Part shown: piece by piece, positions 1-64,000 of the stretch
Numbering within the stretch: the first letter of the stretch is position 1
How the letters are laid out: every line of letters starts with the position of its first letter
From: Candidatus Brocadiia bacterium
Lineage (GTDB): Bacteria; Planctomycetota; Brocadiia; CAIUPP01
Reading direction: 5' to 3'
NCBI GenBank assembly: GCA_052139675.1
Contig: JBKQWE010000033.1
Coordinates: 12,122 to 76,121 of the forward strand
DNA length: 64,000 nt
Position numbers and translations under genes: made by a program
Notes under the pieces: model-generated
Told to the model about the DNA's origin: nothing
The model's input: the letters and a program-made list of their open reading frames with translations, nothing else
Databases searched by the model: none

Positions 1-1044
1 CCGGGATTCTGCCGGGCGAACTCGTGGCTGCCCATTGCCCTGGGCGGCGAGGCGACGCTGTACTGGCTCTGGCGCGCGCACCGGGCGGGACAGGAACTCA
101 TGCACGGCTCGGTCGTCTCCAGCGCGGGACGCCCGCTGCACATCTTCGGCGAAGTGCAGGAGATCGCCGCGGGGCTGAAGGCCGCCGCCGGTTTCCTCAA
201 CGGCACGCGTCCGGTGCGCACGGGCCTGGCGCTGCATTACTCGGGGCTGGCTTACTGGATGTTCGAGTTCCAGCCGATCATCCGGGAATTCAAGTACACC
301 AACGCGATGGTCAACAACGTCTATCACCCGATGATCCAGGCGCAACTCCGGCCCGACCTCCTCGACGCACAGGCGGACCTGTCGGGGTACAAGCTCCTCT
401 TCTCGCCTTTCCTGCCGACGCTCGACGAAGGGGACCTGCGCGAACGGCTGCGCAAATGGATCGAGGCCGGCGGCGTCTGGATCGCCGGGCCCTTCACCGA
501 TATCCGCGACCGGCACGCCGCCAAGTTCCCTCACGCGCCGTATGGCTCGCTGGAGGAGTGGGCGGGCGTGCGCTGCAAATACGAAATCCCGGGCGACGCG
601 CGGCCATTCTCGCTCGTGTGGAATGATAAGCGCGAATCGCAGGGAACGCTCTGGTACGACTCCTACGAACTGCGCGGCGCGAAGCCGCTGGCGACCTATG
701 TCGAAGGACCCATGAAAGGCCTGGCCGCCGTCGCCGAGAGGCGCATGGGCAAGGGACGGATCATCCTCCTCGGCACGCTTCCCGGCGAGCAGGACTTGCA
801 GCGGTTGCTCCTCGACGCCGCTGCGGAGGCGCGCGTCGGCCCCGTCGCCGAGGCCTCGGCGAACCTTCTCGTCGTCCCGCGCAAAGGCCGCACGGCTGAG
901 GGCCTTATCGCCGTCGAGTTGTCGAACCAGCCGGCCACGCTCAAGCTGCAGCGCCCGGCCGTCGAGTTGCTCACCCGGCGGCGCTGCGAGGGAACGCTGG
1001 AAGTTCAGCCGTACGGCGTGGCCGTCTTGAAATACACTCGGTAA
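1..1044 (+). CDS. beta-galactosidase, GH42 family, C-terminal portion (5' end lies outside the window)
   Basis: Frame of ORF 100..1044 is open back to nt 1 (PGFCRANSWLPIALGGEATLYWLW...). The ELMHGSV region and the following Rossmann-like trimerisation domain (GKGRIILLGTLP) and C-terminal beta domain resemble GH42 architecture. No internal start required. Confidence 0.55.
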   Translation, partial: PGFCRANSWLPIALGGEATLYWLWRAHRAGQELMHGSVVSSAGRPLHIFGEVQEIAAGLKAAAGFLNGTRPVRTGLALHYSGLAYWMFEFQPIIREFKYTNAMVNNVYHPMIQAQLRPDLLDAQADLSGYKLLFSPFLPTLDEGDLRERLRKWIEAGGVWIAGPFTDIRDRHAAKFPHAPYGSLEEWAGVRCKYEIPGDARPFSLVWNDKRESQGTLWYDSYELRGAKPLATYVEGPMKGLAAVAERRMGKGRIILLGTLPGEQDLQRLLLDAAAEARVGPVAEASANLLVVPRKGRTAEGLIAVELSNQPATLKLQRPAVELLTRRRCEGTLEVQPYGVAVLKYTR

Positions 1045-1136
1045 GATGCAGTCGGTTATCGGACATGGGCGAGCCGGCGCACGATTTCCAGCGGCGCCTG
1101 GACGCGGCCTGACATGCGAAAGGAATGAACTGAAAG

Positions 1137-3710
1137 ATGAGAAAAATTCTGGCGGTGCTGTCGGTATTCGTCCTGGCGTGTTGCCGAACCGGCGCGGCGC
1201 AATCACCTGCGCCGGAACCGGCCGTCAAAGCGCAGGACACCCAGGGAACGCCGGACGAACGGGCGGACCAGTTGCTGAAACAGTTGACGCTGGAGGAGAA
1301 GATGCAACTGGTCGGTGGGGACGGTTTTGCGACGCACCCGATCGAGCGGCTGGGAATCGGCGCGTTCTACATGTCCGACGGTCCGCAGGGCGTTCGGAAC
1401 GGTCCCGGCGATCCGGAGCCGCGCGCCTGCGCTTTTCCGGCGGGCGCGGCGTTGGCGGCGACGTGGGACGTTGACCTGGCCGCGGCTTACGGCCGGGCGA
1501 TCGGCCTGGAAGGGCGGGCACGGGGAACTCATTTCCAGCTTGGGCCCGGGCTCAATATCTGCCGCGTGCCCGTCAATGGCCGCAACTTCGAGTACTTCGG
1601 CGAGGATCCTTACCTGGCGTCCGTCATCGCGGCCAACTGGGTGAAACAATGCTCGGCGCAAGGGGTGGTTCCGACGATCAAGCATTTCGCGGCCAACAAT
1701 CAGGAGACCAACCGGAGCTCGGTGGACGCGGAGGTTGACGAACGCACGATGCAGGAGATTTATCTGCCCGCGTTCAGGAAGGCGGCGCTCGAGGGCGGCA
1801 ACGTCGCGGTGATGTGCTCCTATAACCGTCTCAACGGCCATTACGCGAGCAATAACGACTGGCTGCTGAACCGGACGCTCAAGCAGCAGTGGGGCTTCAA
1901 GGGGCTGGTGATGTCCGACTGGGGCGCGTCGCACTCGGTCACGGACCTGGCCATGGGGCTCGACCTGGAAATGCCCCGAGGCGACCACCTCTCCGCAGAG
2001 AACATTGCCGCCGCATTGGCGGCCGGCACGATCAAGCCATCGGACCTCGACGGGGCCGTGCATCGCATCCTGCGCACCGCCGCGGCTGAAGGCTGGCTCG
2101 ATGCCGGCTGGAAGCAGAAGAATGCCGCTCTGCCGTTGGATTCCCGCGAATCGGCCGGCGTCGCATTGGATGTTGCGCGGGCATCCATCGTGCTGCTGAA
2201 GAACGACCGCGACACGTTGCCGCTGGACCGGAGCAAGCTCCAAACCATTGTCGTCCTGGGGCCCAATTCTTCGTCCGGGCCGGACCGCGTTCCGATCAAC
2301 ATCGGCGGAGGCGGCAGCGGCTACGTGACGCCGTTCGACGCGCGCATACCCGAGGCCGATTATCTCCTGGGGATCACTCGAGCCGCGGGAAACGGCGTGA
2401 AAGTGATCCACCTGCCGATGCCGGAGGACGCCGATCAAGCCGTGTTCGCGACGTTCGCCAACGCGCGCACGGCGCCGGACGGCCCGCCCGGACTGACGCT
2501 CACGGTCGAGGTGACGGGCGAGGGTCCGGCGGTGACGATTCCTCCATCGGTCCAGGCTTCGGTCAATGCGACCTGGGAGCGCGGGCAATTGCCGTTCGGC
2601 GTTCCGGCCGGGCGCGACGCCGCGTTCACGTGGAGCGGCGTGCTGGTTTCAGCCGAAGAAAGCGATTGGGTGGTCCTGACGGCGGGCAGGCCGGCCATTA
2701 CGGTGGATGGACGCACCATCGAGAACACCAACGGCCAGATGGTTCATTTCCAGGCGAACCGGCCGACGCCCGTCCAGATCAAGTATCGCGCCGTGGCCAA
2801 TCCGCCGGGCCGCCGCGGACGAAGCGGCGGCGGATTGACGATCAAGGTCGGCCTCCAGCCGGCGGCATCGGCGATACCGGACCTGTCCGCCGTGAAAACC
2901 GCTGACGCAGCGATTGTCTGCGTCGGGTTCAACCGCAACGCGGAGTCCGAAGGCGGGGATCGCCCGTTCGAGCTGCCCGCGCTCCAGCAATACCTCCTGT
3001 CCCGAGTCGCCGCGCTGAACCCGCGCACCATCGTCGTCAACAACAGCGGCGCGGCGGTGGGCATGACCGGTTGGCGCGAGAGCGTCGCCGCGATTCTCCA
3101 GGCGTGGTACCTCGGACAGGAAGGCGGCATCGCGATCGGGAACGTGCTGTTCGGCGATGTTAATCCGTCCGGCCGGCTCTGCTCGACGTTCGACAGGACC
3201 TTCGAGGACAATCCCGCCTTCGCGTATTATCCCGGAACGACTCCGCCGGGCGCCCATTACCCGGTCGAACCCTACACCGAAGGCATCTTCTACGGTTATC
3301 GCGGGTATGATAAGGCGAAGAAGGATCCGTTGTATCCGTTCGGATATGGCCTGAGCTACACGACGTTCCAGCTTTCCAATCTGAGGATTGAGAAAGCCGG
3401 GGCGGACGTGAAAGTTTCACTGGATGTCCGGAACACCGGCCGCCGCGCCGGGGCCGAAGTGGTGCAGATCTACGTCGGGCAGGCGAATCCTTCCGTGCCG
3501 CGCCCGTTGCGGGAACTCAAGGGATTCAGCAAGGTGATGCTCGACCCGGACCAGACCCGGCGGGTCGAAATCACTCTGCCGCAGGACGCGTTTGCATACT
3601 GGAGCCCGGACAAGAAGGATTGGACGGTGGACTCCGGCGGCCGATTCACCATCGAAGCCGGCGTATCCGAGCGCGAGATTGAGCTCAAGGACGCCATCAC
3701 AATTAACTAG
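1137..3710 (+). CDS. GH3 family beta-glucosidase/beta-xylosidase (BglX-like), secreted
   Basis: N-terminal signal peptide (MRKILAVLSVFVLACC). GH3 nucleophile region GFKGLVMSDWGA and typical GH3 N-terminal (KHFAANNQE). Large C-terminal domain with PA14-like insertion. RBS aaagga upstream. Confidence 0.85.
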   Translation: MRKILAVLSVFVLACCRTGAAQSPAPEPAVKAQDTQGTPDERADQLLKQLTLEEKMQLVGGDGFATHPIERLGIGAFYMSDGPQGVRNGPGDPEPRACAFPAGAALAATWDVDLAAAYGRAIGLEGRARGTHFQLGPGLNICRVPVNGRNFEYFGEDPYLASVIAANWVKQCSAQGVVPTIKHFAANNQETNRSSVDAEVDERTMQEIYLPAFRKAALEGGNVAVMCSYNRLNGHYASNNDWLLNRTLKQQWGFKGLVMSDWGASHSVTDLAMGLDLEMPRGDHLSAENIAAALAAGTIKPSDLDGAVHRILRTAAAEGWLDAGWKQKNAALPLDSRESAGVALDVARASIVLLKNDRDTLPLDRSKLQTIVVLGPNSSSGPDRVPINIGGGGSGYVTPFDARIPEADYLLGITRAAGNGVKVIHLPMPEDADQAVFATFANARTAPDGPPGLTLTVEVTGEGPAVTIPPSVQASVNATWERGQLPFGVPAGRDAAFTWSGVLVSAEESDWVVLTAGRPAITVDGRTIENTNGQMVHFQANRPTPVQIKYRAVANPPGRRGRSGGGLTIKVGLQPAASAIPDLSAVKTADAAIVCVGFNRNAESEGGDRPFELPALQQYLLSRVAALNPRTIVVNNSGAAVGMTGWRESVAAILQAWYLGQEGGIAIGNVLFGDVNPSGRLCSTFDRTFEDNPAFAYYPGTTPPGAHYPVEPYTEGIFYGYRGYDKAKKDPLYPFGYGLSYTTFQLSNLRIEKAGADVKVSLDVRNTGRRAGAEVVQIYVGQANPSVPRPLRELKGFSKVMLDPDQTRRVEITLPQDAFAYWSPDKKDWTVDSGGRFTIEAGVSEREIELKDAITIN

Positions 3711-3720
3711 AAGCCGTTTC

Positions 3721-3750
3721 AGGCCCTGCCCGGCATCAGGGCCTTTTCAA
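3721..3750 (+). terminator. putative Rho-independent terminator downstream of GH3 gene
   Basis: aggccctg-cccggcat-cagggcct followed by tttt. 8-bp GC-rich stem, 8-nt loop, T-run. Sits 11 nt after the GH3 stop. Confidence 0.5.
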
Positions 3751-3762
3751 AGGGTTGAGAGG

Positions 3763-5991
3763 ATGATAAGACAACTTCTCATTGTCGCTTTTCTGGCTGC
3801 GGCGGCGCCGGCGCATGCGGAACAACCGGATGCGAAGGTGGTGGCCGGCGACGCGCGGTTTACGGTCATCGCGCCGGAGTGCATTCGGATCGAATATGCA
3901 AAGGACGGCAAGTTCGTGGACGACAAGTCCATGTTCGCCGTCGAACGCGACGCCGCCTGGAATGATTTCAAATTGAGCCGCGACGGCAACGACGTGGTCA
4001 TAGACACCGGAAAAATCCGGCTGCGATACCATTCCGACGACAAGCCGTTCAACCCGGAGAACCTGCACGCGCAGATCGCGCGAGGCAAAGACTGGGTGGA
4101 GTGGCAACCCGGCGCGAAGAACCGGGAGAACCTGGGCGGAACGATCCGCACGCTGGACGGCGTGAAGGGCCCGGTGGACCTGGGCGACGGCGTGTTGTCG
4201 CGCGACGGCTGGTACCTGCTCGATGATTCGCAAACCCCTCTGCTGACGGACGACTGGGTCCGGGAGCGCCCGGAAAACGGAAGCACGGACTGGTATCTTT
4301 TCGGCTACGGGACCGATTACAAGGCGGCGTTGAAGGCCCTCACGCGCATCGGCGGCGCGGTGCCGCTCCCGCGGAAGTACGTCCTCGGCGCATGGTACTC
4401 CCGGTACTGGCCGTACACGGCGCAGGATTTCCGGGATATTGTGGATGGGTACCGCCAGCACGATTTCCCGCTCGATGTCGTCGTCATGGATATGGACTGG
4501 CACATCACGCACCTGCCCGGCTCGACCCGCCGGGGCCAGATATGGACCGGCTACACCTGGGACCGGGGACTCATCCCCGATCCGGAAGGGCTGCTGAAAT
4601 GGTTCCATCAGCAGGGGCTCCACGTGACGCTGAACGACCATCCGGCCGACGGCGTGCAGCCTCACGAAGAGATGTACGCCGATTTCATGAAGGCCATGGG
4701 AGCGGATCCCGCCACGCAGCAGACGTTGCCGTTCGACGCCGGCAACAAAGAGTACCTGGACACTTTCTATCACTACACGCACGACCCCCTGGAACAGGAG
4801 GGCGTGGATTTCTGGTGGCTGGACTGGCAGCAATTCGCCGACACGCGCAGTCTGCCGCATTTGACCAACCTGGCCTGGTTGAACGAGTACTATTATCGCC
4901 GCTCGAGCCGGGGCGACCTGCGCGGCCAGGATTTCAGCCGCTGGGCCGGCTGGGGCGATCATCGCCATCCGATCCATTTCTCCGGCGACGCGGACACCGG
5001 CTGGAATATGCTCGCGTTCGAGGTGCCGTTCACCTCCACCGCCGGGAACGTCGGGTGCTTCTTCTGGTCGCACGACATCGGCGGGCACATGGGCGGCCGC
5101 AACGAGGAAAGCTACACGCGCTGGGTCCAGTTCGGCGCCACCTCGGCGGCCCTGCGCTCGCATTCCACCCGCGCGGCGGACATGGACCGCCGGCCGTGGA
5201 CGTACAGCCGGCAGGCGGAAGACTCGATGCGCATCAGCTTCCACCTGCGCTCCGAACTGTTCCCCTATATTTATTCCAGCGCCTGGGAGAGCTGCGCGGA
5301 GTCGGTGCCGCTCAACCGGCCGATGTACGTCGAGTTCCCCGGCAGCGAAGAGGCCTACCGGAATCCGCAGGAGTACTTCTTCGGCGACAACCTGCTGGTC
5401 GCGCCGATCACCTCGCCCGGCCAGGGTCCGGACAAGATCGCGCAGCAGACGGTCTGGTTCCCGCCCGGCGAATGGTACGATTGGTTCACCGGGCGGCATT
5501 TCTCCGGGGAACGGACCGAGACGGTCTCGGCGGACATCAACCGGTTCCCGCTGTATGCCCGAGGAGGCGTGCCGATCCCCTTGCAGCCGTATACGCAGCG
5601 AATGACCACGGCCGCGCTCAACCAACTGGTGGTCCGCTGCTACCCGGGAGCGGACGGGCAGAGCGCCAGCACGACGCTGTACGAAGACGACGGAGTGACG
5701 ACCCGGTATCAAAGGGGAGAATCGTCGCAGACCGTGCTGACGTACCGGCGCTCGAAGAACAAGGTGACGGTGACCCTGTCGCCGCCGAAGGGCAGTTATG
5801 CGGGCCAGCCCGAGGAGCGATCCTGCCTCGTGGAACTGCGCGAGACCGCCAAGCCGCGCGACATCGCGGTCAAGCGCGGGCGGCTCAACGCGGACTATTT
5901 CATGGACTACGATGAGCGCACCCGCACGGTTCACGTCAGGATAACTCCCCGGCCGATTCACGAGGAGGTGACGGTTTCGGTTGACTTCTGA
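3763..5991 (+). CDS. glycoside hydrolase family 31 protein (alpha-xylosidase/alpha-glucosidase-like), secreted
   Basis: Chosen start MIRQLLIVAFLAAAAPAHA (signal peptide) in frame with ORF 3592. GH31-like catalytic region HDFPLDVVVMDMDWH ... GVDFWWLDWQQ and C-terminal TLYEDDG motif typical of GH31 distal beta-sandwich. The upstream 57 codons of the track ORF have no signal or RBS. Confidence 0.7.
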   Translation: MIRQLLIVAFLAAAAPAHAEQPDAKVVAGDARFTVIAPECIRIEYAKDGKFVDDKSMFAVERDAAWNDFKLSRDGNDVVIDTGKIRLRYHSDDKPFNPENLHAQIARGKDWVEWQPGAKNRENLGGTIRTLDGVKGPVDLGDGVLSRDGWYLLDDSQTPLLTDDWVRERPENGSTDWYLFGYGTDYKAALKALTRIGGAVPLPRKYVLGAWYSRYWPYTAQDFRDIVDGYRQHDFPLDVVVMDMDWHITHLPGSTRRGQIWTGYTWDRGLIPDPEGLLKWFHQQGLHVTLNDHPADGVQPHEEMYADFMKAMGADPATQQTLPFDAGNKEYLDTFYHYTHDPLEQEGVDFWWLDWQQFADTRSLPHLTNLAWLNEYYYRRSSRGDLRGQDFSRWAGWGDHRHPIHFSGDADTGWNMLAFEVPFTSTAGNVGCFFWSHDIGGHMGGRNEESYTRWVQFGATSAALRSHSTRAADMDRRPWTYSRQAEDSMRISFHLRSELFPYIYSSAWESCAESVPLNRPMYVEFPGSEEAYRNPQEYFFGDNLLVAPITSPGQGPDKIAQQTVWFPPGEWYDWFTGRHFSGERTETVSADINRFPLYARGGVPIPLQPYTQRMTTAALNQLVVRCYPGADGQSASTTLYEDDGVTTRYQRGESSQTVLTYRRSKNKVTVTLSPPKGSYAGQPEERSCLVELRETAKPRDIAVKRGRLNADYFMDYDERTRTVHVRITPRPIHEEVTVSVDF

Positions 5992-6045
5992 TCCGGTCTT
6001 CGAAACGCGCGCGGCGGATGGTCAGGGTAACACAGGAGGATACAC

Positions 6046-7074
6046 GTGAAAGAGCGGCTGCTCGCGTTCGCGGCGATTGCGTTGGTGTTCGCCGCCACCG
6101 GCTGCGAGAGATCCCCGGCGAAACCGAAGATCGGCGTCGCGATCTATAAATTCGACGACACCTTCATGTCCTACGTGCGCAACAAGATCGAGTCGGCCGC
6201 GAATGGCCGCATCGAGCTCTCCGTGCAGGACAGCCAGTACGATCAGCCGAAGCAGAACGACCAGATTGACCAGTTCCTGGCCGAGGGCTGCACCGCTCTC
6301 GCCGTCAACCTGGTGGACCCTTCCGCCGTATCGGTCATCATCGAGAAGGCGAGAGCGAAAAACGTCCCTCTCGTGCTTTTCAACCGCGAGCCGGCCGCCG
6401 CGGATATGGCGAAGTGGGACAAGGTGTACTACGTCGGCGCGAAGGCCCAGCAGTCCGGAACTTTTCAAGGCGAGATCATCGCGGATTATTGGAAAACGCA
6501 TCCCGCCGCCGACCTCAACAAGGACGGAAAGCTCCAGTACGTGATGCTGATCGGCGACCCGAGCAACACCGACGCGAAGTTCCGCACCGAGTACTCGATC
6601 AAGGCGGTCGAAGCCGCCGGAATCCCCGTTGAAAAGCTCGCCGAAGACACCGCGATGTGGGACCGCGTCCGAGCCCAGGAAAAGATGGCCGCCTTCCTCA
6701 CCGCCTACAGAGGCCGGATCGAAGTCGTGTTCGCCAATAACGACGACATGGCCCTGGGTGCGATCGAAGCCCTCAAGGCCGCCGGCTATTTCAAGGGCGA
6801 TAAATTCATGCCGGTCGTCGGCGTGGACGCCACGCCGCCGGCCCTCGACGCCATCGAGCAGGGCACTCTTCTCGGGACCGTCCTGAACGACGCCGAACGG
6901 CAGGGGCTCGCCACGTATGAACTGGCCTATGCCCTGGCCACGGGCGCGAAAGAAGTCAAGACCAGTGTGGCGCCGCTCGCGGACCAGGACGGCAAAGCCT
7001 CGGCCGCCGGCCGGTACATCTGGGTGCCGTACGTGAAGGTCACCCGGGACAACTTCAAGCAATTCAAGAAATGA
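6046..7074 (+). CDS. mglB: galactose/glucose ABC transporter substrate-binding lipoprotein MglB
   Basis: GTG start with AGGAGG 7 nt upstream. Lipobox AATGC. Periplasmic-binding-protein type I fold sequence (KIGVAIYKFDDTFMSYVRN ... NDDMALGAIEALKAAG). Followed directly by mglA and mglC. Confidence 0.8.
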   Translation: MKERLLAFAAIALVFAATGCERSPAKPKIGVAIYKFDDTFMSYVRNKIESAANGRIELSVQDSQYDQPKQNDQIDQFLAEGCTALAVNLVDPSAVSVIIEKARAKNVPLVLFNREPAAADMAKWDKVYYVGAKAQQSGTFQGEIIADYWKTHPAADLNKDGKLQYVMLIGDPSNTDAKFRTEYSIKAVEAAGIPVEKLAEDTAMWDRVRAQEKMAAFLTAYRGRIEVVFANNDDMALGAIEALKAAGYFKGDKFMPVVGVDATPPALDAIEQGTLLGTVLNDAERQGLATYELAYALATGAKEVKTSVAPLADQDGKASAAGRYIWVPYVKVTRDNFKQFKK

Positions 7075-7171
7075 ATATCGTGCGGATTTGAGGCGCTCGA
7101 TTCCTTGAACAAAGGATGTGCGCTTCGACGCACACCCTTTTTTACGTCTCATAAGGGGACGCGACCGCGCC

Positions 7172-8686
7172 ATGGCCGGCGGCGAATTCATCCTCGAGAT
7201 GCGCCATATCTCCAAGACTTTCCCGGGCGTCAAAGCGCTCGATGACGTTTCGATTCAAGTCCGCGCCGGCTCGGTCCATGCGCTCATGGGAGAGAACGGC
7301 GCCGGAAAATCCACGCTGATGAAGTGCCTCTTCGGCCTCTACGTTCCCGACCAGGGAAAGATCGTGCTGGACGGCAAGCCCGTGTCTTTCGATTCCACGA
7401 GCCAGGCGTTGGACTCGGGGATATCCATGATCCACCAGGAACTGCTGCCCGTTCCATTCCGAAGCGTCATGGAAAACCTCTGGCTGGGAAGGTTTCCTCT
7501 TAAGAATTACGGCGTCGTGAAGCTGGTGGACCACAAGAAGATGTACGCGGATACGAAAGCGGTCCTCGAGAACTTGAAATTGGACATCGCCCCGGACGCG
7601 AAGGTGCTCGATCTGTCCGTTTCGCAAATCCAGGCGATGGAAATCGCCAAGGCCATATCGTACCACTCGAAGGTGATCATCATGGACGAACCGACCTCGT
7701 CGCTCACCCAGAACGAGGTCCAGCGCCTCTTCGCGATCATCCGGAAACTGAGGAGCGAAGGCGTCGCGATCATCTACATCTCGCACAAGATCGAGGAGAT
7801 TCTGGAAATCGCGGATGAAGTGACGATCATGCGCGACGGCAGGAACGTCGGCACCTTCCATGCCAAGGAGCTGACGACCGATCTGATCATCAGCCGCATG
7901 GTCGGCCGGGACCTCACGCACCGGTTCCCGCCGAGGGAGAACATCCCCGGCGACGTGGTCATGCGCGTCGAGAACCTGACCTCGGCCGCGGAGAGATCGT
8001 TCAGGGACGTGTCCTTCGACCTCCGGAAGGGCGAGATCCTGGGCGTCGGCGGCCTCGTCGGCGCCCAGCGCACCGAGCTCGTCGAAGCGATCTTCGGCTT
8101 GCGGGACATCCGCAGCGGGAATATCCGCATCGAGGGAAAGCGCATCGAGATTCATAATCCCGTAGCGGCGAAGAAGAACCGAATGGCCCTTCTCACGGAA
8201 GACCGCAAGGCGACCGGAGTATTCTCCGTCCTTTCGGTTTTCGACAATACCCTGGTCGCCAACCTGGACCGGTATGTCCGCGGAACGCGGCTCCTCGACC
8301 AAAAACGCGGAGAATCGGACGTCAGGAAGAGCATCGCCATGCTGCGCATCAAGACGCCTTCCTCCGCGACGCCCATGGAAAACCTCTCGGGCGGCAACCA
8401 GCAGAAAGTGATCGTCGCGCGCTGGCTGTTGACCGAGCCGGAAATACTGATCCTCGACGAACCGACCCGCGGCATAGATGTCGGCGCGAAATACGAGATT
8501 TACACCCTCATTGCCGAGCTGGCGAGACGCGGGAAAAGCGTCATCATGATCTCTTCGGAAATGCCCGAGTTGATCGGCATGTCCGACCGCATCATGGTCA
8601 TGTGCGAAGGCCGGGTCACCGGCATTCTGAACGGGCAGGAAGCGACGCAGGAGCGCATCATGGCGCTCGCGACGCAGTTCACATAA
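7172..8686 (+). CDS. mglA: galactose/methyl-galactoside ABC transporter ATP-binding protein MglA (duplicated ABC ATPase)
   Basis: Strong collinear similarity to MglA recalled from E. coli (EFILEMRHISKTFPGVKALDDVSIQV..HALMGENGAGKSTLMKCLFG ... LSGGNQQKV..RWLL..PEILILDEPTRGIDVGAK). Start moved to ATG 7172 (aagggga RBS 12 nt upstream) from track ORF 7118. Confidence 0.9.
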   Translation: MAGGEFILEMRHISKTFPGVKALDDVSIQVRAGSVHALMGENGAGKSTLMKCLFGLYVPDQGKIVLDGKPVSFDSTSQALDSGISMIHQELLPVPFRSVMENLWLGRFPLKNYGVVKLVDHKKMYADTKAVLENLKLDIAPDAKVLDLSVSQIQAMEIAKAISYHSKVIIMDEPTSSLTQNEVQRLFAIIRKLRSEGVAIIYISHKIEEILEIADEVTIMRDGRNVGTFHAKELTTDLIISRMVGRDLTHRFPPRENIPGDVVMRVENLTSAAERSFRDVSFDLRKGEILGVGGLVGAQRTELVEAIFGLRDIRSGNIRIEGKRIEIHNPVAAKKNRMALLTEDRKATGVFSVLSVFDNTLVANLDRYVRGTRLLDQKRGESDVRKSIAMLRIKTPSSATPMENLSGGNQQKVIVARWLLTEPEILILDEPTRGIDVGAKYEIYTLIAELARRGKSVIMISSEMPELIGMSDRIMVMCEGRVTGILNGQEATQERIMALATQFT

Positions 8687-8699
8687 ATCAGGGACGGCG

Positions 8700-9746
8700 A
8701 TGGGAAAAACCGCGCTCGGCGACAGGCTCGGCGGCATCACCCCGCGTTCGGTGCGGGAGTTCTCCAGCCGAAACGCGATTGTCCTCGTGCTTTTCGGCAT
8801 CGTCATCATCATCGGCATCCTGAAGCCGAGCTTCCTCACCCTGGAGAACATCGGCAACATCCTCAGAATCTCGTCGGTCCGCGCCATCATCGCCCTCGGC
8901 GCCAGCGGCGTCCTCCTCAGCAAGGGCGTGGACCTCTCGGCCGGCCGGACGGTGGGCCTCGCGGCGGTCATCTCGGCGTCGTTGATCCAGCGTTCCGATT
9001 ACGCCAGCAAGCTCTATCCGCATCTGCCCGACCTGCCCCTGCTGGTCCCGATCATCGCGGGCTTGAGCGTCGGGCTGATCGTCGGCGCGTTCAACGGCTT
9101 CGTCGTGGCGCACCTCAAAGTCCCTCCGTTCATCACCACCCTGGGGACGATGACCATCGTCTGGGGCGCGGCCTCGCTCTACGTGGACCGGCCGCCGATG
9201 GGCGCCCAGCCGCTCGGCGGCCTGCGGGCGGATTTCACCAATCTCGGATCCGGCTCCCTGGGTTTCACGGATGGCTTCGCGATACCGACGATCATCCTGA
9301 TCGCCGCGGTTGTCCTGGCTCTCTATTGGATCCTGCTCAACAAAACGAGGCTCGGGAAGAACCTGTACGCGGTCGGAGGCAATTGCGACGCCGCAATCGT
9401 TTCGGGCGTGGACGTGAAGAAAACCCTCATATCGGTCTACGTCATCGCCGGCCTCCTCTACGGCCTCGGCGGAGTGCTCCTGGCCGCCCGTTCCGGCGGG
9501 GCCACCAACAACTACGGCAACATGTACGAACTGGACGCGATTGCGGCGTGCGTCATCGGCGGCGTCTCGACGAACGGCGGCATCGGGACCGCCGGCGGCG
9601 TCCTCACCGGCGTGCTGATCTTCGAGGTGCTCAACAACGGCCTCGTCGTCCTGGGCGTTTCGGCCTACTGGCAGCAGATCGCCAAGGGACTTATCATCAT
9701 CGCGGCGGTCGCGCTCGACATCAGGAAGTACACCCGGAAACGGTAA
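8700..9746 (+). CDS. mglC: galactose/methyl-galactoside ABC transporter permease MglC
   Basis: Polytopic membrane protein of the BPD transport system inner membrane family. 13 nt after the mglA stop. Conserved permease loop (NLYAVGGN..AA..SGV). Confidence 0.85.
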   Translation: MGKTALGDRLGGITPRSVREFSSRNAIVLVLFGIVIIIGILKPSFLTLENIGNILRISSVRAIIALGASGVLLSKGVDLSAGRTVGLAAVISASLIQRSDYASKLYPHLPDLPLLVPIIAGLSVGLIVGAFNGFVVAHLKVPPFITTLGTMTIVWGAASLYVDRPPMGAQPLGGLRADFTNLGSGSLGFTDGFAIPTIILIAAVVLALYWILLNKTRLGKNLYAVGGNCDAAIVSGVDVKKTLISVYVIAGLLYGLGGVLLAARSGGATNNYGNMYELDAIAACVIGGVSTNGGIGTAGGVLTGVLIFEVLNNGLVVLGVSAYWQQIAKGLIIIAAVALDIRKYTRKR

Positions 9747-9772
9747 GGTTCCATTTGTGAAGGGATCGGCGC

Positions 9773-11281
9773 ATGATGAAGACAGCGGCGATTGGGATTG
9801 CGGCGGTGGCCATCTGCCTCTCCGCGTTCGCGGCGGATAACTCGGCGAATATCCTGACTCCGCCCGCTCCGCCCGAGCCTCGGATCAACGGTCCTGCGGT
9901 GTTCGGCGTGCGTCCGGGATCGCCGTTGCTGTACACCATTCCCGCCACCGGCGACCGGCCGATGGAGTTCGCCGTGGAGGGTTTGCCCGAGGGTCTGGCG
10001 GTTGACGCCACTACCGGGCGGATCACCGGCGAACTGGCCGGGAAGGGCGAGTTCAAGGTCCTCCTGAAGGCCGGGAACGCCCGGGGATCGGCGGAGAAGA
10101 AGTTCCGAATCGTCGTCGGCGACCGGATCTGCCTGACCCCGCCGATGGGCTGGAACAGTTGGAACTGCTGGGCCGGATCGGTCAACCAGGACAAGGTCCT
10201 GCAGTCGGCCCGGCAGATGGTCTCCAGCGGGCTGATCAACCACGGTTGGACGTACATCAACATTGACGATACCTGGCAGGGCAAGCGCGGCGGCGAGTTC
10301 AACGGACTCCAAGGCAACGAGAAGTTCCCGGACATGAAAGGACTCTGCGACGAGATTCACAAACTCGGGCTGAAGGCGGGAATCTACTCCACGCCGTGGA
10401 TTACGTCGTACGCGGGATTCCCCGGCGGGTCCGGCGATGATCCCTCGGGCGCGCGGGATCAGGCGATGTCGGACCGGAAGTCCTGGCGGTTCGGTAAAAC
10501 CTCGTTTGCCGAAAACGATGCCAGGCAGTGGGCGGCGTGGGGATTCGACTATCTCAAGTACGACTGGAATCCCAACGACCTCGACCACGTCTCCGAGATG
10601 AACAAAGCGCTTCGGGCGTGCAGGCGCGACACCGTCTTCTCGCTCTCCAACGCCGCTCCGTTCGAGCGCGCCGCCGACTGGGCGAAGTGGGCCAACTGCT
10701 GGCGCACCACCGGCGACATCGGCGACAACTGGGACGTTGTGAGCCGGATCGCCTTCTCCGGCGACCGCTGGGCGCCGTTCGCCGGTCCGGGCCACTGGAA
10801 CGATCCGGATATGCTGGTGGTCGGCTACGTCGGCTGGGGCCCGGCTCTGCACATGACCGGCCTGACGCCCGACGAGCAATACACGCACATCAGCATGTGG
10901 TGCATGCAGTCGGCGCCGCTGCTGATCGGATGCGACATGGAGAAGCTCGACCCGTTCACGCTGGGCCTGCTGACCAACGACGAGGTGCTCGCGGTGGACC
11001 AGGACGCTCTCGGGAAGCAGGCGGTCCGCGTGAACACCATCGGCTCGGTGGACGTTTACTTGAAGGAGTTGGAGGACGGTTCCAGGGTCGTGGGCTTCTT
11101 CAATCGCGGGCCTCAGGTCGAGACGGCGGATTTCGACAAGCTGGCCGGCCTCGGCATGCCCGGCGCGCTGCTGGCCCGCGACTTGTGGAGTCAGAAGGAC
11201 CTCGGCAATGTGGAAGGCGTGATCCGGGCGACGATCAACTCCCACGGAGCGGTCCTGATCAAGCTGACGCCGAAGGAGTAG
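9773..11281 (+). CDS. alpha-galactosidase, GH27 family, secreted, with N-terminal Ig-like domain
   Basis: Signal peptide. GH27 hallmarks PPMGWNSWNCW and FDYLKYDWN (catalytic Asp region). About 110 aa N-terminal extra domain. Confidence 0.8.
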   Translation: MMKTAAIGIAAVAICLSAFAADNSANILTPPAPPEPRINGPAVFGVRPGSPLLYTIPATGDRPMEFAVEGLPEGLAVDATTGRITGELAGKGEFKVLLKAGNARGSAEKKFRIVVGDRICLTPPMGWNSWNCWAGSVNQDKVLQSARQMVSSGLINHGWTYINIDDTWQGKRGGEFNGLQGNEKFPDMKGLCDEIHKLGLKAGIYSTPWITSYAGFPGGSGDDPSGARDQAMSDRKSWRFGKTSFAENDARQWAAWGFDYLKYDWNPNDLDHVSEMNKALRACRRDTVFSLSNAAPFERAADWAKWANCWRTTGDIGDNWDVVSRIAFSGDRWAPFAGPGHWNDPDMLVVGYVGWGPALHMTGLTPDEQYTHISMWCMQSAPLLIGCDMEKLDPFTLGLLTNDEVLAVDQDALGKQAVRVNTIGSVDVYLKELEDGSRVVGFFNRGPQVETADFDKLAGLGMPGALLARDLWSQKDLGNVEGVIRATINSHGAVLIKLTPKE

Positions 11282-11389
11282 CTTATCACTATGGGCGGCA
11301 GTGACGCCCATCCGCGCCGCGAGTGCTTGCAGGAGGGCTCATGCATCCGGGAAATTCTGATCCATGCGCACTTCAGAGTGGACCCAGTG

Positions 11390-11527
11390 CTTCCTGGCGG
11401 AAATAGACCTCCTATTTCCGCCAGGAAGCATGACCGCGATAAGCCGCGTCGTTATATTGGGTTATGCGGTCCGTTGGACCGTGTTTAGTTGCGCAAATTG
11501 GTACGCCAATTTGCGCAACTAAACACT
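11390..11527. repeat. two-hairpin intergenic repeat element, copy A
   Basis: Hairpin 1 cttcctggcggaaatag-acctc-ctatttccgccaggaag (17-bp stem). Conserved 50-nt spacer. Hairpin 2 gtttagttgcgcaaattgg-tacg-ccaatttgcgcaactaaac (19-bp stem). Near-identical copy at 19881..20020. Confidence 0.75.
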
Positions 11528-13175
11528 AGCGCCGCGGGCGAGCCTCGAGCACGATGGGGTTGCCATCGGGAAGCCCCGCGATCTTCACCAGTTCGTAGGA
11601 CTTGAGAAGCGCCTTTATCTGCACCGGCTGAAAGCTCGAAGTCGCGCGGTCCAGCAGCACAAACCGGTACGGCCAGTACGTGTCCTGCTTGGAAGAGGAG
11701 GCAGGAATCGTCTCGCCCGCCTCCAGGACGCGTCCGGGCAGCCGGGAATAAAACGTCCCGTAGCAGGAGTTGGTCAGCAGCGCGTCGCCGGGCTGCGCAT
11801 GGTCGCCGATCCAGCGCGCGGCCTGGAGCACCGACCGTGAATGATCGTGGAGCGGGCGCAGGCTGCGCGGCAGCAGCCCCAGCACGGACCCGGCGACCAG
11901 CAGGCCGGCCAGGAGGCCGGGGCTGAATCGCGCCGCCACCGCCGGCCACGGAGCCAGCAGCCCGGACAACTTCCCGCCCAGCCAGATGGTCCCGCTGCCC
12001 GCCCAGGCGAGGCTCACGCACAGCAGCGGCATGGTATGCCGCCCTGCGATGTAGCCTGCCACCAGGTACAGCAGGAGCAGGAGCAGGATGTTGAAGCCGG
12101 CCAGGACCGCCAAGTAGAGCTTCGGACGCGGCTGGGCCTTCGGCGCGCCGGGGAAGACAACTCCCATCGCAACCAGCCATGTAATAAAGTAACGCAGACT
12201 TACCGTCCACTGCATGGACAGCACGGCCACGGCATACTCCAGCGCGACGAGTCGGCCGCTCCGGGGAGCCGGTTGAGCAGCGACAGGGACCGGTGCCGGC
12301 TCTGAGACGGCCGGGACTGCAACTGGTGGCGAGGCGGCCGGACTGGGCTGCGCCGCGGGCGGCGCTGCCGGCGGAGCGCCTGCGAGACTCTGGCTCCCTT
12401 GCTCGGCCGATTCGCTGCGCACGAGCGCGCTGAAGTCCTTCTTGCCCGTCAGTTTCCCCTTGAGGCACGGATACGGCGCCGCGACGATTCCCGCGGCGAC
12501 CAGCAACCCGGCAAGCCAGGCGAGCGCCCGCAGCGGCTTTTCGCGTCCGAAGACGGCCAGGAGCGCAATGACGCCGGCGCCGACGACGACCGGGGCCAGC
12601 CCTTCGGGCCGTATCCAGTAGGCCAGGGCGCTCGACGCGCCGGCGAGCGGAAAAAACCAGAACCTGCGCCGGACCAGCCCTTCGGTGATCAACCAGGCCG
12701 ACAGGAGGTAGAAGAACAGGTGCGGCGCGTCGCTCATGGTATCCGCGGCGCTTTCGCAGAAACCCGGCAGGATCGCGAAGAAGACCGCCGCAATGCCGGC
12801 CACGCGGTTGTCGAACGCGCGGCGGACAAAGCACCAGAACACGAGCACGTTGAGGAAGCCGAAGAGCATCACCGGCGCCCGCGCGGCCCAGATCCATGCG
12901 CGGAAATCATCCGCCGGCCCGAACAGGCCGATGACGCGCCGGGTAGCCAGGATCAACGCCGGGTAGCCGGGATGCTGGACCGATTTGCGGATCGCCTCGA
13001 TGGGCGATCCGCCGAGTTGCTGCGCTATTTCGATGAACGTCACGCCGTCCTTCGCGATGACCGGCGACCGCGCGGCAAGGGCGATCTCCACTCCCGCCGT
13101 CAGCGCCAGGGCGACGAACAGCCCGATCAGCGTCCCGCGCGGCGTGGCGACCGGACCGGTCTCTTCAGTGTGCAT
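11526..13175 (-). CDS. polytopic membrane glycosyltransferase, GT39/GT83-like (ArnT/PMT fold) with Pro/Ala-rich linker
   Basis: Multiple TM helices at the N-terminus, DG..F.E motif region (AKDGVTFIEIAQ) reminiscent of ArnT/PMT family, internal PAAPPAAQPSPAASPP linker. Assignment by architecture only. Confidence 0.45.
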   Translation of the reverse strand: MHTEETGPVATPRGTLIGLFVALALTAGVEIALAARSPVIAKDGVTFIEIAQQLGGSPIEAIRKSVQHPGYPALILATRRVIGLFGPADDFRAWIWAARAPVMLFGFLNVLVFWCFVRRAFDNRVAGIAAVFFAILPGFCESAADTMSDAPHLFFYLLSAWLITEGLVRRRFWFFPLAGASSALAYWIRPEGLAPVVVGAGVIALLAVFGREKPLRALAWLAGLLVAAGIVAAPYPCLKGKLTGKKDFSALVRSESAEQGSQSLAGAPPAAPPAAQPSPAASPPVAVPAVSEPAPVPVAAQPAPRSGRLVALEYAVAVLSMQWTVSLRYFITWLVAMGVVFPGAPKAQPRPKLYLAVLAGFNILLLLLLYLVAGYIAGRHTMPLLCVSLAWAGSGTIWLGGKLSGLLAPWPAVAARFSPGLLAGLLVAGSVLGLLPRSLRPLHDHSRSVLQAARWIGDHAQPGDALLTNSCYGTFYSRLPGRVLEAGETIPASSSKQDTYWPYRFVLLDRATSSFQPVQIKALLKSYELVKIAGLPDGNPIVLEARPRR

Positions 13176-13242
13176 TCTGGTTGATGAATCCCCTAAAGGT
13201 GTCAGGGAAAGGACGACCGCCTCGAAAGCCGGCGACCGCGCT

Positions 13243-14376
13243 TCAGCATCGCTCTGCTCCCTTCCGCGGCGACAGAAGATTCTCGCGGAGCGCGGCCTTG
13301 CACCGTTCGCGGCTGAAACGCAGCGCGTTCGCGCGCAGCGTTTCGGCGCGGAAGGCCGCCTCGGACCGCTCGAACCGGCGCACGGCCTCGACGAGCGCCG
13401 CGGCGGTCGGCTCGCGGAAAAGGATGCCCGTCGCGCCCGCCTGCGGCGCGGCCTGCGCCAGGTCCACGACGGTCTCGAGCGCGCCGCCGCGGCCGTAGGC
13501 GATGACCGGCCGCCCGCACGCCTGGACTTCCAGCGGCACGAGGCCGAAGTCCTCCTCGCCCGGGAAGATCAGCGCCCTGCACGCCGAGTAATGCCGCCGC
13601 AGCGCGTCGTCCGGCTGGCGGCCGAGGAATTTCACGTTCGGCGGCGCGGTCCTGCGCGCCCAGCCGAGGTCCTGGCCCTCGCCGATCACCACCAGCTCGC
13701 GGCCCAGCGCGCGGAACGCCTCCAGCGCCAGGTCCATGCGCTTGTACGGCGCCAGCGCGCCCGCCCACAAGTAGAAGCCGCCGGGCGCGGCCTCCACCGG
13801 GCGGAAGTAATCGGTGTCCACCGGAGGATAAACCACCGCCGACTCCCGGTCAAGGCAGCGCCGGACGCGCTCGCGCACGTTCTCGCAATCGGAGACATAC
13901 TCGGTCACCCGCCGCGCGGCCTGCCGGTTCCATTCCCGCAGCCGCGGCTGCAACCGTCGCAGGAGGAAGTACTGGAGGCCGGCGCGCCACCCGCGCGGAC
14001 GGTAGGCCTCGAGCTGGTCCCAGGCGTAGCGCATCGGCGTCAGGCAATAGCAGACGAACCGCGTGCCTTCCGCGACCCGCACCCCGTGCGCCACGCAATG
14101 GCTGACGGCGACGACCAGGTCGTAACCTTCCAGCCGCATCCGCCCCGCCGCCCACGGCATGAGCGGCAGCAGGTTCCGGTAATAGCCGCCGACGCCGGGC
14201 AACCGGTCCAGGCAGGAGGTGAAGATGCGCCGGTTCTCGATCACGGGCGTGACGCTGCCGGGGACGTGAACCATCGTGTAGAGATCGGCCTCGGGGAAAA
14301 GCTCGCAGAGGACCTCGAGGACCTTTTCTCCACCCCGCATGCCCGTCAGCCAGTCATGGACGAGAGCGCAACGCAC
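13243..14376 (-). CDS. glycosyltransferase family 4 (GT-B fold) protein
   Basis: N-terminus MRCALVHDWLTGMRGGEKVLEVL typical of GT4 enzymes. C-terminal EEDFGLVPLE motif (E-X7-E). 67 bp upstream of the GT39-like gene on the same strand. Confidence 0.7.
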   Translation of the reverse strand: MRCALVHDWLTGMRGGEKVLEVLCELFPEADLYTMVHVPGSVTPVIENRRIFTSCLDRLPGVGGYYRNLLPLMPWAAGRMRLEGYDLVVAVSHCVAHGVRVAEGTRFVCYCLTPMRYAWDQLEAYRPRGWRAGLQYFLLRRLQPRLREWNRQAARRVTEYVSDCENVRERVRRCLDRESAVVYPPVDTDYFRPVEAAPGGFYLWAGALAPYKRMDLALEAFRALGRELVVIGEGQDLGWARRTAPPNVKFLGRQPDDALRRHYSACRALIFPGEEDFGLVPLEVQACGRPVIAYGRGGALETVVDLAQAAPQAGATGILFREPTAAALVEAVRRFERSEAAFRAETLRANALRFSRERCKAALRENLLSPRKGAERC

Positions 14377-14617
14377 GGGATTTTTCTGCCGGCGGCTGAT
14401 CGGGCGCCGGCGAGAAGCTCCTCACAAACCCGCGATGGCTGCAAATATTGAATTATACCCTTGCCGCGAATATCCCGCAAGACGCCGGCGCCCGCGCGGC
14501 GACCTGTCGCAAATTGTTGCAACTTGCGGCTCGGACGTTGCTTGCGAGCTGCTGAAATGCCTGCTACTATTGGGCGATTGCGGAGGGCGCGCGGTCTTGA
14601 AAACCGGAGATGCTGCG

Positions 14618-17035
14618 ATGCCGACACAAGCGACTGACGTCATTATCAGGCGGTGCGCGGCGCTGCGAGCGAGCCTGGTTCCGCTGATGCTCGCGCTGCT
14701 GCTCGGCTCGCAGGCCCGGGCCCAGGTTGTCCGGGCGGTCGTCCGAGCTGACGAGAACCAGAAGAACCTGCTGAAGGAAAACGCCTGGCGGCCGTTCCAA
14801 AGCGAGTTCCCTTTCAGGCGCGATGGAGAAGCCTTCGTCTGCGACAACGGGGCGGACCGCAACGCCAGGGGCGGCGTCAGCCAGGCGGTGGTCCTTAACC
14901 AGTCGGCGCCCCGGCCGATCCTCGCTTCGGTCTGGAGCCAGGCCGCCGGCGTCGGCGGGCAGCGCGATGCGGATTACTCGCTCTACCTCGATCTCGTCTA
15001 CACGGACGGCGAGCCGCTCTGGGGCCAGGTCGCGCCGTTCAAGGTCGGCACTCATGACTGGCAGCGCGTGGAAGTGCGGGTCTTCCCCGCCAAGCCGGTC
15101 AAAGAGGTCTACTTCCACATGCTGCTCCGCTCGCATGCCGGGAAGGCGTCGTTCAAGCAGCCGCAGTTGTGCCAGATCGCAACCGCCCGCGACGCCGTGA
15201 TCTTTGACGGCGTGCCCGTCAAGCCGACTGCGGCCGGAACGGAGGGCTTCTGGGTCCGCGACGCGGCGGCCGATTCCGACTTCCATTCGCTGGAGAACGG
15301 AGAGGCGCTGGGCCTGAAGCTGGAGTTCAAGAAGGCCCTGCAGGGACAAGCCGCCTTCTTCACCGGCAGCCTGACTGATACCACCGGCAAGGACCGTGCC
15401 GTGACTCTGATCTATGCGGCGCCCGTTTCCGGCGACGGCTGGCGCTGGTGGGCGAGCCCTCGCCAGGACATGCCCGCCTCGCCCTATGAGAATGTATGCG
15501 CGTCGCGGTTCGGAGACAGCGGGACGGGCCGGCTGTCCTTGTACCCGTTTGCCGCCGTCACCCAAGGGGACCAGGGCCGGGCCATCGCCCTGGACATGGG
15601 CAGGCCCGCGTTCTTCCGCGTCGGGTTCGCCGCGGGATTGAGCGAACTCTACATCGCCTATGACCTGGGCCTGGCGAAGGAGAAGCCCGCGGCGGAGTTC
15701 TCCTTCTGCACCTTCCCCTTCGCCGGCGCGGCGGGGTTCCGCGGCGCGGCCGCCCGGTTCTACAAGCTCTTCCCGGAATATTTCCGCTGCCGCACGCCGC
15801 GGCAGGGAATCTGGATGCCGTTCCAGAAAATCAGCCAGGTCGCCGGCTGGCAGGATTTCGGCTTCCGGTTCAAGGAGGGCAATGACGAGACCGAATGGGA
15901 CAACGCGCACGACATCATCACATTCCGCTATACCGAGCCGATGACCTGGTGGATGCCCATGCCGAAGGAGCTGCCGCGCATGCCGGAGGCCGCGCTGGCC
16001 GAGGCCAAAAGGCGAGCGGCCAAGGGCGACCGGGATGCCCAGGCCCTGCTGACCAGCGGCCATTACGACGAATCGGGGCAGTTCGTGGCCCAGATCCTTC
16101 ACGAGCCGTGGTGCGATGGCGCGGTCTGGAGCATGAACTCTTCACCCGGCATTCCGGGCGATGTGACGGACTTCAAGAACAAGTGGAACGCGGACCTGCG
16201 GGAAAAGCTGTACGGCAAGGGCCGCAAGGGCGACCTCGGCGGAGAGTACGTTGATTCCAGCGAAGGCTACGTGACGGCCGAGCTGGATTTCCGCCGGGAG
16301 CACCTGGCCGCCGCGCAGGCGCCGCTGACCTTCTCGGCCGACGACTTCAAGCCTGCGGTCTTCCGCGGCCTGATCGCGTTCGAGTACGTCCGCGCCATCG
16401 CCGAAGACGTGCACGGCATGGGCAAACTCATGATGGCCAACGGCACTCCGGGCCGGCTGTGCTGGCTGGCGCCGTGGCTGGACGTCTTGGGGACCGAGAC
16501 CGACTGGAACCCCGGCGGAAAATGGCGGCCGATGTCCGACGAGGAACTGCTCTACCGGCGGGTCCTGTGCGGGCCGAAGCCGTACTGCTTCCTGATGAAC
16601 ACGGACTTCACGGCCCTCTCCCATGAACGGGTCGAGAAGTACATGAAGCGCTGCCTGGCCTGCGGCATGTTCCCCGGCTTCTTCAGCCAGAACGCCTCCG
16701 AGGGCCACTACTTCAGCCAACCCGCGCTCTACAACCGCGACCGCGACCTGTTCAAGAAGTACGTGCCGCTGTGCCGCACGGTGGCCGAGGCGGGCTGGCA
16801 GCCGATCACCCGCGCCCGATGCGAGGACCCGAAGGTGCGGGTGGAACGCTTTGGCGAGAAGTACCTGACGGTGTTCAACGACAGCGGCCGGGAAACGGAA
16901 GCGGTCATCGCGCTGAGCGGCCAGGCTTCCGGAACGGTCCGCGAGCTCGTCGGCGGCGCGGAACTGCCGGTCGCGGGCGGGAAGCTCACGCTATCGCTGA
17001 AGGCGGAGGACGTGGCCGTCATCGTCGAGGAGTGA
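14618..17035 (+). CDS. large secreted hypothetical protein (805 aa)
   Basis: Start chosen at MPTQATDVIIRRCAALRASLVPLMLALLLGSQARAQ (signal-like) because the track ORF start 14339 overlaps the convergent GT4 gene. Composition protein-like throughout. No family recognised. Confidence 0.5.
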   Translation: MPTQATDVIIRRCAALRASLVPLMLALLLGSQARAQVVRAVVRADENQKNLLKENAWRPFQSEFPFRRDGEAFVCDNGADRNARGGVSQAVVLNQSAPRPILASVWSQAAGVGGQRDADYSLYLDLVYTDGEPLWGQVAPFKVGTHDWQRVEVRVFPAKPVKEVYFHMLLRSHAGKASFKQPQLCQIATARDAVIFDGVPVKPTAAGTEGFWVRDAAADSDFHSLENGEALGLKLEFKKALQGQAAFFTGSLTDTTGKDRAVTLIYAAPVSGDGWRWWASPRQDMPASPYENVCASRFGDSGTGRLSLYPFAAVTQGDQGRAIALDMGRPAFFRVGFAAGLSELYIAYDLGLAKEKPAAEFSFCTFPFAGAAGFRGAAARFYKLFPEYFRCRTPRQGIWMPFQKISQVAGWQDFGFRFKEGNDETEWDNAHDIITFRYTEPMTWWMPMPKELPRMPEAALAEAKRRAAKGDRDAQALLTSGHYDESGQFVAQILHEPWCDGAVWSMNSSPGIPGDVTDFKNKWNADLREKLYGKGRKGDLGGEYVDSSEGYVTAELDFRREHLAAAQAPLTFSADDFKPAVFRGLIAFEYVRAIAEDVHGMGKLMMANGTPGRLCWLAPWLDVLGTETDWNPGGKWRPMSDEELLYRRVLCGPKPYCFLMNTDFTALSHERVEKYMKRCLACGMFPGFFSQNASEGHYFSQPALYNRDRDLFKKYVPLCRTVAEAGWQPITRARCEDPKVRVERFGEKYLTVFNDSGRETEAVIALSGQASGTVRELVGGAELPVAGGKLTLSLKAEDVAVIVEE

Positions 17036-17047
17036 CGGCGATTCCGG

Positions 17048-18091
17048 TCAGCTCCAGCCGTGTTCGTACCCGGTCTCGTACATCGCCACGACGTTCTCCG
17101 CCGGGCCGACGACCTGGATGTTGTGGCACGGGGCGATGATGTAGCCGCCGCCGGCGCCGAGGATTCGCAGGTTGTCCATGACCTCCTGCCGCACCTCCGC
17201 GACCGTGCCGAACGGAAGCGTCTGCTGGTTGTCCACCCCGCCGTGGAAGATCAGCTTGCCGCCGAAGTCGCGCTTCAGCCGCTCGCGCTCCATGCCCCTG
17301 CATCTCCACTGGATCGGATTGAGCACGTCAATCCCCGCCGCGATCATGTCCGGCAGGATGCGCCAGCAGGAGCCGTCGTTGTGGTGGAAGGCGTACGCGC
17401 CGGCGCTGTGCGTCAGGGCGATCATCCGTTTCATCCGCGGCAACAGGAACTCGTGAATGTGCTTGACGGAGAGCATCAGGTCGTTCTGCCCGCCCATGTC
17501 CTCGGCGATATACGAGATCGTGACTTTGCCCGGGATCGCCTCGTAGGTCCGGCGCGTCTGCTCATAGGCGAAGTCGAAAAGCTTGTCGAGGCAGTAGTGG
17601 ACGATTTCCGGGTTGAGCGCCAGGTCCATGAACGCCTGCTCCTGTCCGCGCAGCGACTTGTAGGTGAGGAACGGCTCGGACCCGCCGCCGCGGATCGGGC
17701 GGCGCTCCTGCCCTTCGACCTGCTTCGGAATGCCGGAGAAGTCGAACCAGTCTATGCCGGGCCAGCGGTAGTTCTTCTCGATCTCCGCGACGGAGTTGTA
17801 CCGGGCGAGCGGGGCGTCGGCGTTCTCGAGATACTCGCCGCCCTCGTGCCGGATCGTCTGCATGCGGATCCCGTAGAGGTTCGTCCCCGGCGGCAGCTTC
17901 GGCCCGACGTACTTCGGGCCGACGTCCAGCGGCGCGTCAATGTGCAATCGCGCGAACACCTCCTCGGTGGTGGCGAGGCCCAGGTGCTGCTTCAGCTTCG
18001 CGGTCGCTTCCGACGTCGCCCAGTAATCCATCGGCACGCGGTCCGGCTTCTCGCGCCGCAGAACGGCCAGCCAGCGCTCGCGAGGCGTCAT
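17048..18091 (-). CDS. uroporphyrinogen decarboxylase (URO-D) family protein, MtaA/CmuA-like
   Basis: N-terminus MTPRERWLAVLRREKPDRVPMDYW matches the canonical start of the URO-D/MtaA family. TIM-barrel family sequence throughout. Upstream in-frame ATGs at 18106/18112 are possible alternatives. Confidence 0.7.
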   Translation of the reverse strand: MTPRERWLAVLRREKPDRVPMDYWATSEATAKLKQHLGLATTEEVFARLHIDAPLDVGPKYVGPKLPPGTNLYGIRMQTIRHEGGEYLENADAPLARYNSVAEIEKNYRWPGIDWFDFSGIPKQVEGQERRPIRGGGSEPFLTYKSLRGQEQAFMDLALNPEIVHYCLDKLFDFAYEQTRRTYEAIPGKVTISYIAEDMGGQNDLMLSVKHIHEFLLPRMKRMIALTHSAGAYAFHHNDGSCWRILPDMIAAGIDVLNPIQWRCRGMERERLKRDFGGKLIFHGGVDNQQTLPFGTVAEVRQEVMDNLRILGAGGGYIIAPCHNIQVVGPAENVVAMYETGYEHGWS

Positions 18092-18313
18092 CGTTTCCTT
18101 GGGCATGCGCATCCTCCAGGTTGATCGTTGGGAACCTGCTTGCCAGGATTCTATCATCCCCGAATGAAATAGCAACCGAGGTTCCGCGCCGGCGGCCAAG
18201 GACTTGCTTGACGGAGGCAACCTCGATTGCTAAACATGCTGTTGGATGCGTGATGGTCCTGCGGCGCGCGGCCGCAGGGCGAATTCCGGCTCGCGCAGGA
18301 GGCTTCGAACGCC

Positions 18314-19846
18314 ATGGCCGTTCAGATGCGGCGGATCGGATTGGCTCGGACGGCGGTGCTGTTGCTCCTTCTGATCAGCGTCTCGGCGGCTGCCGATACG
18401 CTTACGCTCAAGCCTTCCGGCAAGCCGCGCCCTTTGCAAGGCCCCATTTTCGGGGCTTCGACGACGGCGTTTTACGAACGGCTCCTGGAGGACCCGGCCA
18501 AGGTCGCCGTGCTGAAAACGATGGAGATAGGCCTGCTGCGTTTCCCCGGCGGCTCAGACTCCAACTTCTACAACTGGCGCACGGGGCTGATCGAGATCCA
18601 GGAGAAGCCGGACAGTTCGGCCTACGTGCAGTTCTGGGTTAAAGCCGCGGCCAACATCGCGCGCGGCAAGCCGAAGGGGGTGAGCTTTGAGCAGTTCGAG
18701 CCCTTCGCGCGGGAGATCGGAGCGCAGGTCGTTTTCGTCCCGAACCTGGAATCCTCCAGCGTCGAGGACCAGGTGGCATGGTTCAAGCGCCTCGCCGGCG
18801 AGGGCATCGTGCCGCAGCGGATCGAATTGGGAAATGAGTTCTGGGTCGCGATGGGCAACGATCCGACGAGCCTGGCGCACTGGCCCGATGAGCCGACCAG
18901 CATGCAGATCATGAAACAATATCTGGATGCGATCAAGCCCAGCTTGCCGGCCAATGTCAAGGTGGCCGTGCAGGCGGCCGCCGGCGCCATTGACGTGCGA
19001 AGGGGCCGATTCGGACAACGGCTTCGGAAATGGGATGACGACCTGCGGCCGGAACCCTGGTTCGACGCCGTCACGCTGCATCTCTATCCGCGTCTGCGCG
19101 AGGTGATGGGCGATCCCGAGGCCGGGGCGACGCCGCCGACGGAGGAGAACGCGGCGCAGCGCCTCAACGCCATGATGGCCCGCGTGGACGAAGGAGTGGA
19201 CCGCATCCTCCAGGACTTCGAACGCCGTTTGCCCGGCAAGGAACTCTGGATTACGGAATGGAACACGCGCGGCGCCAATCCGGTGGCCGACCGCGGCGAC
19301 GCCGGAGAGCCGATGTCGCCCGCGATGGAAATGCTGACCACGACGCGCATGGCCCTGGTTCAGCTCCGCCATCCCTCGGTGACGGCCTCGCTCTTGTTCA
19401 TGTACAGCTTCAGGCCGAAAGATTCCCACGCGATGTTCGTGCCGGACGGCCAAAGAAGCTACGCCCCGGTTCCCACGGCTGCCGCGTTCCGCTGGTTGAG
19501 CGAGGCGGCCAATCGGAGCAGCTCTTTCCAGCGCCTGGTCCAGGCGGACGAACGCTCGGTCGCGGGCGGCGGAGCGAAGACTGAATATTTTATTCCGGTC
19601 GAGGCGGGACTGTTCGAGTCGCCCGCGCGCACGACGCTTCTGCTGGAGAACGCGTCCGCCGCCGATCTTTCCTTCGATCCTTCAACATTATTTCAGGACC
19701 GCAAGCCCGACCGAGTTGAAACCCTCGCCACGTCCGGCCTTCTCGATCTCGATAAAAAAGCCGCAAGGATAGAGGAGCAAAACGCCGCGGGGCCGATCGC
19801 CATAAGACCATTCTCATTGACCCGAATCGTCTGGGATAAAAATTAG
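18314..19846 (+). CDS. secreted glycoside hydrolase, clan GH-A (GH39/GH79/GH30-like)
   Basis: Signal peptide. Acid/base motif IELGNEFW and nucleophile motif LWITEWN spaced as in clan GH-A (beta/alpha)8 enzymes. Confidence 0.55.
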   Translation: MAVQMRRIGLARTAVLLLLLISVSAAADTLTLKPSGKPRPLQGPIFGASTTAFYERLLEDPAKVAVLKTMEIGLLRFPGGSDSNFYNWRTGLIEIQEKPDSSAYVQFWVKAAANIARGKPKGVSFEQFEPFAREIGAQVVFVPNLESSSVEDQVAWFKRLAGEGIVPQRIELGNEFWVAMGNDPTSLAHWPDEPTSMQIMKQYLDAIKPSLPANVKVAVQAAAGAIDVRRGRFGQRLRKWDDDLRPEPWFDAVTLHLYPRLREVMGDPEAGATPPTEENAAQRLNAMMARVDEGVDRILQDFERRLPGKELWITEWNTRGANPVADRGDAGEPMSPAMEMLTTTRMALVQLRHPSVTASLLFMYSFRPKDSHAMFVPDGQRSYAPVPTAAAFRWLSEAANRSSSFQRLVQADERSVAGGGAKTEYFIPVEAGLFESPARTTLLLENASAADLSFDPSTLFQDRKPDRVETLATSGLLDLDKKAARIEEQNAAGPIAIRPFSLTRIVWDKN

Positions 19847-19880
19847 CCTGGTCCAGCGTTCACAACTTGCACCCCAAGTG

Positions 19881-20020
19881 CTTACTTGCGGAAATAGGCG
19901 TCCTATTTCCGCAAGTAAGCATGACCGCGATAAGCCGCGTCGTTGTATTGGGTTATGCGTTCCGTTGGACCGTGTTTAGTTGCGTAAATTGGCGTACCAA
20001 TTTACGCAACTAAACACTAG
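19881..20020. repeat. two-hairpin intergenic repeat element, copy B
   Basis: cttacttgcggaaatag-gcgtc-ctatttccgcaagtaag and gtttagttgcgtaaattgg-cgta-ccaatttacgcaactaaac. Differs from copy A by paired compensatory substitutions in both stems. Confidence 0.75.
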
Positions 20021-20295
20021 TGCGTGTCGAGATTCGACAACATCCCTCTCGGAGTGCGGAAATTCTACACTCGGCATAGCTCATCGTCACCGTCCTAATT
20101 CGCTTTCTAACAACGCTTAAGACTGCCCTCAACTTTCGCCCTGCCCCTGCGCGTCTTTCAGTATTTCCGGCACCCGGTTTGCTCGTAAAGTTGGGGCTTC
20201 AACTCTAATCCCACATACTTTAGAAATGGAAGGGAGATGATTGAAACCGGGAGGATGAAAGGGGTCGGCAGGGTAATGGAGACTGCGAGTTTTTA

Positions 20296-21174
20296 ATGGG
20301 GAGGCTCAGCATGAATGTCCGTCGTTTTACGATAGCCGTATTTGCAGCCGGTCTTTTTCTCTTCGCGCGCGCCGGACTGGCCGTTGACTACACCGTAGAC
20401 GAAACGACCATCGCCGCCTTTGGAGACGTGGGGCAGAACCAGGTCGGGCCGAATGGCACGTCGGGGAATAACTTCTGCGCTCCGACGGCGACGATCAACT
20501 CGTTCACCTGGCTGACAAACGCCTATCCCGGGACGTATGGCGATCTGCTGATGGGCGGACAAGCTACCTGGGTGGCGGCCGGTCAACTGTTGGCGGGCGG
20601 CAACTTCATGCAGACTGATCCGAACACCGGGACCTCGGTGGCCAACTGGATCAACGGCAAGTACAACTATATCCAGACGTACGCGCCGGGCAGCACGATC
20701 TTCCAGGGAATGTCCTCGCTCGGCACCGGCGGCCAGCCTTGGGTGCAGGCCGCGAATCCGACCGCCAACTTCCTGCTGCAGATGTTGCAGTACGGAGAAG
20801 ACGTGGAGATCGGAATTGTCCCTGCGGCGGGCGGCACCGGGCACGTCTTGACTCTCTCGAGCATTGACTGGGATGACGCGAACAATAACAGCATCTTTGA
20901 CGCCGGTGACACGCTCAGCATTGACGGCCTCGACCCCGCGGGCTCCGACGGCCTCGGCACCTCGGCGTCAACATTTGATTTGGACCTGAGTCCTGCCACT
21001 GTGGCGGGCGGTCCCCTCACGGTTTCCGGCGGCGACGGCGGCGTCTACAACGGCTATGCGCTGAAAGTTGCCCTGGCCGAAAGCCCGGTCCCCGAGCCGG
21101 CGACCTTGAGCCTCTTCTTTGCGGGCTGCGGAGCGGCCGCGCTGTTGCGCCGACTTCGACGTCACGCCGCGTGA
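20296..21174 (+). CDS. PEP-CTERM sorting-domain secreted protein
   Basis: Signal peptide. C-terminus VPEPATLSLFFAGCGAAALLRRLRRHAA is a PEP-CTERM (PEP motif, TM helix, Arg cluster). Confidence 0.75.
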   Translation: MGRLSMNVRRFTIAVFAAGLFLFARAGLAVDYTVDETTIAAFGDVGQNQVGPNGTSGNNFCAPTATINSFTWLTNAYPGTYGDLLMGGQATWVAAGQLLAGGNFMQTDPNTGTSVANWINGKYNYIQTYAPGSTIFQGMSSLGTGGQPWVQAANPTANFLLQMLQYGEDVEIGIVPAAGGTGHVLTLSSIDWDDANNNSIFDAGDTLSIDGLDPAGSDGLGTSASTFDLDLSPATVAGGPLTVSGGDGGVYNGYALKVALAESPVPEPATLSLFFAGCGAAALLRRLRRHAA

Positions 21175-21455
21175 AAGCCGGATACGGAAACTGATTTCGC
21201 CGCGGAGACCGCCTTTTCAATGACGGTTGGCTGGCGCTCTCCGCGGCGAATCCGCCTTAATAGCTGCCCGCAGCACAAGGACGTCCCTCAACAGCCTCTC
21301 CAGCCCTATCATGCAGTTGCGCCTCCTGCGCCTCTTTGCGGCCATCCGTCCTCTTGGCTGCGGCCGCGCGCAAGAAAGCGCCGTTGCACGCGCGGGGTAT
21401 CTTAGCCGATAATACGGAAGTCACGTGCGGAATTGACAATGGGTGATGAGCGCCG

Positions 21456-23465
21456 ATGAGAAACTCACTTCGCGCCGCCTGGGTCCTTGCCCTGGCGCTG
21501 GCGGTCCTCGTTCGTCCCGCCTCGGCCGAGACGCGCAACTGCACGGTCTTCCGCGCGAAGATGCCGCCCCGGCTCGACGCGTCTTTCGATGACGAGTGCT
21601 GGCGCGGCGTGCCGTGGCAGACCGGGTTCACGTACTTCGGCGGCGCCGAGGTCGGGCCGCTGTTCCAGACGCAGTTCGCCATGCTCTGGGACGACCAGTG
21701 CCTCTATCTTGCCGTCCGCGCGCTCGAGCCGGAGCCGGCCGGGCTGGTGGCGCGCGCGCCGCGCGGCAGCAACGACCTGTTCCGCGACGACCACATCGAG
21801 ATCTTCCTGTCGCCCGGGACGGACCGCTCCGACTGGCGCCAATTCCTCGTGAATCCGCTCGGACAAGCGCTGGAGTTCACCTACGCGCAGAAGAAAGCTG
21901 CGGGCCGCCAGGTGATGCCCGACACGCCGCCCTGGCGCTGCGCCTGCGCCACCCGGACCGCCTGTTGGGAGCTCGCCCTGGCGATACCGCTCGCGGAACT
22001 GAAGATCGAGCCGCGCGAGGGAGCGGCGTTTACCGGCAACGTCACCCGCGCGCGCGCGGTCGAACAGCCGGAACTCTATCGCACGGCGTGGGCGACGCTG
22101 TTGAAGGGGGCCGACGAGTCGGAGGCGTTCGTCGCATTCCGGCTCGGCGGCTTGCCGCCGCCCGAAGTGGCGGGCTGGTCGCTGGCGGTTAATCCGACCC
22201 GCGACCGCGTCACGACCGTGCCGGGAGACCGGTTCACCGGCACGGTGCTCGGCCTGGGCGACGACGGCTGGCTGCATATGCGATGCCCCGAATTCCCCAA
22301 TGAAGTCCGCGTGCGCGCCTCCGCCCTGGACCGCATCGAGCTGACGACCGCCGGCCCGCCGGGAGCGGGCGATCGGATCGCCCTGGCGAACGGCGACTAC
22401 GTCCTGGGCGAGGTCCGCACCATCGGCCCGGACCAGACGGTCGTCGCCAGCGAGGCGCTCGGCGAACTGACGCTTCCGACGCCGCGCCTGTCGGAAGTCC
22501 GCTTCAGCGCGGCGGCGCAGCCGTTTCTCGACACGTCATTCGATGCGGGCGGCCTGGGCTCGTGGATGGCCGTCCGCGGCAAGTGGAATTTCGAGGGCGC
22601 GCAGTTGGCCTCGCCGGGCGATGCGACCGACGGCAGCATCCTCGCGGCCATTCTGCCGCAGGACGGCCCGGTGACGTTCGAGGCCGATGTCGAGGCGTCG
22701 GAAGACGGGCCGCTCGACTGCGAGATGATCCTCTTCGCCAGCGAAACCGGATGGATGGGCGAACGGCCTCCCGCCGTTTACGGCCCGGCCGCCGCGCCGA
22801 GCCAGAGGAGCGGCGTGCTGTTCGCATTCCGGAGCAGCGGCAACGAAAGCGTCGGCGTCTCGAAGGGAGCGCCGGCGGCGAGACGCGACTGGGCGCAGGC
22901 GCTGCGGTTCCCCCAGCAGCGCGTGCGCAGCGTCCGGCTCCGGTGTTCATACGACCCGAAAGACGGCACGGTCCGCGCGTGGAAGGACGACCAGGCGCAG
23001 GGCCCGATCACATCAGGCCGTCCCGGGCCGAAGGACGGCCGGTACGTCGTCTTCGTCGGGTTCGCGCCGGTCTCGATCAAGCGCCTGCGCGTGCTGCCGG
23101 GCGTCGTGCCTCCGGGCGCCGCGCCGGAACCGGCGGCCGGATCGGTCCGGGTCACGATGACGAACGGCAACGCGATCACCGGACAATCCGTGACGTTCGA
23201 GGACGGACTGTTTTCGCTCCAGACCGGCCATGACCAGATGCAGCCTGACCCGGCGCAGGTCGCGTCCATCCGGTTCCCCGCGCCGACCGCCAAACCGCCC
23301 GCGCCCGAGGCGGCCGTCCGCGTCGTCACCAGCGAGGGCCGGTTTACGCTGCGCTCCTGCACCCTCTCGGCGGACCGGCTCATGGGGCAATCGGAGTTCC
23401 TCGGCGCGGTCTCCATCCCGCGCGACCGCGTCCGTTCGATCCTCTTCCTGCGCCCGCCGCAGTGA
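21456..23465 (+). CDS. secreted hypothetical protein with N-terminal CBM9/DOMON-like carbohydrate-binding module
   Basis: Signal peptide MRNSLRAAWVLALALAVLVRPASA. N-terminal LDASFDDECW..W..FTYF pattern resembling CBM9-like modules. The rest is unassigned. Confidence 0.45.
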   Translation: MRNSLRAAWVLALALAVLVRPASAETRNCTVFRAKMPPRLDASFDDECWRGVPWQTGFTYFGGAEVGPLFQTQFAMLWDDQCLYLAVRALEPEPAGLVARAPRGSNDLFRDDHIEIFLSPGTDRSDWRQFLVNPLGQALEFTYAQKKAAGRQVMPDTPPWRCACATRTACWELALAIPLAELKIEPREGAAFTGNVTRARAVEQPELYRTAWATLLKGADESEAFVAFRLGGLPPPEVAGWSLAVNPTRDRVTTVPGDRFTGTVLGLGDDGWLHMRCPEFPNEVRVRASALDRIELTTAGPPGAGDRIALANGDYVLGEVRTIGPDQTVVASEALGELTLPTPRLSEVRFSAAAQPFLDTSFDAGGLGSWMAVRGKWNFEGAQLASPGDATDGSILAAILPQDGPVTFEADVEASEDGPLDCEMILFASETGWMGERPPAVYGPAAAPSQRSGVLFAFRSSGNESVGVSKGAPAARRDWAQALRFPQQRVRSVRLRCSYDPKDGTVRAWKDDQAQGPITSGRPGPKDGRYVVFVGFAPVSIKRLRVLPGVVPPGAAPEPAAGSVRVTMTNGNAITGQSVTFEDGLFSLQTGHDQMQPDPAQVASIRFPAPTAKPPAPEAAVRVVTSEGRFTLRSCTLSADRLMGQSEFLGAVSIPRDRVRSILFLRPPQ

Positions 23466-23493
23466 CCGCCGCCCCGTTCTCGGCCAACTTTCT

Positions 23494-24648
23494 CTAGTGC
23501 GGCGCCGGCTGGAATCGGCGGTCAATGATGTCGCCGTATTTGTCCGTCAGGACCACTTTCGAAAAATCCGGGTCCTTCAGCAGCATCACGATGTTCTGCC
23601 CGTAGCGCTCCTTGACCGTGCGCAGGTCGGCGGCGGCGCCGTCGAGATCGCCCTCGCGGATTCGGAGCCGCGCGCGCTGCAGAAGGGCGTGGCGGCTGAA
23701 GGGACTCAGCTTGAAGGCTCGGTCGAGCGTCGCCTTCGCCTCGGCGGTCTTGCCGGCCAGCATCTGCGCGTTGGCCAGTTGGGCCAGGAGCCAGTCGTCC
23801 TCGGGCAGGCCGTCGAGCACGATCTGAAGCTGCGCGAGCGCCTCGTCGTAGCGCTGCTCATCGAGGGCCGTCGCCGCCAGTTGGTAGTGCGCGAACAGCA
23901 CCGCCTGGCCGCGCGCGAGCATGTCGCGATACAGCGCCTTCGCGTCGTCGTACTTCTTCATCGAGCCCAGGGCGCGGGCCAGCGTCAAGCGGAAGACCAT
24001 GTCCTCGGGCGACTCCTTCAGCGCCTCGCGCGCGGCCTTCTCCGCCTCGAAGTGCGACCCGCGCATCATCTGCACGATCATCGCGTGCTTGCGCTCCTTT
24101 TTCTCCTTATCCTCCGCCGACTCCGGCCAGTGCGCAGGCATCAGGGCCGCCGCCGTGGAGACGATGTCCGGCCCGGTCAGCGGCGTCTCGATGTTGACCA
24201 GCCGCGGCCCTTCTGGAGCGGCCCGATAGCGGAAGAGCTGGAAGACGGTGACCTGCACCTTCTCCGCGTTCCTGGAATCGAAGCGCACGGGCACGACGAG
24301 GGAGCCTTTCTCATCGCGCGGCGGCGGCAGGAAGCGCTCGGCGTCCGCGGCATAGGACCAGATCGAGGGGACGCTCTTCGCGATCGTTTCCATGAATTCC
24401 GCGGCGATCCGCTCCCGTTCTTTCGGATCGGCCGGGTAGCCTGCGGGCATGCGCTGGATCAGTTCGCCGGGGATGTCGCCGGTGCGGATCAGTTCCAGGA
24501 CCGGCTCGAAGTCCTTGTGCGACATGGCCTCGCAGGCCTCGGCGGTGAGTTTCCGCGCGGCGTCGAGGTCAGCCTGAGCGCCGAGAGCGCACATGGGCGG
24601 CATCGCGGCCATCAGCGCCGTCAGAACCAGCAGATGCCGGAGGCGCAT
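23494..24648 (-). CDS. secreted tetratricopeptide-repeat protein
   Basis: Signal peptide. C-terminal half has TPR-like helical repeats (YDDAKALYRDMLARGQ..., YDEALAQLQIVLDG...). Confidence 0.55.
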   Translation of the reverse strand: MRLRHLLVLTALMAAMPPMCALGAQADLDAARKLTAEACEAMSHKDFEPVLELIRTGDIPGELIQRMPAGYPADPKERERIAAEFMETIAKSVPSIWSYAADAERFLPPPRDEKGSLVVPVRFDSRNAEKVQVTVFQLFRYRAAPEGPRLVNIETPLTGPDIVSTAAALMPAHWPESAEDKEKKERKHAMIVQMMRGSHFEAEKAAREALKESPEDMVFRLTLARALGSMKKYDDAKALYRDMLARGQAVLFAHYQLAATALDEQRYDEALAQLQIVLDGLPEDDWLLAQLANAQMLAGKTAEAKATLDRAFKLSPFSRHALLQRARLRIREGDLDGAAADLRTVKERYGQNIVMLLKDPDFSKVVLTDKYGDIIDRRFQPAPH

Positions 24649-24665
24649 GTTTTCTCCTCGCGGGT

Positions 24666-27290
24666 TTACCTGGCCAGCTCAATCTCATACCACAGCGTTT
24701 TGAACTCGGGCCCGATCACCATCGTCGCGTTGCCGGCGGCGGCCTTGACCGGGACCTCTTCGCCGCGCTGTCCCCGGCCGTCCAGCGCCCAGGCGCGCAT
24801 CGTCGCACCGGCTTCGAGCGGCAGCGAGATCGTGGCCGGAATGCCCTCGACCAGCGCCGGCGCATGGCCCCAATCCTTGCCGACGGAATCATGCTTGGCG
24901 TCCTTCCAGATCATGCCGGTATTCTGCACGTAGCCGGTGGCGCTGACGAGGATGCGCGCAGGCGCCTTGAAGCCCTCGCCGTCGAGGACTGTCAGCGTGA
25001 TGGCCGACCAGCCCTGCAGGGTCTTGCCGGGCGTGACCTCGACGCTGTCGCCCAGGTCGCAGGCGGTCTCGTCCGCAGCGCCGATCAGCCCTTTGCTGCG
25101 AGGCGCCTTCACCAGCACGAAGCCCTTCTTCTCTGCCGCCGCCGGCCCCCAGAAGAGTTCGCCGGTGACGCTGGGAATCGGGCTTTCCGCGGCCGGTTTG
25201 CGCGCGGGCGCAGCAGGCCCGGTATCGGGCGCAAGAGCAAGCTCGACGCGCCCCTTGAAAACGGCCGCCGGATCCGCGCCGAGCTGCTCGGCGGTCGGCA
25301 GGTCGTTGAATTTCCGGATCACTTCGATGCAACTTTCCACGGTGTAAGGCACAACGGTCGGCTTGTCTGCCGTTCGGACGTCGGCACGCTCAAAGAGGGC
25401 CGCCGCGGCGGGCAGCGCGGCCATCTTCGTCGGATGCTCGGCGATGTCGAAGAAATTCGCGAAGGTGCCGCGGTTCCAGTCGGCGCCGTGCGAATAGGCG
25501 AACGCGAAAATCCCGTCGAGATCGTGCAGCGCCGCATAGGCGCCGAGCAGCAGAAACGCCTCCGACGAGTAGGTGTTCGGCGCGGGGTGATTGTATTCGG
25601 TGCAGACCAGCGGCTTGCCGGCCGCGCGCGTGAGCAGCATGCGCAGCGTGCCGCCGTCCGGCACGCCGGCCATCGGGACGTTATGCACGATCCAGTCCAC
25701 CGGGTCCCACGGCCTTCCGGGGAAGTACGGGTGCTGCCAATAGTTATGGCAGTCGGTGACGTCCATCTCCGCCTGGATCGCGAACGGGCTGTAGCTGCAT
25801 GCCGTGCCAACCACGAGCGAGCCGCAGTGGAGGTCCTTGCGGATGAACCGGCGCATGCCGGTCCAGTAGCGCTCCTCGGTCTCCCACATGAACCGGATCC
25901 AGTCGCGCTGGACGGCGGGAGCGCGGCCGGCGAACTCCTTCTTCCGCAGCGGGGCGACGGAGCCGAGCTCTTCGCCTGCGCGGAGGCCGGCGACGCCGCC
26001 CGCGCGGAACGACACGGCCGCGAACTCGCACACGTCGCCCGCACGGCCGAGGTCCGAGAAAACCACGCGCGCGTTCTCGTCCGTCTCGGGGGCGACAAAG
26101 GCCAGGCTGAACGTGCGCCATTCTTTGCCGAGCGCAGCCTGCGTGGACGCCACGGCATTCCAGGGATCGTGCGCTTGTCCGAACACTGCCGTGATGGCGC
26201 GCGGCCGCTCGCTGCGCGCCAGGAAGCTGAGCGTATAGGTCGAGCCGGCTTTCACCGTGAGGCCGGGCTGGCCGAATTGGACATGCCAGCCTTCCTGCCC
26301 CGGCCGCTGCACGGCCAGCCGCAGCACCGGCCCGCCGCCCGGTCCGTCTTTGGCGGGCTCCGCGGTCGCCTTGGCCCCGTCGTGCTGTTCCAGCACCCAT
26401 CCGTCCGCCCCGTTCGCGAAATCGGCGTTCGAGAGCATTTCCGTGGCGCTCAGCGGCTGGTCCGCGGCGTTCCACACGGCCCTGAGCGCGGCGGCGCCGG
26501 CATAGCGCCCCTTGAGCCAGTCGTTCCATTGCCGGGCCAGCTCGCTCTCATAAAACGGCGGCAGCGCGTCCAGGTTGCCCCAGAGCCACTCGCGGATCAG
26601 GCCGTCCTCATTGCTGATCTCGATGAGCGCGACCGCCGGTTCGTCCGCGTAGCTCTTGCCGGTGTAGGGATTGACGTGCGTGAGCAGGTCGCGCGCGTAT
26701 TCGTGCTGCATTTCGATCATTTGCGGCACGAAGTGGTCCAACGCCTTATCGAAGCTGATACCGCTCGCCGGCAGGCCCGGGAAATTGCGCCCCACGTGCA
26801 GGTTCAGGTCCGCGTAAATGCCGTTCGCCTTCAGCCGGGATATGAGGTAGTCGAGCCGCTCCAGTTGCGCCGGGTCAATCGTGCGACGGTCGTCCTTGAG
26901 CAGCCCTTGCGGCGAGGCGTTGGTGTCCATGTGGTGAAAGCGGACGCAGTTGATCCCGAAGCGCGCCATGCGCGGCGCGATCTGGTCGGCGTCCTCGTGC
27001 TTGGGGAAGTTGGCCTCGAAGCAGAGATTGACGCCCAGGAGCCGGATGCGCCGGTCGCCGGCCCGCAGATGGCCGTCCTTCGCGGCGATGAAGCCGGATT
27101 TCCCGGCGGGCTTTTCGAGCCAGCCGCTGAGGTTGGTCAGGCCCGGCGAAACGTCGTTCCATGGAAGCGTGAAGGGAACCAGCGGCGGCGCGGATGCAGG
27201 GACGTTCTCCGCGGCGCGCAGTCCGGCGGCCCCGCAAAAACCCAGCATCAGCGCCGCGCAACTATGAAGAGACGGGGAACGCCGAACCAT
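24666..27290 (-). CDS. secreted glycoside hydrolase, GH5-like clan GH-A catalytic domain plus galactose-binding-like CBM
   Basis: Signal peptide. N-terminal (beta/alpha)8-like region (RLLGVNLCFEA, GINCVRFHHMD), candidate acid/base IEISNED and nucleophile VCTEYNHP. Middle CBM4/9/22-like module (NADFANGADGWVLEQHDGAKATAEP). Family assignment tentative. Confidence 0.5.
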   Translation of the reverse strand: MVRRSPSLHSCAALMLGFCGAAGLRAAENVPASAPPLVPFTLPWNDVSPGLTNLSGWLEKPAGKSGFIAAKDGHLRAGDRRIRLLGVNLCFEANFPKHEDADQIAPRMARFGINCVRFHHMDTNASPQGLLKDDRRTIDPAQLERLDYLISRLKANGIYADLNLHVGRNFPGLPASGISFDKALDHFVPQMIEMQHEYARDLLTHVNPYTGKSYADEPAVALIEISNEDGLIREWLWGNLDALPPFYESELARQWNDWLKGRYAGAAALRAVWNAADQPLSATEMLSNADFANGADGWVLEQHDGAKATAEPAKDGPGGGPVLRLAVQRPGQEGWHVQFGQPGLTVKAGSTYTLSFLARSERPRAITAVFGQAHDPWNAVASTQAALGKEWRTFSLAFVAPETDENARVVFSDLGRAGDVCEFAAVSFRAGGVAGLRAGEELGSVAPLRKKEFAGRAPAVQRDWIRFMWETEERYWTGMRRFIRKDLHCGSLVVGTACSYSPFAIQAEMDVTDCHNYWQHPYFPGRPWDPVDWIVHNVPMAGVPDGGTLRMLLTRAAGKPLVCTEYNHPAPNTYSSEAFLLLGAYAALHDLDGIFAFAYSHGADWNRGTFANFFDIAEHPTKMAALPAAAALFERADVRTADKPTVVPYTVESCIEVIRKFNDLPTAEQLGADPAAVFKGRVELALAPDTGPAAPARKPAAESPIPSVTGELFWGPAAAEKKGFVLVKAPRSKGLIGAADETACDLGDSVEVTPGKTLQGWSAITLTVLDGEGFKAPARILVSATGYVQNTGMIWKDAKHDSVGKDWGHAPALVEGIPATISLPLEAGATMRAWALDGRGQRGEEVPVKAAAGNATMVIGPEFKTLWYEIELAR

Positions 27291-27319
27291 CGAAGCACCT
27301 TCCTTTCCGGCGGGCGGCG

Positions 27320-28240
27320 TCAGTTCGGAGCGGCGGCCCCAGGCGCCTGCACGTCGGTCACGTGCGATAAGTTGCTCAGCGTGGCGCCGACGTCAATCGT
27401 CACCTCTTCTCCGGTGGGGTCCGGTCTGCCCTTCATCGTGTAGCCGACATTCGCCGTCTGCGACACCTCGAGCGCCGGCATGGACGCGGCGACCGGCAGC
27501 TTCTCGGAAAATCCGATTTTCAGGAACCCCTTCTCGACTTTCACTTCGCTCGGCACGATGGGAATATACCTGGAGCAGTCCATAGAGCCGCTGATCTGCA
27601 GGCATTCCGTATTGCCGACGCGGACGACTTTCTCAAGGGTGACGGTTCCGCTGAGGTCCGCCGTATTCGCCGTCGCCCGGCGGCGCAGCAGGTCCTTCGC
27701 CATCAAATCGGTGTTGACGTCCCAATGATCGCCCGGCTTCTTCCGCTGGGCCGTGCCGAAAAGCTCGTCGTCCGTCGGCCCGTTGGGGTCCAGCGGAAGG
27801 ATCACCGTAATCGCCTCCTGGGCCGGCAGAGGCAGGCGGTGGCCGTCCATCTCGGAAACCTCGACCTCGTCCTTCATCGAAACCGTAACGACGCTGCCCT
27901 TGCTCACCAATTCCTTCGCGCCGGCATCGTCCGTCCGGGTCAGTTTCTCGATCTGCAGGGAGAGCTTCGACGGCTTTCCCTTGTCATCCACCGCGAGAAC
28001 CGTCACGGCGCAGTCGCATTCCACCGCGAATTTCACGGATTCATTCTGGAGAGTTTTGTCGCCGGACTTGATGACCTGGGTCCGGGAGCTCCGGCCGCTG
28101 GCCGACAGGTGGTATTTCAGCCCGGCGGCTTGCGGGCGATACAGGCGGATCGGGTAGTCCTGCGCCAGAAGCGACGCGCAAGGCCACAGGGCCAGGACAA
28201 GAACCGCCGGCCACGTTATCCCGCCTCGAGAGCGTTTCAT
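27320..28240 (-). CDS. secreted hypothetical protein (306 aa)
   Basis: Start MKRSRGGITWPAVLVLALWPCASLLAQ (signal peptide) with AGGAGG 8 nt upstream. The longer track ORF extends into the AspA-family gene and the repeat element, so was shortened. Confidence 0.5.
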   Translation of the reverse strand: MKRSRGGITWPAVLVLALWPCASLLAQDYPIRLYRPQAAGLKYHLSASGRSSRTQVIKSGDKTLQNESVKFAVECDCAVTVLAVDDKGKPSKLSLQIEKLTRTDDAGAKELVSKGSVVTVSMKDEVEVSEMDGHRLPLPAQEAITVILPLDPNGPTDDELFGTAQRKKPGDHWDVNTDLMAKDLLRRRATANTADLSGTVTLEKVVRVGNTECLQISGSMDCSRYIPIVPSEVKVEKGFLKIGFSEKLPVAASMPALEVSQTANVGYTMKGRPDPTGEEVTIDVGATLSNLSHVTDVQAPGAAAPN

Positions 28241-28370
28241 CGGGTCCGCCTCCTTCCGCCCCGGGCCGGTCTCCGGCCGTTCCAAAGCCGGCGCCCGCGG
28301 GCGCAAACCGCCGGTCATTCTACCATTTCGCTCCCGCTTTTCAATCCTCACCACAACGACCACCGCAGTT

Positions 28371-28518
28371 TCACCACGACGACACAACGAGCACGACGAA
28401 ACTGCTGTTACGGCAATCCGCCGTTTTTGATGTTCGTTGTTTGGCGTTCGTCGTGCTCGTCGTGTCGTCGTGGTGAAAATTCGTGCCGTCGTGGTAAAAA
28501 TTCGTGTTGTGGTGGAAG
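28371..28518. repeat. CACGACG-type long imperfect inverted repeat, copy 1
   Basis: tcaccacgacgacacaacgagcacgacgaa ... ttcgtcgtgctcgtcgtgtcgtcgtggtga (about 29-bp arms, one mismatch, 46-nt loop) followed by degenerate tandem copies (attcgtgccgtcgtgg, ttcgtgttgtggtgg). Loop homologous to copy at 43801..43912. Confidence 0.6.
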
Positions 28519-28530
28519 AGCGCGTTCGTT

Positions 28531-29946
28531 TCACCGCGCGCGGCGTTTGCTCTCGGGGCGGATCAGCGCTTCGGGGGACAGGAGCTTTTCGGCCTGCTCG
28601 CGCGTGACGTAGCCCAGCTCGAGCGCCGTTTCGCGGATGGACTTGCCGCCGGCGAGCGAGCGCTTGACGATCTCGGCGGCCTTCTGATAGCCGCAGACCG
28701 TGTCGAGGATCGTGGCCAGCGCGGGCGTGGCCTCGGCGTAGCGGCGGCAGCGCTCCGCGTCGGCGGAGACGCCCGCGACGCATTTCGCCGTGAACGCGCC
28801 GATCGCGTTCGGGAGGATCTGCAGCGACTGCAAGAGGTTGTGCGCGACGAGCGGCATCATGACGTTCAGCTCGAGCTGCCCCGCCTGCACCGCCAGCGAG
28901 ATCGCCGCGTCGTTCCCGACCACCTGGAAGCCGACCATCGCGAGCATCTCCGGCATGACCGGGTTCACCTTGCCGGGCATGATCGAGGACCCCGGCTGCA
29001 GCGCGGGCAGGCGGATCTCGCCGAGGCCGGTGACCGGCCCGGAACTCAGCAGGCGGAAGTCGTTGCCGATGCGGATGCACTCCAGCGCCAGCGCCTTGAG
29101 CGCGCCGGAAAGGATCGAGAACGGGGCCAGGCTCTGCGTGGCCTCGAACAGATCCGGCGCAGGCTGGAGCTCCAACGCGGTCAGGTCGCGCAGCCGGCGG
29201 ACGACTTCCTCGCGGTAGCCGCTGAACGTGTTGACGCCGGTGCCCACGGCGCTGGCCCCGATGCCGAGCGCGCGCAGGTGCGCCGACGATTCCCGCACGG
29301 CGTTCGCGGCGCGCTCGATCGCCGAGGCGTAGCCGCCGAATTCCTGCCCGAGCGTCAGCGGCACGGCGTCCATCATGTGCGTGCGGCCGGCCTTGACGAC
29401 GCCTTGGAATTCGTCCGCCTTGGCGCGCAGCGCGCTCACGGCCTCGCGGAAGACCGGCTCCGCCTCGCGCAGCAGCATCAGCGCGCCGAGCCGCATCGAG
29501 GTCGGCACCACGTCGTTGGTGGACTGGCCGAGGTTCACCTGGTCGTTCGGATGGACCACGGCATAGTCGCCGCGTCGGCCGCCGAGGATCTCGATCGCGC
29601 GGTTCGCGATGACCTCGTTGACGTTCATGTGGAACGAGACCCCCGCGCCGCTCTGGAAGGCGTCCACGACGAACTGGTCGAGCAGTTTCAACGAGATCAC
29701 GTCATCGGCCGCCTTGGCGATGGCCGCGGCGACCTTCGGCGGCAGGCGGCCGGCGGCGCCGTTCGTCTGCGCGGCGGCCTTCTTGACGCAGCCCGCCGCG
29801 CGCACCAGGAACGGGCTGACACGCAGCCCGCTGATCGGATAATTCTCCACCGCCCGCTGCGTCTGGGCGCCGTAATAAGCCGCCGCCGGGACGGCGATCT
29901 CGCCGAGAGAATCCTTCTCCCTGCGCATCTTCCCTGATCTCGTCAT
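28531..29946 (-). CDS. aspartate ammonia-lyase / class II fumarate hydratase family lyase (AspA-like)
   Basis: Fumarate-lyase signature GSSIMPGKVNPV. N-terminal region (YYGAQTQRAVENYPIS ... QSGAGVSFHMNVNEVIANRA ... NPNDQVNLGQSTND) tracks AspA/FumC closely. Confidence 0.85.
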   Translation of the reverse strand: MTRSGKMRREKDSLGEIAVPAAAYYGAQTQRAVENYPISGLRVSPFLVRAAGCVKKAAAQTNGAAGRLPPKVAAAIAKAADDVISLKLLDQFVVDAFQSGAGVSFHMNVNEVIANRAIEILGGRRGDYAVVHPNDQVNLGQSTNDVVPTSMRLGALMLLREAEPVFREAVSALRAKADEFQGVVKAGRTHMMDAVPLTLGQEFGGYASAIERAANAVRESSAHLRALGIGASAVGTGVNTFSGYREEVVRRLRDLTALELQPAPDLFEATQSLAPFSILSGALKALALECIRIGNDFRLLSSGPVTGLGEIRLPALQPGSSIMPGKVNPVMPEMLAMVGFQVVGNDAAISLAVQAGQLELNVMMPLVAHNLLQSLQILPNAIGAFTAKCVAGVSADAERCRRYAEATPALATILDTVCGYQKAAEIVKRSLAGGKSIRETALELGYVTREQAEKLLSPEALIRPESKRRAR

Positions 29947-30054
29947 GGGTTGCTCCCGCGCAATATTACGTTGGATTATGTTGGGCTTTATCTTAGCAGG
30001 CGAGGCGGGGAAAATCTATGAAAGCACCGGGAGGTGTAAGCGGAGTTCCGCCGG

Positions 30055-30654
30055 CTACTTCATCAGCTCCCGGCCTGCGTTGAACGCCTCGTCGAGCGCG
30101 GCGGGATGCTTTAGGATGTCGCCGAGCGCGTCAATGGACGGGTAGAAGAGCTCGCCGGTGAGCCGGATGTCCAGGACGACGCACCAGGCGGCGACGACCT
30201 GCCGCGCGCACTTGTAGAACCGGTCGTGCTTGAACCCGCCGCAGGAGAGGAAAAGCGCCTCGCGGTCCGGGTTGGCGTGCGGGCGCTTGAGCAGGTACTT
30301 GCGCGCCCAGATCGCCTGGCAGCGGTCAATCATGGTCTTGAGCTGCGCGGAGACGCTGGCGAAGTAGATCGGCGAGGCGATGACGAACCGGTCCGAAGCG
30401 TCGAGCGCCTCGTAGATGCCCTTCATGTCGTCGCCCGCGGCGAACCGGCAGTAGCCGGTCGCGTTGCAGAAGCGGCAGTTCTGGCAGGGCAGGAACTTAA
30501 GCTCGTTGAGCACGATCTTCGTGACCGCCGCTCCGGGCGCGGCGGCGGCGACGCCCGCCAGCGCGCTGTCGAGGAGCTTCTCCGAGTTCCCGCCCCGTCG
30601 AGGGCTGCCCGCAAATGCCAGGACTCTGTGCTCCAAGCGCTCTCCTTCCGTCAC
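30055..30654 (-). CDS. NAD(P)H-dependent FMN reductase / iron-sulfur flavoprotein family (flavodoxin-like fold)
   Basis: RVLAFAGSPRRGGNSEKLLD at the N-terminus, a typical NADPH-dependent FMN reductase start. Cys cluster PCQNCRFCNATGYC as in Isf-type proteins. Confidence 0.6.
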   Translation of the reverse strand: MTEGERLEHRVLAFAGSPRRGGNSEKLLDSALAGVAAAAPGAAVTKIVLNELKFLPCQNCRFCNATGYCRFAAGDDMKGIYEALDASDRFVIASPIYFASVSAQLKTMIDRCQAIWARKYLLKRPHANPDREALFLSCGGFKHDRFYKCARQVVAAWCVVLDIRLTGELFYPSIDALGDILKHPAALDEAFNAGRELMK

Positions 30655-31641
30655 TTACTTTTCATCGTCCTCGTCCTCGTCCTCGTCGTCGTCCTCGTCG
30701 TCCTCGTCATCAGTCTCATCCTCGTCCTGCTCTTGCTCAGCCTCAGGAGCCGGCGCGGGAGGTGGTTCATCAACCGACGGGACGTCAGGCAGGACGATGC
30801 CGGAATCCTCATCGGGCCATTCGTCATCGGGCGGCTCTTCCGGTTCGGCGGAGGGCGCGGGCGCGGGGGATCCTTGCGGCGGCTCGGGAGGAAGCAGCGG
30901 CGGCGCCTGCACGCGTTCCTCCGGCGGGACGTACGTCAGCCAGATTTCGCCGAACGCCTCCGCCTGCTCCACGCGGAGGACCTGCTGCTTCACCAGTTCC
31001 AGCAGTGCGATGAACGTTCCGATCAGCCGCACGCGCGTCATCTGCCCCTGGAAAACGCCGGCGAAGGTCAAGCGCCCCGCCGCGCACATCGTCTCTTCCA
31101 GCTCGCGCTGGATTCTCTCCTGCGGCATGGGGTCGAAGACGAGATTGTGGCCGCCGCCGGTCTGCTGGAGGATCTTCGAGAACGCGTCGAACAGCGTCCA
31201 GAGGCTGACGCCGGCCGGCACTCCCGATACGGGACCGACCGTCCCGTCCGGCCGCTCGCCCGGCCGCGCGAACCGCTCCGACTGCAGCTCGGCCCGGTCG
31301 TTCAGCGCCAGCGCCGCCTCCTTGAAGCGCTTGTACTCGAGCAACTGGCGCACGAGCTCCATCCGCGGGTCGTCCGGCTCTTCCTCGGGCATGGGCTCCG
31401 GTTCGGGCGTCATCAGGCGCGACTTGATCTCGATCAATTGCGCCGCCATGACGATGAATTCGCCGGCGACGTTGATGTTCAGCTCGGTCATCAGCTCCAT
31501 GTACCGGAGGTACTGCTCGGTGATGCGCGCGATCGGGAGGTTCCACAGGTCCACCTCGGACTGGCGGATGAGGTACAGCAGCAGGTCGAGCGGGCCGCTG
31601 TAGGTGTCGAGTTCGACTTTATAATCGAGGCGATCGGTCAT
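30655..31641 (-). CDS. scpA: segregation and condensation protein A (ScpA) with long Pro-rich and poly-acidic C-terminal tail
   Basis: MTDRLDYKVELDTYSGPLDLLLYLIRQSEVDLWNLPIARITEQY is a canonical ScpA N-terminus. Start codon overlaps the upstream OYE stop (ATGA). C-terminal 80 aa are PPEPPQGSPAPAP... then DEDETDDEDDEDDDEDEDEDDEK. Confidence 0.8.
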   Translation of the reverse strand: MTDRLDYKVELDTYSGPLDLLLYLIRQSEVDLWNLPIARITEQYLRYMELMTELNINVAGEFIVMAAQLIEIKSRLMTPEPEPMPEEEPDDPRMELVRQLLEYKRFKEAALALNDRAELQSERFARPGERPDGTVGPVSGVPAGVSLWTLFDAFSKILQQTGGGHNLVFDPMPQERIQRELEETMCAAGRLTFAGVFQGQMTRVRLIGTFIALLELVKQQVLRVEQAEAFGEIWLTYVPPEERVQAPPLLPPEPPQGSPAPAPSAEPEEPPDDEWPDEDSGIVLPDVPSVDEPPPAPAPEAEQEQDEDETDDEDDEDDDEDEDEDDEK

Positions 31642-32774
31642 GACTTCGGCGGGAATAATCCGGGCGCGGGCGGCTTGAGGCGGCCGTCGGCGACCCGGGG
31701 ACAATGCACCGGCCCATTGCGGCGCGAGGAGCATTCGTTGCACGAGATGCACGTGGCGCGCGGCTGCCCGGCGCGGAGCCGCGCGACGAGGTCCGGCTCG
31801 GCGATGAACGGGCGCGAGACGGCGACGAAGTCCAGCCCGTCGCCCTCGAGCGCGCGGACCATGACCTCGTAGGAGCGGAACCCGCCGCAGGCGCCGACGG
31901 GCACGGCGCCGACCGCGCGCTTGATCTCCACGGCCTGCGTGAGATAGTACGCTTCCTCCTGCGGTTTCGGATCGCCCTTGCGCATGGGCGCGCAGCGCTC
32001 GTCGCCTTCGGCCATCCAGCCGCTGACCTCGATGGCGTCAATCCCTTCGGCGGCCAGGGCGCGCGCGGCCTCGCAGCTCTCGCCGAGCGACAGGCCGTCC
32101 TGGATGAAGTCCTCGCAGTTGAGCTTGACGCTGACCGCCAGGTTCGGCCCGGCGGCGGCGCGCGCGCGGCGGAACGCCTCGATCACGAAGCGGCGCCGGC
32201 GCTCCGGCGTGCCGCCCCATTCATCGGTGCGGCGGTTGGTGTGCGGCGAGAGGAATTCGCTGAGCAGATATCCGTGGGCGCAGTGGAGCTGGACGCCGTC
32301 GAAGCCGGCCTCGCGCGCGCGGCGGGCGGCCTGGCCGAAGGCGTCGAGCGTTTCCTCGATCTCGCGCGCGGTCATCTCGCGCGGGCGGACTCCGCCGCCG
32401 ACCGCGACGGCCGAAGGCGCGACCGGCTCGCTGACGAGATCAGCGGGCACCTGGCGGCCGCCGTGCGCGATCTGCATGAAGAGCCTGGTCTCCGCGCGCT
32501 CCTGGTGGACGGCCTCGGCGATCTGCCGCCACGGGCCGACCAGTTCGTCGGAGTGGATGCCGCTCTGCGTCGCCGCGGAACGGCCGTTCGGAAGGACGTA
32601 GGCGTAGCCGGAAACGATCCACGGCGCGCCGCCCCGCGCGAGCGCCACGTACATCTTGCGGATCGCCTCGCCGGGCCGGCCCTGCGCGTCGGCGGCGTTC
32701 TCGAAAGTGGCGGACCGCGCCAGGCGCCCCGCGACGGTCACCGGCCCCGCGCGCATCGGTCGGAAAAGGATCAC
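31638..32774 (-). CDS. NADH:flavin oxidoreductase, Old Yellow Enzyme family, with C-terminal Cys-rich extension
   Basis: N-terminus LFRPMRAGPVTVAGRL matches the OYE consensus (LF.P..iG...l.NR). TIM-barrel FMN region (HGGRQV, CAHGYLLSEFLSP). C-terminal CISCNECS...HCP. Confidence 0.75.
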   Translation of the reverse strand: MILFRPMRAGPVTVAGRLARSATFENAADAQGRPGEAIRKMYVALARGGAPWIVSGYAYVLPNGRSAATQSGIHSDELVGPWRQIAEAVHQERAETRLFMQIAHGGRQVPADLVSEPVAPSAVAVGGGVRPREMTAREIEETLDAFGQAARRAREAGFDGVQLHCAHGYLLSEFLSPHTNRRTDEWGGTPERRRRFVIEAFRRARAAAGPNLAVSVKLNCEDFIQDGLSLGESCEAARALAAEGIDAIEVSGWMAEGDERCAPMRKGDPKPQEEAYYLTQAVEIKRAVGAVPVGACGGFRSYEVMVRALEGDGLDFVAVSRPFIAEPDLVARLRAGQPRATCISCNECSSRRNGPVHCPRVADGRLKPPAPGLFPPKS

Positions 32775-32783
32775 GCGGGTCCC

Positions 32784-34328
32784 TTAGTTCGACGCGGGCA
32801 CGGTGATCGTCAAGACCGTCCCCGCCGTCAGATGCCCGGCCTGCGCCACGCTGATCTTGTTTTCCTTGGCGATGTCGCGCCACGCCTCGCCTTTGCCGAG
32901 CACCTTCTCGCTGATCACCCAGAGCGTCTCTCCGCTCTTGACTGTGTAGGTGACCACTTTCGAGGCGCCGGCCGGCTTGGGCGCGGGCGTCGCCGGAATG
33001 GCCAACGCCGCCGGCGGCGTCGAAACGCTCCGGGCCTGCGGCGGCGCCACGTTGGTTCGCGGCGGCGTTACGCTGTTGCGCGGCGGCTCGTCCACCTTCG
33101 GCAGGTTCCAGACGACCGGCTTGACGGCGTTGGGCGGTGTGGCGGGCGCCTGGGCCAGGCTGCCGGGCGCGCGCAGCGGCGCAGGCGGCATCTGGACCGG
33201 GGTCGCCGCCGCAATGCCCTGGTGCGAATGGCTGGCGGCCGCGGCCAGGTTTTTCGCGAGGACCGCATCGTCGCTCGAGCCGCTGAGGGAGTAATAGGCG
33301 AACACCGCCAGGAAACAGGCGGCGACCGCGCCGCCCAGCAGCGCGCCCTTCTGGAACCGGCGGAGCCGCCGGCGGACGATCCACATCTCCTGGTCCGCGC
33401 GTTTCTTCAGGTCGGCGGCCTCGCGATCGAAATGCGCGCGGAGCGACGTGAGCTCGGTCTCGCGCGAGCTGAGCTTGTCCTGGAGCAGGCCGACCGCCTT
33501 CTCGTTCGACTCGACCTGCTGGCGCAGCGCCACGGCCTCCTCGCGGGTCTTCGAGACATCGGCCTCGAGTTCGGCGATGTGCTCGCACTTCGCCTCGACG
33601 CCCTGCTTGAGCTGCGCGGCGGCGGTGCGCAATTCCTCGAGCTCCGTGTCCGCGCCGGCCAACTGCTGATGGATCGCTTCCATTTCGCGGATCCGCCCGG
33701 ACTGGCCCTCGATCGTCGCGGCCAGTTCCTCGACGCGGCCGCCGGCCGCCTCGCGCTCCGCGCGCTCCTCGGCCAGGGACTTTTCCTTTTCGGAGAGCGC
33801 CTGGTCCTTCTCGGTCAGCAGGCTTTCCTTCGAGGCCAGCGCCACTTCGAGCTCGCTGACCCGTTTACGCAGGGCCGGAAGCTCCGCGTTATCGGAATTC
33901 AGCCGCGTCACTTCCGCGCGCGCGCGCGCCAGTTCGGCGAAGGCCTTTCGAAGGTCGGCGGCGGCCTTGTCGCGTTCGCCGCGAGCGGCCGCGGCCTCCT
34001 GCCGGAGCGCCTCGACCTCCGGATGCGGCGCCGCCGGCGCCGGCTCGGGCGCTGCGGATGCCGGCGCGCTCGGCTCCATGACCGCCGTCACTTCCTCGGC
34101 CTGGACCGCTGCCTGCTCCGATGTTGTGAGCCCGACGTCTTCATCTCCCGCGGGCGGCGCGTTGGACTCTTTTGAGGCTGACGCCTCGGCGTCGAGAATC
34201 TGAAGCGCCTCGCTCCGCAACGGCTCCGGCCGCATGCTCGCGATGATCCGAATTCGGTCGTCAGGATAACCCTTGCGCCGATAATCGTCCACGAATGCGC
34301 GTGCGTTTCTCATCATTTTTCTCCTCAA
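32784..34328 (-). CDS. coiled-coil membrane protein with C-terminal LysM peptidoglycan-binding domain
   Basis: Long heptad-like Ala/Glu/Leu-rich segment, one TM helix (ALLGGAVAACFLAVFAYYSL), Pro-rich linker, C-terminal LysM (VVTYTVKSGETLWVISEKVLGKGEAWRDIAKENKIS...GTVLTIP). Confidence 0.65.
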   Translation of the reverse strand: MRRKMMRNARAFVDDYRRKGYPDDRIRIIASMRPEPLRSEALQILDAEASASKESNAPPAGDEDVGLTTSEQAAVQAEEVTAVMEPSAPASAAPEPAPAAPHPEVEALRQEAAAARGERDKAAADLRKAFAELARARAEVTRLNSDNAELPALRKRVSELEVALASKESLLTEKDQALSEKEKSLAEERAEREAAGGRVEELAATIEGQSGRIREMEAIHQQLAGADTELEELRTAAAQLKQGVEAKCEHIAELEADVSKTREEAVALRQQVESNEKAVGLLQDKLSSRETELTSLRAHFDREAADLKKRADQEMWIVRRRLRRFQKGALLGGAVAACFLAVFAYYSLSGSSDDAVLAKNLAAAASHSHQGIAAATPVQMPPAPLRAPGSLAQAPATPPNAVKPVVWNLPKVDEPPRNSVTPPRTNVAPPQARSVSTPPAALAIPATPAPKPAGASKVVTYTVKSGETLWVISEKVLGKGEAWRDIAKENKISVAQAGHLTAGTVLTITVPASN

Positions 34329-34559
34329 GACCGCTATATGTTGCGTTTTGTCAACGCATGTAACCCATTAGGTCGGGCATTGTAGCAGAAGCGCGAAAAG
34401 GAAGCAAAATGAGGGCTGTTTCGCTCGCGAATCGCCAATGAAACCGGCCGTTTTAGCGCAAAATGAACGTTTCAGAAAAATTCGACAGTAGCGACACTGA
34501 AAAGCGCAAATGAGGCAAATCCTGCGGTTGGAGAGGGTCTTGTCAGCGGCGGATGAAGA

Positions 34560-34765
34560 TCATGTCAGACTGCCGTTGCGGGAAAACAGCACGTAGAGTT
34601 TCTGCAGGGCTTCGGACGGAATCTGGATCTCGAGAGGCTTGAGATTTTCTATAAGATGACCTCGCGCGAGGCCGCGTCATCCATCTTCATGCCGATGGTG
34701 AGGTAGCTCCCGACGCCCAGGCAACTGAGCTTGACGCCGCACTTTCCCATCTTGCGGTATTGCAT
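34560..34765 (-). pseudogene. aldo/keto reductase gene remnant (N-terminal 38 codons and C-terminal fragment, middle deleted)
   Basis: Minus-strand ATG at 34765 gives MQYRKMGKCGVKLSCLGVGSYLTIGMKMDDAASREVIL then stop, a typical AKR N-terminus. A second frame gives ENLKPLEIQIPSEALQKLYVLFSRNGSLT, an AKR-like C-terminus. Total under 70 codons. Confidence 0.5.
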
Positions 34766-34805
34766 GGCCGCCGTTGCCCTTTCGAGTTTGCCGCGACGCG
34801 GACGT

Positions 34806-35513
34806 CTAGCGCCACCAGATCCTGGCGCGAAGGCTCTCGATCCACCGGCTGATTTCGGCGGAGGCCTGATCAGCTTCGACGGAGAGGGCGAGAAGGTCGT
34901 CGGGGAGAATGAGGCGGCGCTCCTGGAGGATCAGGAGTTGCTCGCGGCAGGCGGCGAGGCTGCGCAGGGCGCGCTTGCAGTTGGCGATGTTGCCGCAGAG
35001 GGAGTCGCGCTCGTAGCCGATGCCGTGGCCACCGGCGACCTGCGCGGAGACCATCTGGGCGGCGAAGACGGCGCGCCGCGCGTCCTCGTCGTCGCTCCAT
35101 TTCTGCATCCGCCGCTCGAGCAGGTCCTCCAGCCGCGTCGCAAAGTCCTGCGCGCTGACGTAGGCGGGGATTTCGCGGAGCTGCTCGAAGCAGCCGACGA
35201 GGTCCTCGGCGTCCGGGTCGTCGTCGAGGCGCTCCGGCTCGGACATCAGGCGGAGCATCTCGTAGGCCTCGCAGTCGAAGCGCTTGTCGCAGGAGGGGCA
35301 TCTCGACGCCGTGCCGCCGCACTCCGCCAGGTCGTCTTCCCAGCCCATCTCATGCGCGATGAGGCGGTCGCGGTGCGGGTGATGGACCAGCGTCTCGAAG
35401 AGCTCCTGGAATTTAGCGGTGCGCGCGTCGGCGCGTTGGAGGAAACGCTCCCAGTCGTTCTCGTCCCACTCCTCGTAATCGGGGGCGTCGAAGACCGGCT
35501 CGAGCATCGGCAC
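34806..35513 (-). CDS. hypothetical protein (235 aa), acidic, Cys-containing
   Basis: Minus-strand ORF has balanced composition (MPMLEPVFDAPDYEEWDENDWERFLQRADART...CPSCDKRFDCEAYEML). The overlapping plus-strand ORF 34731..35573 is Ala/Gly/Leu/Val/Arg-biased and judged antisense. Confidence 0.5.
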   Translation of the reverse strand: MPMLEPVFDAPDYEEWDENDWERFLQRADARTAKFQELFETLVHHPHRDRLIAHEMGWEDDLAECGGTASRCPSCDKRFDCEAYEMLRLMSEPERLDDDPDAEDLVGCFEQLREIPAYVSAQDFATRLEDLLERRMQKWSDDEDARRAVFAAQMVSAQVAGGHGIGYERDSLCGNIANCKRALRSLAACREQLLILQERRLILPDDLLALSVEADQASAEISRWIESLRARIWWR

Positions 35514-35626
35514 GCCCTTTCGGCTTGCGGAGAGAAGTCGGGTCCGGCGTTTTGGCCGCCACAGTTTTCTTAAGCGAGTCTAACCCAATCGCGTCGGCGG
35601 AGTCAAGAATTTCGCTTTCGGCCGTT

Positions 35627-36112
35627 TCAGCCCGCGTGTCCGCGCCGTCCGCGCTTCTGCCGGAGGTGCCGGGCGTAGTCGTGGACGGCCTCTTCCTGCT
35701 CTTCGGTCTCGACCGCGCCGGGCCGGAGCGACCGGACCTCGGCGAGCGCTTCCTCCGGCGTCCGGCCGAGGCTGACGAGATAGCAGGCGGCCATGGTGCC
35801 GGTGCGGCCGCGCCCGGCGAAGCAGTGCACCAGCGTCCGCCGCCCCGCTTCGCGCGCCGCCGCGACGACGGAGACGAACCGCTCGATCTGCTCAGCGTCC
35901 GGCGCGCGGTAGTCGTCCACCGGGATATGGTGATACTCGATGTCGAACTCGGCCAGGATGTCGGTGTTGAGCGCCGTCTCGGTGAGGCTGACGACGACGC
36001 CGATCCCGGCGTCTTTGAACAGCTCGACGGCTTTGCGCAGATCGTATGGCCGGCCCATCGCGGCCAGGACGTCCGGCACGATCCAGGTCAGCGTTCCCTG
36101 CGTATCCAACAT
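35627..36112 (-). CDS. dual-specificity / tyrosine protein phosphatase (CX5R)
   Basis: Active-site loop VHCFAGRGRTGTMAACYL (HCxxGxxRT). Confidence 0.75.
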   Translation of the reverse strand: MLDTQGTLTWIVPDVLAAMGRPYDLRKAVELFKDAGIGVVVSLTETALNTDILAEFDIEYHHIPVDDYRAPDAEQIERFVSVVAAAREAGRRTLVHCFAGRGRTGTMAACYLVSLGRTPEEALAEVRSLRPGAVETEEQEEAVHDYARHLRQKRGRRGHAG

Positions 36113-36246
36113 CGCGCTCCTGAGGTTGAGGACGAGCCCAGAGGGTTGTTGCCGCGATGAAATGTCGTCAGATACAGCGTATCAAAAATCCGCGGGCGCA
36201 AGCAAGCGCAGGAAATGGGGAGCCGGCGCGGGCGGCGCGGCGCGCT

Positions 36247-36705
36247 TCAAAGCGGCTTCCGCGCCAGGCGTTCGAGATGGGCGACGATCAGGCCGGCCAG
36301 GTCGTCGAGCTGCTCGTTGAAGCTGAAGTGACAGAGGATCTCGCTGGCGCCGGCGGCGAGCATCAGGTTCAGGCCCTTGACCTGCGACTGCCGGTAGTCG
36401 GTGCGAACGCCGAGGACCGGCTTGCCCAGGCCGCGGGCGTAGCCGGTCTCGAAGGCCACGCCGCTGTCCGCGTCGGCGCCGTCCATGAGCGCCAGCACCA
36501 CGTCGGCGCTCGAGAGATCCTCGATGCAGCGCTTGAAGACCGTGGCCAGGTGGCGCCGGTCGTTGAACGAGGCGGTCCCGGAGCGGAAGTCCTGCGGCAG
36601 CACGATCTCGCACTGGGGCAGCAGCGCCTTGAGCTTCTCGGCCAGGCGGCGGTTATATTGCCGCTCCATCTGGCTGAACAGCGGCGCGGCGAGATAGATC
36701 TTCAT
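36247..36705 (-). CDS. nucleoside 2-deoxyribosyltransferase (NDT)-fold protein
   Basis: MKIYLAAPLFSQ matches the NDT-family N-terminal motif (iYlAgPfF). C-terminal DSGVAFETGYARGLGKPVLGV matches the catalytic-Glu region (D.GTaFE.GYa...KPv). Confidence 0.7.
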   Translation of the reverse strand: MKIYLAAPLFSQMERQYNRRLAEKLKALLPQCEIVLPQDFRSGTASFNDRRHLATVFKRCIEDLSSADVVLALMDGADADSGVAFETGYARGLGKPVLGVRTDYRQSQVKGLNLMLAAGASEILCHFSFNEQLDDLAGLIVAHLERLARKPL

Positions 36706-36714
36706 CCGCGGCGG

Positions 36715-37701
36715 TCATCCCTTGTAAAGCCGGCGCTTCAGGCTTTGAGAATAATCCGTCCAGCCGGCGTCCGCGTTCTTGTCCTCCGCGATGGTCTCGG
36801 AGATGTCCTTGAGCTTGGCGTCGAGGTTGTCCAGGTAGTGCAGCGCCACCGCCTCGGCGACCATTGGCAGCTTGGGCGAGCCGAACTCGAGCTCGCCGTG
36901 GTGGCTCAGGATCAGGTGCCGCAGCAGGTTGACCTTCTCCTCGGGCAGGTTCGGCAGTGCGCGGACGCGGTCCTCAAGCATGAGGACGCCGATGGTGATG
37001 TGGCCGACCAGGTTGCCGGCGTCGGTGTAGCGGAAGGTGCGCTTGCAGGAGAGCTCGCGCGTCTTGCCGATGTCGTGGAGGAAGACGCTGGCGAGCAGCA
37101 GGTCGCGCCGGAGCGTGGGATAATGCTCGAGGACCTTGACCGCCATCCCGGCCATCGAGAGCGTGTGTTCGAGCAATCCGCCGAGGTAGGCGTGGTGATT
37201 CTGCACCGCCGCCGGCGCGGTGCGGAAGGCGGCGCAGAAATCCTTGTCGGAGAGGAACGCGTCCACAACCGCCTTGTAGTCGGGGTCCTGGACCTGGGCG
37301 AGGATCGCCGCCAGGTCGCGCATCATCTCGGCCGGGTCGCGCACGCTCTGCGGGAGGAAATCGCTCAGGTGCAGCCCTTCGGTCTCGGCGCGCGTGATCG
37401 AGCGCGCGTTGACCTGGAGCTGGTTCTGGTAGCTCTCGACCTTGCCCTTGACGTGGATGAAGCTGTCCACGGCGATCGTCGCGGCGAAGGCCTCGGTGGC
37501 GTCCCAGAGGCGGCCGACGATCTGCCCGGAGCGGTCCTGCAACATCAGGTTCAGGTAGCTGCCGCCGGCGCGCGTGGAGCGCAGCGAGCACTCGGCGACG
37601 AGGAACACCGCGTCCACCGGCTCTCCGGCGCGCAGCGCGCCGACCATCTGCTTGCCCATGAGCTTCTGCCTGTCCTCGCTCGAAAAGAGTTTCGCCATCA
37701 T
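36715..37701 (-). CDS. OB-fold plus HD-domain phosphohydrolase, YhaM (3'-5' exoribonuclease) family
   Basis: N-terminal OB-fold-like region then HD motif (HTLSMAG...VFLHDIGK...HHGELEFGSP). Architecture as in YhaM. 9 bp upstream of the NDT-like gene. Confidence 0.7.
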   Translation of the reverse strand: MMAKLFSSEDRQKLMGKQMVGALRAGEPVDAVFLVAECSLRSTRAGGSYLNLMLQDRSGQIVGRLWDATEAFAATIAVDSFIHVKGKVESYQNQLQVNARSITRAETEGLHLSDFLPQSVRDPAEMMRDLAAILAQVQDPDYKAVVDAFLSDKDFCAAFRTAPAAVQNHHAYLGGLLEHTLSMAGMAVKVLEHYPTLRRDLLLASVFLHDIGKTRELSCKRTFRYTDAGNLVGHITIGVLMLEDRVRALPNLPEEKVNLLRHLILSHHGELEFGSPKLPMVAEAVALHYLDNLDAKLKDISETIAEDKNADAGWTDYSQSLKRRLYKG

Positions 37702-37723
37702 CTCCGCCGTGCGGCATTGCCGC

Positions 37724-37984
37724 TCAGTCGTGGTCGGGGCGGTCGTCGCCGAACTGTTCTCTCAGCCGCTCGAAGCGGCTGGCGTAGATCATCTCGAACA
37801 GTTCGTCGCGCCCGGGGAAAAGCTCCTCGCACAGCTCGCGCAGCTTTTCCACCTGGATCACAATATCAATTTGCGGCAGGTCTGTCGAGAGGATGAGCAC
37901 GGCGATCCGGTCCGCCTCGCGCTGGAGGAGCGTCATGTTCCGGCGCGCGCCATGAAGCAGCTCATTCGGCAATTCGTGCTTCAT
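37724..37984 (-). CDS. small hypothetical protein (86 aa) translationally coupled to the mazF-like gene
   Basis: Its ATG overlaps the mazF-like stop (ATGA at 37981-37984). Balanced composition. 22 bp upstream of the YhaM-like gene. Confidence 0.4.
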   Translation of the reverse strand: MKHELPNELLHGARRNMTLLQREADRIAVLILSTDLPQIDIVIQVEKLRELCEELFPGRDELFEMIYASRFERLREQFGDDRPDHD

Positions 37985-38310
37985 TCGGCAAACATCTCCG
38001 CCAGGACCGCCAGAACCAGCTTCTGCGTGGCGGCGCCCATTCGGCCCAAGTGCTTCACGAAGCGCACTTTATCAATGGTCCGAACCTGATCGAGAACGAT
38101 CTGGCCGTCCTTGCCAGCGAAACTGCACGCGACGCGAGTGGGGTACTCGCGTCCTCGGGTCGTCATGGGCGCCACGATGACCGTGGCGATGTGGCGGTTC
38201 ATCTCGTCGGGCGAGATCACCAGGCACGGACGGGTCTTCCTGACCTCGCTGCCGACGGTCGGGTCGAGGTTCACCAGGAAAACGTCAAACCGGCGGGCTA
38301 CCACTGCCAT
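37981..38310 (-). CDS. mazF: type II toxin, MazF/PemK family endoribonuclease
   Basis: FDVFLVNLDPTVGSEVRKTRPCLVISPDEMN is a canonical PemK/MazF N-terminal motif. Confidence 0.8.
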   Translation of the reverse strand: MAVVARRFDVFLVNLDPTVGSEVRKTRPCLVISPDEMNRHIATVIVAPMTTRGREYPTRVACSFAGKDGQIVLDQVRTIDKVRFVKHLGRMGAATQKLVLAVLAEMFAE

Positions 38311-38564
38311 TCGCTCTTATCCCACCGGCCGGGCACTTCCAGGACCAGGCGATCGTCCTGTTGGGCGGCCATCGCGGCAAAGCGCCTGGACCAGCCTTCC
38401 CGCGTGCGACGCGCCGCGCGGATGACCAGCCGGTCCGATTGAACGGCCATCTCGACTTCCGGCCCAATGTCCAACTGGTCCAGGACAACCTTGGGGATGC
38501 GAATTCCCCGCGAGTTTCCGACTCGGACTATGCGCGCTCTCAGCAGGGTAGCCATTGGCCTCAT
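38298..38564 (-). CDS. mazE: type II antitoxin, MazE / AbrB-SpoVT family
   Basis: IVRVGNSRGIRIPKVVLDQLDI swapped-hairpin AbrB/MazE motif. 13-nt overlap with the toxin gene. Confidence 0.7.
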   Translation of the reverse strand: MRPMATLLRARIVRVGNSRGIRIPKVVLDQLDIGPEVEMAVQSDRLVIRAARRTREGWSRRFAAMAAQQDDRLVLEVPGRWDKSEWQW

Positions 38565-38756
38565 CCTCGCCTGTAGGTAATTACATTGTATATACTCTCG
38601 GCCTTCCGGTCAAGCGACATGCGGCGATCCCGGAACCTGCATTCCGCCAAGGCGTGTGCCGGCGGAGTGTCATTCGTTCGCGGACGACACTCATTGTGGA
38701 TCTTGGTACATGGGGATCAATGAAAGAGTTGACAGAAAGCCAGCTCGTCCGGCGCG

Positions 38757-39137
38757 CTATTTCCGGGTACCGTCGCCGGCTTTGCCGGGGGTCTTTTTAA
38801 GATTGGCCACCAGATGCTTGCTGAGGTTCCTCAGCAGGCGTGCGCGGCGCTCGGCGGAGATCTGGCCGATCGAGCCCAAAATCCTCTGACGGGGCAGCAC
38901 AGCCAGGAATCCCAGACGGATCAGGGAATCTGCAACGAGACCTGATGCGGCAAAATCGGAATCCCGCTTGGAGATGACCTCGTCGAATTCGGGCACGGCC
39001 TGATGGAGTTGGGTGGTGATGCCACAGGCGAGGAAATCCCCATACGGCGGAAGTTCGCGAAGCAAAAGCGCCGGTCGGTTCTTCATCATCCCGTCAGCCT
39101 GCATCAGCGGCGTCAGGATGATGTCGCCTTCGTTCAT
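38757..39137 (-). CDS. second PemK/MazF-like toxin
   Basis: MNEGDIILTPLMQADGMMKNRPALLLRELP resembles the PemK-family N-terminus (GDIvl....g.e.k.RPalvl). Confidence 0.55.
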   Translation of the reverse strand: MNEGDIILTPLMQADGMMKNRPALLLRELPPYGDFLACGITTQLHQAVPEFDEVISKRDSDFAASGLVADSLIRLGFLAVLPRQRILGSIGQISAERRARLLRNLSKHLVANLKKTPGKAGDGTRK

Positions 39138-39370
39138 GTGCCGTAATCCGGATTACTCTCTCTGACCGCAGAGGCCGGATAATCCGGCTCCGACTCACCA
39201 TATGCCGCTTGCAGAGCCGCAGCGGAAGCGGCGAGCCACTGCTGTCGGTCGACGTCCTTTTCCCCTCGTTCGGCAACAGAGACCAGGACGGTCCTGCCTT
39301 GAGCCGCCGCGATGGGTTTTGAGAGTTCAAGATGCGTCGAGTCCAACACTTTTGCTTCAACCAGAACCAT
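39134..39370 (-). CDS. putative cognate antitoxin (78 aa)
   Basis: 4-nt overlap with the toxin gene. Small, N-terminal beta-strand-like MVLVEAKVLDSTHLELSKP. Confidence 0.4.
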   Translation of the reverse strand: MVLVEAKVLDSTHLELSKPIAAAQGRTVLVSVAERGEKDVDRQQWLAASAAALQAAYGESEPDYPASAVRESNPDYGT

Positions 39371-39462
39371 CGTGTTACCTCCACATGGCCGTTATCGAGA
39401 ATACCTCAACGCGGCGCCTTATTCAAGCAATCCCGCTTGCGGAGGAATCTTGCGCCGCGTGC

Positions 39463-40371
39463 TCAAAACAGCCGGGCGCTTCCTCCGGAGGACGCGGCGA
39501 TCTCCTTCAGCACCGGGTACTGCTCGGCCAGCAGTTCCGGGACGCGGACTTTTTCCCCGCTGAGGGCGGACTTCAACTGGAGCGCGTTCACCACCGCCTG
39601 GCCGCGATAATGGTTATTGTTCATCACGAAGAGCTTCTGCACCTCCCTGGCCATCGCGGCGATGTTCTCGGCCCAAGGCGCGAGCTCGTCGCCGGTGTAG
39701 AGATAATTGTAGCGCGCGTCGCGGCCGGCGTCGCGGGCGAACCACGCCTGCGCGTTGCGCCCGTGAAAGCGATAGTACGCAATCGGCCCGGTCGCGAAGC
39801 TGGTCGGCCCGATCGAACTGCGGGAAGGCGGCTGGTCAATGTTGCAGAAATTCAGGCCGGCGCGATGGAGGAACTCGCGGCTCTCCGGCGAATCCCACGA
39901 GGCGTGGCGCACCTCGAGCACGCAGGGGAATTCGCCGAACGCCTCCGACAGCCGGCTGAGCCGGTCGCGGCTCGGCTCGGTCGCGGTGAACGACCACGGG
40001 AACTGCATCAGCAGCGCGCCGAAGCGGTTCGCCTCGCGCAGCGGCCGGATGCCGCTCTTGAACTGCTCCACCTCCGGCGCCGTCCAGGGCCGTTCGCGCT
40101 CGTGAGTGAAGCGCTGCCAGAGCTTGGCCGTGAAAAGGAACCCCGGCTTGCCCGCGACCTGCTTGACCCATCGCTCCGCCATCGCCGCCGACGGAGGGCG
40201 ATAAAAACTCGTATTGATCTCGGCAGCATCGAGGTACTCGGCCAGGTACGCCAGCTCGGATTTCCCGCGCACCCGCTGCGAGGGATAAACGACGCCTTCC
40301 CAGTCCGGATAAGACCACCCGGCGGCGCCGATGTAGACGTTAGTCGGCATTTTTCGCGGCAATGTGGCCAT
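39463..40371 (-). CDS. DUF72 family protein (YecE-like)
   Basis: VYIGAAGWSYPDWEGVVYP...YLAEYLDAAEINTSFY matches the DUF72 N-terminal signature. Start could be the internal Met at 40350. Confidence 0.7.
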   Translation of the reverse strand: MATLPRKMPTNVYIGAAGWSYPDWEGVVYPSQRVRGKSELAYLAEYLDAAEINTSFYRPPSAAMAERWVKQVAGKPGFLFTAKLWQRFTHERERPWTAPEVEQFKSGIRPLREANRFGALLMQFPWSFTATEPSRDRLSRLSEAFGEFPCVLEVRHASWDSPESREFLHRAGLNFCNIDQPPSRSSIGPTSFATGPIAYYRFHGRNAQAWFARDAGRDARYNYLYTGDELAPWAENIAAMAREVQKLFVMNNNHYRGQAVVNALQLKSALSGEKVRVPELLAEQYPVLKEIAASSGGSARLF

Positions 40372-40519
40372 GCCGGGACATTACTGTTGTGCCGGCCCCG
40401 CGTCAAGCCGAATAATGGGTCGCTGTCGCCAAATCTTGCGCGGAGCGCCGGTGCCTGTTGCCTCTGTCAGATACCCTGGATATAATATGTTTGAAATGAA
40501 GTAGCCGCCCGGAGGAGCA

Positions 40520-41974
40520 ATGGAAGGCAGCAGTAGGAAGAAGCAAGGCGCATACTATACTCCGGACCACGTCGTCCAGTCACTTGTCCGATGGGTAGCG
40601 CGAAAGCAATCCGACCGCCTGCTGGACCCCGCATGCGGGGACGGGCGTTTTCTGAAACCGCATCCGAACAGTGTAGGTGTAGAACAGGATCCCGATGCAG
40701 CGCGACTCGTGCATCAGCGGGTTCCAGGTTCGCTGATGCATCAAGGGGATTTTTTCGCGTGGGCGGCTCAAACCCGGGAACGGTTTGAGTGCGCCGCCGG
40801 CAATCCACCGTTCATACGCTACCAAAGTTTTGCAGGTCCGGTCCGGCAGGAGGCGCTCTCCTTCTGCGCCAGCCATGGCGCACGCTTCTCTTCGCTGACT
40901 TCTTCGTGGGCGCCGTTCATAGTAGCTGCAGCAACGGTCCTCAAGCCAGGCGGAAGGATGGCATTTGTCGTTCCGGCCGAAATCGGCCACGCGCCCTATT
41001 CGCGCCCTTTGGTCGAATATCTAGCGGGGCATTTCAAACGCGTCCACGTGGTTGCGGTGCGGGAGAAATTGTTCCAAGAGCTCTCGGAAGACTGTTGGCT
41101 GCTTTCGGCGTCAGGATTTGGCGGCAGCACGGAGCAACTTCTGATTTCGTCCACAGGCCGTTTTGAATACGCGGCTGCGCCGCCCAAGGTCTCCCTCCGT
41201 GTAAGCATGAGTGAATGGCGCACGTGGAACTGCCGCTTGCGACCCTTCCTGTTGGCCGCAGACGTCCGCGAACTTTATCGCCAAGCCGCCAGTGACGTCG
41301 GCACGCAAAGACTGAAGGACCTTGCCCATGTCGGCATTGGGTATGTCACGGGAGACAATAAGTTTTTCCACATGAGTCCATCACACGCGAAAGGATGGCG
41401 AATTCCCGGAACCTTTCTTCAACCGACGATCAGGAACGGCCGCATGCTGGACAGGCCAGCCATCACGCCTGACCGGGTGGAGGTGTGGCGACGCCGGGAC
41501 GAGCAGAATTTCCTGTTGCGGATACGCAGGACTGATCAAGTTCCATCGCAGCTCCGTAATTACCTTGAATCCAATGCGGGCCGCAAGGCGCGGGCAACGT
41601 ACAAGTGCAGGCATCGAGAGCCCTGGTACGTAGTGCCGGACGTGACTATTCCCGACGGGTTTCTCTCTTACATGAGTGGGTCGAGGCCGGCTTTGATGGC
41701 AAATCAAGCCGGATGTGCGGGTACAAACTCTGTTCATATGATTACCCTTGCCCCCAATGTGCGAATGGCAGAACTTCAAAGCGCCTGGGATCGGCCTTTG
41801 ACCCGCCTCAGTTGTGAGGTCGAAGGCCATCCATTGGGCGGAGGAATGCTCAAACTTGAGCCACGTGAAGCCGGCCGTCTTGTGCTTTCACGAAAAAGAT
41901 TCGACTCGACGGAAGAGATGCGCTTGATTGAAGCTGGCATAAGCACCCTGCAACGATGGAGGCATTGTGGCTAA
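40520..41974 (+). CDS. N6-adenine DNA methyltransferase, gamma class (TaqI-like), with C-terminal target-recognition domain
   Basis: Motif X/I GAYYTPDHVV...LLDPACGDGRFL and motif IV GNPPF. ggagg RBS 5 nt upstream. Confidence 0.8.
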   Translation: MEGSSRKKQGAYYTPDHVVQSLVRWVARKQSDRLLDPACGDGRFLKPHPNSVGVEQDPDAARLVHQRVPGSLMHQGDFFAWAAQTRERFECAAGNPPFIRYQSFAGPVRQEALSFCASHGARFSSLTSSWAPFIVAAATVLKPGGRMAFVVPAEIGHAPYSRPLVEYLAGHFKRVHVVAVREKLFQELSEDCWLLSASGFGGSTEQLLISSTGRFEYAAAPPKVSLRVSMSEWRTWNCRLRPFLLAADVRELYRQAASDVGTQRLKDLAHVGIGYVTGDNKFFHMSPSHAKGWRIPGTFLQPTIRNGRMLDRPAITPDRVEVWRRRDEQNFLLRIRRTDQVPSQLRNYLESNAGRKARATYKCRHREPWYVVPDVTIPDGFLSYMSGSRPALMANQAGCAGTNSVHMITLAPNVRMAELQSAWDRPLTRLSCEVEGHPLGGGMLKLEPREAGRLVLSRKRFDSTEEMRLIEAGISTLQRWRHCG

Positions 41975-42815
41975 AGCGGCAACGAAATGCCAATGGCTCA
42001 GCCTTACCGATGCGTTACAAGCATTCGCTTTGTGCGTCGGCGGAACTCAGAGTGCGGCTCACATCCGCCCTCTCCATTGGTACGTTGGTTGCCGTCTGGT
42101 GATCGAAGGCGGGTTTCATCCTGACGAGATTACTCCTCGTCCGCCTCTGCTGGTAACTCCGCGGAGCGGCGGACGCTGCCTTGAATGGAATGCTTCCGCA
42201 GGCGGGACGGGCGAACGTACCATCCTCGGCGGCCTCAAGACTAAGGCCGTTGATGTGGTTGTAACCAAGGAGGGAATCGGCCCAGTGCTTGCAATTTCTA
42301 TGAAGGGCACTCTCAACGCATTTCGAAATCTGACCAATCGCATGGAAGAGGCCGTGGGAGATTGCACGAACCTTCACATCGCCTATCCTGCCTTGGTTTA
42401 CGGCTTCTTTCATGTCCTCAGAGCCAATCGCCAACAGCGAGGTACTCCGCCCAATGACGTAGCTATAAACGCCGACGGCAGCGTTACAGAGGCTATCAGC
42501 CGCTACCATGACGTGCTCGCCCGTCTGGCCGATCGGAAAGATGTGCGCGCGGACGCAACGAAGTATGAGGCGATTGCCTTGGCTTTGGTGAGTTCTGATA
42601 AAGCGGCAGCAGGCCAAGTCATGAAGGCATTCCCGAAGGCTGAGAGTCCTCTTCTCCTTCAGGATTTCTTCAGTAAGCTGTACCGCCAATATGACGAGCG
42701 CTTTGTCTACGCCGCGCCTGCGCTCGAATCGGTCACCCGCCGGCTCGAATGGCAACTTCACTCACCTGTTGCGGAAGACGTCCACCTCGCAGGCTATAAA
42801 GCGCGCTTGAGTTAA
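41967..42815 (+). CDS. candidate Type II restriction endonuclease partner of the upstream MTase
   Basis: 8-nt overlap with the MTase gene. No family recognised. GC lower than flanks. Position is the only evidence for the REase assignment. Confidence 0.45.
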   Translation: MAKAATKCQWLSLTDALQAFALCVGGTQSAAHIRPLHWYVGCRLVIEGGFHPDEITPRPPLLVTPRSGGRCLEWNASAGGTGERTILGGLKTKAVDVVVTKEGIGPVLAISMKGTLNAFRNLTNRMEEAVGDCTNLHIAYPALVYGFFHVLRANRQQRGTPPNDVAINADGSVTEAISRYHDVLARLADRKDVRADATKYEAIALALVSSDKAAAGQVMKAFPKAESPLLLQDFFSKLYRQYDERFVYAAPALESVTRRLEWQLHSPVAEDVHLAGYKARLS

Positions 42816-42849
42816 GCGGCGCAAATAAGTTCACGACAGCCGCGAACGG

Positions 42850-43731
42850 TCATTCGAAGAAGACGGACGGGAAGGAATCGCAGGCGGCGAGCATCTTGCG
42901 GGTGGCGCGGAGTTCCTCTTCGGTGATCGGGCCGAGTTTGGAGAGGCGCTCGATCTCCTCCGCGGTGCGCAGCGGCGGCGGTTGCGCTTTGAGGAGCCGC
43001 AGCTTCTCGCTCGACGGCTCGGAGAAATTGTCCGGATCGGTCTCCATTGCGCGTCGGAACGCGCCGCAGGCGGAGTGGCGCTCGCCGAGGATCTCCCAGA
43101 TCAGCCCCATCCACCAGTAAATCTGGCCGTCGTAATCGTCCTGCCCCAGGCCCTGCTCGAAGGCGTTGATCGCCTGGCGGCAGGCGCTCTGGAACGCCGC
43201 CGGGTTTTTTACGGCCACGGTCCCCTTGCGTTCGCCCGCGGCCGTGAATTTCTCCACCGCGCCGGTGTAGAGGTTGTATCCGAGCGCGAAATGGACCAGC
43301 GGATGGTCGCATCCCAGCCGCAGCGCGCGCCGGAGCTCATGCACGACCTCGGTCGTGTGTCCGAGGTGGTAGTCGCACTCGGCGAGCAGCAACTGGCGGA
43401 CCGTCTCCTGCTGCGGCGCGCCGCAGTTCATCTGGCGCAGCGAGCGGGTCAGCCACTCCAGCAGGTCGTGCGTCTGGCGGCCCGAGCGGATGATCTTCTC
43501 CAGGTCCAGATTGCCGGCCCTCACGATGCGGCAGACGGTCTGGTGCCGCCGACACTCGCAGCGAAGGAAGACGTGGAAGGCCTGCCGGAGCTTGGCGGAG
43601 TCCATCTCCGAGTCGCCGAGCAGTTCGTAAATGAGCCGGTAAAAGGCCCGGCAGAACGGCGGGAGCGTCGCGTACTGCTCCAGCCGCCTGAGCGTTGCGT
43701 TGATCGCGGCGTATCTGCCGGAATCTTCCAT
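42850..43731 (-). CDS. hypothetical helical-repeat protein (293 aa)
   Basis: Protein-like composition, Cys/His-rich N-terminal half, helical-repeat-like C-terminal half (GYNLYTGAVEKF..., QIYWWMGLIWEILGERHSACGAFRRAMETDPDN). Confidence 0.4.
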   Translation of the reverse strand: MEDSGRYAAINATLRRLEQYATLPPFCRAFYRLIYELLGDSEMDSAKLRQAFHVFLRCECRRHQTVCRIVRAGNLDLEKIIRSGRQTHDLLEWLTRSLRQMNCGAPQQETVRQLLLAECDYHLGHTTEVVHELRRALRLGCDHPLVHFALGYNLYTGAVEKFTAAGERKGTVAVKNPAAFQSACRQAINAFEQGLGQDDYDGQIYWWMGLIWEILGERHSACGAFRRAMETDPDNFSEPSSEKLRLLKAQPPPLRTAEEIERLSKLGPITEEELRATRKMLAACDSFPSVFFE

Positions 43732-43800
43732 GGCGCCCGTCGCCTTTCTACATTAATTATTGGTCCGTCCGGACCGCGTGTCAAGTCCGGTCCCGCCGCG

Positions 43801-43912
43801 ACGACACGAACGTTCACCACGACGAGCACTACGGGACTGTTATTACAAGAATCCGTTGTCTCCGATGATTGTTTTGCCGCGTTCGTCGTGCTCGTCGGGC
43901 CGTCGTGGTGAA
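43801..43912. repeat. CACGACG-type long imperfect inverted repeat, copy 2
   Basis: cgttcaccacgacgagcac ... cgttcgtcgtgctcgtcgggccgtcgtggtgaa. Arms and loop (ctgttattacaagaatccgttgtctccgatgattgttttgccgcg) homologous to 28371..28476. Confidence 0.55.
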
Positions 43913-44019
43913 AGCGGTCGTCCGTTATATCGCAGGTTTGACTTCGCGAATGGCGCGGCCTAAAATGGCCCGCAACGTCGTCTGCGGCAATCCGATGCGA
44001 CCACCGCGTCGTCTCGCGT

Positions 44020-45831
44020 GTGAGAAATCCATTGAGCAAGAAGCAGGCCGCAAAACCGCGCAGCCGGGCGATTCTTTGGCCCGAGGAGCTTGCCCGCCCT
44101 CCTTCTGGCGGGGTCGCCCGCGCTCAAAGCGGAGCGAGGGAAAAATTGCGCGCCGCCGCGAAACCCGGACCGAAGCGCAAGCCCGCGCCGCCGGGCCGCG
44201 CGAAACCGCCGGCAAAAGCGCCCGTTCCGCCGCCGGCTGCGCCTGCGAAGAAACCCGCTGAAGCGCCCGTCGCCCACCGCCGCACGGCCGAGCAGCTCGC
44301 CAAGCAGCAGCGCGAGATTTCGGTCAGCGAATTCTTCACGAAGAACCGCCACCTGCTCGGGTTCGACAACCCGCGCAAGGCGCTCCTGACGGCGGTGAAG
44401 GAGGCGGTGGACAACTCGCTCGACGCCTGCGAAGAGGCCGGCATTCTGCCCGAAGTGAGCATCGCCGTCGCCCAGGCCGACGGCGTCGAGGACCGGTTCC
44501 GCGTGACGATCGAGGACAACGGCCCGGGCATCATGCCTGCGCAGGTGCCGAGGATTTTCGCCAAGCTGCTCTACGGCTCGAAGTTCCACCGGATGCGCAT
44601 GGCGCGCGGGCAGCAGGGCATCGGCATCAGCGCGGCGGGGATGTACGGCCAGTTGACGACCGGGAAGCCGACGCGGATCATCTCGCGCGCGGCGTCGCGC
44701 CGCAAGGCGTACCGCTGCGAGCTGCTGCTCGATACGAAGAAGAACGAGCCGACCGTGGTGAAAGAGGAAGAGGTGGACTGGGACCGCCCGCACGGCACGC
44801 GCGTGGAGATTGAGCTGGAGGCGCGTTACACCCGCGGGCGCCAGTCGGTCGAGGAGTACCTGCAGCAGGTGGCCATCGCCAACCCGCACGCGACGATCGT
44901 GTTCGAGCCGCCGGAGGGCGAGCCGCTGCGCCTCGCGCGCTCCTCCAACGTGCTCCCGCCGGAACCGCGCGAGATCAAGCCGCACCCGTACGGCATCGAG
45001 CTGGGGATGCTGATCGGCATGCTCCAGTCCACACGCTCGCCGCGCGCATCATCGTTCCTCCACGCCGATTTCTCGCGCGTGAGCAGCCCGGTGGCGGCGG
45101 ACATCTGCCGGCGCGCGAACGTGAACCCGAACGCGCGGCCCGCGCGCGTCGGCCGCGACGAGGCCGAGCGGCTCTACACGGCGCTGCAGGCGACGAAGCT
45201 GATGAAGCCGCCGATGGACTGCGTGGTGCCGATCGGCGAGGAGCTGCTGCTCAAGGGCCTCAAGCGCGGCGTCGAGGCGGACTTCTATCACACCGTCACG
45301 CGGCCGCCGGCGGTCTATCGCGGCAACCCGTTCCAGGTCGAGGCCGGGCTGGCGTACGGCGGGCAGTTGCCGGCCGAGGAGCCGTGCCGGCTCATCCGGT
45401 TCGCCAACCGCGTGCCGCTGCTCTACCAGCAGTCCGCGTGCGCCGTCACCCGCGCCGCCGCGACCACCGCTTGGCGCAACTACGGCATCCAGCAATCGCA
45501 GGGGCAGCTTCCCGTCGGCCCGCTCGCCATCGTGGTCCACATCGCCAGCGTCTGGGTGCCGTTCACCTCCGAGAGCAAGGAAGCCGTCGCGCACTACCCG
45601 GAGATCCTCAAGGAGATCAAGCTGGCGCTGCAGGAATGCGGGCGGAAGCTCGGGCTGTTCGTGCGCCACCGCCGGCGCGAGGCCGACGCGGAACGCAAGC
45701 GCCAGTACATCACCAAGTACATCCCGCACATCGGCATCGCGCTGCAGGAGATTTTAGGGCTGACCGAGAAGGAAGAATCGCAGGTGGTGAGCAAGCTCGA
45801 GGACATGCTGGAGAAAAGCCGGAAACTGTAA
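44020..45831 (+). CDS. DNA topoisomerase VI subunit B homologue (Bergerat/GHKL ATPase plus transducer) with Lys/Pro/Ala-rich N-terminal tail
   Basis: GTG start. Collinear similarity to archaeal Top6B recalled from memory: ISVSEFFTKNRHLLGFDNPRKALLTAVKEAVDNSLDA (Bergerat N-box), DNGPGI (G1), KPHPYGI, GNPFQVEAGLAYGG (transducer), KYIPHIGIALQEI. First 90 aa are AKPPAKAPVPPPAAPAKKPAEAP H1-like repeats. Confidence 0.85.
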   Translation: MRNPLSKKQAAKPRSRAILWPEELARPPSGGVARAQSGAREKLRAAAKPGPKRKPAPPGRAKPPAKAPVPPPAAPAKKPAEAPVAHRRTAEQLAKQQREISVSEFFTKNRHLLGFDNPRKALLTAVKEAVDNSLDACEEAGILPEVSIAVAQADGVEDRFRVTIEDNGPGIMPAQVPRIFAKLLYGSKFHRMRMARGQQGIGISAAGMYGQLTTGKPTRIISRAASRRKAYRCELLLDTKKNEPTVVKEEEVDWDRPHGTRVEIELEARYTRGRQSVEEYLQQVAIANPHATIVFEPPEGEPLRLARSSNVLPPEPREIKPHPYGIELGMLIGMLQSTRSPRASSFLHADFSRVSSPVAADICRRANVNPNARPARVGRDEAERLYTALQATKLMKPPMDCVVPIGEELLLKGLKRGVEADFYHTVTRPPAVYRGNPFQVEAGLAYGGQLPAEEPCRLIRFANRVPLLYQQSACAVTRAAATTAWRNYGIQQSQGQLPVGPLAIVVHIASVWVPFTSESKEAVAHYPEILKEIKLALQECGRKLGLFVRHRRREADAERKRQYITKYIPHIGIALQEILGLTEKEESQVVSKLEDMLEKSRKL

Positions 45832-45840
45832 CGGAAAGTC

Positions 45841-45964
45841 CAAAGTGCAAACTGAAAAGTGCAAAATGGAAAATCATTGCGCGCGGCGGCGCTTTCGTAC
45901 GGGCGCAGCCCGATCCGTTCCACATTTTTCAGTTTGCACTTTGCACTTGGCACTTTGCATTTCC
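45841..45964. promoter_or_regulatory. operator-like repeat array upstream of the orphan MTase
   Basis: 18-bp inverted repeat caaagtgcaaactgaaaa (45841-45858) / ttttcagtttgcactttg (45926-45943) flanking a GC-rich mini-hairpin, plus three direct gcacttTG half-sites (gcactttgcacttggcactttgcat) ending 17 nt before the GTG start. Confidence 0.45.
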
Positions 45965-45980
45965 GCCAGCGAGATCGCGC

Positions 45981-46826
45981 GTGAAAGATTCCAAAAACCT
46001 GGTCTACCTCGGCGACAACCTGCCGATCCTTCAGCGGTTGGCGGCGGGCTCAGTCCATCTCATCTACGTTGACCCGCCGTTCAACACCGGCGGCCGGCAG
46101 AGCCGCCTGCAACTGAAGACCGTGCGCTCGGAGGACGGCGACCGCGTCGGATTCGGCGGGCGCCGCTATCGGACCGTCCGGCTCGGGAGCCGCGCGTTCG
46201 CGGACCGGTTCGAGGACTACATCGCGTTCCTGCGGCCGAGGATGGTCGAGGCCCGCCGCGTCCTGGCGCCGGCCGGCTCGATCTACGTCCACCTGAATTA
46301 CCGCGAGGCGCATTACGCCAAGGTGATGCTCGACGAGATCTTCGGCCGCGAGTGCTTCCTGAACGAGATCGTCTGGGCCTACGATTACGGGGCGCGGACG
46401 CGGATGCGCTGGCCGGCGAAGCACGACAACATCCTCTTCTACGTGAAAGACCCGGAGCATTACACGTTCAACGCCGACGCGGTGGACCGCATCCCGTACA
46501 TGGCGCCGGAGCTGGTCGGCGAGGAGAAGGCGCGGCGGGGCAAGCTGCCGACCGACACCTGGTGGCACACGATCGTCAGCCCGACGGGCAAGGAGAAGAC
46601 CGGCTACCCGACGCAGAAGCCGCTCGGCATCCTGCGCCGGATGATCCTCGCCTCATCGAACCCGGGCGACCTGGTGCTGGACTTCTTCGCCGGCAGCGGC
46701 ACCACCGGCGTCGCCGCGCACGAGTCGGGCCGCCGGTTCATCCTGGTGGACGACAACCCGCAGGCGTTCGAGGTCATGCGAAAACGCCTGAAGGGAATGA
46801 ACGTCCGGTTCGTCAGCGCGCGCTGA
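45981..46826 (+). CDS. DNA methyltransferase, beta class (N4/N6, PF01555-like), orphan
   Basis: GTG start (in frame, first start after the repeat array). Motif IV IYVDPPFN near the N-terminus and motif I DLVLDFFAGSGTTGVAA near the C-terminus (beta-class order). No endonuclease gene adjacent. Confidence 0.8.
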   Translation: MKDSKNLVYLGDNLPILQRLAAGSVHLIYVDPPFNTGGRQSRLQLKTVRSEDGDRVGFGGRRYRTVRLGSRAFADRFEDYIAFLRPRMVEARRVLAPAGSIYVHLNYREAHYAKVMLDEIFGRECFLNEIVWAYDYGARTRMRWPAKHDNILFYVKDPEHYTFNADAVDRIPYMAPELVGEEKARRGKLPTDTWWHTIVSPTGKEKTGYPTQKPLGILRRMILASSNPGDLVLDFFAGSGTTGVAAHESGRRFILVDDNPQAFEVMRKRLKGMNVRFVSAR

Positions 46827-46975
46827 ATCGGCTTGTCCGCCGGGATACACCCGCCCATTGCCACTTTCGCAGCCTGTGAAGGTGGAGGAATCAGGGTTAA
46901 TTTCCCCGGCCCCCTCGCGTCAATAGTCCTGTATGGTATCCCCGGAATACCCGGAATCCGGAATCCGTAAAGCGA

Positions 46976-47884
46976 TCACGGTCTCGGCGCGCAGACGACC
47001 CGGAAACCGAAGACGTAGTCGTGCCGGAACGACGGACCGTAGCCGAAGCGATTGGCGGAGCGGCAGCGCCTCGGAAGGTCGAGCCAGGAACCGCCGCGCA
47101 GCACGCGCATCTCACCTTTCTCCGGCCCCGGTGGGTCGTCGGTCGGGCTGTTCTTGTAATACCCTTCGTCATACCAATCCTGGCACCATTCCCACACGTT
47201 CCCGTGCATGTCGTAAAGCCCAAAGCCGTTCGCCGCAAAGCTTCCGACCGCCACAGTCTTCCCTCGGCATTCTCCCTTGCGCCCGTTTCCGTAGGCGGAG
47301 GTCCCATCGTAGTTCGCCTGGTCGGTCGAGATCGTTTCACCGGTATTGAAGGGCGTCGTCGTCCCCGCTCGGCACGCATATTCCCACTCCGCCTCAGTCG
47401 GCAACCGGATCGTCTGCCCCGTCTTCGCCGACAGTTTCTTGCAGAATTCCATCGCGTCGTCCCAGGAGACCTGCTCCACGGGATTCCTTTCTCCCTGGAA
47501 ATTCGACGGATTCTCTCCCATCACGGCTTCGTATTGCGCCTGCGTCACCACATAGACGCCCATGTAAAACGGCTTCGTGATCTTCACCCGGTGCTGCGGT
47601 TGCTCATTCTGGAACCATTCCGCCTTTGCTTCCTCACCGGCGCTCTTTCGTGCGACCTGCTCCGGCGGTTCATCGCCGCCCATCTTGAACTCTCCAGCCG
47701 GAATAAGAACCAGCTTCATGCTCACGCCAACACTCAACCCAAGGGGTTGTATAGTGCCGCAGTAAAGAGTTAATTCCTTCGGCGGCTTCACCGTTGGGCG
47801 GTTCTCCTCGGCCCGTGCAACTGCCATCATGCCCAGGCTCGCCGCCGCAAACGCCATCAGAGTCCCCAGGAATCGCTTCTTCAT
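46976..47884 (-). CDS. formylglycine-generating enzyme (FGE/SUMF1) family protein, secreted
   Basis: Signal peptide. FGE signature HGNVWEWCQDWY and RGGSW. Confidence 0.8.
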   Translation of the reverse strand: MKKRFLGTLMAFAAASLGMMAVARAEENRPTVKPPKELTLYCGTIQPLGLSVGVSMKLVLIPAGEFKMGGDEPPEQVARKSAGEEAKAEWFQNEQPQHRVKITKPFYMGVYVVTQAQYEAVMGENPSNFQGERNPVEQVSWDDAMEFCKKLSAKTGQTIRLPTEAEWEYACRAGTTTPFNTGETISTDQANYDGTSAYGNGRKGECRGKTVAVGSFAANGFGLYDMHGNVWEWCQDWYDEGYYKNSPTDDPPGPEKGEMRVLRGGSWLDLPRRCRSANRFGYGPSFRHDYVFGFRVVCAPRP

Positions 47885-48034
47885 GGCTCTCGTCTTTTCT
47901 CCAAGCCGGAATTTCCCAGAGGGCCGCCGTCCACATATCGCGCGCAGTACGCTGCGCGCTCATGGCGTTCAGCCGTCAAATCCCGCATTCTGACCGCCAC
48001 CCGCAACACTCCCTGGCGATCTTGAGAAGGCGCT

Positions 48035-49747
48035 CTACCAGACCCTGGCCGATTCGGCGGGCTCGGAGTCCTCCCGAATGTCCTTTTCTTCCTCGAGGTA
48101 AATCCGGATCGTGTTGCCGTCCTTGCCGCGCTTGACGGTGAGTCGCCGGTCGCCTACCTGGTAGCGGATCTCGTCCGGCTTGCCGAGGAACGGGGCGACG
48201 GCTTTGCGGACCTCATCGCCGCGGAAGTCTTTCACGATCAGCCAGCTTCCCGATCCGTCGGCGACTGGGCCGCTCTTGCCGGACATCTCGGCGGGCGCGA
48301 GGGAATCGAGCGTCACACACAGGCCGCCTTTGCGGACGAAGGCGCGGACCGCGTCCATCGTCTGCGGGCTGATCTGCACGCCGGTGAGGAAGACCAGTTT
48401 TAGCCCCGCGAGTTCCTTCGCGCCGGCGAGGTGGTCGTACATCACCGCGCCGCGGAGCGGGCAGAAGAAGTCGTGCGGGAGCCCGGCGTAGCTGCGATTG
48501 TGGAACGACAGGCCGCCTTCGCGCGTCTGGCCGTGAGTCAGCAGGCTCCAGATCTGGAACCAGGCGGCCGTCGCGGGCGTGCTCTTCAGGTTCGCCGCGC
48601 CGTAGAGCGCGTCGGGCAGCCACGAGTCGGCCTGGCCCCAGCAGGAGTCGTCGAACCGGACGATGGCCACCTCCGGGCGGATGTCGCGGAAGTCATACGG
48701 CCGCGGATGGGCCGGCACGTATTCCTTCACGAACCACTCGTAGACCTTGCCGTAGGCGGTGGTCTCGTACCGGACGACGCCGTTCTCCTCTTTCCGCTCG
48801 ATGAGCCCGCGGATGTTCTCGACGAAGATGCGCCGGGCCCCGATCCAGTAGGCGTAGAGGAGCGAGCAGCGCAGTTCCTCCGGCGGATGGCCCGGGAAGC
48901 CGGAGAGCCCCCAAAGGTCCGGCGTGACGCAGAACTCGCGCCCGTACTCGCGCGCCGCGCCCATCGCGATGGCGGCGAAGACCGGATCAATGCCTTCCTT
49001 CAGGAACTTGGTAGCCGGGTCGAAGCCGGCCCGCGCGAAGGTGTGGAACATGACGGGGAAGACGTGCTCGCTCATGGGCGTGACGCCCGCGCGGCGGTAG
49101 TTTTCCGCGACGGCCCCGGCGCTGGAGCAGACGGCGTTATAGGCCTGTTCCAGCGTCATCCCGTCGGTGGCCGCGAAGTACGGATGCACCCGGCCGGTGG
49201 AGCGGTCGTCCGACCCGCCGTTGGTGTTGCTGCCGCGGCGCATCTGGCCGTGCTCGGCCTCGTCGTAGAGCACGCCGCGGAACTCCGGATGCTGCACGGC
49301 GATCTCCAGCGTCCGCCCGGCGATGTCCCAGCGGTGCGTCCCGTCCGGGTGGGCGAGGACGTCCTTGCCGTCCTTGTCCAGGATGTCGCCTTCCTTGGTG
49401 TAATTGGTGACCTCCTGGTTGGCGAAGAAGGTCAGGTGGGCCTGGCGGCACGCCGCGCAGAAATCGCCAAGGCCCTGCTCGGAGGCTTCCCATCGGCGGC
49501 CGCGGCCGGCGTCATTCCGCTCAGGTCCGAACTGGCAGACGATGAAGTCCGCGCCGAGGTCGCGGACGGCTTTCAGATAAACCGCGAGGGACTCGGCGTC
49601 GCGCGGCGCGCCGCCTTCGAGGCCGAACTCGCAAGTGGATTTGGACATCGCGTTTGTCTCCTGCGCGCCCTCCGCGCCAATTGAGGCGGCCCCGCCTGAG
49701 ATCAAGGCCGCCAGGGCAAGCGTTCCCAGGACGGAGGGCCCCATCAT
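48035..49747 (-). CDS. secreted hypothetical protein (about 570 aa)
   Basis: Start at MMGPSVLGTLALAALISGGAASIGA (signal peptide). The 38 upstream codons of the track ORF are the translation of a (GAGGAC)n hairpin and were excluded. Confidence 0.5.
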   Translation of the reverse strand: MMGPSVLGTLALAALISGGAASIGAEGAQETNAMSKSTCEFGLEGGAPRDAESLAVYLKAVRDLGADFIVCQFGPERNDAGRGRRWEASEQGLGDFCAACRQAHLTFFANQEVTNYTKEGDILDKDGKDVLAHPDGTHRWDIAGRTLEIAVQHPEFRGVLYDEAEHGQMRRGSNTNGGSDDRSTGRVHPYFAATDGMTLEQAYNAVCSSAGAVAENYRRAGVTPMSEHVFPVMFHTFARAGFDPATKFLKEGIDPVFAAIAMGAAREYGREFCVTPDLWGLSGFPGHPPEELRCSLLYAYWIGARRIFVENIRGLIERKEENGVVRYETTAYGKVYEWFVKEYVPAHPRPYDFRDIRPEVAIVRFDDSCWGQADSWLPDALYGAANLKSTPATAAWFQIWSLLTHGQTREGGLSFHNRSYAGLPHDFFCPLRGAVMYDHLAGAKELAGLKLVFLTGVQISPQTMDAVRAFVRKGGLCVTLDSLAPAEMSGKSGPVADGSGSWLIVKDFRGDEVRKAVAPFLGKPDEIRYQVGDRRLTVKRGKDGNTIRIYLEEEKDIREDSEPAESARVW

Positions 49748-49776
49748 TCCAACTGGTTTCACTTCGCGCCTCCAAT

Positions 49777-49842
49777 CGTCCTCGTCCTCGATCTCGTCCT
49801 CGTCCTCGAACTTCCGTTCAGAACGGCCGAGGACGAGGACGA
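49777..49842. repeat. (CGTCCT)n/(GAGGAC)n perfect palindrome hairpin
   Basis: tcgtcctcgtcctcg - aacttccgttcagaacggc - cgaggacgaggacga. 15-bp perfect stem, preceded by a tandem copy of the left arm. Confidence 0.6.
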
Positions 49843-50076
49843 GTACGATACTGCCGCCCATACGAATGACGCGCCGCGCTCCAGTCGTCCGATGCTCGTC
49901 ATGAGTGGAAACTACCCCTCCGCAGGCGGACTGTCAAGGTGGAAAAGCGGTTCGGGCGGCCGGACTGGAATCCGGCTTGCGGAATCGAGCGCAAAGGGTA
50001 AAATGAACGGCAGGACGTCTCAGCACCGCAGGGGCATGCATTCATGCATTAGGTTGCAGATCGGACGCGCAACGGC

Positions 50077-51514
50077 CATGAAAGTGAACGTGCTGCAGAA
50101 GTTCACGCTGCTGAGCGCCGGGGCCAGCGCCGTGCTGGCGGTCGGGATGGCGCTGATCGTCTCCTTTATCCTCTCCCGAAACCTCCTCTCGCGGGAGGCG
50201 CAGGTCACGACCGACGCCTTGCGCGTCGTCACGAACGTTGACCTTCCGCAGAAAGAGTTCGACCGCGCCGTCCGCGAGCAGGATGAGCAGACGTTCCGCT
50301 ACATCTGGGGGCACCTCCAACAGATCCCCGAAGTGTTCCGGGTGAAGTTCTACGACACCACCGGAACGATCGTCTGGTCCGATGAGCCTCGACTGGTCGG
50401 CAGGAGCTACCCGGATGATGAGGAACTTCACGAGGCCCTGAACGGCAAAGTGACCGTCGAGATGGGCGCGCAGAAGACGGAACACGAGTTCGAGAAGGGA
50501 ATCGCGCCGGAAGGAGAAATGCTCGAACTCTACGTGCCTCTTCTCACCGAAGACCGGCATTCGGTTTACGGGGTGGCCGAGATTTACAGCCGGCCGATCG
50601 CATACCTGGAAAGGCGGCGATACGGGCTGACCGCTGTTTGGGCCGGCACGCTTGGCGGCGGGCTGGTGCTCTTCTTTTCCCTGTTCGGCCTGTTCCGCAG
50701 CGCGCTCCGCGAGCAGAACCGCCTTCACGCGGTCGAGCAGCGCTATGCCGCGGTGGAGGCCGAGATGAAGGTGGCCGGCGCCATCCAGGCGCGCCTGCTG
50801 CCGCAGACCCTGCCGGAGGCGCCCGGCTATGCGCTGGCGGTTTTTTACCAGTCCCACCGCGAGATCGGCGGAGATTACTATGACGCCTACCTTCTGGCCG
50901 ACGGCGCCCTGTGCATGACCGTCGCCGACAACATGGGCGAAGGGATTCCCGGCGCGCTGCTGATGGCGGATACGCGCATGGCGCTGGCCGCGCGGGCGGG
51001 CGCCATGACGAAGGCCAGCGACGTGGTGCGGAACGCCAACCGCGCGCTGGTCGCGACCGCGCCGCCGGAGACGTTCGCGACGGCGATCTTCGTCAAACTG
51101 GAACCCGGCACGCGCCGGCTGACTTACTGCAACGCCGGACACCCGCCGGGAATGGTGGCGCGCGGCTCGCGCATCATCCTGCTCAATAAGGGCGGCATGC
51201 CGCTGGCCGTGGAACAGGACGAGGAGTACGAAGAGGACGAGGTTCTCCTGGAACCGGGCGACGCGCTGCTCCTGTACACGGACGGGCTGATCGAGGCGGC
51301 GAACCCGAAGGAGGAACTCTTCGGCGGAGAGCGCCTCGCGCGCGTCCTGGGCTACGCGGCCGCGACGCGCGATCCGGAGGCCATCCTCCGGCAAGTCCGC
51401 GACGCCGTGGACGCCTTCCGCGCCGGCGTGGAGCAGCGCGACGACGTCGCGATGCTCTGCATGGTGGTCAAGACGTCGGAGCAGGCGGAATCCGGCGGGC
51501 GAACTTCTGCCTGA
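50077..51514 (+). CDS. PP2C-family (SpoIIE/RsbU-type) serine phosphatase with N-terminal membrane-anchored sensor region
   Basis: N-terminal TM segment (FTLLSAGASAVLAVGMALIVSFIL), extracytoplasmic region, second TM. C-terminal PP2C motifs (GGDYYD...MTVADNMGEGIPGALLMA...YCNAGHPPG...LYTDGL). Confidence 0.7.
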
Positions 51515-52213
51515 AGACCGGCGAGAGCGCTGGCCGCTCGCCTGATTCGCTCAGCGGCCGGCGGCCATCTCGGCTACGGATTGTCCGAGCCCGGGGCCAG
51601 CAGGACGATGAATGCGCACCGCGCGACGTAGAGCGCGGCTTGCAGAATGAAAAGCATCCGCCGATCCTCCTGCTGAACTCCGCCGCTTAGTACAGCATTT
51701 CGCAAGCTCGGCGCTGCGCCTGCTCGCGCCTGCGACTGTCGCGTCTTTCCGCTGTGACCCCTTGGAGGGCCTTTCGCAGCCCTCCAAACCCCCGCGCGGA
51801 AAAAGCGGACCGCTCATCCCTGCCGGCGGGCTCTAGCGCCAATTCGGATGCCGCCAGGTCATTTATTCCGAAGGCGCACACTGTAGAACCCACTCGAGAC
51901 AAGGACGAGCGGCCACAATAGCCGACCGATTCACGTCATATTCGATGGATCAGGAAAGCAACTCGCGTGCCGTTGAGCCGGCGCCGGCGGCTTGGAAACA
52001 GCGCGGCCGGCAGGCTTGCCATAAGACGCAGTGCAACGGTAAGTTGCGGTCGGAGGTTTTACTGAGGCGGGATTCGCGGCGCCTCGGAAGGCTGCGCGCG
52101 CGGCGGCGCAGATGTCCCAGTGCGATACGGTCGTTGCAGATTGGATTGAAGCGGGTTTCGCTAACGGGAGAATGACAGGCGCGCGACTGACGCGGCGCTG
52201 GCGCGGCCGGCAA

Positions 52214-52298
52214 TCGTCCTCGTCCTCGTCGTCGTCCTCGGCCTCGGCCGTTCTGTACGAGAATTCGAGGACGAGGACGACGACGAGGACGAGGACGA
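52214..52298. repeat. (CGTCCT)n/(GAGGAC)n long palindrome hairpin in a convergent intergenic region
   Basis: tcgtcctcgtcctcgtcgtcgtcctcg ... cgaggacgaggacgacgacgaggacgaggacga. Stem of at least 27 bp, 25-nt loop. Confidence 0.6.
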
Positions 52299-52349
52299 AG
52301 AGCAGGAGGACGATTATGCTGCGGTCATCGGACGCCAACGCCGGCTGAT

Positions 52350-53330
52350 TCATCCCTCCTGCGCGGCGTCCAGCAGCGCGAGGACATTTTCGAGCGGCAC
52401 GTCGCGCTGGATGGCGTGAGCGGCGGCGAGGATGTAGCCTCCTCGGCCGCGGAAGAGCGCGGTCATCTTTGCGGTCTCCGCGCGCACGTCGGCGGCGGTC
52501 CCGAACGGCAGCGTGCGCTGAGTCGAGATGCCGCCGTAGAAAGCCAGCCGCCCGGCGAACTGACCCGCGAGCCGCGCGACGTCCATCACCTCCGGCTGGA
52601 ACGGATTGAACACCTGCGCGCCGGCGACGCGGAGGTCCTCCAGGACCGCCGAGCAGTCGCCGCAGCAGTGGAAGAAGACGTCGAGCCCCGCCGATTTCGC
52701 GGCGCCGAAAATTCGACCGAGCCTCGGCGCGAAGTATCGCCGGAACATGCCCGGCGAAAAGAGGAGCCCGGTCTGCTGGGCATAATCGTCGTAGAAGAAG
52801 ATGCCGTCGGCGCCGCGCCGGGCCACCTCGCGCACGATGCCGATGCTGAAGTGCATCAGCCGGTCGAGGAACGCCTCGGTGAACTCCTCACGCAGCGCCA
52901 TGTCCATCATGAAATCCGCCATGCCGCGCAGGAACCACGCGCGCTGAAACAGCGGCGAGCTGAAACAGGCCAGCAGATACCGGTCGCCGGCGGTCGCCGC
53001 GATCTTCTCGTAGCCGATCCATCGCCGCGGGTCGGCCGCGTCGGGGACCGGGCAGAGGTCCAGGTCCGCCTCGGCGATCACCCGGTTCTGCGGCACGCCG
53101 ATGTCGTCGCCGCCGCGCTTGTCCCAGATGACGCCGAACTCGTCGCGGAAACGCTCCTCGCCGAGGGGCTCCATGAGCCCGGCGGCGACGCGGTTGACCT
53201 CGGCGCCGGCGTTGGAGCCGACGTTGATCTGGAGGATGTAGTTCCCGACCGCCTGGTCCACGTCGGGATTGCCGAAGTGCTCGGCGAGCATCCGGCGCAT
53301 CGGCCGCGTGAAGTCGAAGTTGTACGGCAT
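52350..53330 (-). CDS. uroporphyrinogen decarboxylase (URO-D) family protein, second paralog
   Basis: URO-D/MtaA-like TIM-barrel sequence (FFYDDYAQQTGLLFSPGMFRRYFAPRL..., GGYILAAAHAIQRDVPLENV). Start trimmed to MPYNFDF because the upstream codons translate the palindromic repeat (SRESGNPE...SRFRGNDK). Confidence 0.6.
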   Translation of the reverse strand: MPYNFDFTRPMRRMLAEHFGNPDVDQAVGNYILQINVGSNAGAEVNRVAAGLMEPLGEERFRDEFGVIWDKRGGDDIGVPQNRVIAEADLDLCPVPDAADPRRWIGYEKIAATAGDRYLLACFSSPLFQRAWFLRGMADFMMDMALREEFTEAFLDRLMHFSIGIVREVARRGADGIFFYDDYAQQTGLLFSPGMFRRYFAPRLGRIFGAAKSAGLDVFFHCCGDCSAVLEDLRVAGAQVFNPFQPEVMDVARLAGQFAGRLAFYGGISTQRTLPFGTAADVRAETAKMTALFRGRGGYILAAAHAIQRDVPLENVLALLDAAQEG

Positions 53331-53514
53331 CGGGCGGACCGGCTGAAAGGCGAGCGTCCTGCGGATCGCCTCTTTGCGCGTCACCGGGTCAAGCCTCCTG
53401 TTGAAGAACCGTGACGAAGCTCCGGACAGGATAACAAGATCGCGCGGGCGAGAAAAGAGTCCTCTTGCACGCCGTTCAATCAGGCCCGGCGGCGCTTTTG
53501 AAAAAGTCTCCTTG

Positions 53515-53583
53515 TCATTCCCGCGAAAGCGGGAATCCATCCGTTCGGCGCGCGACTCTGGATTCCCGCTTTCGCGGGAATGA
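53515..53583. repeat. REP-like compound palindrome (two GAAA-tetraloop hairpins in inverted orientation)
   Basis: tcattcccgcgaaagcgggaatcca ... tggattcccgctttcgcgggaatga. Perfect 25-bp arms, each containing cccgc-gaaa-gcggg. Confidence 0.6.
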
Positions 53584-53664
53584 CGGTCGAGCTTTCGGAG
53601 ATGGCGGAGCGGAGGCGCGGGACGAGCGGATCTCCTGACGATTTTTCTGCAGCTCCGCCGCCCC

Positions 53665-54261
53665 TCAGTACTTCCGCAGGACGCCGACGACGACGCCGCG
53701 GATTTCGATGCGGTCGGCATAGGTCGGCGACAGCTTCGGGTTCGCGGGCTGGAGGCGGATGCGGCCGTTCGGCTCGAGGTAGAATTTCTTCAGCGTGGCC
53801 TCGCCGCCGGGCAGGATCGCGACGACGGTCTCGCCGTTGACGGCGGTGGAGCGGCGCTCGCAGATGACGTAGTCGCCCTCGCGGATCTGCTCGTCAATCA
53901 TCGAGTCGCCGCGCACGCGGAGGAGGAATGGATCGGGGCGGCCGCGGATGAGCTCGGAGAGATCGAGCACCTCGCGCTCCTCGATCGCCTCGATGGGCGC
54001 GCCGGCGGCGATGGTCCCTGCCAGCGGGATGCGCCGGCCGGCGTGCGGCCTGGCCGGCTCGGAGATTTCGATGGACCGCGACTGGTAGCGGCTGCGCCGG
54101 ATGGCGCCGCGCTTCTCGAGCGCCCGGAGATGCTGCAGGGCGGTGATCTTGGAGACGCCGAATTCGCGCGCGATCTCCTCGAGCGTGGGCGCGTATTCGT
54201 TGGCGTCGCGGAACTTCCGGACGAAGCGCAGGACGTTGAGTTGTTTCGGAGTCAGGTTCAT
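53665..54261 (-). CDS. lexA: LexA repressor (S24 peptidase)
   Basis: MNLTPKQLNVLRFVRKF...wHTH, cleavage-site AG (IAAGAPIE), catalytic GDSM and Lys (VVAILPGGEATLKKF). ggaggga RBS 10 nt upstream of the 54261 start. Confidence 0.85.
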   Translation of the reverse strand: MNLTPKQLNVLRFVRKFRDANEYAPTLEEIAREFGVSKITALQHLRALEKRGAIRRSRYQSRSIEISEPARPHAGRRIPLAGTIAAGAPIEAIEEREVLDLSELIRGRPDPFLLRVRGDSMIDEQIREGDYVICERRSTAVNGETVVAILPGGEATLKKFYLEPNGRIRLQPANPKLSPTYADRIEIRGVVVGVLRKY

Positions 54262-54475
54262 CGGGTCGTTTCCCTCCAGGAGAGCCTCGTTAACCTCCAC
54301 CTAACATTATCGCGCGGCGCGCGGCCGAAGTCAAGCCGGAAAGGCGCGGAGTGGAGGCGGCGGCATCGCAGGCGCGGGGAAACGGGATCGGGAAAACACG
54401 AAGGGCGCGCGGATCGGTTCGAGACCCGCGCGCCCTCAACTATTGTCCTGCGACCGCTCTTCCCGCGAACCGACC

Positions 54476-55186
54476 TCAGGCCCTGGCGACCTTCCGCCGA
54501 GCCAATGCGCCGACGAGGCCGAGTCCGAGGAGCGTCAGAGTCGCCGGCTCGGGAACCCCGCCGGGGCCGCTGGTGACGGTCGTGTCAGGAACCGGGATCC
54601 AGCTCGTGAACGGCGGAGTGTTGACGGTCGGATAGGTGCCGATACCGGAGTTCCAGGCGTAGGTGGAGCACGAGCCGTCCTGCGCGTAGAAGCTGCCCCA
54701 CATCGGCGAGTGCGTGCACTGGAAGGTAAAAACGTCCGAGGTGCACGGCGCGGAGAGTTCAACCGCATAAATGCTGTTGGACCCAAGGCCCGGATTGCTG
54801 CTGGAGCACGTATAGGTCTGTGGCGCGCTGATCGTGCAATCGGCGCCGTTGAAATAATCGAAAACCTGGCAGTAATTGCTCGCCGTGACCGAGGAACTGA
54901 CTTCGAGCAGCATGTGGCAGACCTGGTCCGGCAGGGCTTTGCCACAGGCTTCAGTGAACGTGTACGTATACGTCCATAAGCCGCCTGTGGCTTCGCTGAT
55001 GTTCCAGGAAAGCTCGAGCCCGGTGCCCTTTCCGGAGGAACTCCAGTTGCCGTTGCCGACGATCCCGTCGGAAGTCGGCGTTGACCTGTTGCCGATGAGA
55101 TTGCTTCCCGTCACCGGGAAGCTGACCGCGCTCGCCACGGTAGCCATCAGCGCGACGACAAATGCGGCTATGACCAGTTTTTTCAT
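54476..55186 (-). CDS. PEP-CTERM sorting-domain secreted protein, Ser/Thr/Gly-rich
   Basis: Signal peptide. C-terminus VPEPATLTLLGLGLVGALARRKVARA. Confidence 0.75.
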   Translation of the reverse strand: MKKLVIAAFVVALMATVASAVSFPVTGSNLIGNRSTPTSDGIVGNGNWSSSGKGTGLELSWNISEATGGLWTYTYTFTEACGKALPDQVCHMLLEVSSSVTASNYCQVFDYFNGADCTISAPQTYTCSSSNPGLGSNSIYAVELSAPCTSDVFTFQCTHSPMWGSFYAQDGSCSTYAWNSGIGTYPTVNTPPFTSWIPVPDTTVTSGPGGVPEPATLTLLGLGLVGALARRKVARA

Positions 55187-55531
55187 CTCTTCCCCTTTAC
55201 AGTTTCAAAAGCATGCCCCAGCAGCTGACTAACTCCTCGGTGCGCGCCACATGGCTGCGCTTACTTGCTCATAATCTAGCAAACCCCGTTCCCACCCGCA
55301 ACGGAATCTTAGCCAGCGCCAAATATTGCCACAACTGCTTGCGCAACAAGGCTTTGCTTCTTAGGCCCTGGCGGGTTGAAGTATGGCAACTTCCGTAGAA
55401 ATGTTGTGGAGATTCAACATATGGGCAACGCATGACTATTCCTTTAGACACGGCCCTGTTCCGCAGATTCCGAGCCGATTCTCCTGCGGCCGGTCGCTGG
55501 AGGCTCGCCTGATGGCTTCTCCTCACTCCAG

Positions 55532-56476
55532 TTATCGTCGCCGCCGGGCGCTTTTGAAGAACTCCACCGTCTTGAGCAGCCCGTCCTCGAACGACACCTT
55601 CGGCTCGTAGCCGAGGAATTTCTTCGCGGCCGAGATGTCCGCCAACGAATGCATCACGTCGCCGGCGCGGCGCGGCTCGTATTTCGACCGGACGTCCTTG
55701 CCGAGGGCCCGGTTGATCGCGGCGATGACCTGGTTGACGGTCACCGACGAGCCGCAGCCGACGTTGAAGACCTTGCCGGGCGCCTCGGGCGCCTCCGCGG
55801 CGAGCAGGTTCGCGTGGACGACGTTCTCGACGTACGTGAAGTCGCGCGACTGCTCGCCATCGCCATAGACGACCGGCGGGCGGTCCTCGAGGATCGCGGT
55901 GGTGAAGAGCGGGATGGCGGCGGCGTATTGCGACTTGGGGTCCTGCCGCGGGCCGAAGACGTTGAAGTAGCGCAGCGACACGGTCTCGAGCCCGTAGCAG
56001 CGCCAGAAGGCGTAGAGGTAGTGCTCGCCGGCGAGCTTGCCGACGGCGTAGGGCGAGAGCGGCTGCGGGAGCAGCGTCTCGACGCGCGGGAAAGTCGGCG
56101 AGTCGCCGTACGCGGCCGAGGACGCGGCGTAGATGACGCGCCGGACGCCGGCCTCTTTCGCCGCCCAGAGCAGCGCCACGGTGCCGTCAATGTTCGCGCG
56201 GTTGCTGGAGATCGGGTCGGCGACGGAGCGCGGCACGCTCGGCAGCGCGGCTTCATGGAAGATGACTTCCGCGCCCTGGACCGCGCGGCGAAGCGCCGCC
56301 GGGTCGTTCAGGTCGCCCTTGATAACGGTCAGCCCGCCCTTGAACGCGGCCAGGTTCTCCTCGCGGCCGGTGGAAAAATCGTCCAGGATGCGCACGCGCG
56401 CGCCGCGTTCGAGGAGCGCGCCGGCGATGTGCGAGCCGATGAACCCCGCCCCGCCGGTAATCAGCCAGTCGCCCAT
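55532..56476 (-). CDS. NAD-dependent epimerase/dehydratase (UDP-sugar 4-epimerase-like, extended SDR)
   Basis: MGDWLITGGAGFIGSH Rossmann motif, catalytic YAVGK. aaagggg RBS supports the 56476 start over 56491. Confidence 0.8.
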   Translation of the reverse strand: MGDWLITGGAGFIGSHIAGALLERGARVRILDDFSTGREENLAAFKGGLTVIKGDLNDPAALRRAVQGAEVIFHEAALPSVPRSVADPISSNRANIDGTVALLWAAKEAGVRRVIYAASSAAYGDSPTFPRVETLLPQPLSPYAVGKLAGEHYLYAFWRCYGLETVSLRYFNVFGPRQDPKSQYAAAIPLFTTAILEDRPPVVYGDGEQSRDFTYVENVVHANLLAAEAPEAPGKVFNVGCGSSVTVNQVIAAINRALGKDVRSKYEPRRAGDVMHSLADISAAKKFLGYEPKVSFEDGLLKTVEFFKSARRRR

Positions 56477-56500
56477 GAATGCCCCTTTCATCTTTCAGTA

Positions 56501-56580
56501 CATCGTGATCGTAATCGTGCTCGTAATCGTAATCGCAGTTCTCCCTATTGAACCGAATGCAGGCCGATTACGATTACGAA
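56501..56580. repeat. (CGTAAT)n palindromic hairpin in the epimerase 5' region
   Basis: catcgtgatcgtaatcgtgctcgtaatcgtaatcg ... cgattacgattacg. 14-bp perfect inverted arms (56522-56535 / 56565-56578), 29-nt loop. Confidence 0.5.
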
Positions 56581-56631
56581 GACAGGAAGCATGCTCCTGC
56601 CCGCAGAGATTACCCCGCCGCCGACGCCCGG

Positions 56632-56826
56632 TCAAGGGACGTTCTCATCGTCAGGCGGCTCATCGTCGTCGGGATCGGGCAGGCCCCATTCGCGCTCCTG
56701 CTTTTTCCATTGCTCGCGCTGGCGGCGGCCCCGGCTGCGGACGACCAGGAAGACCAGGAGGGTGGCGATCGCCATGCCGCTCCAGAAGGTGATCGAGTCG
56801 AGGATCGTTCCCAGCGCGGATGGCAT
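56632..56826 (-). CDS. possible small membrane protein (64 aa) with acidic tail
   Basis: One hydrophobic helix (ITFWSGMAIATLLVFLVV) then RSRGRRQREQWKKQ...DPDDDEPPDDE. Sits between lpxD and the epimerase on the same strand. No homology recognised. Confidence 0.3.
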   Translation of the reverse strand: MPSALGTILDSITFWSGMAIATLLVFLVVRSRGRRQREQWKKQEREWGLPDPDDDEPPDDENVP

Positions 56827-56901
56827 GGCCGTTCGGTTTCCCTGAGCGAAGTCGAAGGGGCACCCTGAGCGAAGTCGAAGGAGCGGCCCTGAGCGGAGCG
56901 G

Positions 56902-58047
56902 TTACGTTTCCGGCGGCTTGGACTTCGCCTCGCCTACGTCGCGGTCGAGCATCGCGGTGATCTCGGACATGCGCTTCTGGACGTGCCGGATCTCGTCGCG
57001 CAGCTCGGGCAGCTTGTGGAGCGCGGCGACGGCGCGCTTCATCTCCTGCATCGGCCGGGCGGGCGAGCCGAAGTACGTGCCGTTCGCCGGCAGCTCGTGG
57101 CTGACGCCCGACTGCGCGGCGACCTGGACGTTGTCGCCGATCTTCAGGTGCCCCGCCACGCCGACCTGCCCGCCGAAACTGCAGTGGCTGCCGATCTTCA
57201 CCGACCCGCTGACGCCGACCTGGCTGACGAACAGGCAGTCCTCGCCGACCTCGACGTTGTGGCTGATCACCACGAGGCTGTCAATTTTCGTCCCGCGTCC
57301 GACGGAGGTGTTGCCGAGCCCGCCGCGGTTGATGACCGAGTTCGCCCCGACGCTCACGTCGTCGCCGATGACGGTGATGCCGACCTGCGGGATGCGCTCG
57401 TACGGGGATTTCAGGTCCACCGCCGGCGCGCCGGCCGGCGAGCGGCCGCTGGCGAGCATTTCGAGGAGGTAGTGTTTCTTCGCGTCCACCGGCGCCCAGC
57501 CGAAGCCGTCGCTGCCGATGCTCACGTTCGCGTGGATGATGCAGCGCTTGCCGATCCGCACCCCGTGGTAAATCGCCGCGTTCGGGTGGATCCACGTCCC
57601 CTCGCCGATCGAGGCGCCGCGCCCGATGAAGACGCCCGCCATGATCGTGGCGCCGTTCCCGATCTCCGCGGCGTCCTCGATCACCGCGCGCGGCCCGATG
57701 GCGACGTCCTCTCCGATCCGGGCCGTCGGCGCGACGATGGCGGTCGCGTGAACGCCCGGAGCGCGCGGCTCCCGCTTCTCCATCAGCGCGCCGACCGCGC
57801 GGGCGAAGGCCAGGTACGGGTTGATCGTCACGATCAGGTTCCGGCGCAGGTTGCGGAACGACGGCGCGACGATGATCGCCGAGGCCTTCGTGGTCTCCAG
57901 GAAGGGCGTGTACTTCGGGTTGCTGACGAACGTGATCTCGCCCGCTCCGGCGTGGTCAATCGCGGCCACGCGCTCGATGACGCATTCCCCGTCGCCGACC
58001 AGTTCAGCCCCGAGCAAGGCCGCAAGATCGCGCAGCTTCAAAGCCAT
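56902..58047 (-). CDS. lpxD: UDP-3-O-(3-hydroxyacyl)glucosamine N-acyltransferase LpxD
   Basis: N-terminal MALKLRDLAALLGAELVGDGECVIERVAAIDHAGAGEITFVSNPKY and a left-handed beta-helix hexapeptide-repeat body. C-terminal 45-aa extension. Confidence 0.85.
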   Translation of the reverse strand: MALKLRDLAALLGAELVGDGECVIERVAAIDHAGAGEITFVSNPKYTPFLETTKASAIIVAPSFRNLRRNLIVTINPYLAFARAVGALMEKREPRAPGVHATAIVAPTARIGEDVAIGPRAVIEDAAEIGNGATIMAGVFIGRGASIGEGTWIHPNAAIYHGVRIGKRCIIHANVSIGSDGFGWAPVDAKKHYLLEMLASGRSPAGAPAVDLKSPYERIPQVGITVIGDDVSVGANSVINRGGLGNTSVGRGTKIDSLVVISHNVEVGEDCLFVSQVGVSGSVKIGSHCSFGGQVGVAGHLKIGDNVQVAAQSGVSHELPANGTYFGSPARPMQEMKRAVAALHKLPELRDEIRHVQKRMSEITAMLDRDVGEAKSKPPET

Positions 58048-58085
58048 CTGGTTCTCCGAGTCGTTCCGCGCCAGGTCTTATCAAG

Positions 58086-58205
58086 AACTGCACAACGAAA
58101 ACAACGACGGCCTTCACCACGAAGTGCACTAAGCACGCGAAGAGAGGCCGGGATTTTCAATTCGCTTTCGCGCCGTTCTTCGTGACCTTCGTGTCCTTCG
58201 TGGTC
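58086..58205. repeat. diverged member of the CACGACG/CACGAAG inverted-repeat family upstream of lpxD
   Basis: caacgaaaacaacgacggccttcaccacgaagtgcac ... ttcttcgtgaccttcgtgtccttcgtggtcagg. Weak arm complementarity (accacgaag / cttcgtggt). Confidence 0.35.
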
Positions 58206-58626
58206 AGGCATTGCTTCCGCAGTCCACAATCGCCCGACCGCGCGGGGTCGGGCAACGCACGATTCTATCAGACTGGCCGCAGGTGTCAACCGAGAACAGC
58301 GGTCGCGAAGTCAGAAGTCTGAATGATGAGCGAAGAACGGGAGCGCTTGCGCGCCCCTCTTGTACTTCATCATTCATCACTCATCGCTCGTACTTCTGTG
58401 GTCCTTCTTGACGCTGCCGCGGCAACAGCCCTCGCCGCTTCCGCCCCGGAAAACGCGCGTCCGGCGTCCCGCTGTTGCTCGTCGAGGAACAAGGGCGGTT
58501 GCTCGGCGGAAGCCCCTTTCGAGCGCAACCTCCGCAACCGCCGCCGGTTGCGCGTTCGGCCTGCACAACTTCTCTCCCGGCACGGCGTTCGCGCTTGTGG
58601 AACGCTGGAAGGGACGGTCAGGAACC

Positions 58627-59109
58627 ATGGACGAATCCGCCAAAGAGCCGGACAAAACCTCTCGCTCCGAACCGCCGGCCGGGCCGCTCGAAATTGTCGC
58701 GCACGTCGCGCGGCGCACCTTCACGACGCTGGCGGGAAAGCCCCGCGCCTCGCCGAGCCCGGCCACCGTCTGGACGGTGAAGTACATCTCGAACCACTTC
58801 CCGGAGAACATCTCGCTAGCCACACTGGCGCGCGGCGCGCAACTGAGCAAGTACCACTTCCTCCGGAAATTCCGCCAGGAGGCCGGCCTGACGCCGGGCG
58901 CGTACCTGAAACGGTACCGGATCGTCCAGGCGATGGACTACCTCACCGGCACGCGGCACACGGTCAAGAAGATCGGCCGGATGGTCGGCTACCGCGACCC
59001 GGCCGCCTTCTCGCGCGCCTTCACCCAGATCGCCGGCACGCAGCCGTACCTCTATCGCGTCACGCGCCAGGCGAAAGCGGCGGAGGACCAGCCGCCCGGC
59101 CAACCGTAG
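58627..59109 (+). CDS. AraC-family transcriptional regulator (HTH domain protein, 160 aa)
   Basis: C-terminal AraC-type HTH (LATLARGAQLSKYHFLRKFRQEAGLTPGAYLKRYRIVQAMDYL...IGRMVGYRDPAAFSRAF). Start chosen at MDESAKE. Upstream track codons are Arg/Ala-rich. Confidence 0.65.
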   Translation: MDESAKEPDKTSRSEPPAGPLEIVAHVARRTFTTLAGKPRASPSPATVWTVKYISNHFPENISLATLARGAQLSKYHFLRKFRQEAGLTPGAYLKRYRIVQAMDYLTGTRHTVKKIGRMVGYRDPAAFSRAFTQIAGTQPYLYRVTRQAKAAEDQPPGQP

Positions 59110-59119
59110 CGCACCGATT

Positions 59120-62100
59120 TCATCCGCGCGACTCTAGAATCGCGATTTCTGCCTTAGTAAGACCATAGAGGTCATACACGAGCCGGTCAATCTCGCTGTC
59201 CGTCGAGGCAATCTGCCGTTGATTTACGGCCTTCTCCGCCTCCGATTTCGCCGCCGCAAGCCGCTTCTGCAACTGCATCATTTGGTTAACCATGGAGACA
59301 ATCCGGCCGTGATGAGATTTATCTTTTGCCTTATTAAAGTCGATTTGTCGAATCGGAAGCTGTCCTATGAACTGTTTGTTGGCCGCGAAATATCCACCAT
59401 GAAATGTCGTCGTAACGTGCTTCAGGTAGAAGTCTAGCAAGCGGGAGTTCAGCAGTCCGCAAAGGTATTCCAGACTACCCGTTTTCTCGTTGATCGTAAT
59501 CCCGAACCCGCCGGTCGTTACGTTGACAAAGTAGAAGTTGTCATGCCTGTCAAGGTAAGCAGCAAGGTCGGTGACCATGTACGGAATCATTAGTTTCGCC
59601 TGTTCCCATACGGCAAGGTTTTTCGGGTAAAGCTGGTGCCACGCTGAGCGGAACTTGCCGTGCTCCCGGGCCGCCAGCAAATCTCGGTTACGGGTCAGAT
59701 ATTTCCAGGCCAGAGGGAAACGTTCTTGCATCTCAAGTGCCGAGTAAAGACGCGCCGAACAGTTTTTGACCTCGTAGGGAAACAAGACCAAGGCCGTCGG
59801 TCTCGCACTGTAACGTCCGATGCTCCCGCTTCGGATGACACGCTTGAGGATAGCGGTTTCGATCGAGAAGGACTCGCCCAGTTCGGCGGAGGCTACTATC
59901 GTAGTGCCTTTCCTTCCGGCCTTGAAGTTCTTGAACAGAAAGACAGAGTCCGCACTGGTCTGAAGACCAACGAAAATTCCAGTCGCGATGTCGCATAGTT
60001 TGGCTGGCATCTTTGCCAAACGATCAAACAGCGCTGCGCCTTTGCCGACGACGAAATTCCACTCCGCAGAAGTCATCTTTCTCGTGGGGATGAAGATTTC
60101 GTCTGTCGGTCCCTTCGACCTGCGAGGCTGGCGCGAATAGGAGGCAGCCGCTTCCCTGACAACCTCGGTCGAAGGAGCGGCGCGGGCTGCTTCCATCCTC
60201 CCATCGTCAGCGTCGCCTACCGTCAGCAACTCACGCCACGCTGCTAGGTCATTCACTTTCACAAACCGGCACTCTTTCACGCCGGTCTTGTTTAGGAACA
60301 CCAGACACGTATAGGTGGTCGCACCGTCGAACACCTGCTGGTCGCCGAAATGAACGACGTGTGACAACTGCTGCCCCTGCGCAATGATGGCTCGTAGGGC
60401 TACACCGTACTTCGCGTTGAAAAACTTATGCGGCACAATGAAGCCCAGCCTGCCGGTGGCGCTGAGTCGCTTGATTCCAGCTTCAATGAAGACGACGTAT
60501 ATGTCATAGTTTCCACCTCGGGCCGACCCGTAGAGTTCCTTATAGATCTCGACTTCGAGCGGCGCCCATTCTTTCATTGTCTGGATTCGAACGTACGGGG
60601 GATTTCCGATAACGGCGTCAAAGCCGCCCTCATGAATGGCGTCCGGGAATTCCTTCTTCCAGTCAAACGCATTGACGCGCCTCATCTCGTCGGCATCGGG
60701 AATGAGTTTTCCGGCAAAGTATCCAGGGCCAATGAGCGAATTGCCGCATTTGATGTTGTCACTCAGGTTCGGAAGGGCGCGTTCGTGGAAAAGCTGCATC
60801 GTACGTCCGACCGTCTCTGCGCTCTCACCCTCCAGCACTTTGAGCAAGAGCGAGAGCTTTGTGACTTCGACCGCCTGCGCGTCTATGTCCACGCCAAATA
60901 TATGCGTCGTAAGGATGCGCTTTTTCTCGGCGATGGTCAGCCGCAACTGCCCTGACTTTGCGTCGCGGAAGACGGCCTCCTTGTGTTTCTCTGGAGAGTC
61001 TTCAACGTACCATTTCATTGCGTGGTCGAGCAAAACTTGGTACGCCCCGAGAAGAAATGATCCTGAGCCGCAAGCCATATCAAGAACCCGGTACTGCTTT
61101 TGGCCTCGGCCCTTGCCCGCGAGTGCGCTGGGACTTTGCCCGTCTATCTGGCTACCGACGGTGTTCTTGACGATGTAGTCCACGATATAGGCCGGCGTGT
61201 AATACACGCCCCCAGCTTTGCGCACCTCTGGTTTTTCTTCCACCTTCGCCTGGTGTCCCGTGGTGAGGCGGATCTTCTTACCGAGGAAACGCTCATAGAT
61301 GCTTCCCAGGATCTCGACGGGCATCAAGTTAAACTTATAGGGTGAGCCGTTCTCGCCATAGAGGTTGCCAAGGATTGGCCTGAGGACTTCATCGTCAACC
61401 TGCAAATGAGGGGTGAGCGTATCAGGCCTTTCGTCAATTGCCCTTTCCTCGTGAAAGTGGAAAAGGCCGGAGTTGTATTTGGCATCCGCAGGTTCACAAA
61501 GTTCCTTCATGAAGCGCCGATAAATTCTATCGGCTTGCGATAGCCGCAGGAGTTCCCCATAGCGTTCCATGCCTCTGTCCTCCGCCATGCGGAGGAAGAT
61601 GATCCTGTCAATGACGACTTGCACAGCGCGGTTGAGATCGTCTGCAGACAACCTCGGATTGCGCAGGGCAAGATTAAGGGCAAGATTCTTGCGCCACGTC
61701 TCGATTTCTTTCAGGAAGTCGTCATCAACCTGCGAACTGCCCCGCATAGACTTGGGCGCAAACTTGCTGTCGAATGCACCTGACCGCACTGCCTCACGAG
61801 AGAAACTATCCCATATCTCCTTCCAATCATCAGCATATCTCTCGTAACCATAGATCACCATACGTGCCATGGCTGGTTTATCTTTAACCTTGGGGCGGAT
61901 GGTGCAGTTATATACAGCAACGTTCTCGAAATTAGTGAGGAGTGAGACCGGCAGTTTGCTACTGTAACCGTAGCTGCGGAGTTGCAGGGCCGGTGCAGGA
62001 TCTTCGTTGATGTTCACGCTGCACTTCTTCGCCTCGGCGTAAAAGTGAGGCTTGTTGCTGCGCAAGCAAAAGGTATAGTCGGGTTTCTTGTTATGGCCTT

Positions 62101-62323
62101 CGGCGTCAAGGCTCTCTTCATAGAGTACCTCGCAGAATTGCGGCGCGGCGCGCTCCTCGTTCCACACATCCCAGCCGAGAGCTTGCAGGAAGCGGTCAAT
62201 AAGATCCTTGCGGACCGTAGCCTCTTTCATTTTCTGAGCGAAGAAGGCATCGCGGTTTGTCTTGTAGTAAGCGCAGACTACCGCTATCTGGTCCTTGCCC
62301 TCCTGAAATGACTTAGCGATCAT
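59120..62323 (-). CDS. Type IIG/IIL single-chain restriction-modification enzyme (MmeI/Eco57I-like: N-terminal PD-ExK nuclease, gamma-class N6-A MTase, C-terminal TRD)
   Basis: N-terminal DYTF...YAEAKK (PD-ExK-like). MTase motif I VLDMACGSGSFL, motif X GGVYYTPAYIVDYIV, motif IV GNPPYV. About 300-aa C-terminal specificity region. GC roughly 50% versus about 68% in flanks. Confidence 0.8.
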   Translation of the reverse strand: MIAKSFQEGKDQIAVVCAYYKTNRDAFFAQKMKEATVRKDLIDRFLQALGWDVWNEERAAPQFCEVLYEESLDAEGHNKKPDYTFCLRSNKPHFYAEAKKCSVNINEDPAPALQLRSYGYSSKLPVSLLTNFENVAVYNCTIRPKVKDKPAMARMVIYGYERYADDWKEIWDSFSREAVRSGAFDSKFAPKSMRGSSQVDDDFLKEIETWRKNLALNLALRNPRLSADDLNRAVQVVIDRIIFLRMAEDRGMERYGELLRLSQADRIYRRFMKELCEPADAKYNSGLFHFHEERAIDERPDTLTPHLQVDDEVLRPILGNLYGENGSPYKFNLMPVEILGSIYERFLGKKIRLTTGHQAKVEEKPEVRKAGGVYYTPAYIVDYIVKNTVGSQIDGQSPSALAGKGRGQKQYRVLDMACGSGSFLLGAYQVLLDHAMKWYVEDSPEKHKEAVFRDAKSGQLRLTIAEKKRILTTHIFGVDIDAQAVEVTKLSLLLKVLEGESAETVGRTMQLFHERALPNLSDNIKCGNSLIGPGYFAGKLIPDADEMRRVNAFDWKKEFPDAIHEGGFDAVIGNPPYVRIQTMKEWAPLEVEIYKELYGSARGGNYDIYVVFIEAGIKRLSATGRLGFIVPHKFFNAKYGVALRAIIAQGQQLSHVVHFGDQQVFDGATTYTCLVFLNKTGVKECRFVKVNDLAAWRELLTVGDADDGRMEAARAAPSTEVVREAAASYSRQPRRSKGPTDEIFIPTRKMTSAEWNFVVGKGAALFDRLAKMPAKLCDIATGIFVGLQTSADSVFLFKNFKAGRKGTTIVASAELGESFSIETAILKRVIRSGSIGRYSARPTALVLFPYEVKNCSARLYSALEMQERFPLAWKYLTRNRDLLAAREHGKFRSAWHQLYPKNLAVWEQAKLMIPYMVTDLAAYLDRHDNFYFVNVTTGGFGITINEKTGSLEYLCGLLNSRLLDFYLKHVTTTFHGGYFAANKQFIGQLPIRQIDFNKAKDKSHHGRIVSMVNQMMQLQKRLAAAKSEAEKAVNQRQIASTDSEIDRLVYDLYGLTKAEIAILESRG

Positions 62324-62347
62324 TTTTCAATGACCTCCCAATGTTCT

Positions 62348-63721
62348 TCATGATTGCTTCGTTTCGCCTTCCGGGAGTTCCAGCGCTCGCGGCGAGCCGT
62401 CCTGCGGCTCGAGCGGCGGGATTTCCTCGGAGGTTGTCCCGCTGAGCTCCTTGAGCTTCCTCGCGCTCGGGAGCAGGCGGCCGTTGATCGAGACGACGGC
62501 TTTGTTGTAGCTCTCCATCGCGCGGGCGAGCTGCGCGCCGACCTCGTCGAGGTACTCGAAGACCTTCGCGGCGCGCTCGTAGAGCCGCTGGCCTTCCTGG
62601 CTGATCTTGCGCGCGTTCTCCTCGATCTCCGCCTGCCGCCAGCCGTGCGCGACGGTGATGAGCAGCGGGATCAGCGTCGTCGGCGTCGCGAGCATCACGC
62701 CGCGCTGGATGCTGTCCTCGAAGAGCGCCGGGTCCGCCTGGATCGCGGCGCTGAAGAACGCGTCGCCGGGGATGAACAGCACGGTGAACTCCGGCGCGCG
62801 GTCGAACTGCCGCGCGTATTCCTTCGACGCGAGCCGTTCCATGTGATCGCGCACGTGCCGCGCGTGCTCCCTGAGTTTTTCCCGGCGCGCGTTCTCGTCG
62901 GCGGCGTCGTGCGCTTCCAGGTAGGCGCTCAGCGACACCTTCGAGTCCACCACGATGTCGCGCCCGGCGGGCAGGTGGACAATCATGTCGGGCCGGAGCC
63001 GGCCGTTCTCGCCGTCCACGGAGACCTGCTCGGAGAAATCGCGGCCCGGCGCCATGCCCGCCGCCTCGACGACGCGGCGGAGGTTCATCTCGCCCCAGAG
63101 CCCGACCGCCTGCGACGAGCGCAGCGCGCCAGCCAGGTTGCCCGCCTCGCGCTGGATCTTGTCCTGCCCGTCGCGGAGGAGCGAAGCCTGCTGGCCGAGT
63201 TCCGCGTTGGCCTTGTTCAGGACCAGGAGGCCCTCCTGGTAGCGCTGCAGCGATTCGGCGAGCGGCTGGAGGATTTTCTCGATGGACTCGCGGCGCTTCT
63301 CCAGGTTGCCGTCCTCCTGCGCGACGAGCGTCTCCAGGTGCGCGCGCGCGAGGCGGACGAACTCGGCGCTGTTGGCCTTGAGCGTCTCGCCGGCGAGCGC
63401 CTTGAACGTCTCCTCGAATTTTCCGCGCGCGTCGTTGAGCAGCGCGAGCTTCTCCTGGTTCTGCGCGCGGGCGGCTTCCATCTGCGCGGTCAGGCCGGCG
63501 AGGCGGGCCTCGACCGCGGACCGCGCCTCGGCCGCGGCGCGCAGCGACTCCTCGCGCTGGGCGAGCGCCGCCTGGAGGTCGGCGATGCGCGCGTCGCGCG
63601 CTTCGACCTGCGCGGCCAGCGTCGCCGATTCGGCCGCGCCGCGGCGGGAACGATTCGTCGTCAAGGCGTACGCCACCGCCGCGCCCAGGACGAGGCCGGC
63701 GATCAGGCAGAGGATTTCCAT
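62348..63721 (-). CDS. rmuC: DNA recombination protein RmuC
   Basis: N-terminal TM helix, long coiled coil, RmuC domain with GLWGEMNLRRVVE and IVVDSK motifs. Confidence 0.85.
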   Translation of the reverse strand: MEILCLIAGLVLGAAVAYALTTNRSRRGAAESATLAAQVEARDARIADLQAALAQREESLRAAAEARSAVEARLAGLTAQMEAARAQNQEKLALLNDARGKFEETFKALAGETLKANSAEFVRLARAHLETLVAQEDGNLEKRRESIEKILQPLAESLQRYQEGLLVLNKANAELGQQASLLRDGQDKIQREAGNLAGALRSSQAVGLWGEMNLRRVVEAAGMAPGRDFSEQVSVDGENGRLRPDMIVHLPAGRDIVVDSKVSLSAYLEAHDAADENARREKLREHARHVRDHMERLASKEYARQFDRAPEFTVLFIPGDAFFSAAIQADPALFEDSIQRGVMLATPTTLIPLLITVAHGWRQAEIEENARKISQEGQRLYERAAKVFEYLDEVGAQLARAMESYNKAVVSINGRLLPSARKLKELSGTTSEEIPPLEPQDGSPRALELPEGETKQS

Positions 63722-63883
63722 CGCGCATCAACTCCAATCTGAGATCGCGTAGTGAGCGTCATACTGTAAAATCGCCCGCCGAGAATGTAAAATGACCGGG
63801 ATGTCTTACGCGGCGTATTTTACATCTTTGGGCTGACAGTTGCATGGCCGACTTGCAACGGCGTTCCTCTCGATGAAGGCGAA

Positions 63884-64000
63884 ATGATGCGCGTCATGTG
63901 GTGGATTGCGCTTTTGCTGCCGTTCGCGGGAGGCTGCGCCGTGCCGCATTTCGGCGGGGCCTTCGAGACCAGCGTGGCGATCGGCGTCTGCTTCGACGAC
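63884..64000 (+). CDS. putative lipoprotein, 5' partial (continues beyond the window)
   Basis: MMRVMWWIALLLPFAGGCA is a lipobox-type signal. Only 39 codons visible. Confidence 0.35.
   Translation, partial: MMRVMWWIALLLPFAGGCAVPHFGGAFETSVAIGVCFDD

Follow-up and report, generated by a model that had tools for sequence, protein, structure and literature searches.

Two 142-bp double-hairpin sequences in a 64,000-nucleotide stretch of DNA (the window) from the uncultured planctomycete labelled 'Candidatus Brocadiia bacterium' at NCBI are probably two insertions of a non-autonomous transposable element (a MITE) whose 140 bp are bordered by flanking dinucleotides. A miniature mobile element had been one of several candidates in a sequence-only reading of the window. 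It is the candidate borne out by dispersed copies with unrelated flanks, two filled/empty sites, terminal inverted repeats (TIRs), and TA- or CTAG-like flanks. The element is a new MITE family, an ordinary kind of genomic parasite, and not a new structured RNA gene.

We found that the two copies are 90% identical, with 14 differing positions and no indel in a pairwise alignment. They lie where the sequence-only reading had placed them, and we refined their limits to 11386-11527 (copy A, plus strand) and 19877-20018 (copy B, plus strand). These limits were set where similarity among eight aligned copies ends, and the unit is 142 nt, AGTGCTT...AAACACT. CM scores were 174.8 bits for copy A and 175.7 bits for copy B. 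In copy A, terminal palindrome 1 (11388-11430; RNA and DNA folds) is a perfect 19-bp stem with the loop ACCTC, and terminal palindrome 2 (11481-11526; folds and comparison of a 22-nt motif) is a perfect 21-bp stem with the loop TACG. The ~50-nt linker between them (11431-11480) varies more than any other part of the family. In copy A it holds the ATG of a 30-codon ORF and a weak promoter-like match, neither of them conserved. In copy B, terminal palindrome 1 (19879-19921; RNA and DNA folds) has a 19-bp stem, one extra G-C pair and the loop CGT, and terminal palindrome 2 (19972-20017) has a 21-bp stem with the loop CGTA at 19993-19996. In element numbering, hairpin 1 is 3-21/27-45 and hairpin 2 is 96-116/121-141. 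Stems of 17 and 19 bp had been called perfect in both copies. Perfect pairing holds for A and B, at 19 and 21 bp, but not for further copies, which have uncompensated mismatches. The loop differences between A and B are as that reading described them.

The folding energy of the element is -78 to -90 kcal/mol (z = -10 to -12 relative to shuffles, on either strand). As single-stranded DNA, the hairpins have energies of -52 to -59 kcal/mol (z = -12 to -14). No chance matches to sub-patterns of the element are expected in the window. The G+C content is 47-51%, compared to 65% for the genome.

Each element contains four copies of a 22-nt motif, arranged -> <- linker -> <-. Hairpins 1 and 2 are homologous to each other (18/22 identical). 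Because the outer two motif copies are inverted, they form TIRs, AGTGCTTACTTGCGGAAATAGG and AGTGTTTAGTTGCGTAAATTGG, that agree at 18 of 22 positions. The left TIR of copy A is the outer arm of palindrome 1, based on comparison of the motif copies, and the right TIR is the outer arm of palindrome 2. The motif was not found outside the element in the window and the related loci then compared (~135 kb). The outermost bases and flanks are also mutually inverted (CTAGTG...CACTAG), and the inner feet of the hairpins differ (CATG, CCG). The homology of the hairpins, an inversion of loop 2 in copy B, and the junction of copy A on the stop codon of a PMT_2-like gene had escaped the sequence-only reading.

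Two related perfect dyads (19-21 bp) per element, with conserved half-site sequence, might also be expected of operators for a dimeric DNA-binding regulator, with sites ~94.5 bp apart, centre to centre. We consider this very improbable. The copies are insertion-polymorphic and follow stop codons in either orientation, beside genes of unrelated function, and there is no linked regulator gene. In addition, if a protein tolerates either base at a position, the other half-site has no reason to change in a complementary way.

The 30-codon ORF and its five amino-acid differences between A and B are as had been noted, and the pattern is indeed not that of coding sequence. There is virtually no chance that this 30-residue peptide (MTAISRVV...NLRN) is a product of the element. 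Four copies (A, B, C, and D) keep the frame open. However, the five differences between A and B are replacement changes, and the frame is interrupted by a premature stop (copy E), a frameshift (F), or indels (H). The foot of hairpin 1 encloses the ATG, and copy B has no spaced ribosome-binding site. Six-frame profile searches of 5.8 billion proteins gave only read-through artefacts. With the frame broken in E, F, and H, the ORF as a gene is refuted for practical purposes.

We found further copies of the element in relatives, where the sequence-only reading had proposed to look. Eight more junctions or copies were recovered from related metagenome contigs, all with unrelated flanks. Full copies are present at unrelated loci (A and B in the window, L005, two in L009, L008, and L011); L002 has a partial copy and L017 a chimeric copy. 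The short-read contigs L002, L010, and L011 break off inside the element, as expected of a repeat. The family sample is 8-10 copies, some from assemblies with evident indel errors, and any copy number per genome is only an extrapolation from 2 copies per 64 kb. Neither a transposase nor a full-length insertion sequence sharing these ends was found in the window and related loci (~330 kb, partly redundant).

Two orthologous empty sites indicate that the element is an insertion. The element of L009 (copy F) is missing at the orthologous gspE-gspF junctions of L014, L015, and L012/L013. The empty site reads ...GGA TAG CTG... and the filled site ...GCA TA[GTGTTT...AAGCGC TA]G CTC AAGAGGA..GTG(gspF). 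The second site is at the end of a gene for a 185-aa protein. In ten contigs this gene ends CCG CCG TAG TGC and is element-free. In L011 (copy H), the element is at the end of the gene, which has lost its stop codon and runs on as an ORF of 218 aa.

The sequence-only reading had placed both window copies just 3' of glycoside hydrolase genes. The protein upstream of copy A matches Pfam Melibiase_2, consistent with GH27, but the 510-aa protein that had been labelled clan GH-A has no Pfam match. The association appears to be incidental, as other copies follow gspE, a UDP-glucose dehydrogenase gene, and the gene for the 185-aa protein, which has no family match. Where an upstream gene could be recognised, most copies (A, B, C, E, H, and the site-A copy of L017, L017-A) are in the same direction as that gene, 5-105 nt past its stop codon. 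Copy D is upstream of a gene, and copy F runs antisense to its operon (gspE/gspF). Only copy F is clearly intra-operon, and it is the one with a degraded hairpin.

These positions could indicate that the element works in place as a structured RNA, as a two-hairpin 3'-UTR stabiliser, terminator, or insulator, with RNA structure selected at each locus. The hairpins are extremely stable as RNA on both strands, the sole clearly intra-operon copy is degraded, and of the six private stem changes, three (in copies D and H) give U-G wobbles on the plus strand. In other bacteria, hairpins of MITEs and REPs are known to influence the stability of mRNA (PMC2229807). Nonetheless, we think such a role quite unlikely. 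Rfam gave no match, whether at the gathering threshold or at E <= 10, and neither hairpin is followed on either strand by a T-run, the signature of a terminator. The orientation of copy F and the location of copy D do not fit, and presence or absence of the element varies among close relatives. The stems are conserved in sequence in addition to pairing (25/40 pairs are invariant), compensated variants belong to subfamilies and not to single loci, and there are private pair-breaking changes in C, E, and F. Uncompensated mismatches of this kind were what the sequence-only reading had said would disfavour a structured RNA.

The copies also recombine, as indicated by a chimeric copy in L017. The strain of L017 matches the window at 99.58% identity, starting precisely at element position 1 of site A, and to the left of this point its flank is unrelated to that of the window. 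Its site-A copy is B-type to position 84 and then A-type. At site B, identical copies are present in three other assemblies (L016, L017, and partly L010). As substrates for homologous recombination, copies of the element also contribute to chromosomal rearrangement.

The average flanks of the element are CTA GTG...CAC TAG. The left flanks (-3 to -1) are CCA, CTA, CAA, CCA, CTA, TTG, CTA, CGA, and CTC, and the right flanks (+1 to +3) are TAG, TAG, TTG, TAG, TGG, and TAT. Copies D, F, and L017-A are flanked by TA/TA and copy E by TG/TG. That is, the target-site duplication that the sequence-only reading had suggested checking for is a perfect TA in three of seven two-sided copies (4/7 counting TG/TG). 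The left T is absent from window copies A and B, from copy C, and from the single left junction of G. Copy E has an 8-bp near-repeat of its flanks. If TA is duplicated, then the core of copy A (GTG...CAC) is 11387-11526, flanked by CA (11385-11386) and TA (11527-11528), and the core of copy B is 19878-20017, flanked by AA (19876-19877) and TA (20018-20019). ISY100, of the IS630 family, inserts at TA and duplicates it; an occasional product has TA at one end and just A at the other (PMC2170065).

The flanks fit insertion into the TA of CTAG, often in a TAG stop codon. We found that CTAG is depleted 17-fold in the window (12 seen, 208 expected). One of the 12 sites is within a CDS and four are on stop codons. 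This depletion, with a single site inside a gene, accounts for the position of copies just 3' of genes. We propose that a transposase supplied in trans recognises the ends of the element and inserts it at TA, preferentially within C-TA-G, and that TA would be duplicated as in IS630/Tc1-mariner elements. IS630 itself prefers CTAG. Since CTAG is nearly absent from coding sequence in this G+C-rich genome, the targets left to it would be short intergenic spacers and TAG stop codons. With G as its first base, the element rebuilds the stop codon when it inserts into the TA of a TAG stop. At its right junction, copy A runs into the TAG stop (11526-11528, minus strand) of a convergent PMT_2-like gene (11526-13175, minus strand), and this stop consists of the last base of the copy A core and the flanking TA. 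Copy F has the same geometry on the gspE stop codon.

The paired changes that had been reported in the arms of both hairpins are real. The differences between A and B at 8/40, 11/37, and 109/128 (position 128 is alignment column 130) are exactly complementary. When the copies were aligned, four pairs had changed on both sides and 96-97% of cells were paired. Shuffles matched the covariation score in 0/500 trials, and slid controls gave 0-1. Two of the four double changes are transversions (A-T to C-G at 8/40, and T-A to G-C at 11/37). The stems are ~7-fold better conserved than the linker, with ~1.3% pair-breaking changes (copy F left out) compared to 9.7% divergence from consensus. In copy H, 14/50 linker positions are changed and hairpin 2 is identical to the consensus.

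Single copies have private, uncompensated stem mismatches, and in copy F 6-7 pairs are gone from hairpin 2. The hairpin-1 variant predicted to be ancestral (C.TT) was found in copy H and a half-compensated intermediate in copy F. All other copies have TACG in loop 2, and copy B has precisely its reverse complement. This flip is present in three independent assemblies, including L016 and L017, and copy B differs from its nearest relative, copy D, at only two other sites. The private mismatches and the exactly inverted loop argue against an RNA gene. The covariation points to template switching during replication, to a constraint that keeps the palindromic ends competent for transposition, or to both.

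Paired substitutions would then mark subfamilies derived from different source copies, with each copy decaying after insertion through private, uncompensated changes. The arms could stay matched if only copies whose ends still form a palindrome or hairpin are propagated, or if template switching during replication copies one arm onto the other; both may apply. Template switching (quasipalindrome correction) by itself, with no selection on structure, is an alternative for the covariation only, and not for the identity of the element. We give it a substantial probability, somewhat short of an even chance. Template switching is documented to make perfect stems, compensatory changes, and loop inversions (PMC8794818, PMC7202029). 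It would explain the flipped loop, the transversions, and the divergence of hairpins 1 and 2 at 4/22 positions with the arms of each still identical. However, one loop inversion is one event, and mismatches left uncorrected in C, D, E, F, and H, most of all in hairpin 2 of F, indicate that correction is inefficient. Furthermore, arm-to-arm conversion alone does not explain why stem sequence is more conserved than the linker.

Pairing would be selected directly if the same dispersed element were moved as single-stranded DNA by a hairpin-recognising HUH tyrosine transposase (RAYT/TIRYT or IS200/IS605 type) that reads hairpin shape. The element would then be a fixed doublet of two REP-like self-complementary units. 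We regard this as unlikely, but it has several attractions. There are two homologous perfect hairpins, one at each end, that are very stable as single-stranded DNA and far better conserved than the linker. Pairing was kept through transversions (8/40, 11/37), which cannot go via a wobble intermediate. The filled and empty sites of F and H are equally compatible with a 142-nt insert and no duplication. Self-complementary TIR repeats close together and associated with RAYT-like genes have been described, including in the planctomycete R. baltica (PMC3733652). Against such a mechanism, neither a GTAG nor a CGTC tag is present at the hairpin foot, the units are AT-rich and, at 45-47 bp, longer than REPs (20-40 bp and G+C-rich), and the left flank is not the conserved tetra- or pentanucleotide that IS200/IS605 needs. 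The inverted symmetry CTAGTG...CACTAG with differing inner feet is typical of double-strand TIR elements, and no Y1 transposase gene was found at any related locus examined.

We compared the putative MITE to known systems. There was no sequence similarity to the element in phage and plasmid collections, Rfam, or IMG/VR viral contigs (three short patterns), or in GTDB species representatives (one 20-nt linker pattern). It resembles REP/REPIN sequences and RAYT/TIRYT TIR repeats (PMC3733652) in its dispersed palindromic units, which in those systems are sometimes self-complementary and close together. The hairpin-dependent mobilisation proposed for them (PMC3733652) would explain selection on pairing. 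Unlike REP/REPIN, the element has longer, AT-rich units without a GTAG/CGTC tag, in a fixed doublet with a conserved linker; its flanks suggest TA duplication, and we saw no RAYT-like gene nearby.

The element is similar to the IS630/Tc1-mariner group (ISY100, PMC2170065), from which RUP is thought to derive, in that the C-TA...TA-G flank consensus matches the TA target of that family and the TIRs are ~22-24 bp. Copies A and B resemble the imperfect ISY100 products. In contrast to that group, the cognate transposase or full-length IS was not found, and only 3-4 of 7 copies have a perfect duplication. The local perfect palindrome at each end is a feature that the IS630 analogy does not account for. 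To our knowledge, DDE-type MITEs do not normally need one, and we know of no description of inner inverted TIR copies in IS630/Tc1-mariner elements.

CIR elements of Caulobacter and Brucella are ~110-bp intergenic repeats with TA termini (Chen and Shapiro 2003, as cited in PMC2229807 and PMC10969869). According to these secondary accounts, their 5' and 3' parts are each a long stem-loop joined by a linker, the same two-arm architecture. CIR is reported there to be without TIRs and to have a GANTC methylation motif in the loop; our element has clear TIRs, no GANTC anywhere, and a host in another phylum.

Bacterial MITEs with TA termini include Correia/NEMIS (Neisseria), RUP (S. pneumoniae), and ERIC (reviewed in PMC2229807). 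Like these, the element is non-coding, in the range of ~100-200 bp, AT-richer than its host, and mostly intergenic, with TIRs, TA termini, and a probable target duplication. Its transcripts would also fold into long stems, and it is occasionally fused to the ends of ORFs (here P0001-P0003). Correia/NEMIS, RUP, and ERIC form a long stem between their two ends. In contrast, each end of this element has its own perfect palindrome, giving two independent hairpins.

We found that the window holds two copies, and only two, of a 142-nt element made of two hairpins joined by a linker: copy A (11386-11527) and copy B (19877-20018). The sequence-only reading had proposed such a two-copy element, and its description of the copies was borne out. 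They differ at 14 positions with no indel. Both hairpins are perfect in A and B, with stems of 19 bp (element positions 3-21 paired with 27-45) and 21 bp (96-116 paired with 121-141); wherever one arm of a stem differs between the two copies, the other arm has the exact complementary change, and the loops vary as well. The chance expectation for sub-patterns of the element in the window was zero. The copies fold as RNA at -78 to -90 kcal/mol (z = -10 to -12, on either strand) and as DNA at -52 to -59 kcal/mol. The G+C content of the element is 47-51%, compared to 65% for the genome.

Three features had been missed. The loop of hairpin 2 is exactly inverted between the copies, reading TACG in A and, as its reverse complement, CGTA in B. 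Hairpins 1 and 2 are related to each other. At its right end, copy A shares bases with the TAG stop codon of a convergent PMT_2-like gene (11526-13175, minus strand). Each element contains a 22-nt motif four times, in the order -> <- linker -> <-. The hairpin 1 version of the motif is AGTGCTTACTTGCGGAAATAGG and the hairpin 2 version is AGTGTTTAGTTGCGTAAATTGG; the two agree at 18 of 22 positions. Given this order, the outer two motif copies are terminal inverted repeats (TIRs) of the kind found in MITEs: the terminal 22 nt of one end, read in inverted orientation, agree with those of the other at 18/22 positions. No solitary copy of the motif was found in the window and related loci (~135 kb searched).

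A 30-codon open reading frame had been reported with five replacements between A and B, and these are present as claimed. It is the sole ORF of the element and is broken in three further copies (E, F and H), and we rejected a peptide gene on this ground. The linker of copy A (window 11430-11458) also has a weak sigma-70-like match (ATGACC-17 nt-TATATT). The match is not conserved: copy C has TATAAT as its -10, copies B and D have TGTATT, and F has TATACC.

Further copies (C-H) were found on related metagenome contigs. A 20-nt linker pattern led to two contigs of one JGI metagenome, L005 with a full copy and L002 with a partial copy cut off by the end of the contig; the other four of the six metagenome matches were due to chance. 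We also translated the element in six frames and used a profile search for predicted proteins that run into it. Only three proteins were recovered even at E <= 10, all of them read-through fusions, indicating that the family is rare in public data. The three contigs that encode them hold four more copies: one in L008 (copy E), two in L009 (including copy F) and one in L011 (copy H). Contigs L002, L010 and L011 end within the element, as expected of a repeat.

Other searches gave no further copies. A covariance model built on eight copies (R1) found no extra or solo-hairpin copies in 214 kb; a 19-bit match in L008 was rejected as unrelated coding DNA. One 20-nt linker pattern had a single match among GTDB species representatives, a chance match in a Rhizobiaceae MAG. 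Three short element patterns matched nothing in viral contigs, and BLAST found nothing in plasmid and phage records. Rfam gave no match at gathering thresholds across the whole window and, at E <= 10 around copy A, chance-level matches only (E >= 1, with bit scores far below gathering). Exact-protein look-up of the neighboring GH27 and PEP-CTERM proteins returned no record.

Among the main caveats are the small number of copies (8-10) and the origin of some of them in assemblies with indel errors. In ENA assemblies ERZ25039512 and ERZ25039471, genes are split by frameshifts (L008 10001-10873; L009 8750-10531 and 10575-10800): gspE is in three pieces, the N-terminus of gspF is shifted, and UDP-glucose dehydrogenase is shifted at AAGAAAG. 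These splits are probably assembly errors, and single-base indels in the element copies of L008 and L009 should therefore be treated with caution.

The flanks of all copies are unrelated, and similarity ends sharply at AGTG...CACT. There are at least nine distinct junctions in the window and related contigs, a dispersal like that of MITEs. Both window copies had been described as lying just 3' of secreted glycoside hydrolase genes. Pfam confirmed the GH27 neighbor, and the 510-aa neighbor labeled clan GH-A matched no Pfam family. This 510-aa protein is an exact match to MGO8703226.1, which NCBI assigns to 'Candidatus Brocadiia bacterium' (Planctomycetota). The association is incidental, as other copies follow unrelated genes.

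We found both filled and empty sites at two loci, as described for MITEs. Copy F sits in the gspE-gspF junction of L009. In its true frame, gspE there ends ...ITTPGEVLRATHAGDLEA-TAG; the element begins directly after the TA of this stop codon and supplies its G. Past the other end of the element come TA-G, the AAGAGGA ribosome-binding site and gspF, which starts with GTG. The corresponding junctions in L014, L015 and L012/L013 (GspF 92-96% identical) do not have the element, and that of L015 reads GGA TAG CTG. In L012 (~1889-1965) and L013 (~6975-7051) the junction contains a different palindromic insert of ~72 bp, CTGTCAGCTATCAGCTTTCAGC...GCTGATAGCTGATAGCTGAAAGC, with TAAGAG on both sides. 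Because this insert differs from copy F, the gspE-gspF spacer was hit independently by two unrelated hairpin elements. The second locus is the 3' end of a 185-aa gene. In ten contigs (L018-L027) this gene ends CCG CCG TAG TGC and is free of the element. In L011, copy H begins at the end of the gene, the stop codon is lost, and the reading frame runs 33 codons into the element (218 aa).

Copy E starts 5 nt past the true TAG of a UDP-glucose dehydrogenase gene. The predicted protein that seems to run into this copy (P0001) is not a genuine fusion and stems from an assembly frameshift.

The flanking bases are consistent with a preferred target. Left flanks (positions -3 to -1) read CCA, CTA, CAA, CCA, CTA, TTG, CTA, CGA and CTC (consensus CTA|GTG...), and right flanks (+1 to +3) read TAG, TAG, TTG, TAG, TGG and TAT (consensus ...CAC|TAG). 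We looked for target-site duplications and found TA/TA in copies D, F and L017-A (the copy at site A of contig L017), TG/TG in E, CA/TA in A, AA/TA in B and CA/TT in C. The left T is absent from three copies, and window copies A and B have just A on the left. The empty site of copy F has TAG where the filled site has TA...TA-G. By analogy with IS630/Tc1-mariner elements, these flanks would fit insertion at the TA inside CTAG with duplication of the TA. For ISY100, insertions that leave TA at one end and a lone A at the other have been documented (PMC2170065). Because the termini are palindromic (CTAGTG...CACTAG), a 4-bp duplication of CTAG or a duplication-free insertion would look the same as a TA duplication. 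Copy E (L008 10764-10930) is also flanked by near-identical octamers, TAGCCTTG on the left and TGGCCTTG on the right; this 8-bp near-duplication was seen at no other copy and, with termini of this palindromic form, is likewise indistinguishable from a TA duplication.

CTAG is very rare in this DNA. There are 12 occurrences in the 64-kb window compared to 208 expected from base composition, a 17-fold depletion. Two of these 12 are the right junctions of copies A and B, four are on stop codons and only one is in a coding region. A preference for C-TA-G, combined with the rarity of CTAG, would leave almost no targets other than TAG stop codons and spacers. When the element lands in a TAG, the stop codon is regenerated, since the element begins with G. 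Across the window TA is 2-fold depleted, and GATC and TCGA are ~1.9-fold enriched. The left CTAG junction reads CCAG, CAAG or CGAG in several copies, and this may reflect the same pressure against CTAG.

The covariation of the stems is solid. Across eight copies, 96.9% of cells are paired, and both sides have changed in four pairs (8/40, 10/38, 11/37 and 109/130), two of them by transversion. The covariation score was reached in none of 500 shuffles, and slid controls gave 0-1 such pairs. The three variants of hairpin 1 are each one compensated pair away from an inferred ancestor (C.TT). This ancestor is present in copy H, a half-compensated intermediate is present in copy F, and the compensated variants define two subfamilies (B/D/E/G and C/F).

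Several observations speak against selection acting on an RNA at each locus. The sequence-only reading had held that uncompensated stem mismatches in additional copies would disfavor a structured RNA. The stems are perfect in A and B, and pair-breaking changes were found in five of the additional copies, each private to a single copy (one in C, one in D, two in E, two in H and about eight in F). Of the 40 pairs, 25 never vary, indicating that sequence is conserved and not pairing alone. Divergence from the consensus is 9.7% in the linker compared to ~1.3% pair-breaking change in the stems (without copy F); in copy H, 14 of 50 linker positions have changed and hairpin 2 matches the consensus throughout. 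The copies lie in either orientation, some upstream of genes. Such a pattern is expected if propagation depends on the terminal palindromes and copies decay once inserted. A structured RNA is thus disfavored, and a mobile element is supported by the dispersal, the TIRs and the filled and empty sites. We also rejected a Rho-independent terminator: neither hairpin was flagged on either strand, and no T-run follows.

Template switching during replication might also keep the arms alike, beside or instead of a need for intact palindromes in propagation. Such switching has been documented to create and maintain stems, give compensatory changes and invert loops (PMC8794818). The exact inversion of loop 2 in copy B shows that DNA-level events between arms also occur. 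So does the identity of the arms within each hairpin, given that hairpin 1 has diverged from hairpin 2 at 4 of 22 positions. The loop flip is not an assembly artefact, since contigs L016 and L017 (99.57-99.58% identical to the window) have copy B unchanged, including the inverted loop. The invariant pairs and private mismatches are consistent with propagation followed by decay, and on 8-10 copies the two causes are inseparable.

Copies of the element have also recombined with each other. At site A, the match between L017 and the window begins precisely with element position 1; to the left of it, L017 has a different gene. Up to position 84 the L017 copy is B-type, and from there on it is A-type, with an identical PMT_2 flank, and its own junctions are a perfect CTA|...|TAG. 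Given this chimera and the different left flank, either the window or the L017 arrangement of site A is a recombinant of two copies, with the crossover within the element.

The window contains other repeats. A second family of intergenic hairpins of ~120 bp is present at 28364-28483 and 43796-43913 (77% identical to each other; 37-nt arms, 92% complementary). One copy is upstream of a fumarase-like gene and the other is before a topoisomerase VI B-like gene (44020-45831). Directly past the stop of the latter gene is an imperfect AT-rich inverted repeat with 35-nt arms (45836-45948). A perfect 26-nt inverted repeat, GTCATTCCCGCGAAAGCGGGAATCCA, with a 19-nt spacer (53514-53584) lies in the 3' part of a URO-D-like ORF, just downstream of a lexA-like gene (53665-54300, minus strand). 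Three short sequences (47906-47995, 58308-58384 and 56503-56579) are shared with unrelated positions in related contigs (respectively L009 4894-4983, 90%; L008 9346-9422, 87%; and L008 16789-16864, 81%). Sequence similarity of this kind suggests that there are several more small dispersed repeat families in the lineage. The window also encodes two MazF/PemK-family toxins, close together (37981-38310 and 38757-39137, both minus strand), and two PEP-CTERM-anchored proteins (20296-21174, plus strand; 54476-55186, minus strand).

We found no transposase family in the related loci examined or in the window ORFs scanned; 38 ORFs of the window and two from the loci were compared with Pfam. One proposal, which we consider improbable, is that the co-varying terminal palindromes are themselves the recognition signal of a previously undescribed mobilization in Planctomycetota, and that the element is "self-insulating" and hence tolerated at gene ends. 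A transposase would then recognize the hairpin or cruciform that each terminal repeat forms with the inverted copy inside it. This transposase might be HUH/TIRYT-like, or a DDE enzyme that acts as a dimer and has two inverted binding sites at each end of the element. The insulation would come from the restored TAG stop codon and from the strong hairpins that bracket the element. A hairpin-reading HUH enzyme of the TIRYT type (PMC3733652) is a possible mobilizer.

The element belongs to a previously uncatalogued MITE family in an uncultured planctomycete lineage of peat and wetland. Textbook-looking compensatory base-pair substitution can arise from a mobile element with palindromic ends and not from a functional RNA, a caution for covariation-based RNA discovery in metagenomes. 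The family appears to target very rare CTAG/TAG sites at gene ends, and its insertion can extend or rebuild stop codons. Its copies are a substrate for recombination, with the chromosome rearranged between strains 99.6% identical, and the element explains breaks in short-read assemblies at its sites. We consider three of its features mildly unusual: palindromic ends made of the TIR motif, apparent targeting of stop codons in a genome starved of CTAG, and recombination between copies.

The element resembles several known systems in part. Like the CIR repeats of Caulobacter, it has two independent stem-loops joined by a linker. In contrast to CIR, which has a GANTC motif in the loop and no TIR, the element has TIRs and no GANTC in any copy, and we rejected membership in CIR for lack of this motif. 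REP/RAYT systems also consist of dispersed palindromic units. However, REP and REPIN units have a GTAG/CGTC tag at the foot of a short G+C-rich palindrome, and the units of the element are too long and AT-rich (stems of 19-21 bp). The feet of its hairpins, (C)TAG-TGCTT and CCG-TGTTT, have neither tag, CGTC occurs in loop 1 only, and no RAYT gene was found in the related loci examined. Elements of the IS200/IS605 type have hairpins near both ends, as does this one. In the related PATE, the left target is a conserved tetra- or pentanucleotide, there is no duplication, and the hairpins are subterminal and imperfect. We rejected ends of this type, as the left flank is not constant at -2 (nor at -1 in copies E and H) and the hairpins are perfect and terminal, starting 2 nt from the ends. 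An attC-like or single long imperfect hairpin was also rejected, as the element folds as two separate perfect hairpins. With copies of 138-144 bp (below 300 bp and non-coding), TIRs, dispersal and filled and empty sites, the element falls within the working definition of a MITE (PMC2229807).

Follow-up and report, generated by a model that had tools for sequence, protein, structure and literature searches.

Does a topoisomerase VI B subunit whose gene has no top6A next to it still serve as one half of a canonical enzyme, or has it taken on a role of its own? The question is raised by top6B in the 64,000-nt stretch of DNA analyzed here (hereafter, the window), which derives from a planctomycete labeled 'Candidatus Brocadiia bacterium' in GenBank. 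A preliminary description of the locus had entertained both answers: a lone B subunit that partners an unlinked A subunit, or a stand-alone GHKL ATPase in a different, possibly conflict-related role.

Identity and start of the gene

The gene is an ordinary, intact B (ATPase) subunit of bacterial topoisomerase VI. The protein scores 701.1 bits against the NCBIfam equivalog NF003218 (cut-off 274) and 550.2 bits against TIGR01052 (cut-off 380.7), and the M. mazei Top6B chain 2q2e_B aligns with residues 85-589 without rearrangement (E 1.6e-155). Along with the Topo-VIb_trans (1.2e-59) and HATPase_c matches, these results bear out the collinearity with archaeal Top6B that the preliminary description had proposed.

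Three start codons come into consideration. The TTG at 44032 agrees with JGI gene calls and with relatives in an alignment with P0001 and JGI cluster members, and we infer that it is the start used; a GTG at 44020 would give 603 aa, and a TTG at 44146 would give 561 aa, the form implied by a 561-aa GenBank protein with PGAP-style naming. That record (MGO8703250.1, 'DNA topoisomerase VI subunit B') is identical to Top6B at 560 of 561 positions from residue 39 onwards, and a near-identical public MAG therefore already carries the correct Top6B annotation. L091, the corresponding locus in the public assembly, matches the window at 99.86% identity and differs in a few bases, which explains why exact look-ups of the window protein, from starts 44020 and 44032, returned no record. 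Upstream, the candidate promoter matches the sigma-70 consensus at 10 of 12 positions, and three such sites occur in the region against 0.2 expected, counting consensus matches only. Coordinates of all features are collected in Table 1.

Table 1. Features of the top6B locus (window coordinates; residues numbered from TTG 44032).
Feature	Coordinates	Strand	Description
TPR protein, divergent from top6B	42850..43731	-	293 aa; weak TPR hits; conserved upstream neighbor in closer relatives
Candidate sigma-70-like promoter of top6B	43938..43966	+	TTGACT-17-TAAAAT; upstream of the two long starts
top6B CDS	44032..45831	+	599 aa from TTG 44032; ORF 44020..45831 intact
Basic low-complexity N-terminal extension	44032..44283	+	Residues 1-84; A20 P18 K11 R10; net charge +17
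GHKL (Bergerat) ATPase domain	44284..44781	+	Residues 85-250; Pfam HATPase_c, HATPase_c_3; alignment to M. mazei Top6B
Basic loop and H2TH region	44782..45207	+	Residues 251-392; alignment to M. mazei Top6B
Transducer domain	45208..45699	+	Residues 393-556; PF09239 1.2e-59, profile positions 1-159 of 159
C-terminal end of transducer helix and tail	45700..45828	+	Residues 557-599; conserved in solitary and operon-linked proteins
AT-rich palindromic element in top6B-MTase spacer	45836..45962	.	Inverted repeat; 39-nt arms of AAAGTGCAAA units
Orphan beta-class PF01555 DNA methyltransferase	45981..46826	+	281 aa; Pfam N6_N4_Mtase 3.4e-47; PADLOC MTase_II 1.3e-142

Catalytic and DNA-sensing motifs

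Judged by alignment, Top6B has every catalytic and DNA-sensing element intact. The ATPase domain holds the N-box residues E124 (aligned with M. mazei E44) and N128, the G1 box DNGPGI (162-167) and the G2 box GQQGIG (193-198), with the motif residues invariant in alignment A1. The H2TH module is present, as an ungapped alignment to 2q2e_B residues 209-311 indicates, and it is preceded by a basic loop, TRGR (267-270), that is the counterpart of the M. mazei KGRR loop. Three of the residues mutated in M. mazei Top6B (PMC5922973) fall in the H2TH; R263, K268 and K308 of that protein align with H344, R349 and K389, so that two of the three basic residues are kept and R263 is replaced by histidine. 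Within the transducer we find WRNY (481-484; the WKxY motif), the switch lysine K516 in SESK and the stalk arginine R538. The basic loop, the WKxY motif and the stalk arginine are DNA-sensing elements essential in M. mazei topo VI (PMC5922973). Conservation extends through the C-terminal tail to its last residues, with invariant Y, I, P and H of KYIPHIG and S and R of KSRK (alignment A1). All the motifs singled out in the preliminary description (DNGPGI, KPHPYG and GNPFQVEAGLAYGG) were found, and the Bergerat-fold set, comprising the catalytic Glu, the Mg-binding Asn, G1 and G2, is complete, as is the switch lysine.

A basic N-terminal extension

Ahead of the ATPase domain lies a highly basic stretch, previously described both as a Lys/Pro/Ala-rich tail and as a prefix of about 90 residues of histone-H1-like repeats. 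The basic stretch is real and sits at the N-terminus, not the C-terminus. Its length follows the start codon: the GTG at 44020 gives 88 residues, and the TTG codons at 44032 and 44146 give 84 and 46. The repeats did not hold up, as TRF found no tandem repeat in the extension DNA and the sequence is of low complexity.

Among relatives, the extension varies in length and sequence and is present in most planctomycete Top6B, including the operon-linked P0106; its dN/dS of 0.29-0.69 is looser than that of the Top6B core. Lys/Ala/Pro-rich 'histone H1-like' tails occur on bacterial DNA-binding proteins such as actinobacterial TopA and HU. The extension is likewise highly basic, of low complexity, fast-evolving and terminal on a DNA enzyme, a resemblance in composition only. 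Going by its charge alone, this lineage-wide addition is most likely a non-specific DNA tether.

Gene neighborhood and synteny

The methyltransferase downstream of top6B has homologues (70-91% identical) in the same downstream position in loci L001, L002, L005 and L086. It is linked to Top6B in five of the six clade loci, in the slot where relatives have Top6A, which answers in the affirmative whether Top6B and a PF01555 methyltransferase co-occur in other genomes of the clade; it is absent beside Top6B in L004, and unrelated insertions separate the two genes in L001 and L002. Its GC3 is 0.93 and its dN/dS 0.14-0.26, and a Pfam scan of the window ORFs returned no restriction partner for it. 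To us the linkage looks like synteny retained between two core genes, and any functional coupling would be putative.

On the other side, the TPR protein has equivalently placed homologues with 48-83% identity in L001, L002 and L004 (GC3 of the window copy, 0.88), and the gene order Nuc_deoxyrib_tr / HD-OB / DUF72 / TPR / top6B is kept in relatives. A type II restriction-modification (R-M) pair at 40520-42815 is foreign in composition, with a GC3 of 0.58-0.61 against 0.91 for Top6B. Toxin-antitoxin genes occupy 37981-39137, including a MazEF-like pair at 37981-38564. Relatives lack both sets in this interval, so they are later insertions. The preliminary description had placed the whole neighborhood in an accessory region; native GC3 in Top6B, the methyltransferase and the TPR gene, together with the conserved order, contradicts this and confines the insertions to these two sets.

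The 'repeat element' reported between top6B and the methyltransferase proved to be the AT-rich palindrome of Table 1. Six of the eight window matches to its motif (exact or with one mismatch) lie inside the element, against 1.4 expected, and its predicted RNA fold has an energy of -60.3 kcal/mol (z = -5.5). Related loci lack the palindrome.

Top6A in the window and beyond

The preliminary description had seen no Top6A nearby, and none is present in the whole window by Pfam scans of its approximately 38 ORFs, by tblastn or by a six-frame Top6A HMM search, for which positive controls scored about 700 bits. The locus holds no Top6A pseudogene remnant, and no Top6A lies within 10 kb of top6B in five clade relatives.

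Wider searches gave similar results. When the nearest outgroup's Top6A (from L087) served as query, none of the 120 matches listed could be tied to the clade, and the closest non-self groups among them, P0122 and P0123, are operon-linked. The 120 matches listed for P0149, a candidate orphan Top6A lineage, led to Abyssobacteria-like and other groups, none tied to the clade. A high-GC Top6A motif scanned against metagenomes gave, among the 120 matches listed, none from metagenomes or contigs with a clade Top6B. An identity of 0.69 +/- 0.08 is expected of a clade Top6A; among the listed matches that reach at least 69% identity to the Top6A of that outgroup, we saw no counterpart of the Top6B clade in the form of some 15-35 Top6A clusters, which, given the scope of those matches and the expected identity, is weak but not negligible evidence against an unlinked top6A.

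Identity profiles of Top6A and Top6B in a mirror-tree comparison had too small a dynamic range for use. Tetranucleotide similarity to the window ranked the known clade loci at the top and operon-type contigs equally high, so it cannot place solitary Top6A contigs. Solitary-Top6A contigs and clade loci had no neighboring genes in common, and a cluster look-up assigned one solitary Top6A protein to Kiritimatiellia. A divergent type of solitary Top6A, recognizable by ETKGMFERL and FTDGDPYGYF, occurs in L125, L151 and L208 and may be a candidate for the clade. Bacterial Top6A goes under the name 'DNA topoisomerase IV subunit A' in GenBank, which makes searches by text misleading.

Unlinked topo VI genes in bacteria

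Top6B of the window belongs to a coherent clade, some 35 sequence clusters in size, without the usual top6B-top6A operon, with an identity span of 71-95% and a core identity of 95% to the nearest relative. Candidate genomes of the clade are the MAGs that encode MGO8703250.1 and MGD1002507.1 and, provided it represents one genome, ENA assembly ERZ25039471, whose contig_23353 matches the window. Three outgroup lineages retain the operon. In L003, L087, L088 and L093, Top6B is 64-70% identical to that of the window and Top6A follows directly or overlaps.

Bacterial topo VI had been called rare in the preliminary description, a view that does not survive at least 8000 scored Top6B candidates, all with E <= 1e-10, and 556 GTDB stretches encoding relatives. 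The best 80 of these 556, retrieved with the window Top6B, span Planctomycetota, Acidobacteriota, Eisenbacteria, Myxococcota and others; the closest among the matches listed is 67% identical, and the genome of the window and its clade are not among them. The enzyme is documented for at least 17 bacterial families, Pirellulales among them, often in the absence of topo IV (PMC11302465).

Among the matches listed, 17 of 76 evaluable bacterial GTDB loci show Top6B with no Top6A in the visible flank, including coherent Acidobacteriota and Brocadiaceae-like clades. Conversely, Top6A stands without Top6B in 9 of 66 evaluable metagenomic loci among the matches listed. Since solitary Top6A genes exist in other bacteria, split topo VI systems can be regarded as normal.

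Constraint on the solitary protein

It is through the transducer domain that Top6B touches Top6A in the archaeal topo VI structures. Within the clade, constraint on the Top6A-contacting C-terminus is on a par with that on the remainder of Top6B, with dN/dS values of 0.13-0.29 in the core and 0.03-0.18 in the C-terminal segment (residues 546-599). Site by site, the constraint on solitary Top6B also matches that on operon-linked planctomycete proteins, with a Spearman correlation of 0.77 between the per-site entropies of the solitary clade and those of 39 operon-verified sequences. The solitary/operon entropy ratio is 0.59 in the C-terminal segment against 0.54-0.67 in the other domains, and per-site entropy revealed no selectively relaxed domain in the solitary protein.

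Discussion

Comparison with characterized relatives places the protein firmly among B subunits. Over about 505 residues it is collinear with the Top6B of M. mazei (PDB 2Q2E chain B; E 1.6e-155) and Saccharolobus shibatae (2ZBK, 1MX0; E 2.8e-97), with the same order of GHKL, H2TH and transducer domains and with the catalytic Glu and Asn, G1 and G2 boxes, switch lysine, WKxY motif and stalk arginine all conserved. In contrast to the M. mazei protein (621-aa chain), it adds a basic N-terminal extension of up to 84 residues, has RGR in place of KGRR in the basic loop and matches only up to a point short of the C-terminal Ig-like domain; unlike archaeal top6B, the gene is bacterial and does not adjoin top6A.

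Closer by are the planctomycete top6B-top6A operons (Phycisphaerales CP070723, our L003; L087, L088 and L093; Pirellulales, PMC11302465), whose Top6B is 64-70% identical, shares the motifs and in most cases carries an extension of this kind. Their two genes overlap or abut, whereas the window and about 35 related clusters have no Top6A within 10-44 kb and usually a PF01555 methyltransferase next. The other clades with putatively unlinked topo VI genes (Acidobacteriota, including 'Acidobacteria bacterium Mor1' CP011806, and Brocadiaceae-like MAGs) likewise lack Top6A within 10 kb of Top6B; they come from different phyla and show no methyltransferase linkage. The solitary Top6A of Kiritimatiellia offers the reverse case, an A subunit with no Top6B nearby.

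Topo VIII often takes the form of a fused A-B polypeptide. Its Bergerat fold and transducer, and those of Mini-A, are homologous to the present ones at the family level, but both are separate subfamilies borne by plasmids or viruses (PMC7671362), and the window gene is chromosomal, compositionally native and above the topo VI equivalog cut-offs. Assignment to Topo VIII was rejected, with no phage matches, native GC3, conserved synteny and an ORF that contains no A-type domain. Eukaryotic TOPOVIBL/MTOPVIB and the MORC-like GHKL ATPases of prokaryotes are partners or relatives of the Spo11/Top6A machinery with degenerate or rearranged ATPase and transducer modules; in contrast, the present Top6B has all-canonical motifs and no PADLOC defense match. 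A degenerate Top6B-like Spo11 partner of the TOPOVIBL/MTOPVIB kind is ruled out by ATPase motifs that are canonical and invariant.

Our reading is that top6B very probably belongs to a canonical bacterial topo VI whose A subunit is unlinked; a partner encoded elsewhere fits everything testable in the window and in relatives. By analogy with the archaeal enzyme, two B subunits would dimerize via their GHKL domains on ATP and capture one DNA duplex, and the transducer would relay this capture to two Top6A subunits, which would cut and reseal a second duplex, the outcome being decatenated and relaxed chromosomal DNA. In this lineage, top6A would have become separated from top6B and would now lie at an unlinked chromosomal site. 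Expression of top6B may start from its own candidate promoter in the divergent intergenic region, and the downstream methyltransferase is a conserved syntenic core gene, whose coupling to topo VI, if any, would be putative.

The absence of Top6A from the window and five clade loci, and of any clade-tied Top6A among the matches listed in the Top6A searches and the metagenome scan, could also mean that the clade lost Top6A and that Top6B is a stand-alone DNA-dependent GHKL ATPase or DNA clamp, perhaps binding in a chromatin-like manner via its extension or joined by a new partner such as the methyltransferase, which occupies the downstream slot in five of six loci under purifying selection. We consider this unlikely. 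The ATPase core is no more constrained than the Top6A-contacting C-terminus, the DNA on which the retained stalk, WKxY and basic-loop elements act is that in the grip of the A-subunit gate, and solitary genes are not alone in having the basic extension; moreover, the methyltransferase is missing in L004 and set apart by insertions in L001 and L002, and other bacteria do have solitary Top6A genes. That Top6A was lost across the approximately 35-cluster clade and Top6B now acts as an ATP-gated DNA clamp or crossing sensor, perhaps coupled to the methyltransferase in the old top6A position, seems to us very unlikely.

With an R-M pair and MazEF-like genes within 6 kb and a DNA methyltransferase directly downstream, a conflict or defense component also comes to mind, namely a MORC/paraMORC-type GHKL ATPase with neighboring methyltransferases in a defense island. 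This is highly improbable: Top6B is an equivalog-level protein, not a MORC-like one, and has no PADLOC match, the R-M pair stands out by its GC3 and is absent, like the toxin-antitoxin genes, in relatives, and the downstream methyltransferase has native codon usage and no restriction partner. Assignment to defense-associated GHKL ATPases (MORC/paraMORC, R-M linked) was rejected on the missing PADLOC match and the foreign composition of the R-M insertion, which is absent in relatives. The stand-alone or conflict-related role floated in the preliminary description is likewise unsupported, in view of the PADLOC result, the lack of plasmid or phage relatives, native codon usage, conserved synteny and an extension also found on operon-encoded Top6B. 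Topo VIII and Mini-A are precedents for type IIB enzymes on mobile elements (PMC7671362), and accessory genes had been noted nearby, yet we give almost no credence to a Topo VIII-like mobile enzyme or a recently transferred accessory copy: there are no phage matches, full-length plasmid matches are confined to haloarchaeal megaplasmid Top6B at about 45% identity, topo VI models far exceed their cut-offs, and codon usage is native, with chromosomal synteny conserved across a clade of 71-95% identity. Two further plasmid matches, unannotated, are short and weak (23-38% of the query, 29-36% identity). The missing neighbor might finally suggest a decaying relic after loss of the operon partner, a negligible prospect that the selection analysis effectively refutes, with an intact frame, all catalytic residues, dN/dS well below 1 across the clade and 95% core identity to the nearest relative.

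For now, the gene counts as a routine housekeeping gene. In bacteria, topo VI genes stand apart much more often than the 'invariably tandem' archaeal picture implies, in about one-fifth of the evaluable loci listed and in several coherent clades; nearly all planctomycete Top6B have a long, highly basic N-terminal extension, and one clade has kept top6B beside an orphan DNA methyltransferase. Since we know of no bacterial topo VI that has been characterized biochemically, these observations on linkage, extension and methyltransferase are leads rather than findings. Should the A subunit prove absent from the genomes of the clade, this would be the first free-standing Top6B, and it would bear on the evolutionary history of type IIB enzymes and of the B-like partners of Spo11.

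Identity of the top6B gene and its start

The window gene is a canonical, already annotated bacterial topoisomerase VI B subunit of a Planctomycetota lineage whose A-subunit gene is very probably unlinked. The open reading frame exists on the forward strand (44020..45831) and its product is a full-length Top6B on every sequence test, reaching 701 bits against the NCBIfam equivalog NF003218 'DNA topoisomerase VI subunit B' (cut-off 274) and 550 bits against TIGR01052 (cut-off 381), with Pfam Topo-VIb_trans covered over the entire profile (1.2e-59) and HATPase_c matched too. The collinearity with archaeal Top6B claimed in the preliminary description was borne out by the M. mazei structure 2q2e_B (1.6e-155, residues 85-589), the S. 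shibatae structure also matching at 2.8e-97, and the motifs quoted there were found in the protein. GenBank MGO8703250.1, titled 'MAG: DNA topoisomerase VI subunit B [Candidatus Brocadiia bacterium]' and placed in the closest homologue's 90% cluster, is identical to residues 39-599 at 560/561 positions; public data thus already carry the right annotation for this gene.

Since the gene lacks an ATG start, three start codons are possible (see table), the last being presumably the annotated start of the GenBank protein because the lengths agree. The position of a sigma-70-like promoter candidate and a dN/dS of 0.29 for the first 84 codons (against the closest relative) favour a long form. From the 44032 start, the extension comprises 84 residues (A20, P18, K11, R10) with a net charge of +17. 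A Lys/Pro/Ala-rich tail of histone-H1-like repeats had been described: the basic stretch is real, but it is N-terminal, of low complexity and not a tandem repeat. Extensions of at least 30 residues occur in 73 of 89 other planctomycete-type Top6B clusters (median 57 residues, net charge +16), and the Top6B of cluster P0106, whose gene overlaps top6A, carries one as well. A basic N-terminal extension is thus common among planctomycete Top6B and not peculiar to the window gene.

Features of the window and methyltransferase homologues at related loci
Feature	Locus	Coordinates	Strand	Remarks
917-aa ORF	window	14282-17035	+	native codon usage, no Pfam/PADLOC match
530-aa ORF	window	18254-19846	+	native codon usage, no Pfam/PADLOC match
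ScpA frame, stop-to-stop	window	30655-32037	-	460 codons; ScpA domain at 156-368 only
Putative MazF/MazE-type toxin-antitoxin pair	window	37981-38564		two overlapping small ORFs, read by eye
Putative PemK-like ORF	window	38757-39137		read by eye
Type II R-M pair	window	40520-42815		between DUF72 and TPR gene; GC3 0.58-0.61; missing there in a relative
Sigma-70-like promoter candidate	window	43938-43966	+	upstream of all three top6B starts
top6B start option 1	window	GTG 44020	+	
top6B start option 2	window	TTG 44032	+	599 aa; closest relative and JGI gene calls begin here
top6B start option 3	window	TTG 44146	+	561 aa, the GenBank protein's length
AT-rich palindromic element	window	45836-45962		127 nt, top6B-MTase spacer; 39-nt arms of AAAGTGCAAA units
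Orphan PF01555 methyltransferase (MTase)	window	45981-46826	+	281 aa; no restriction partner; native codon usage
608-aa ORF	window	48035-49861	-	native codon usage, no Pfam/PADLOC match
MTase homologue	L001	2833-3675		downstream of top6B
MTase homologue	L002	5323-6171		downstream of top6B
MTase homologue	L005	11945-12808		downstream of top6B
MTase homologue	L086	11676-12518		41 bp gap from top6B

Separation of top6B from top6A

Top6A, the DNA-cutting partner subunit, had been reported as not encoded nearby, and the whole 64-kb window agrees: none was detected in about 38 plausible ORFs scanned against Pfam, by tblastn with a planctomycete Top6A query, or by a Top6A HMM over the six reading frames, for which control loci gave about 700 bits. 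Among scored Top6B candidates (all 8000 at E <= 1e-10), about 35 clusters group with the window protein in one coherent clade at core identities of 71% or more, its nearest relative being 95% identical. Neither Top6A nor a remnant of it lies within 10 kb flanks of top6B at any of the five clade loci examined (L001, L002, L004, L005, L086). Just outside the clade top6B and top6A overlap or abut, as at L087 (the nearest outgroup), L088, L093 and L003 (a complete Phycisphaerales genome), so that the loss of linkage is a derived feature of the whole clade.

The tandem top6 arrangement is described as invariable in archaea (PMC7671362), and topoisomerase VI is reported from no fewer than 17 families of bacteria, Pirellulales among them, in many cases where topoisomerase IV is missing (PMC11302465). 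Among matches listed for GTDB species representatives, 80 Top6B loci were surveyed: Top6A lies downstream in 59, is absent from the available flank in 17 (in 11 of these both flanks extend for 5 kb or more) and could not be judged in four. Among the 17 are a coherent clade of Acidobacteriota, to which CP011806 belongs (Acidobacteria bacterium Mor1, a chromosome-length record of 5.99 Mb), and a Brocadiaceae-like clade. When metagenomes were scanned for a high-GC Top6A motif, the matches listed comprised 57 Top6A loci with Top6B adjoining and nine solitary ones, one solitary type being from Kiritimatiellia. The split arrangement is thus less unusual than the literature implies, and frequent in bacteria.

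L007 and L008 (GTDB MAGs JACQVQ01 and JBMFFR01) have Top6B proteins 90% identical; L007 has Top6A 3 kb downstream whereas L008, one of the 17, has none within 10 kb. P0227, a Top6A sharing 91% identity with the L007 protein, lies on a 423,253-bp NCBI contig; should this contig belong to the MAG of L008, as it might, the pair would exemplify recent unlinking.

Genomic setting

The window is ordinary chromosome, encoding ScpA, fumarase, LexA, LpxD, RmuC, glycoside hydrolases and PEP-CTERM proteins. Its LpxD has an exact match in ENA assembly ERZ25039471 (contig_23353, 110,775 bp), a contig 99.86% identical to the window across 5.1 kb. As the ScpA domain occupies a limited part of its frame, a long N-terminal extension is possible there.

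GC3 is native in top6B (0.91), the downstream MTase (0.93) and the upstream TPR gene (0.88), and foreign in the R-M pair (neighbours 0.85-0.93), in which an Eco57I-like N6 methyltransferase (PADLOC MTase_II, 1.3e-87) overlaps a 282-aa protein with a weak REase_II match and no Pfam domain. The putative toxin-antitoxin ORFs, without PADLOC match, occupy the interval from the HD-OB gene to DUF72, which contains nothing in relatives. Relatives keep the order Nuc_deoxyrib_tr / HD-OB / DUF72 / TPR / top6B without the R-M pair or toxin-antitoxin genes; given this and the native GC3, 'accessory region', as the preliminary description had it, is wrong for top6B itself. Its suggestion of a conflict-related role is not supported, for Top6B has no PADLOC match and the R-M genes close by were inserted later. 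Nor is a mobile-element origin supported, there being no phage matches and, among plasmids, full-length matches only to haloarchaeal megaplasmid Top6B (45%); decay was ruled out by dN/dS.

Synteny with an orphan methyltransferase

Co-occurrence of Top6B with a PF01555 MTase was found in the window and at L001, L002, L005 and L086, with homologues 70-91% identical to the window MTase; at L004 it does not adjoin top6B. The synteny spans Top6B identities of 71-95% while every other downstream gene varies, and the MTase is under purifying selection (dN/dS 0.14-0.26). Insertions in the spacer differ: two small genes at L001; a nucleotidyltransferase, a caspase-like peptidase and another gene at L002; the AT-rich palindrome in the window. 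We read the arrangement as an old synteny of two core genes; a functional coupling of the MTase with topoisomerase VI is possible. The palindromic element, missing from related loci, folds as RNA at -60.3 kcal/mol (z = -5.5) and holds six of the eight window matches to AAAGTGCAAA (exact or one mismatch); it may serve as a terminator or as an array of protein-binding sites, or be a small mobile palindrome.

The missing partner and the constraint on Top6B

No Top6A was assignable to the clade in the best 120 of 8000 matches to either the L087 Top6A or that of a candidate orphan lineage. By Top6A-versus-Top6B calibration, a clade Top6A is expected to be about 0.69 +/- 0.08 identical to both queries, right at the lower edge of the best 120, so that absence there is weak evidence. 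Mirror-tree, tetranucleotide similarity and shared-neighbour tests likewise placed none of the solitary Top6A contigs in the clade. A divergent Top6A lineage (L125, L151, L208; JGI Ga0102959_1000272, SDBU01018120.1, Ga0114951_10004666) has ETKGMFERL for ETAGMFQRL, FTDGDPYGYF for FVDCDPYG, and YYQAYNWG. L125 and L151 have no Top6B nearby; in L208 the Top6A runs off the contig, which prevents a judgement on its upstream side, and tetranucleotide usage is window-like, as is that of unrelated operon-type contigs. This lineage is a candidate for the Top6A of the window's clade, and more generally a candidate partner for some solitary Top6B clade. A second solitary type (TRATRRF, GGMFQRLQSH, AKWGLNYV) occurs on JGI contigs L188, L191, L106 and L189, and in L188 and L191 bears its own basic N-terminal extension, e.g. 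MARKPTRTTNGKRTRAERG. Many bacterial Top6A in GenBank MAG records are titled 'DNA topoisomerase IV subunit A'; text searches for the topoisomerase VI A subunit would miss them and ParC counts could be inflated.

With no A subunit assigned, it might be supposed that the clade lost Top6A and that Top6B took a new stand-alone role, a reading we consider very improbable. The ATPase residues and switch lysine are complete, predicting the catalytic competence that had been queried. The elements that the holoenzyme requires for DNA sensing (Wendorff and Berger, PMC5922973) are also kept, the basic loop as RGR, WKxY as WRNY and the stalk arginine as R538. Site-wise entropy correlates between the solitary clade and 39 operon-verified sequences (Spearman 0.77). 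In archaeal structures, the transducer end contacts Top6A; this C-terminal segment exhibits no extra relaxation (entropy ratio 0.59 against 0.54-0.67 in other domains), and dN/dS is 0.03-0.18 over the last 54 codons and 0.13-0.29 in the core. Indirectly, this is the constraint expected were a Top6A partner still present.

An unlinked A subunit remains our reading, and the leads that emerge are the frequency of split topoisomerase VI genes in bacteria, the basic N-terminal extension on planctomycete Top6B and the top6B-methyltransferase synteny of this clade.
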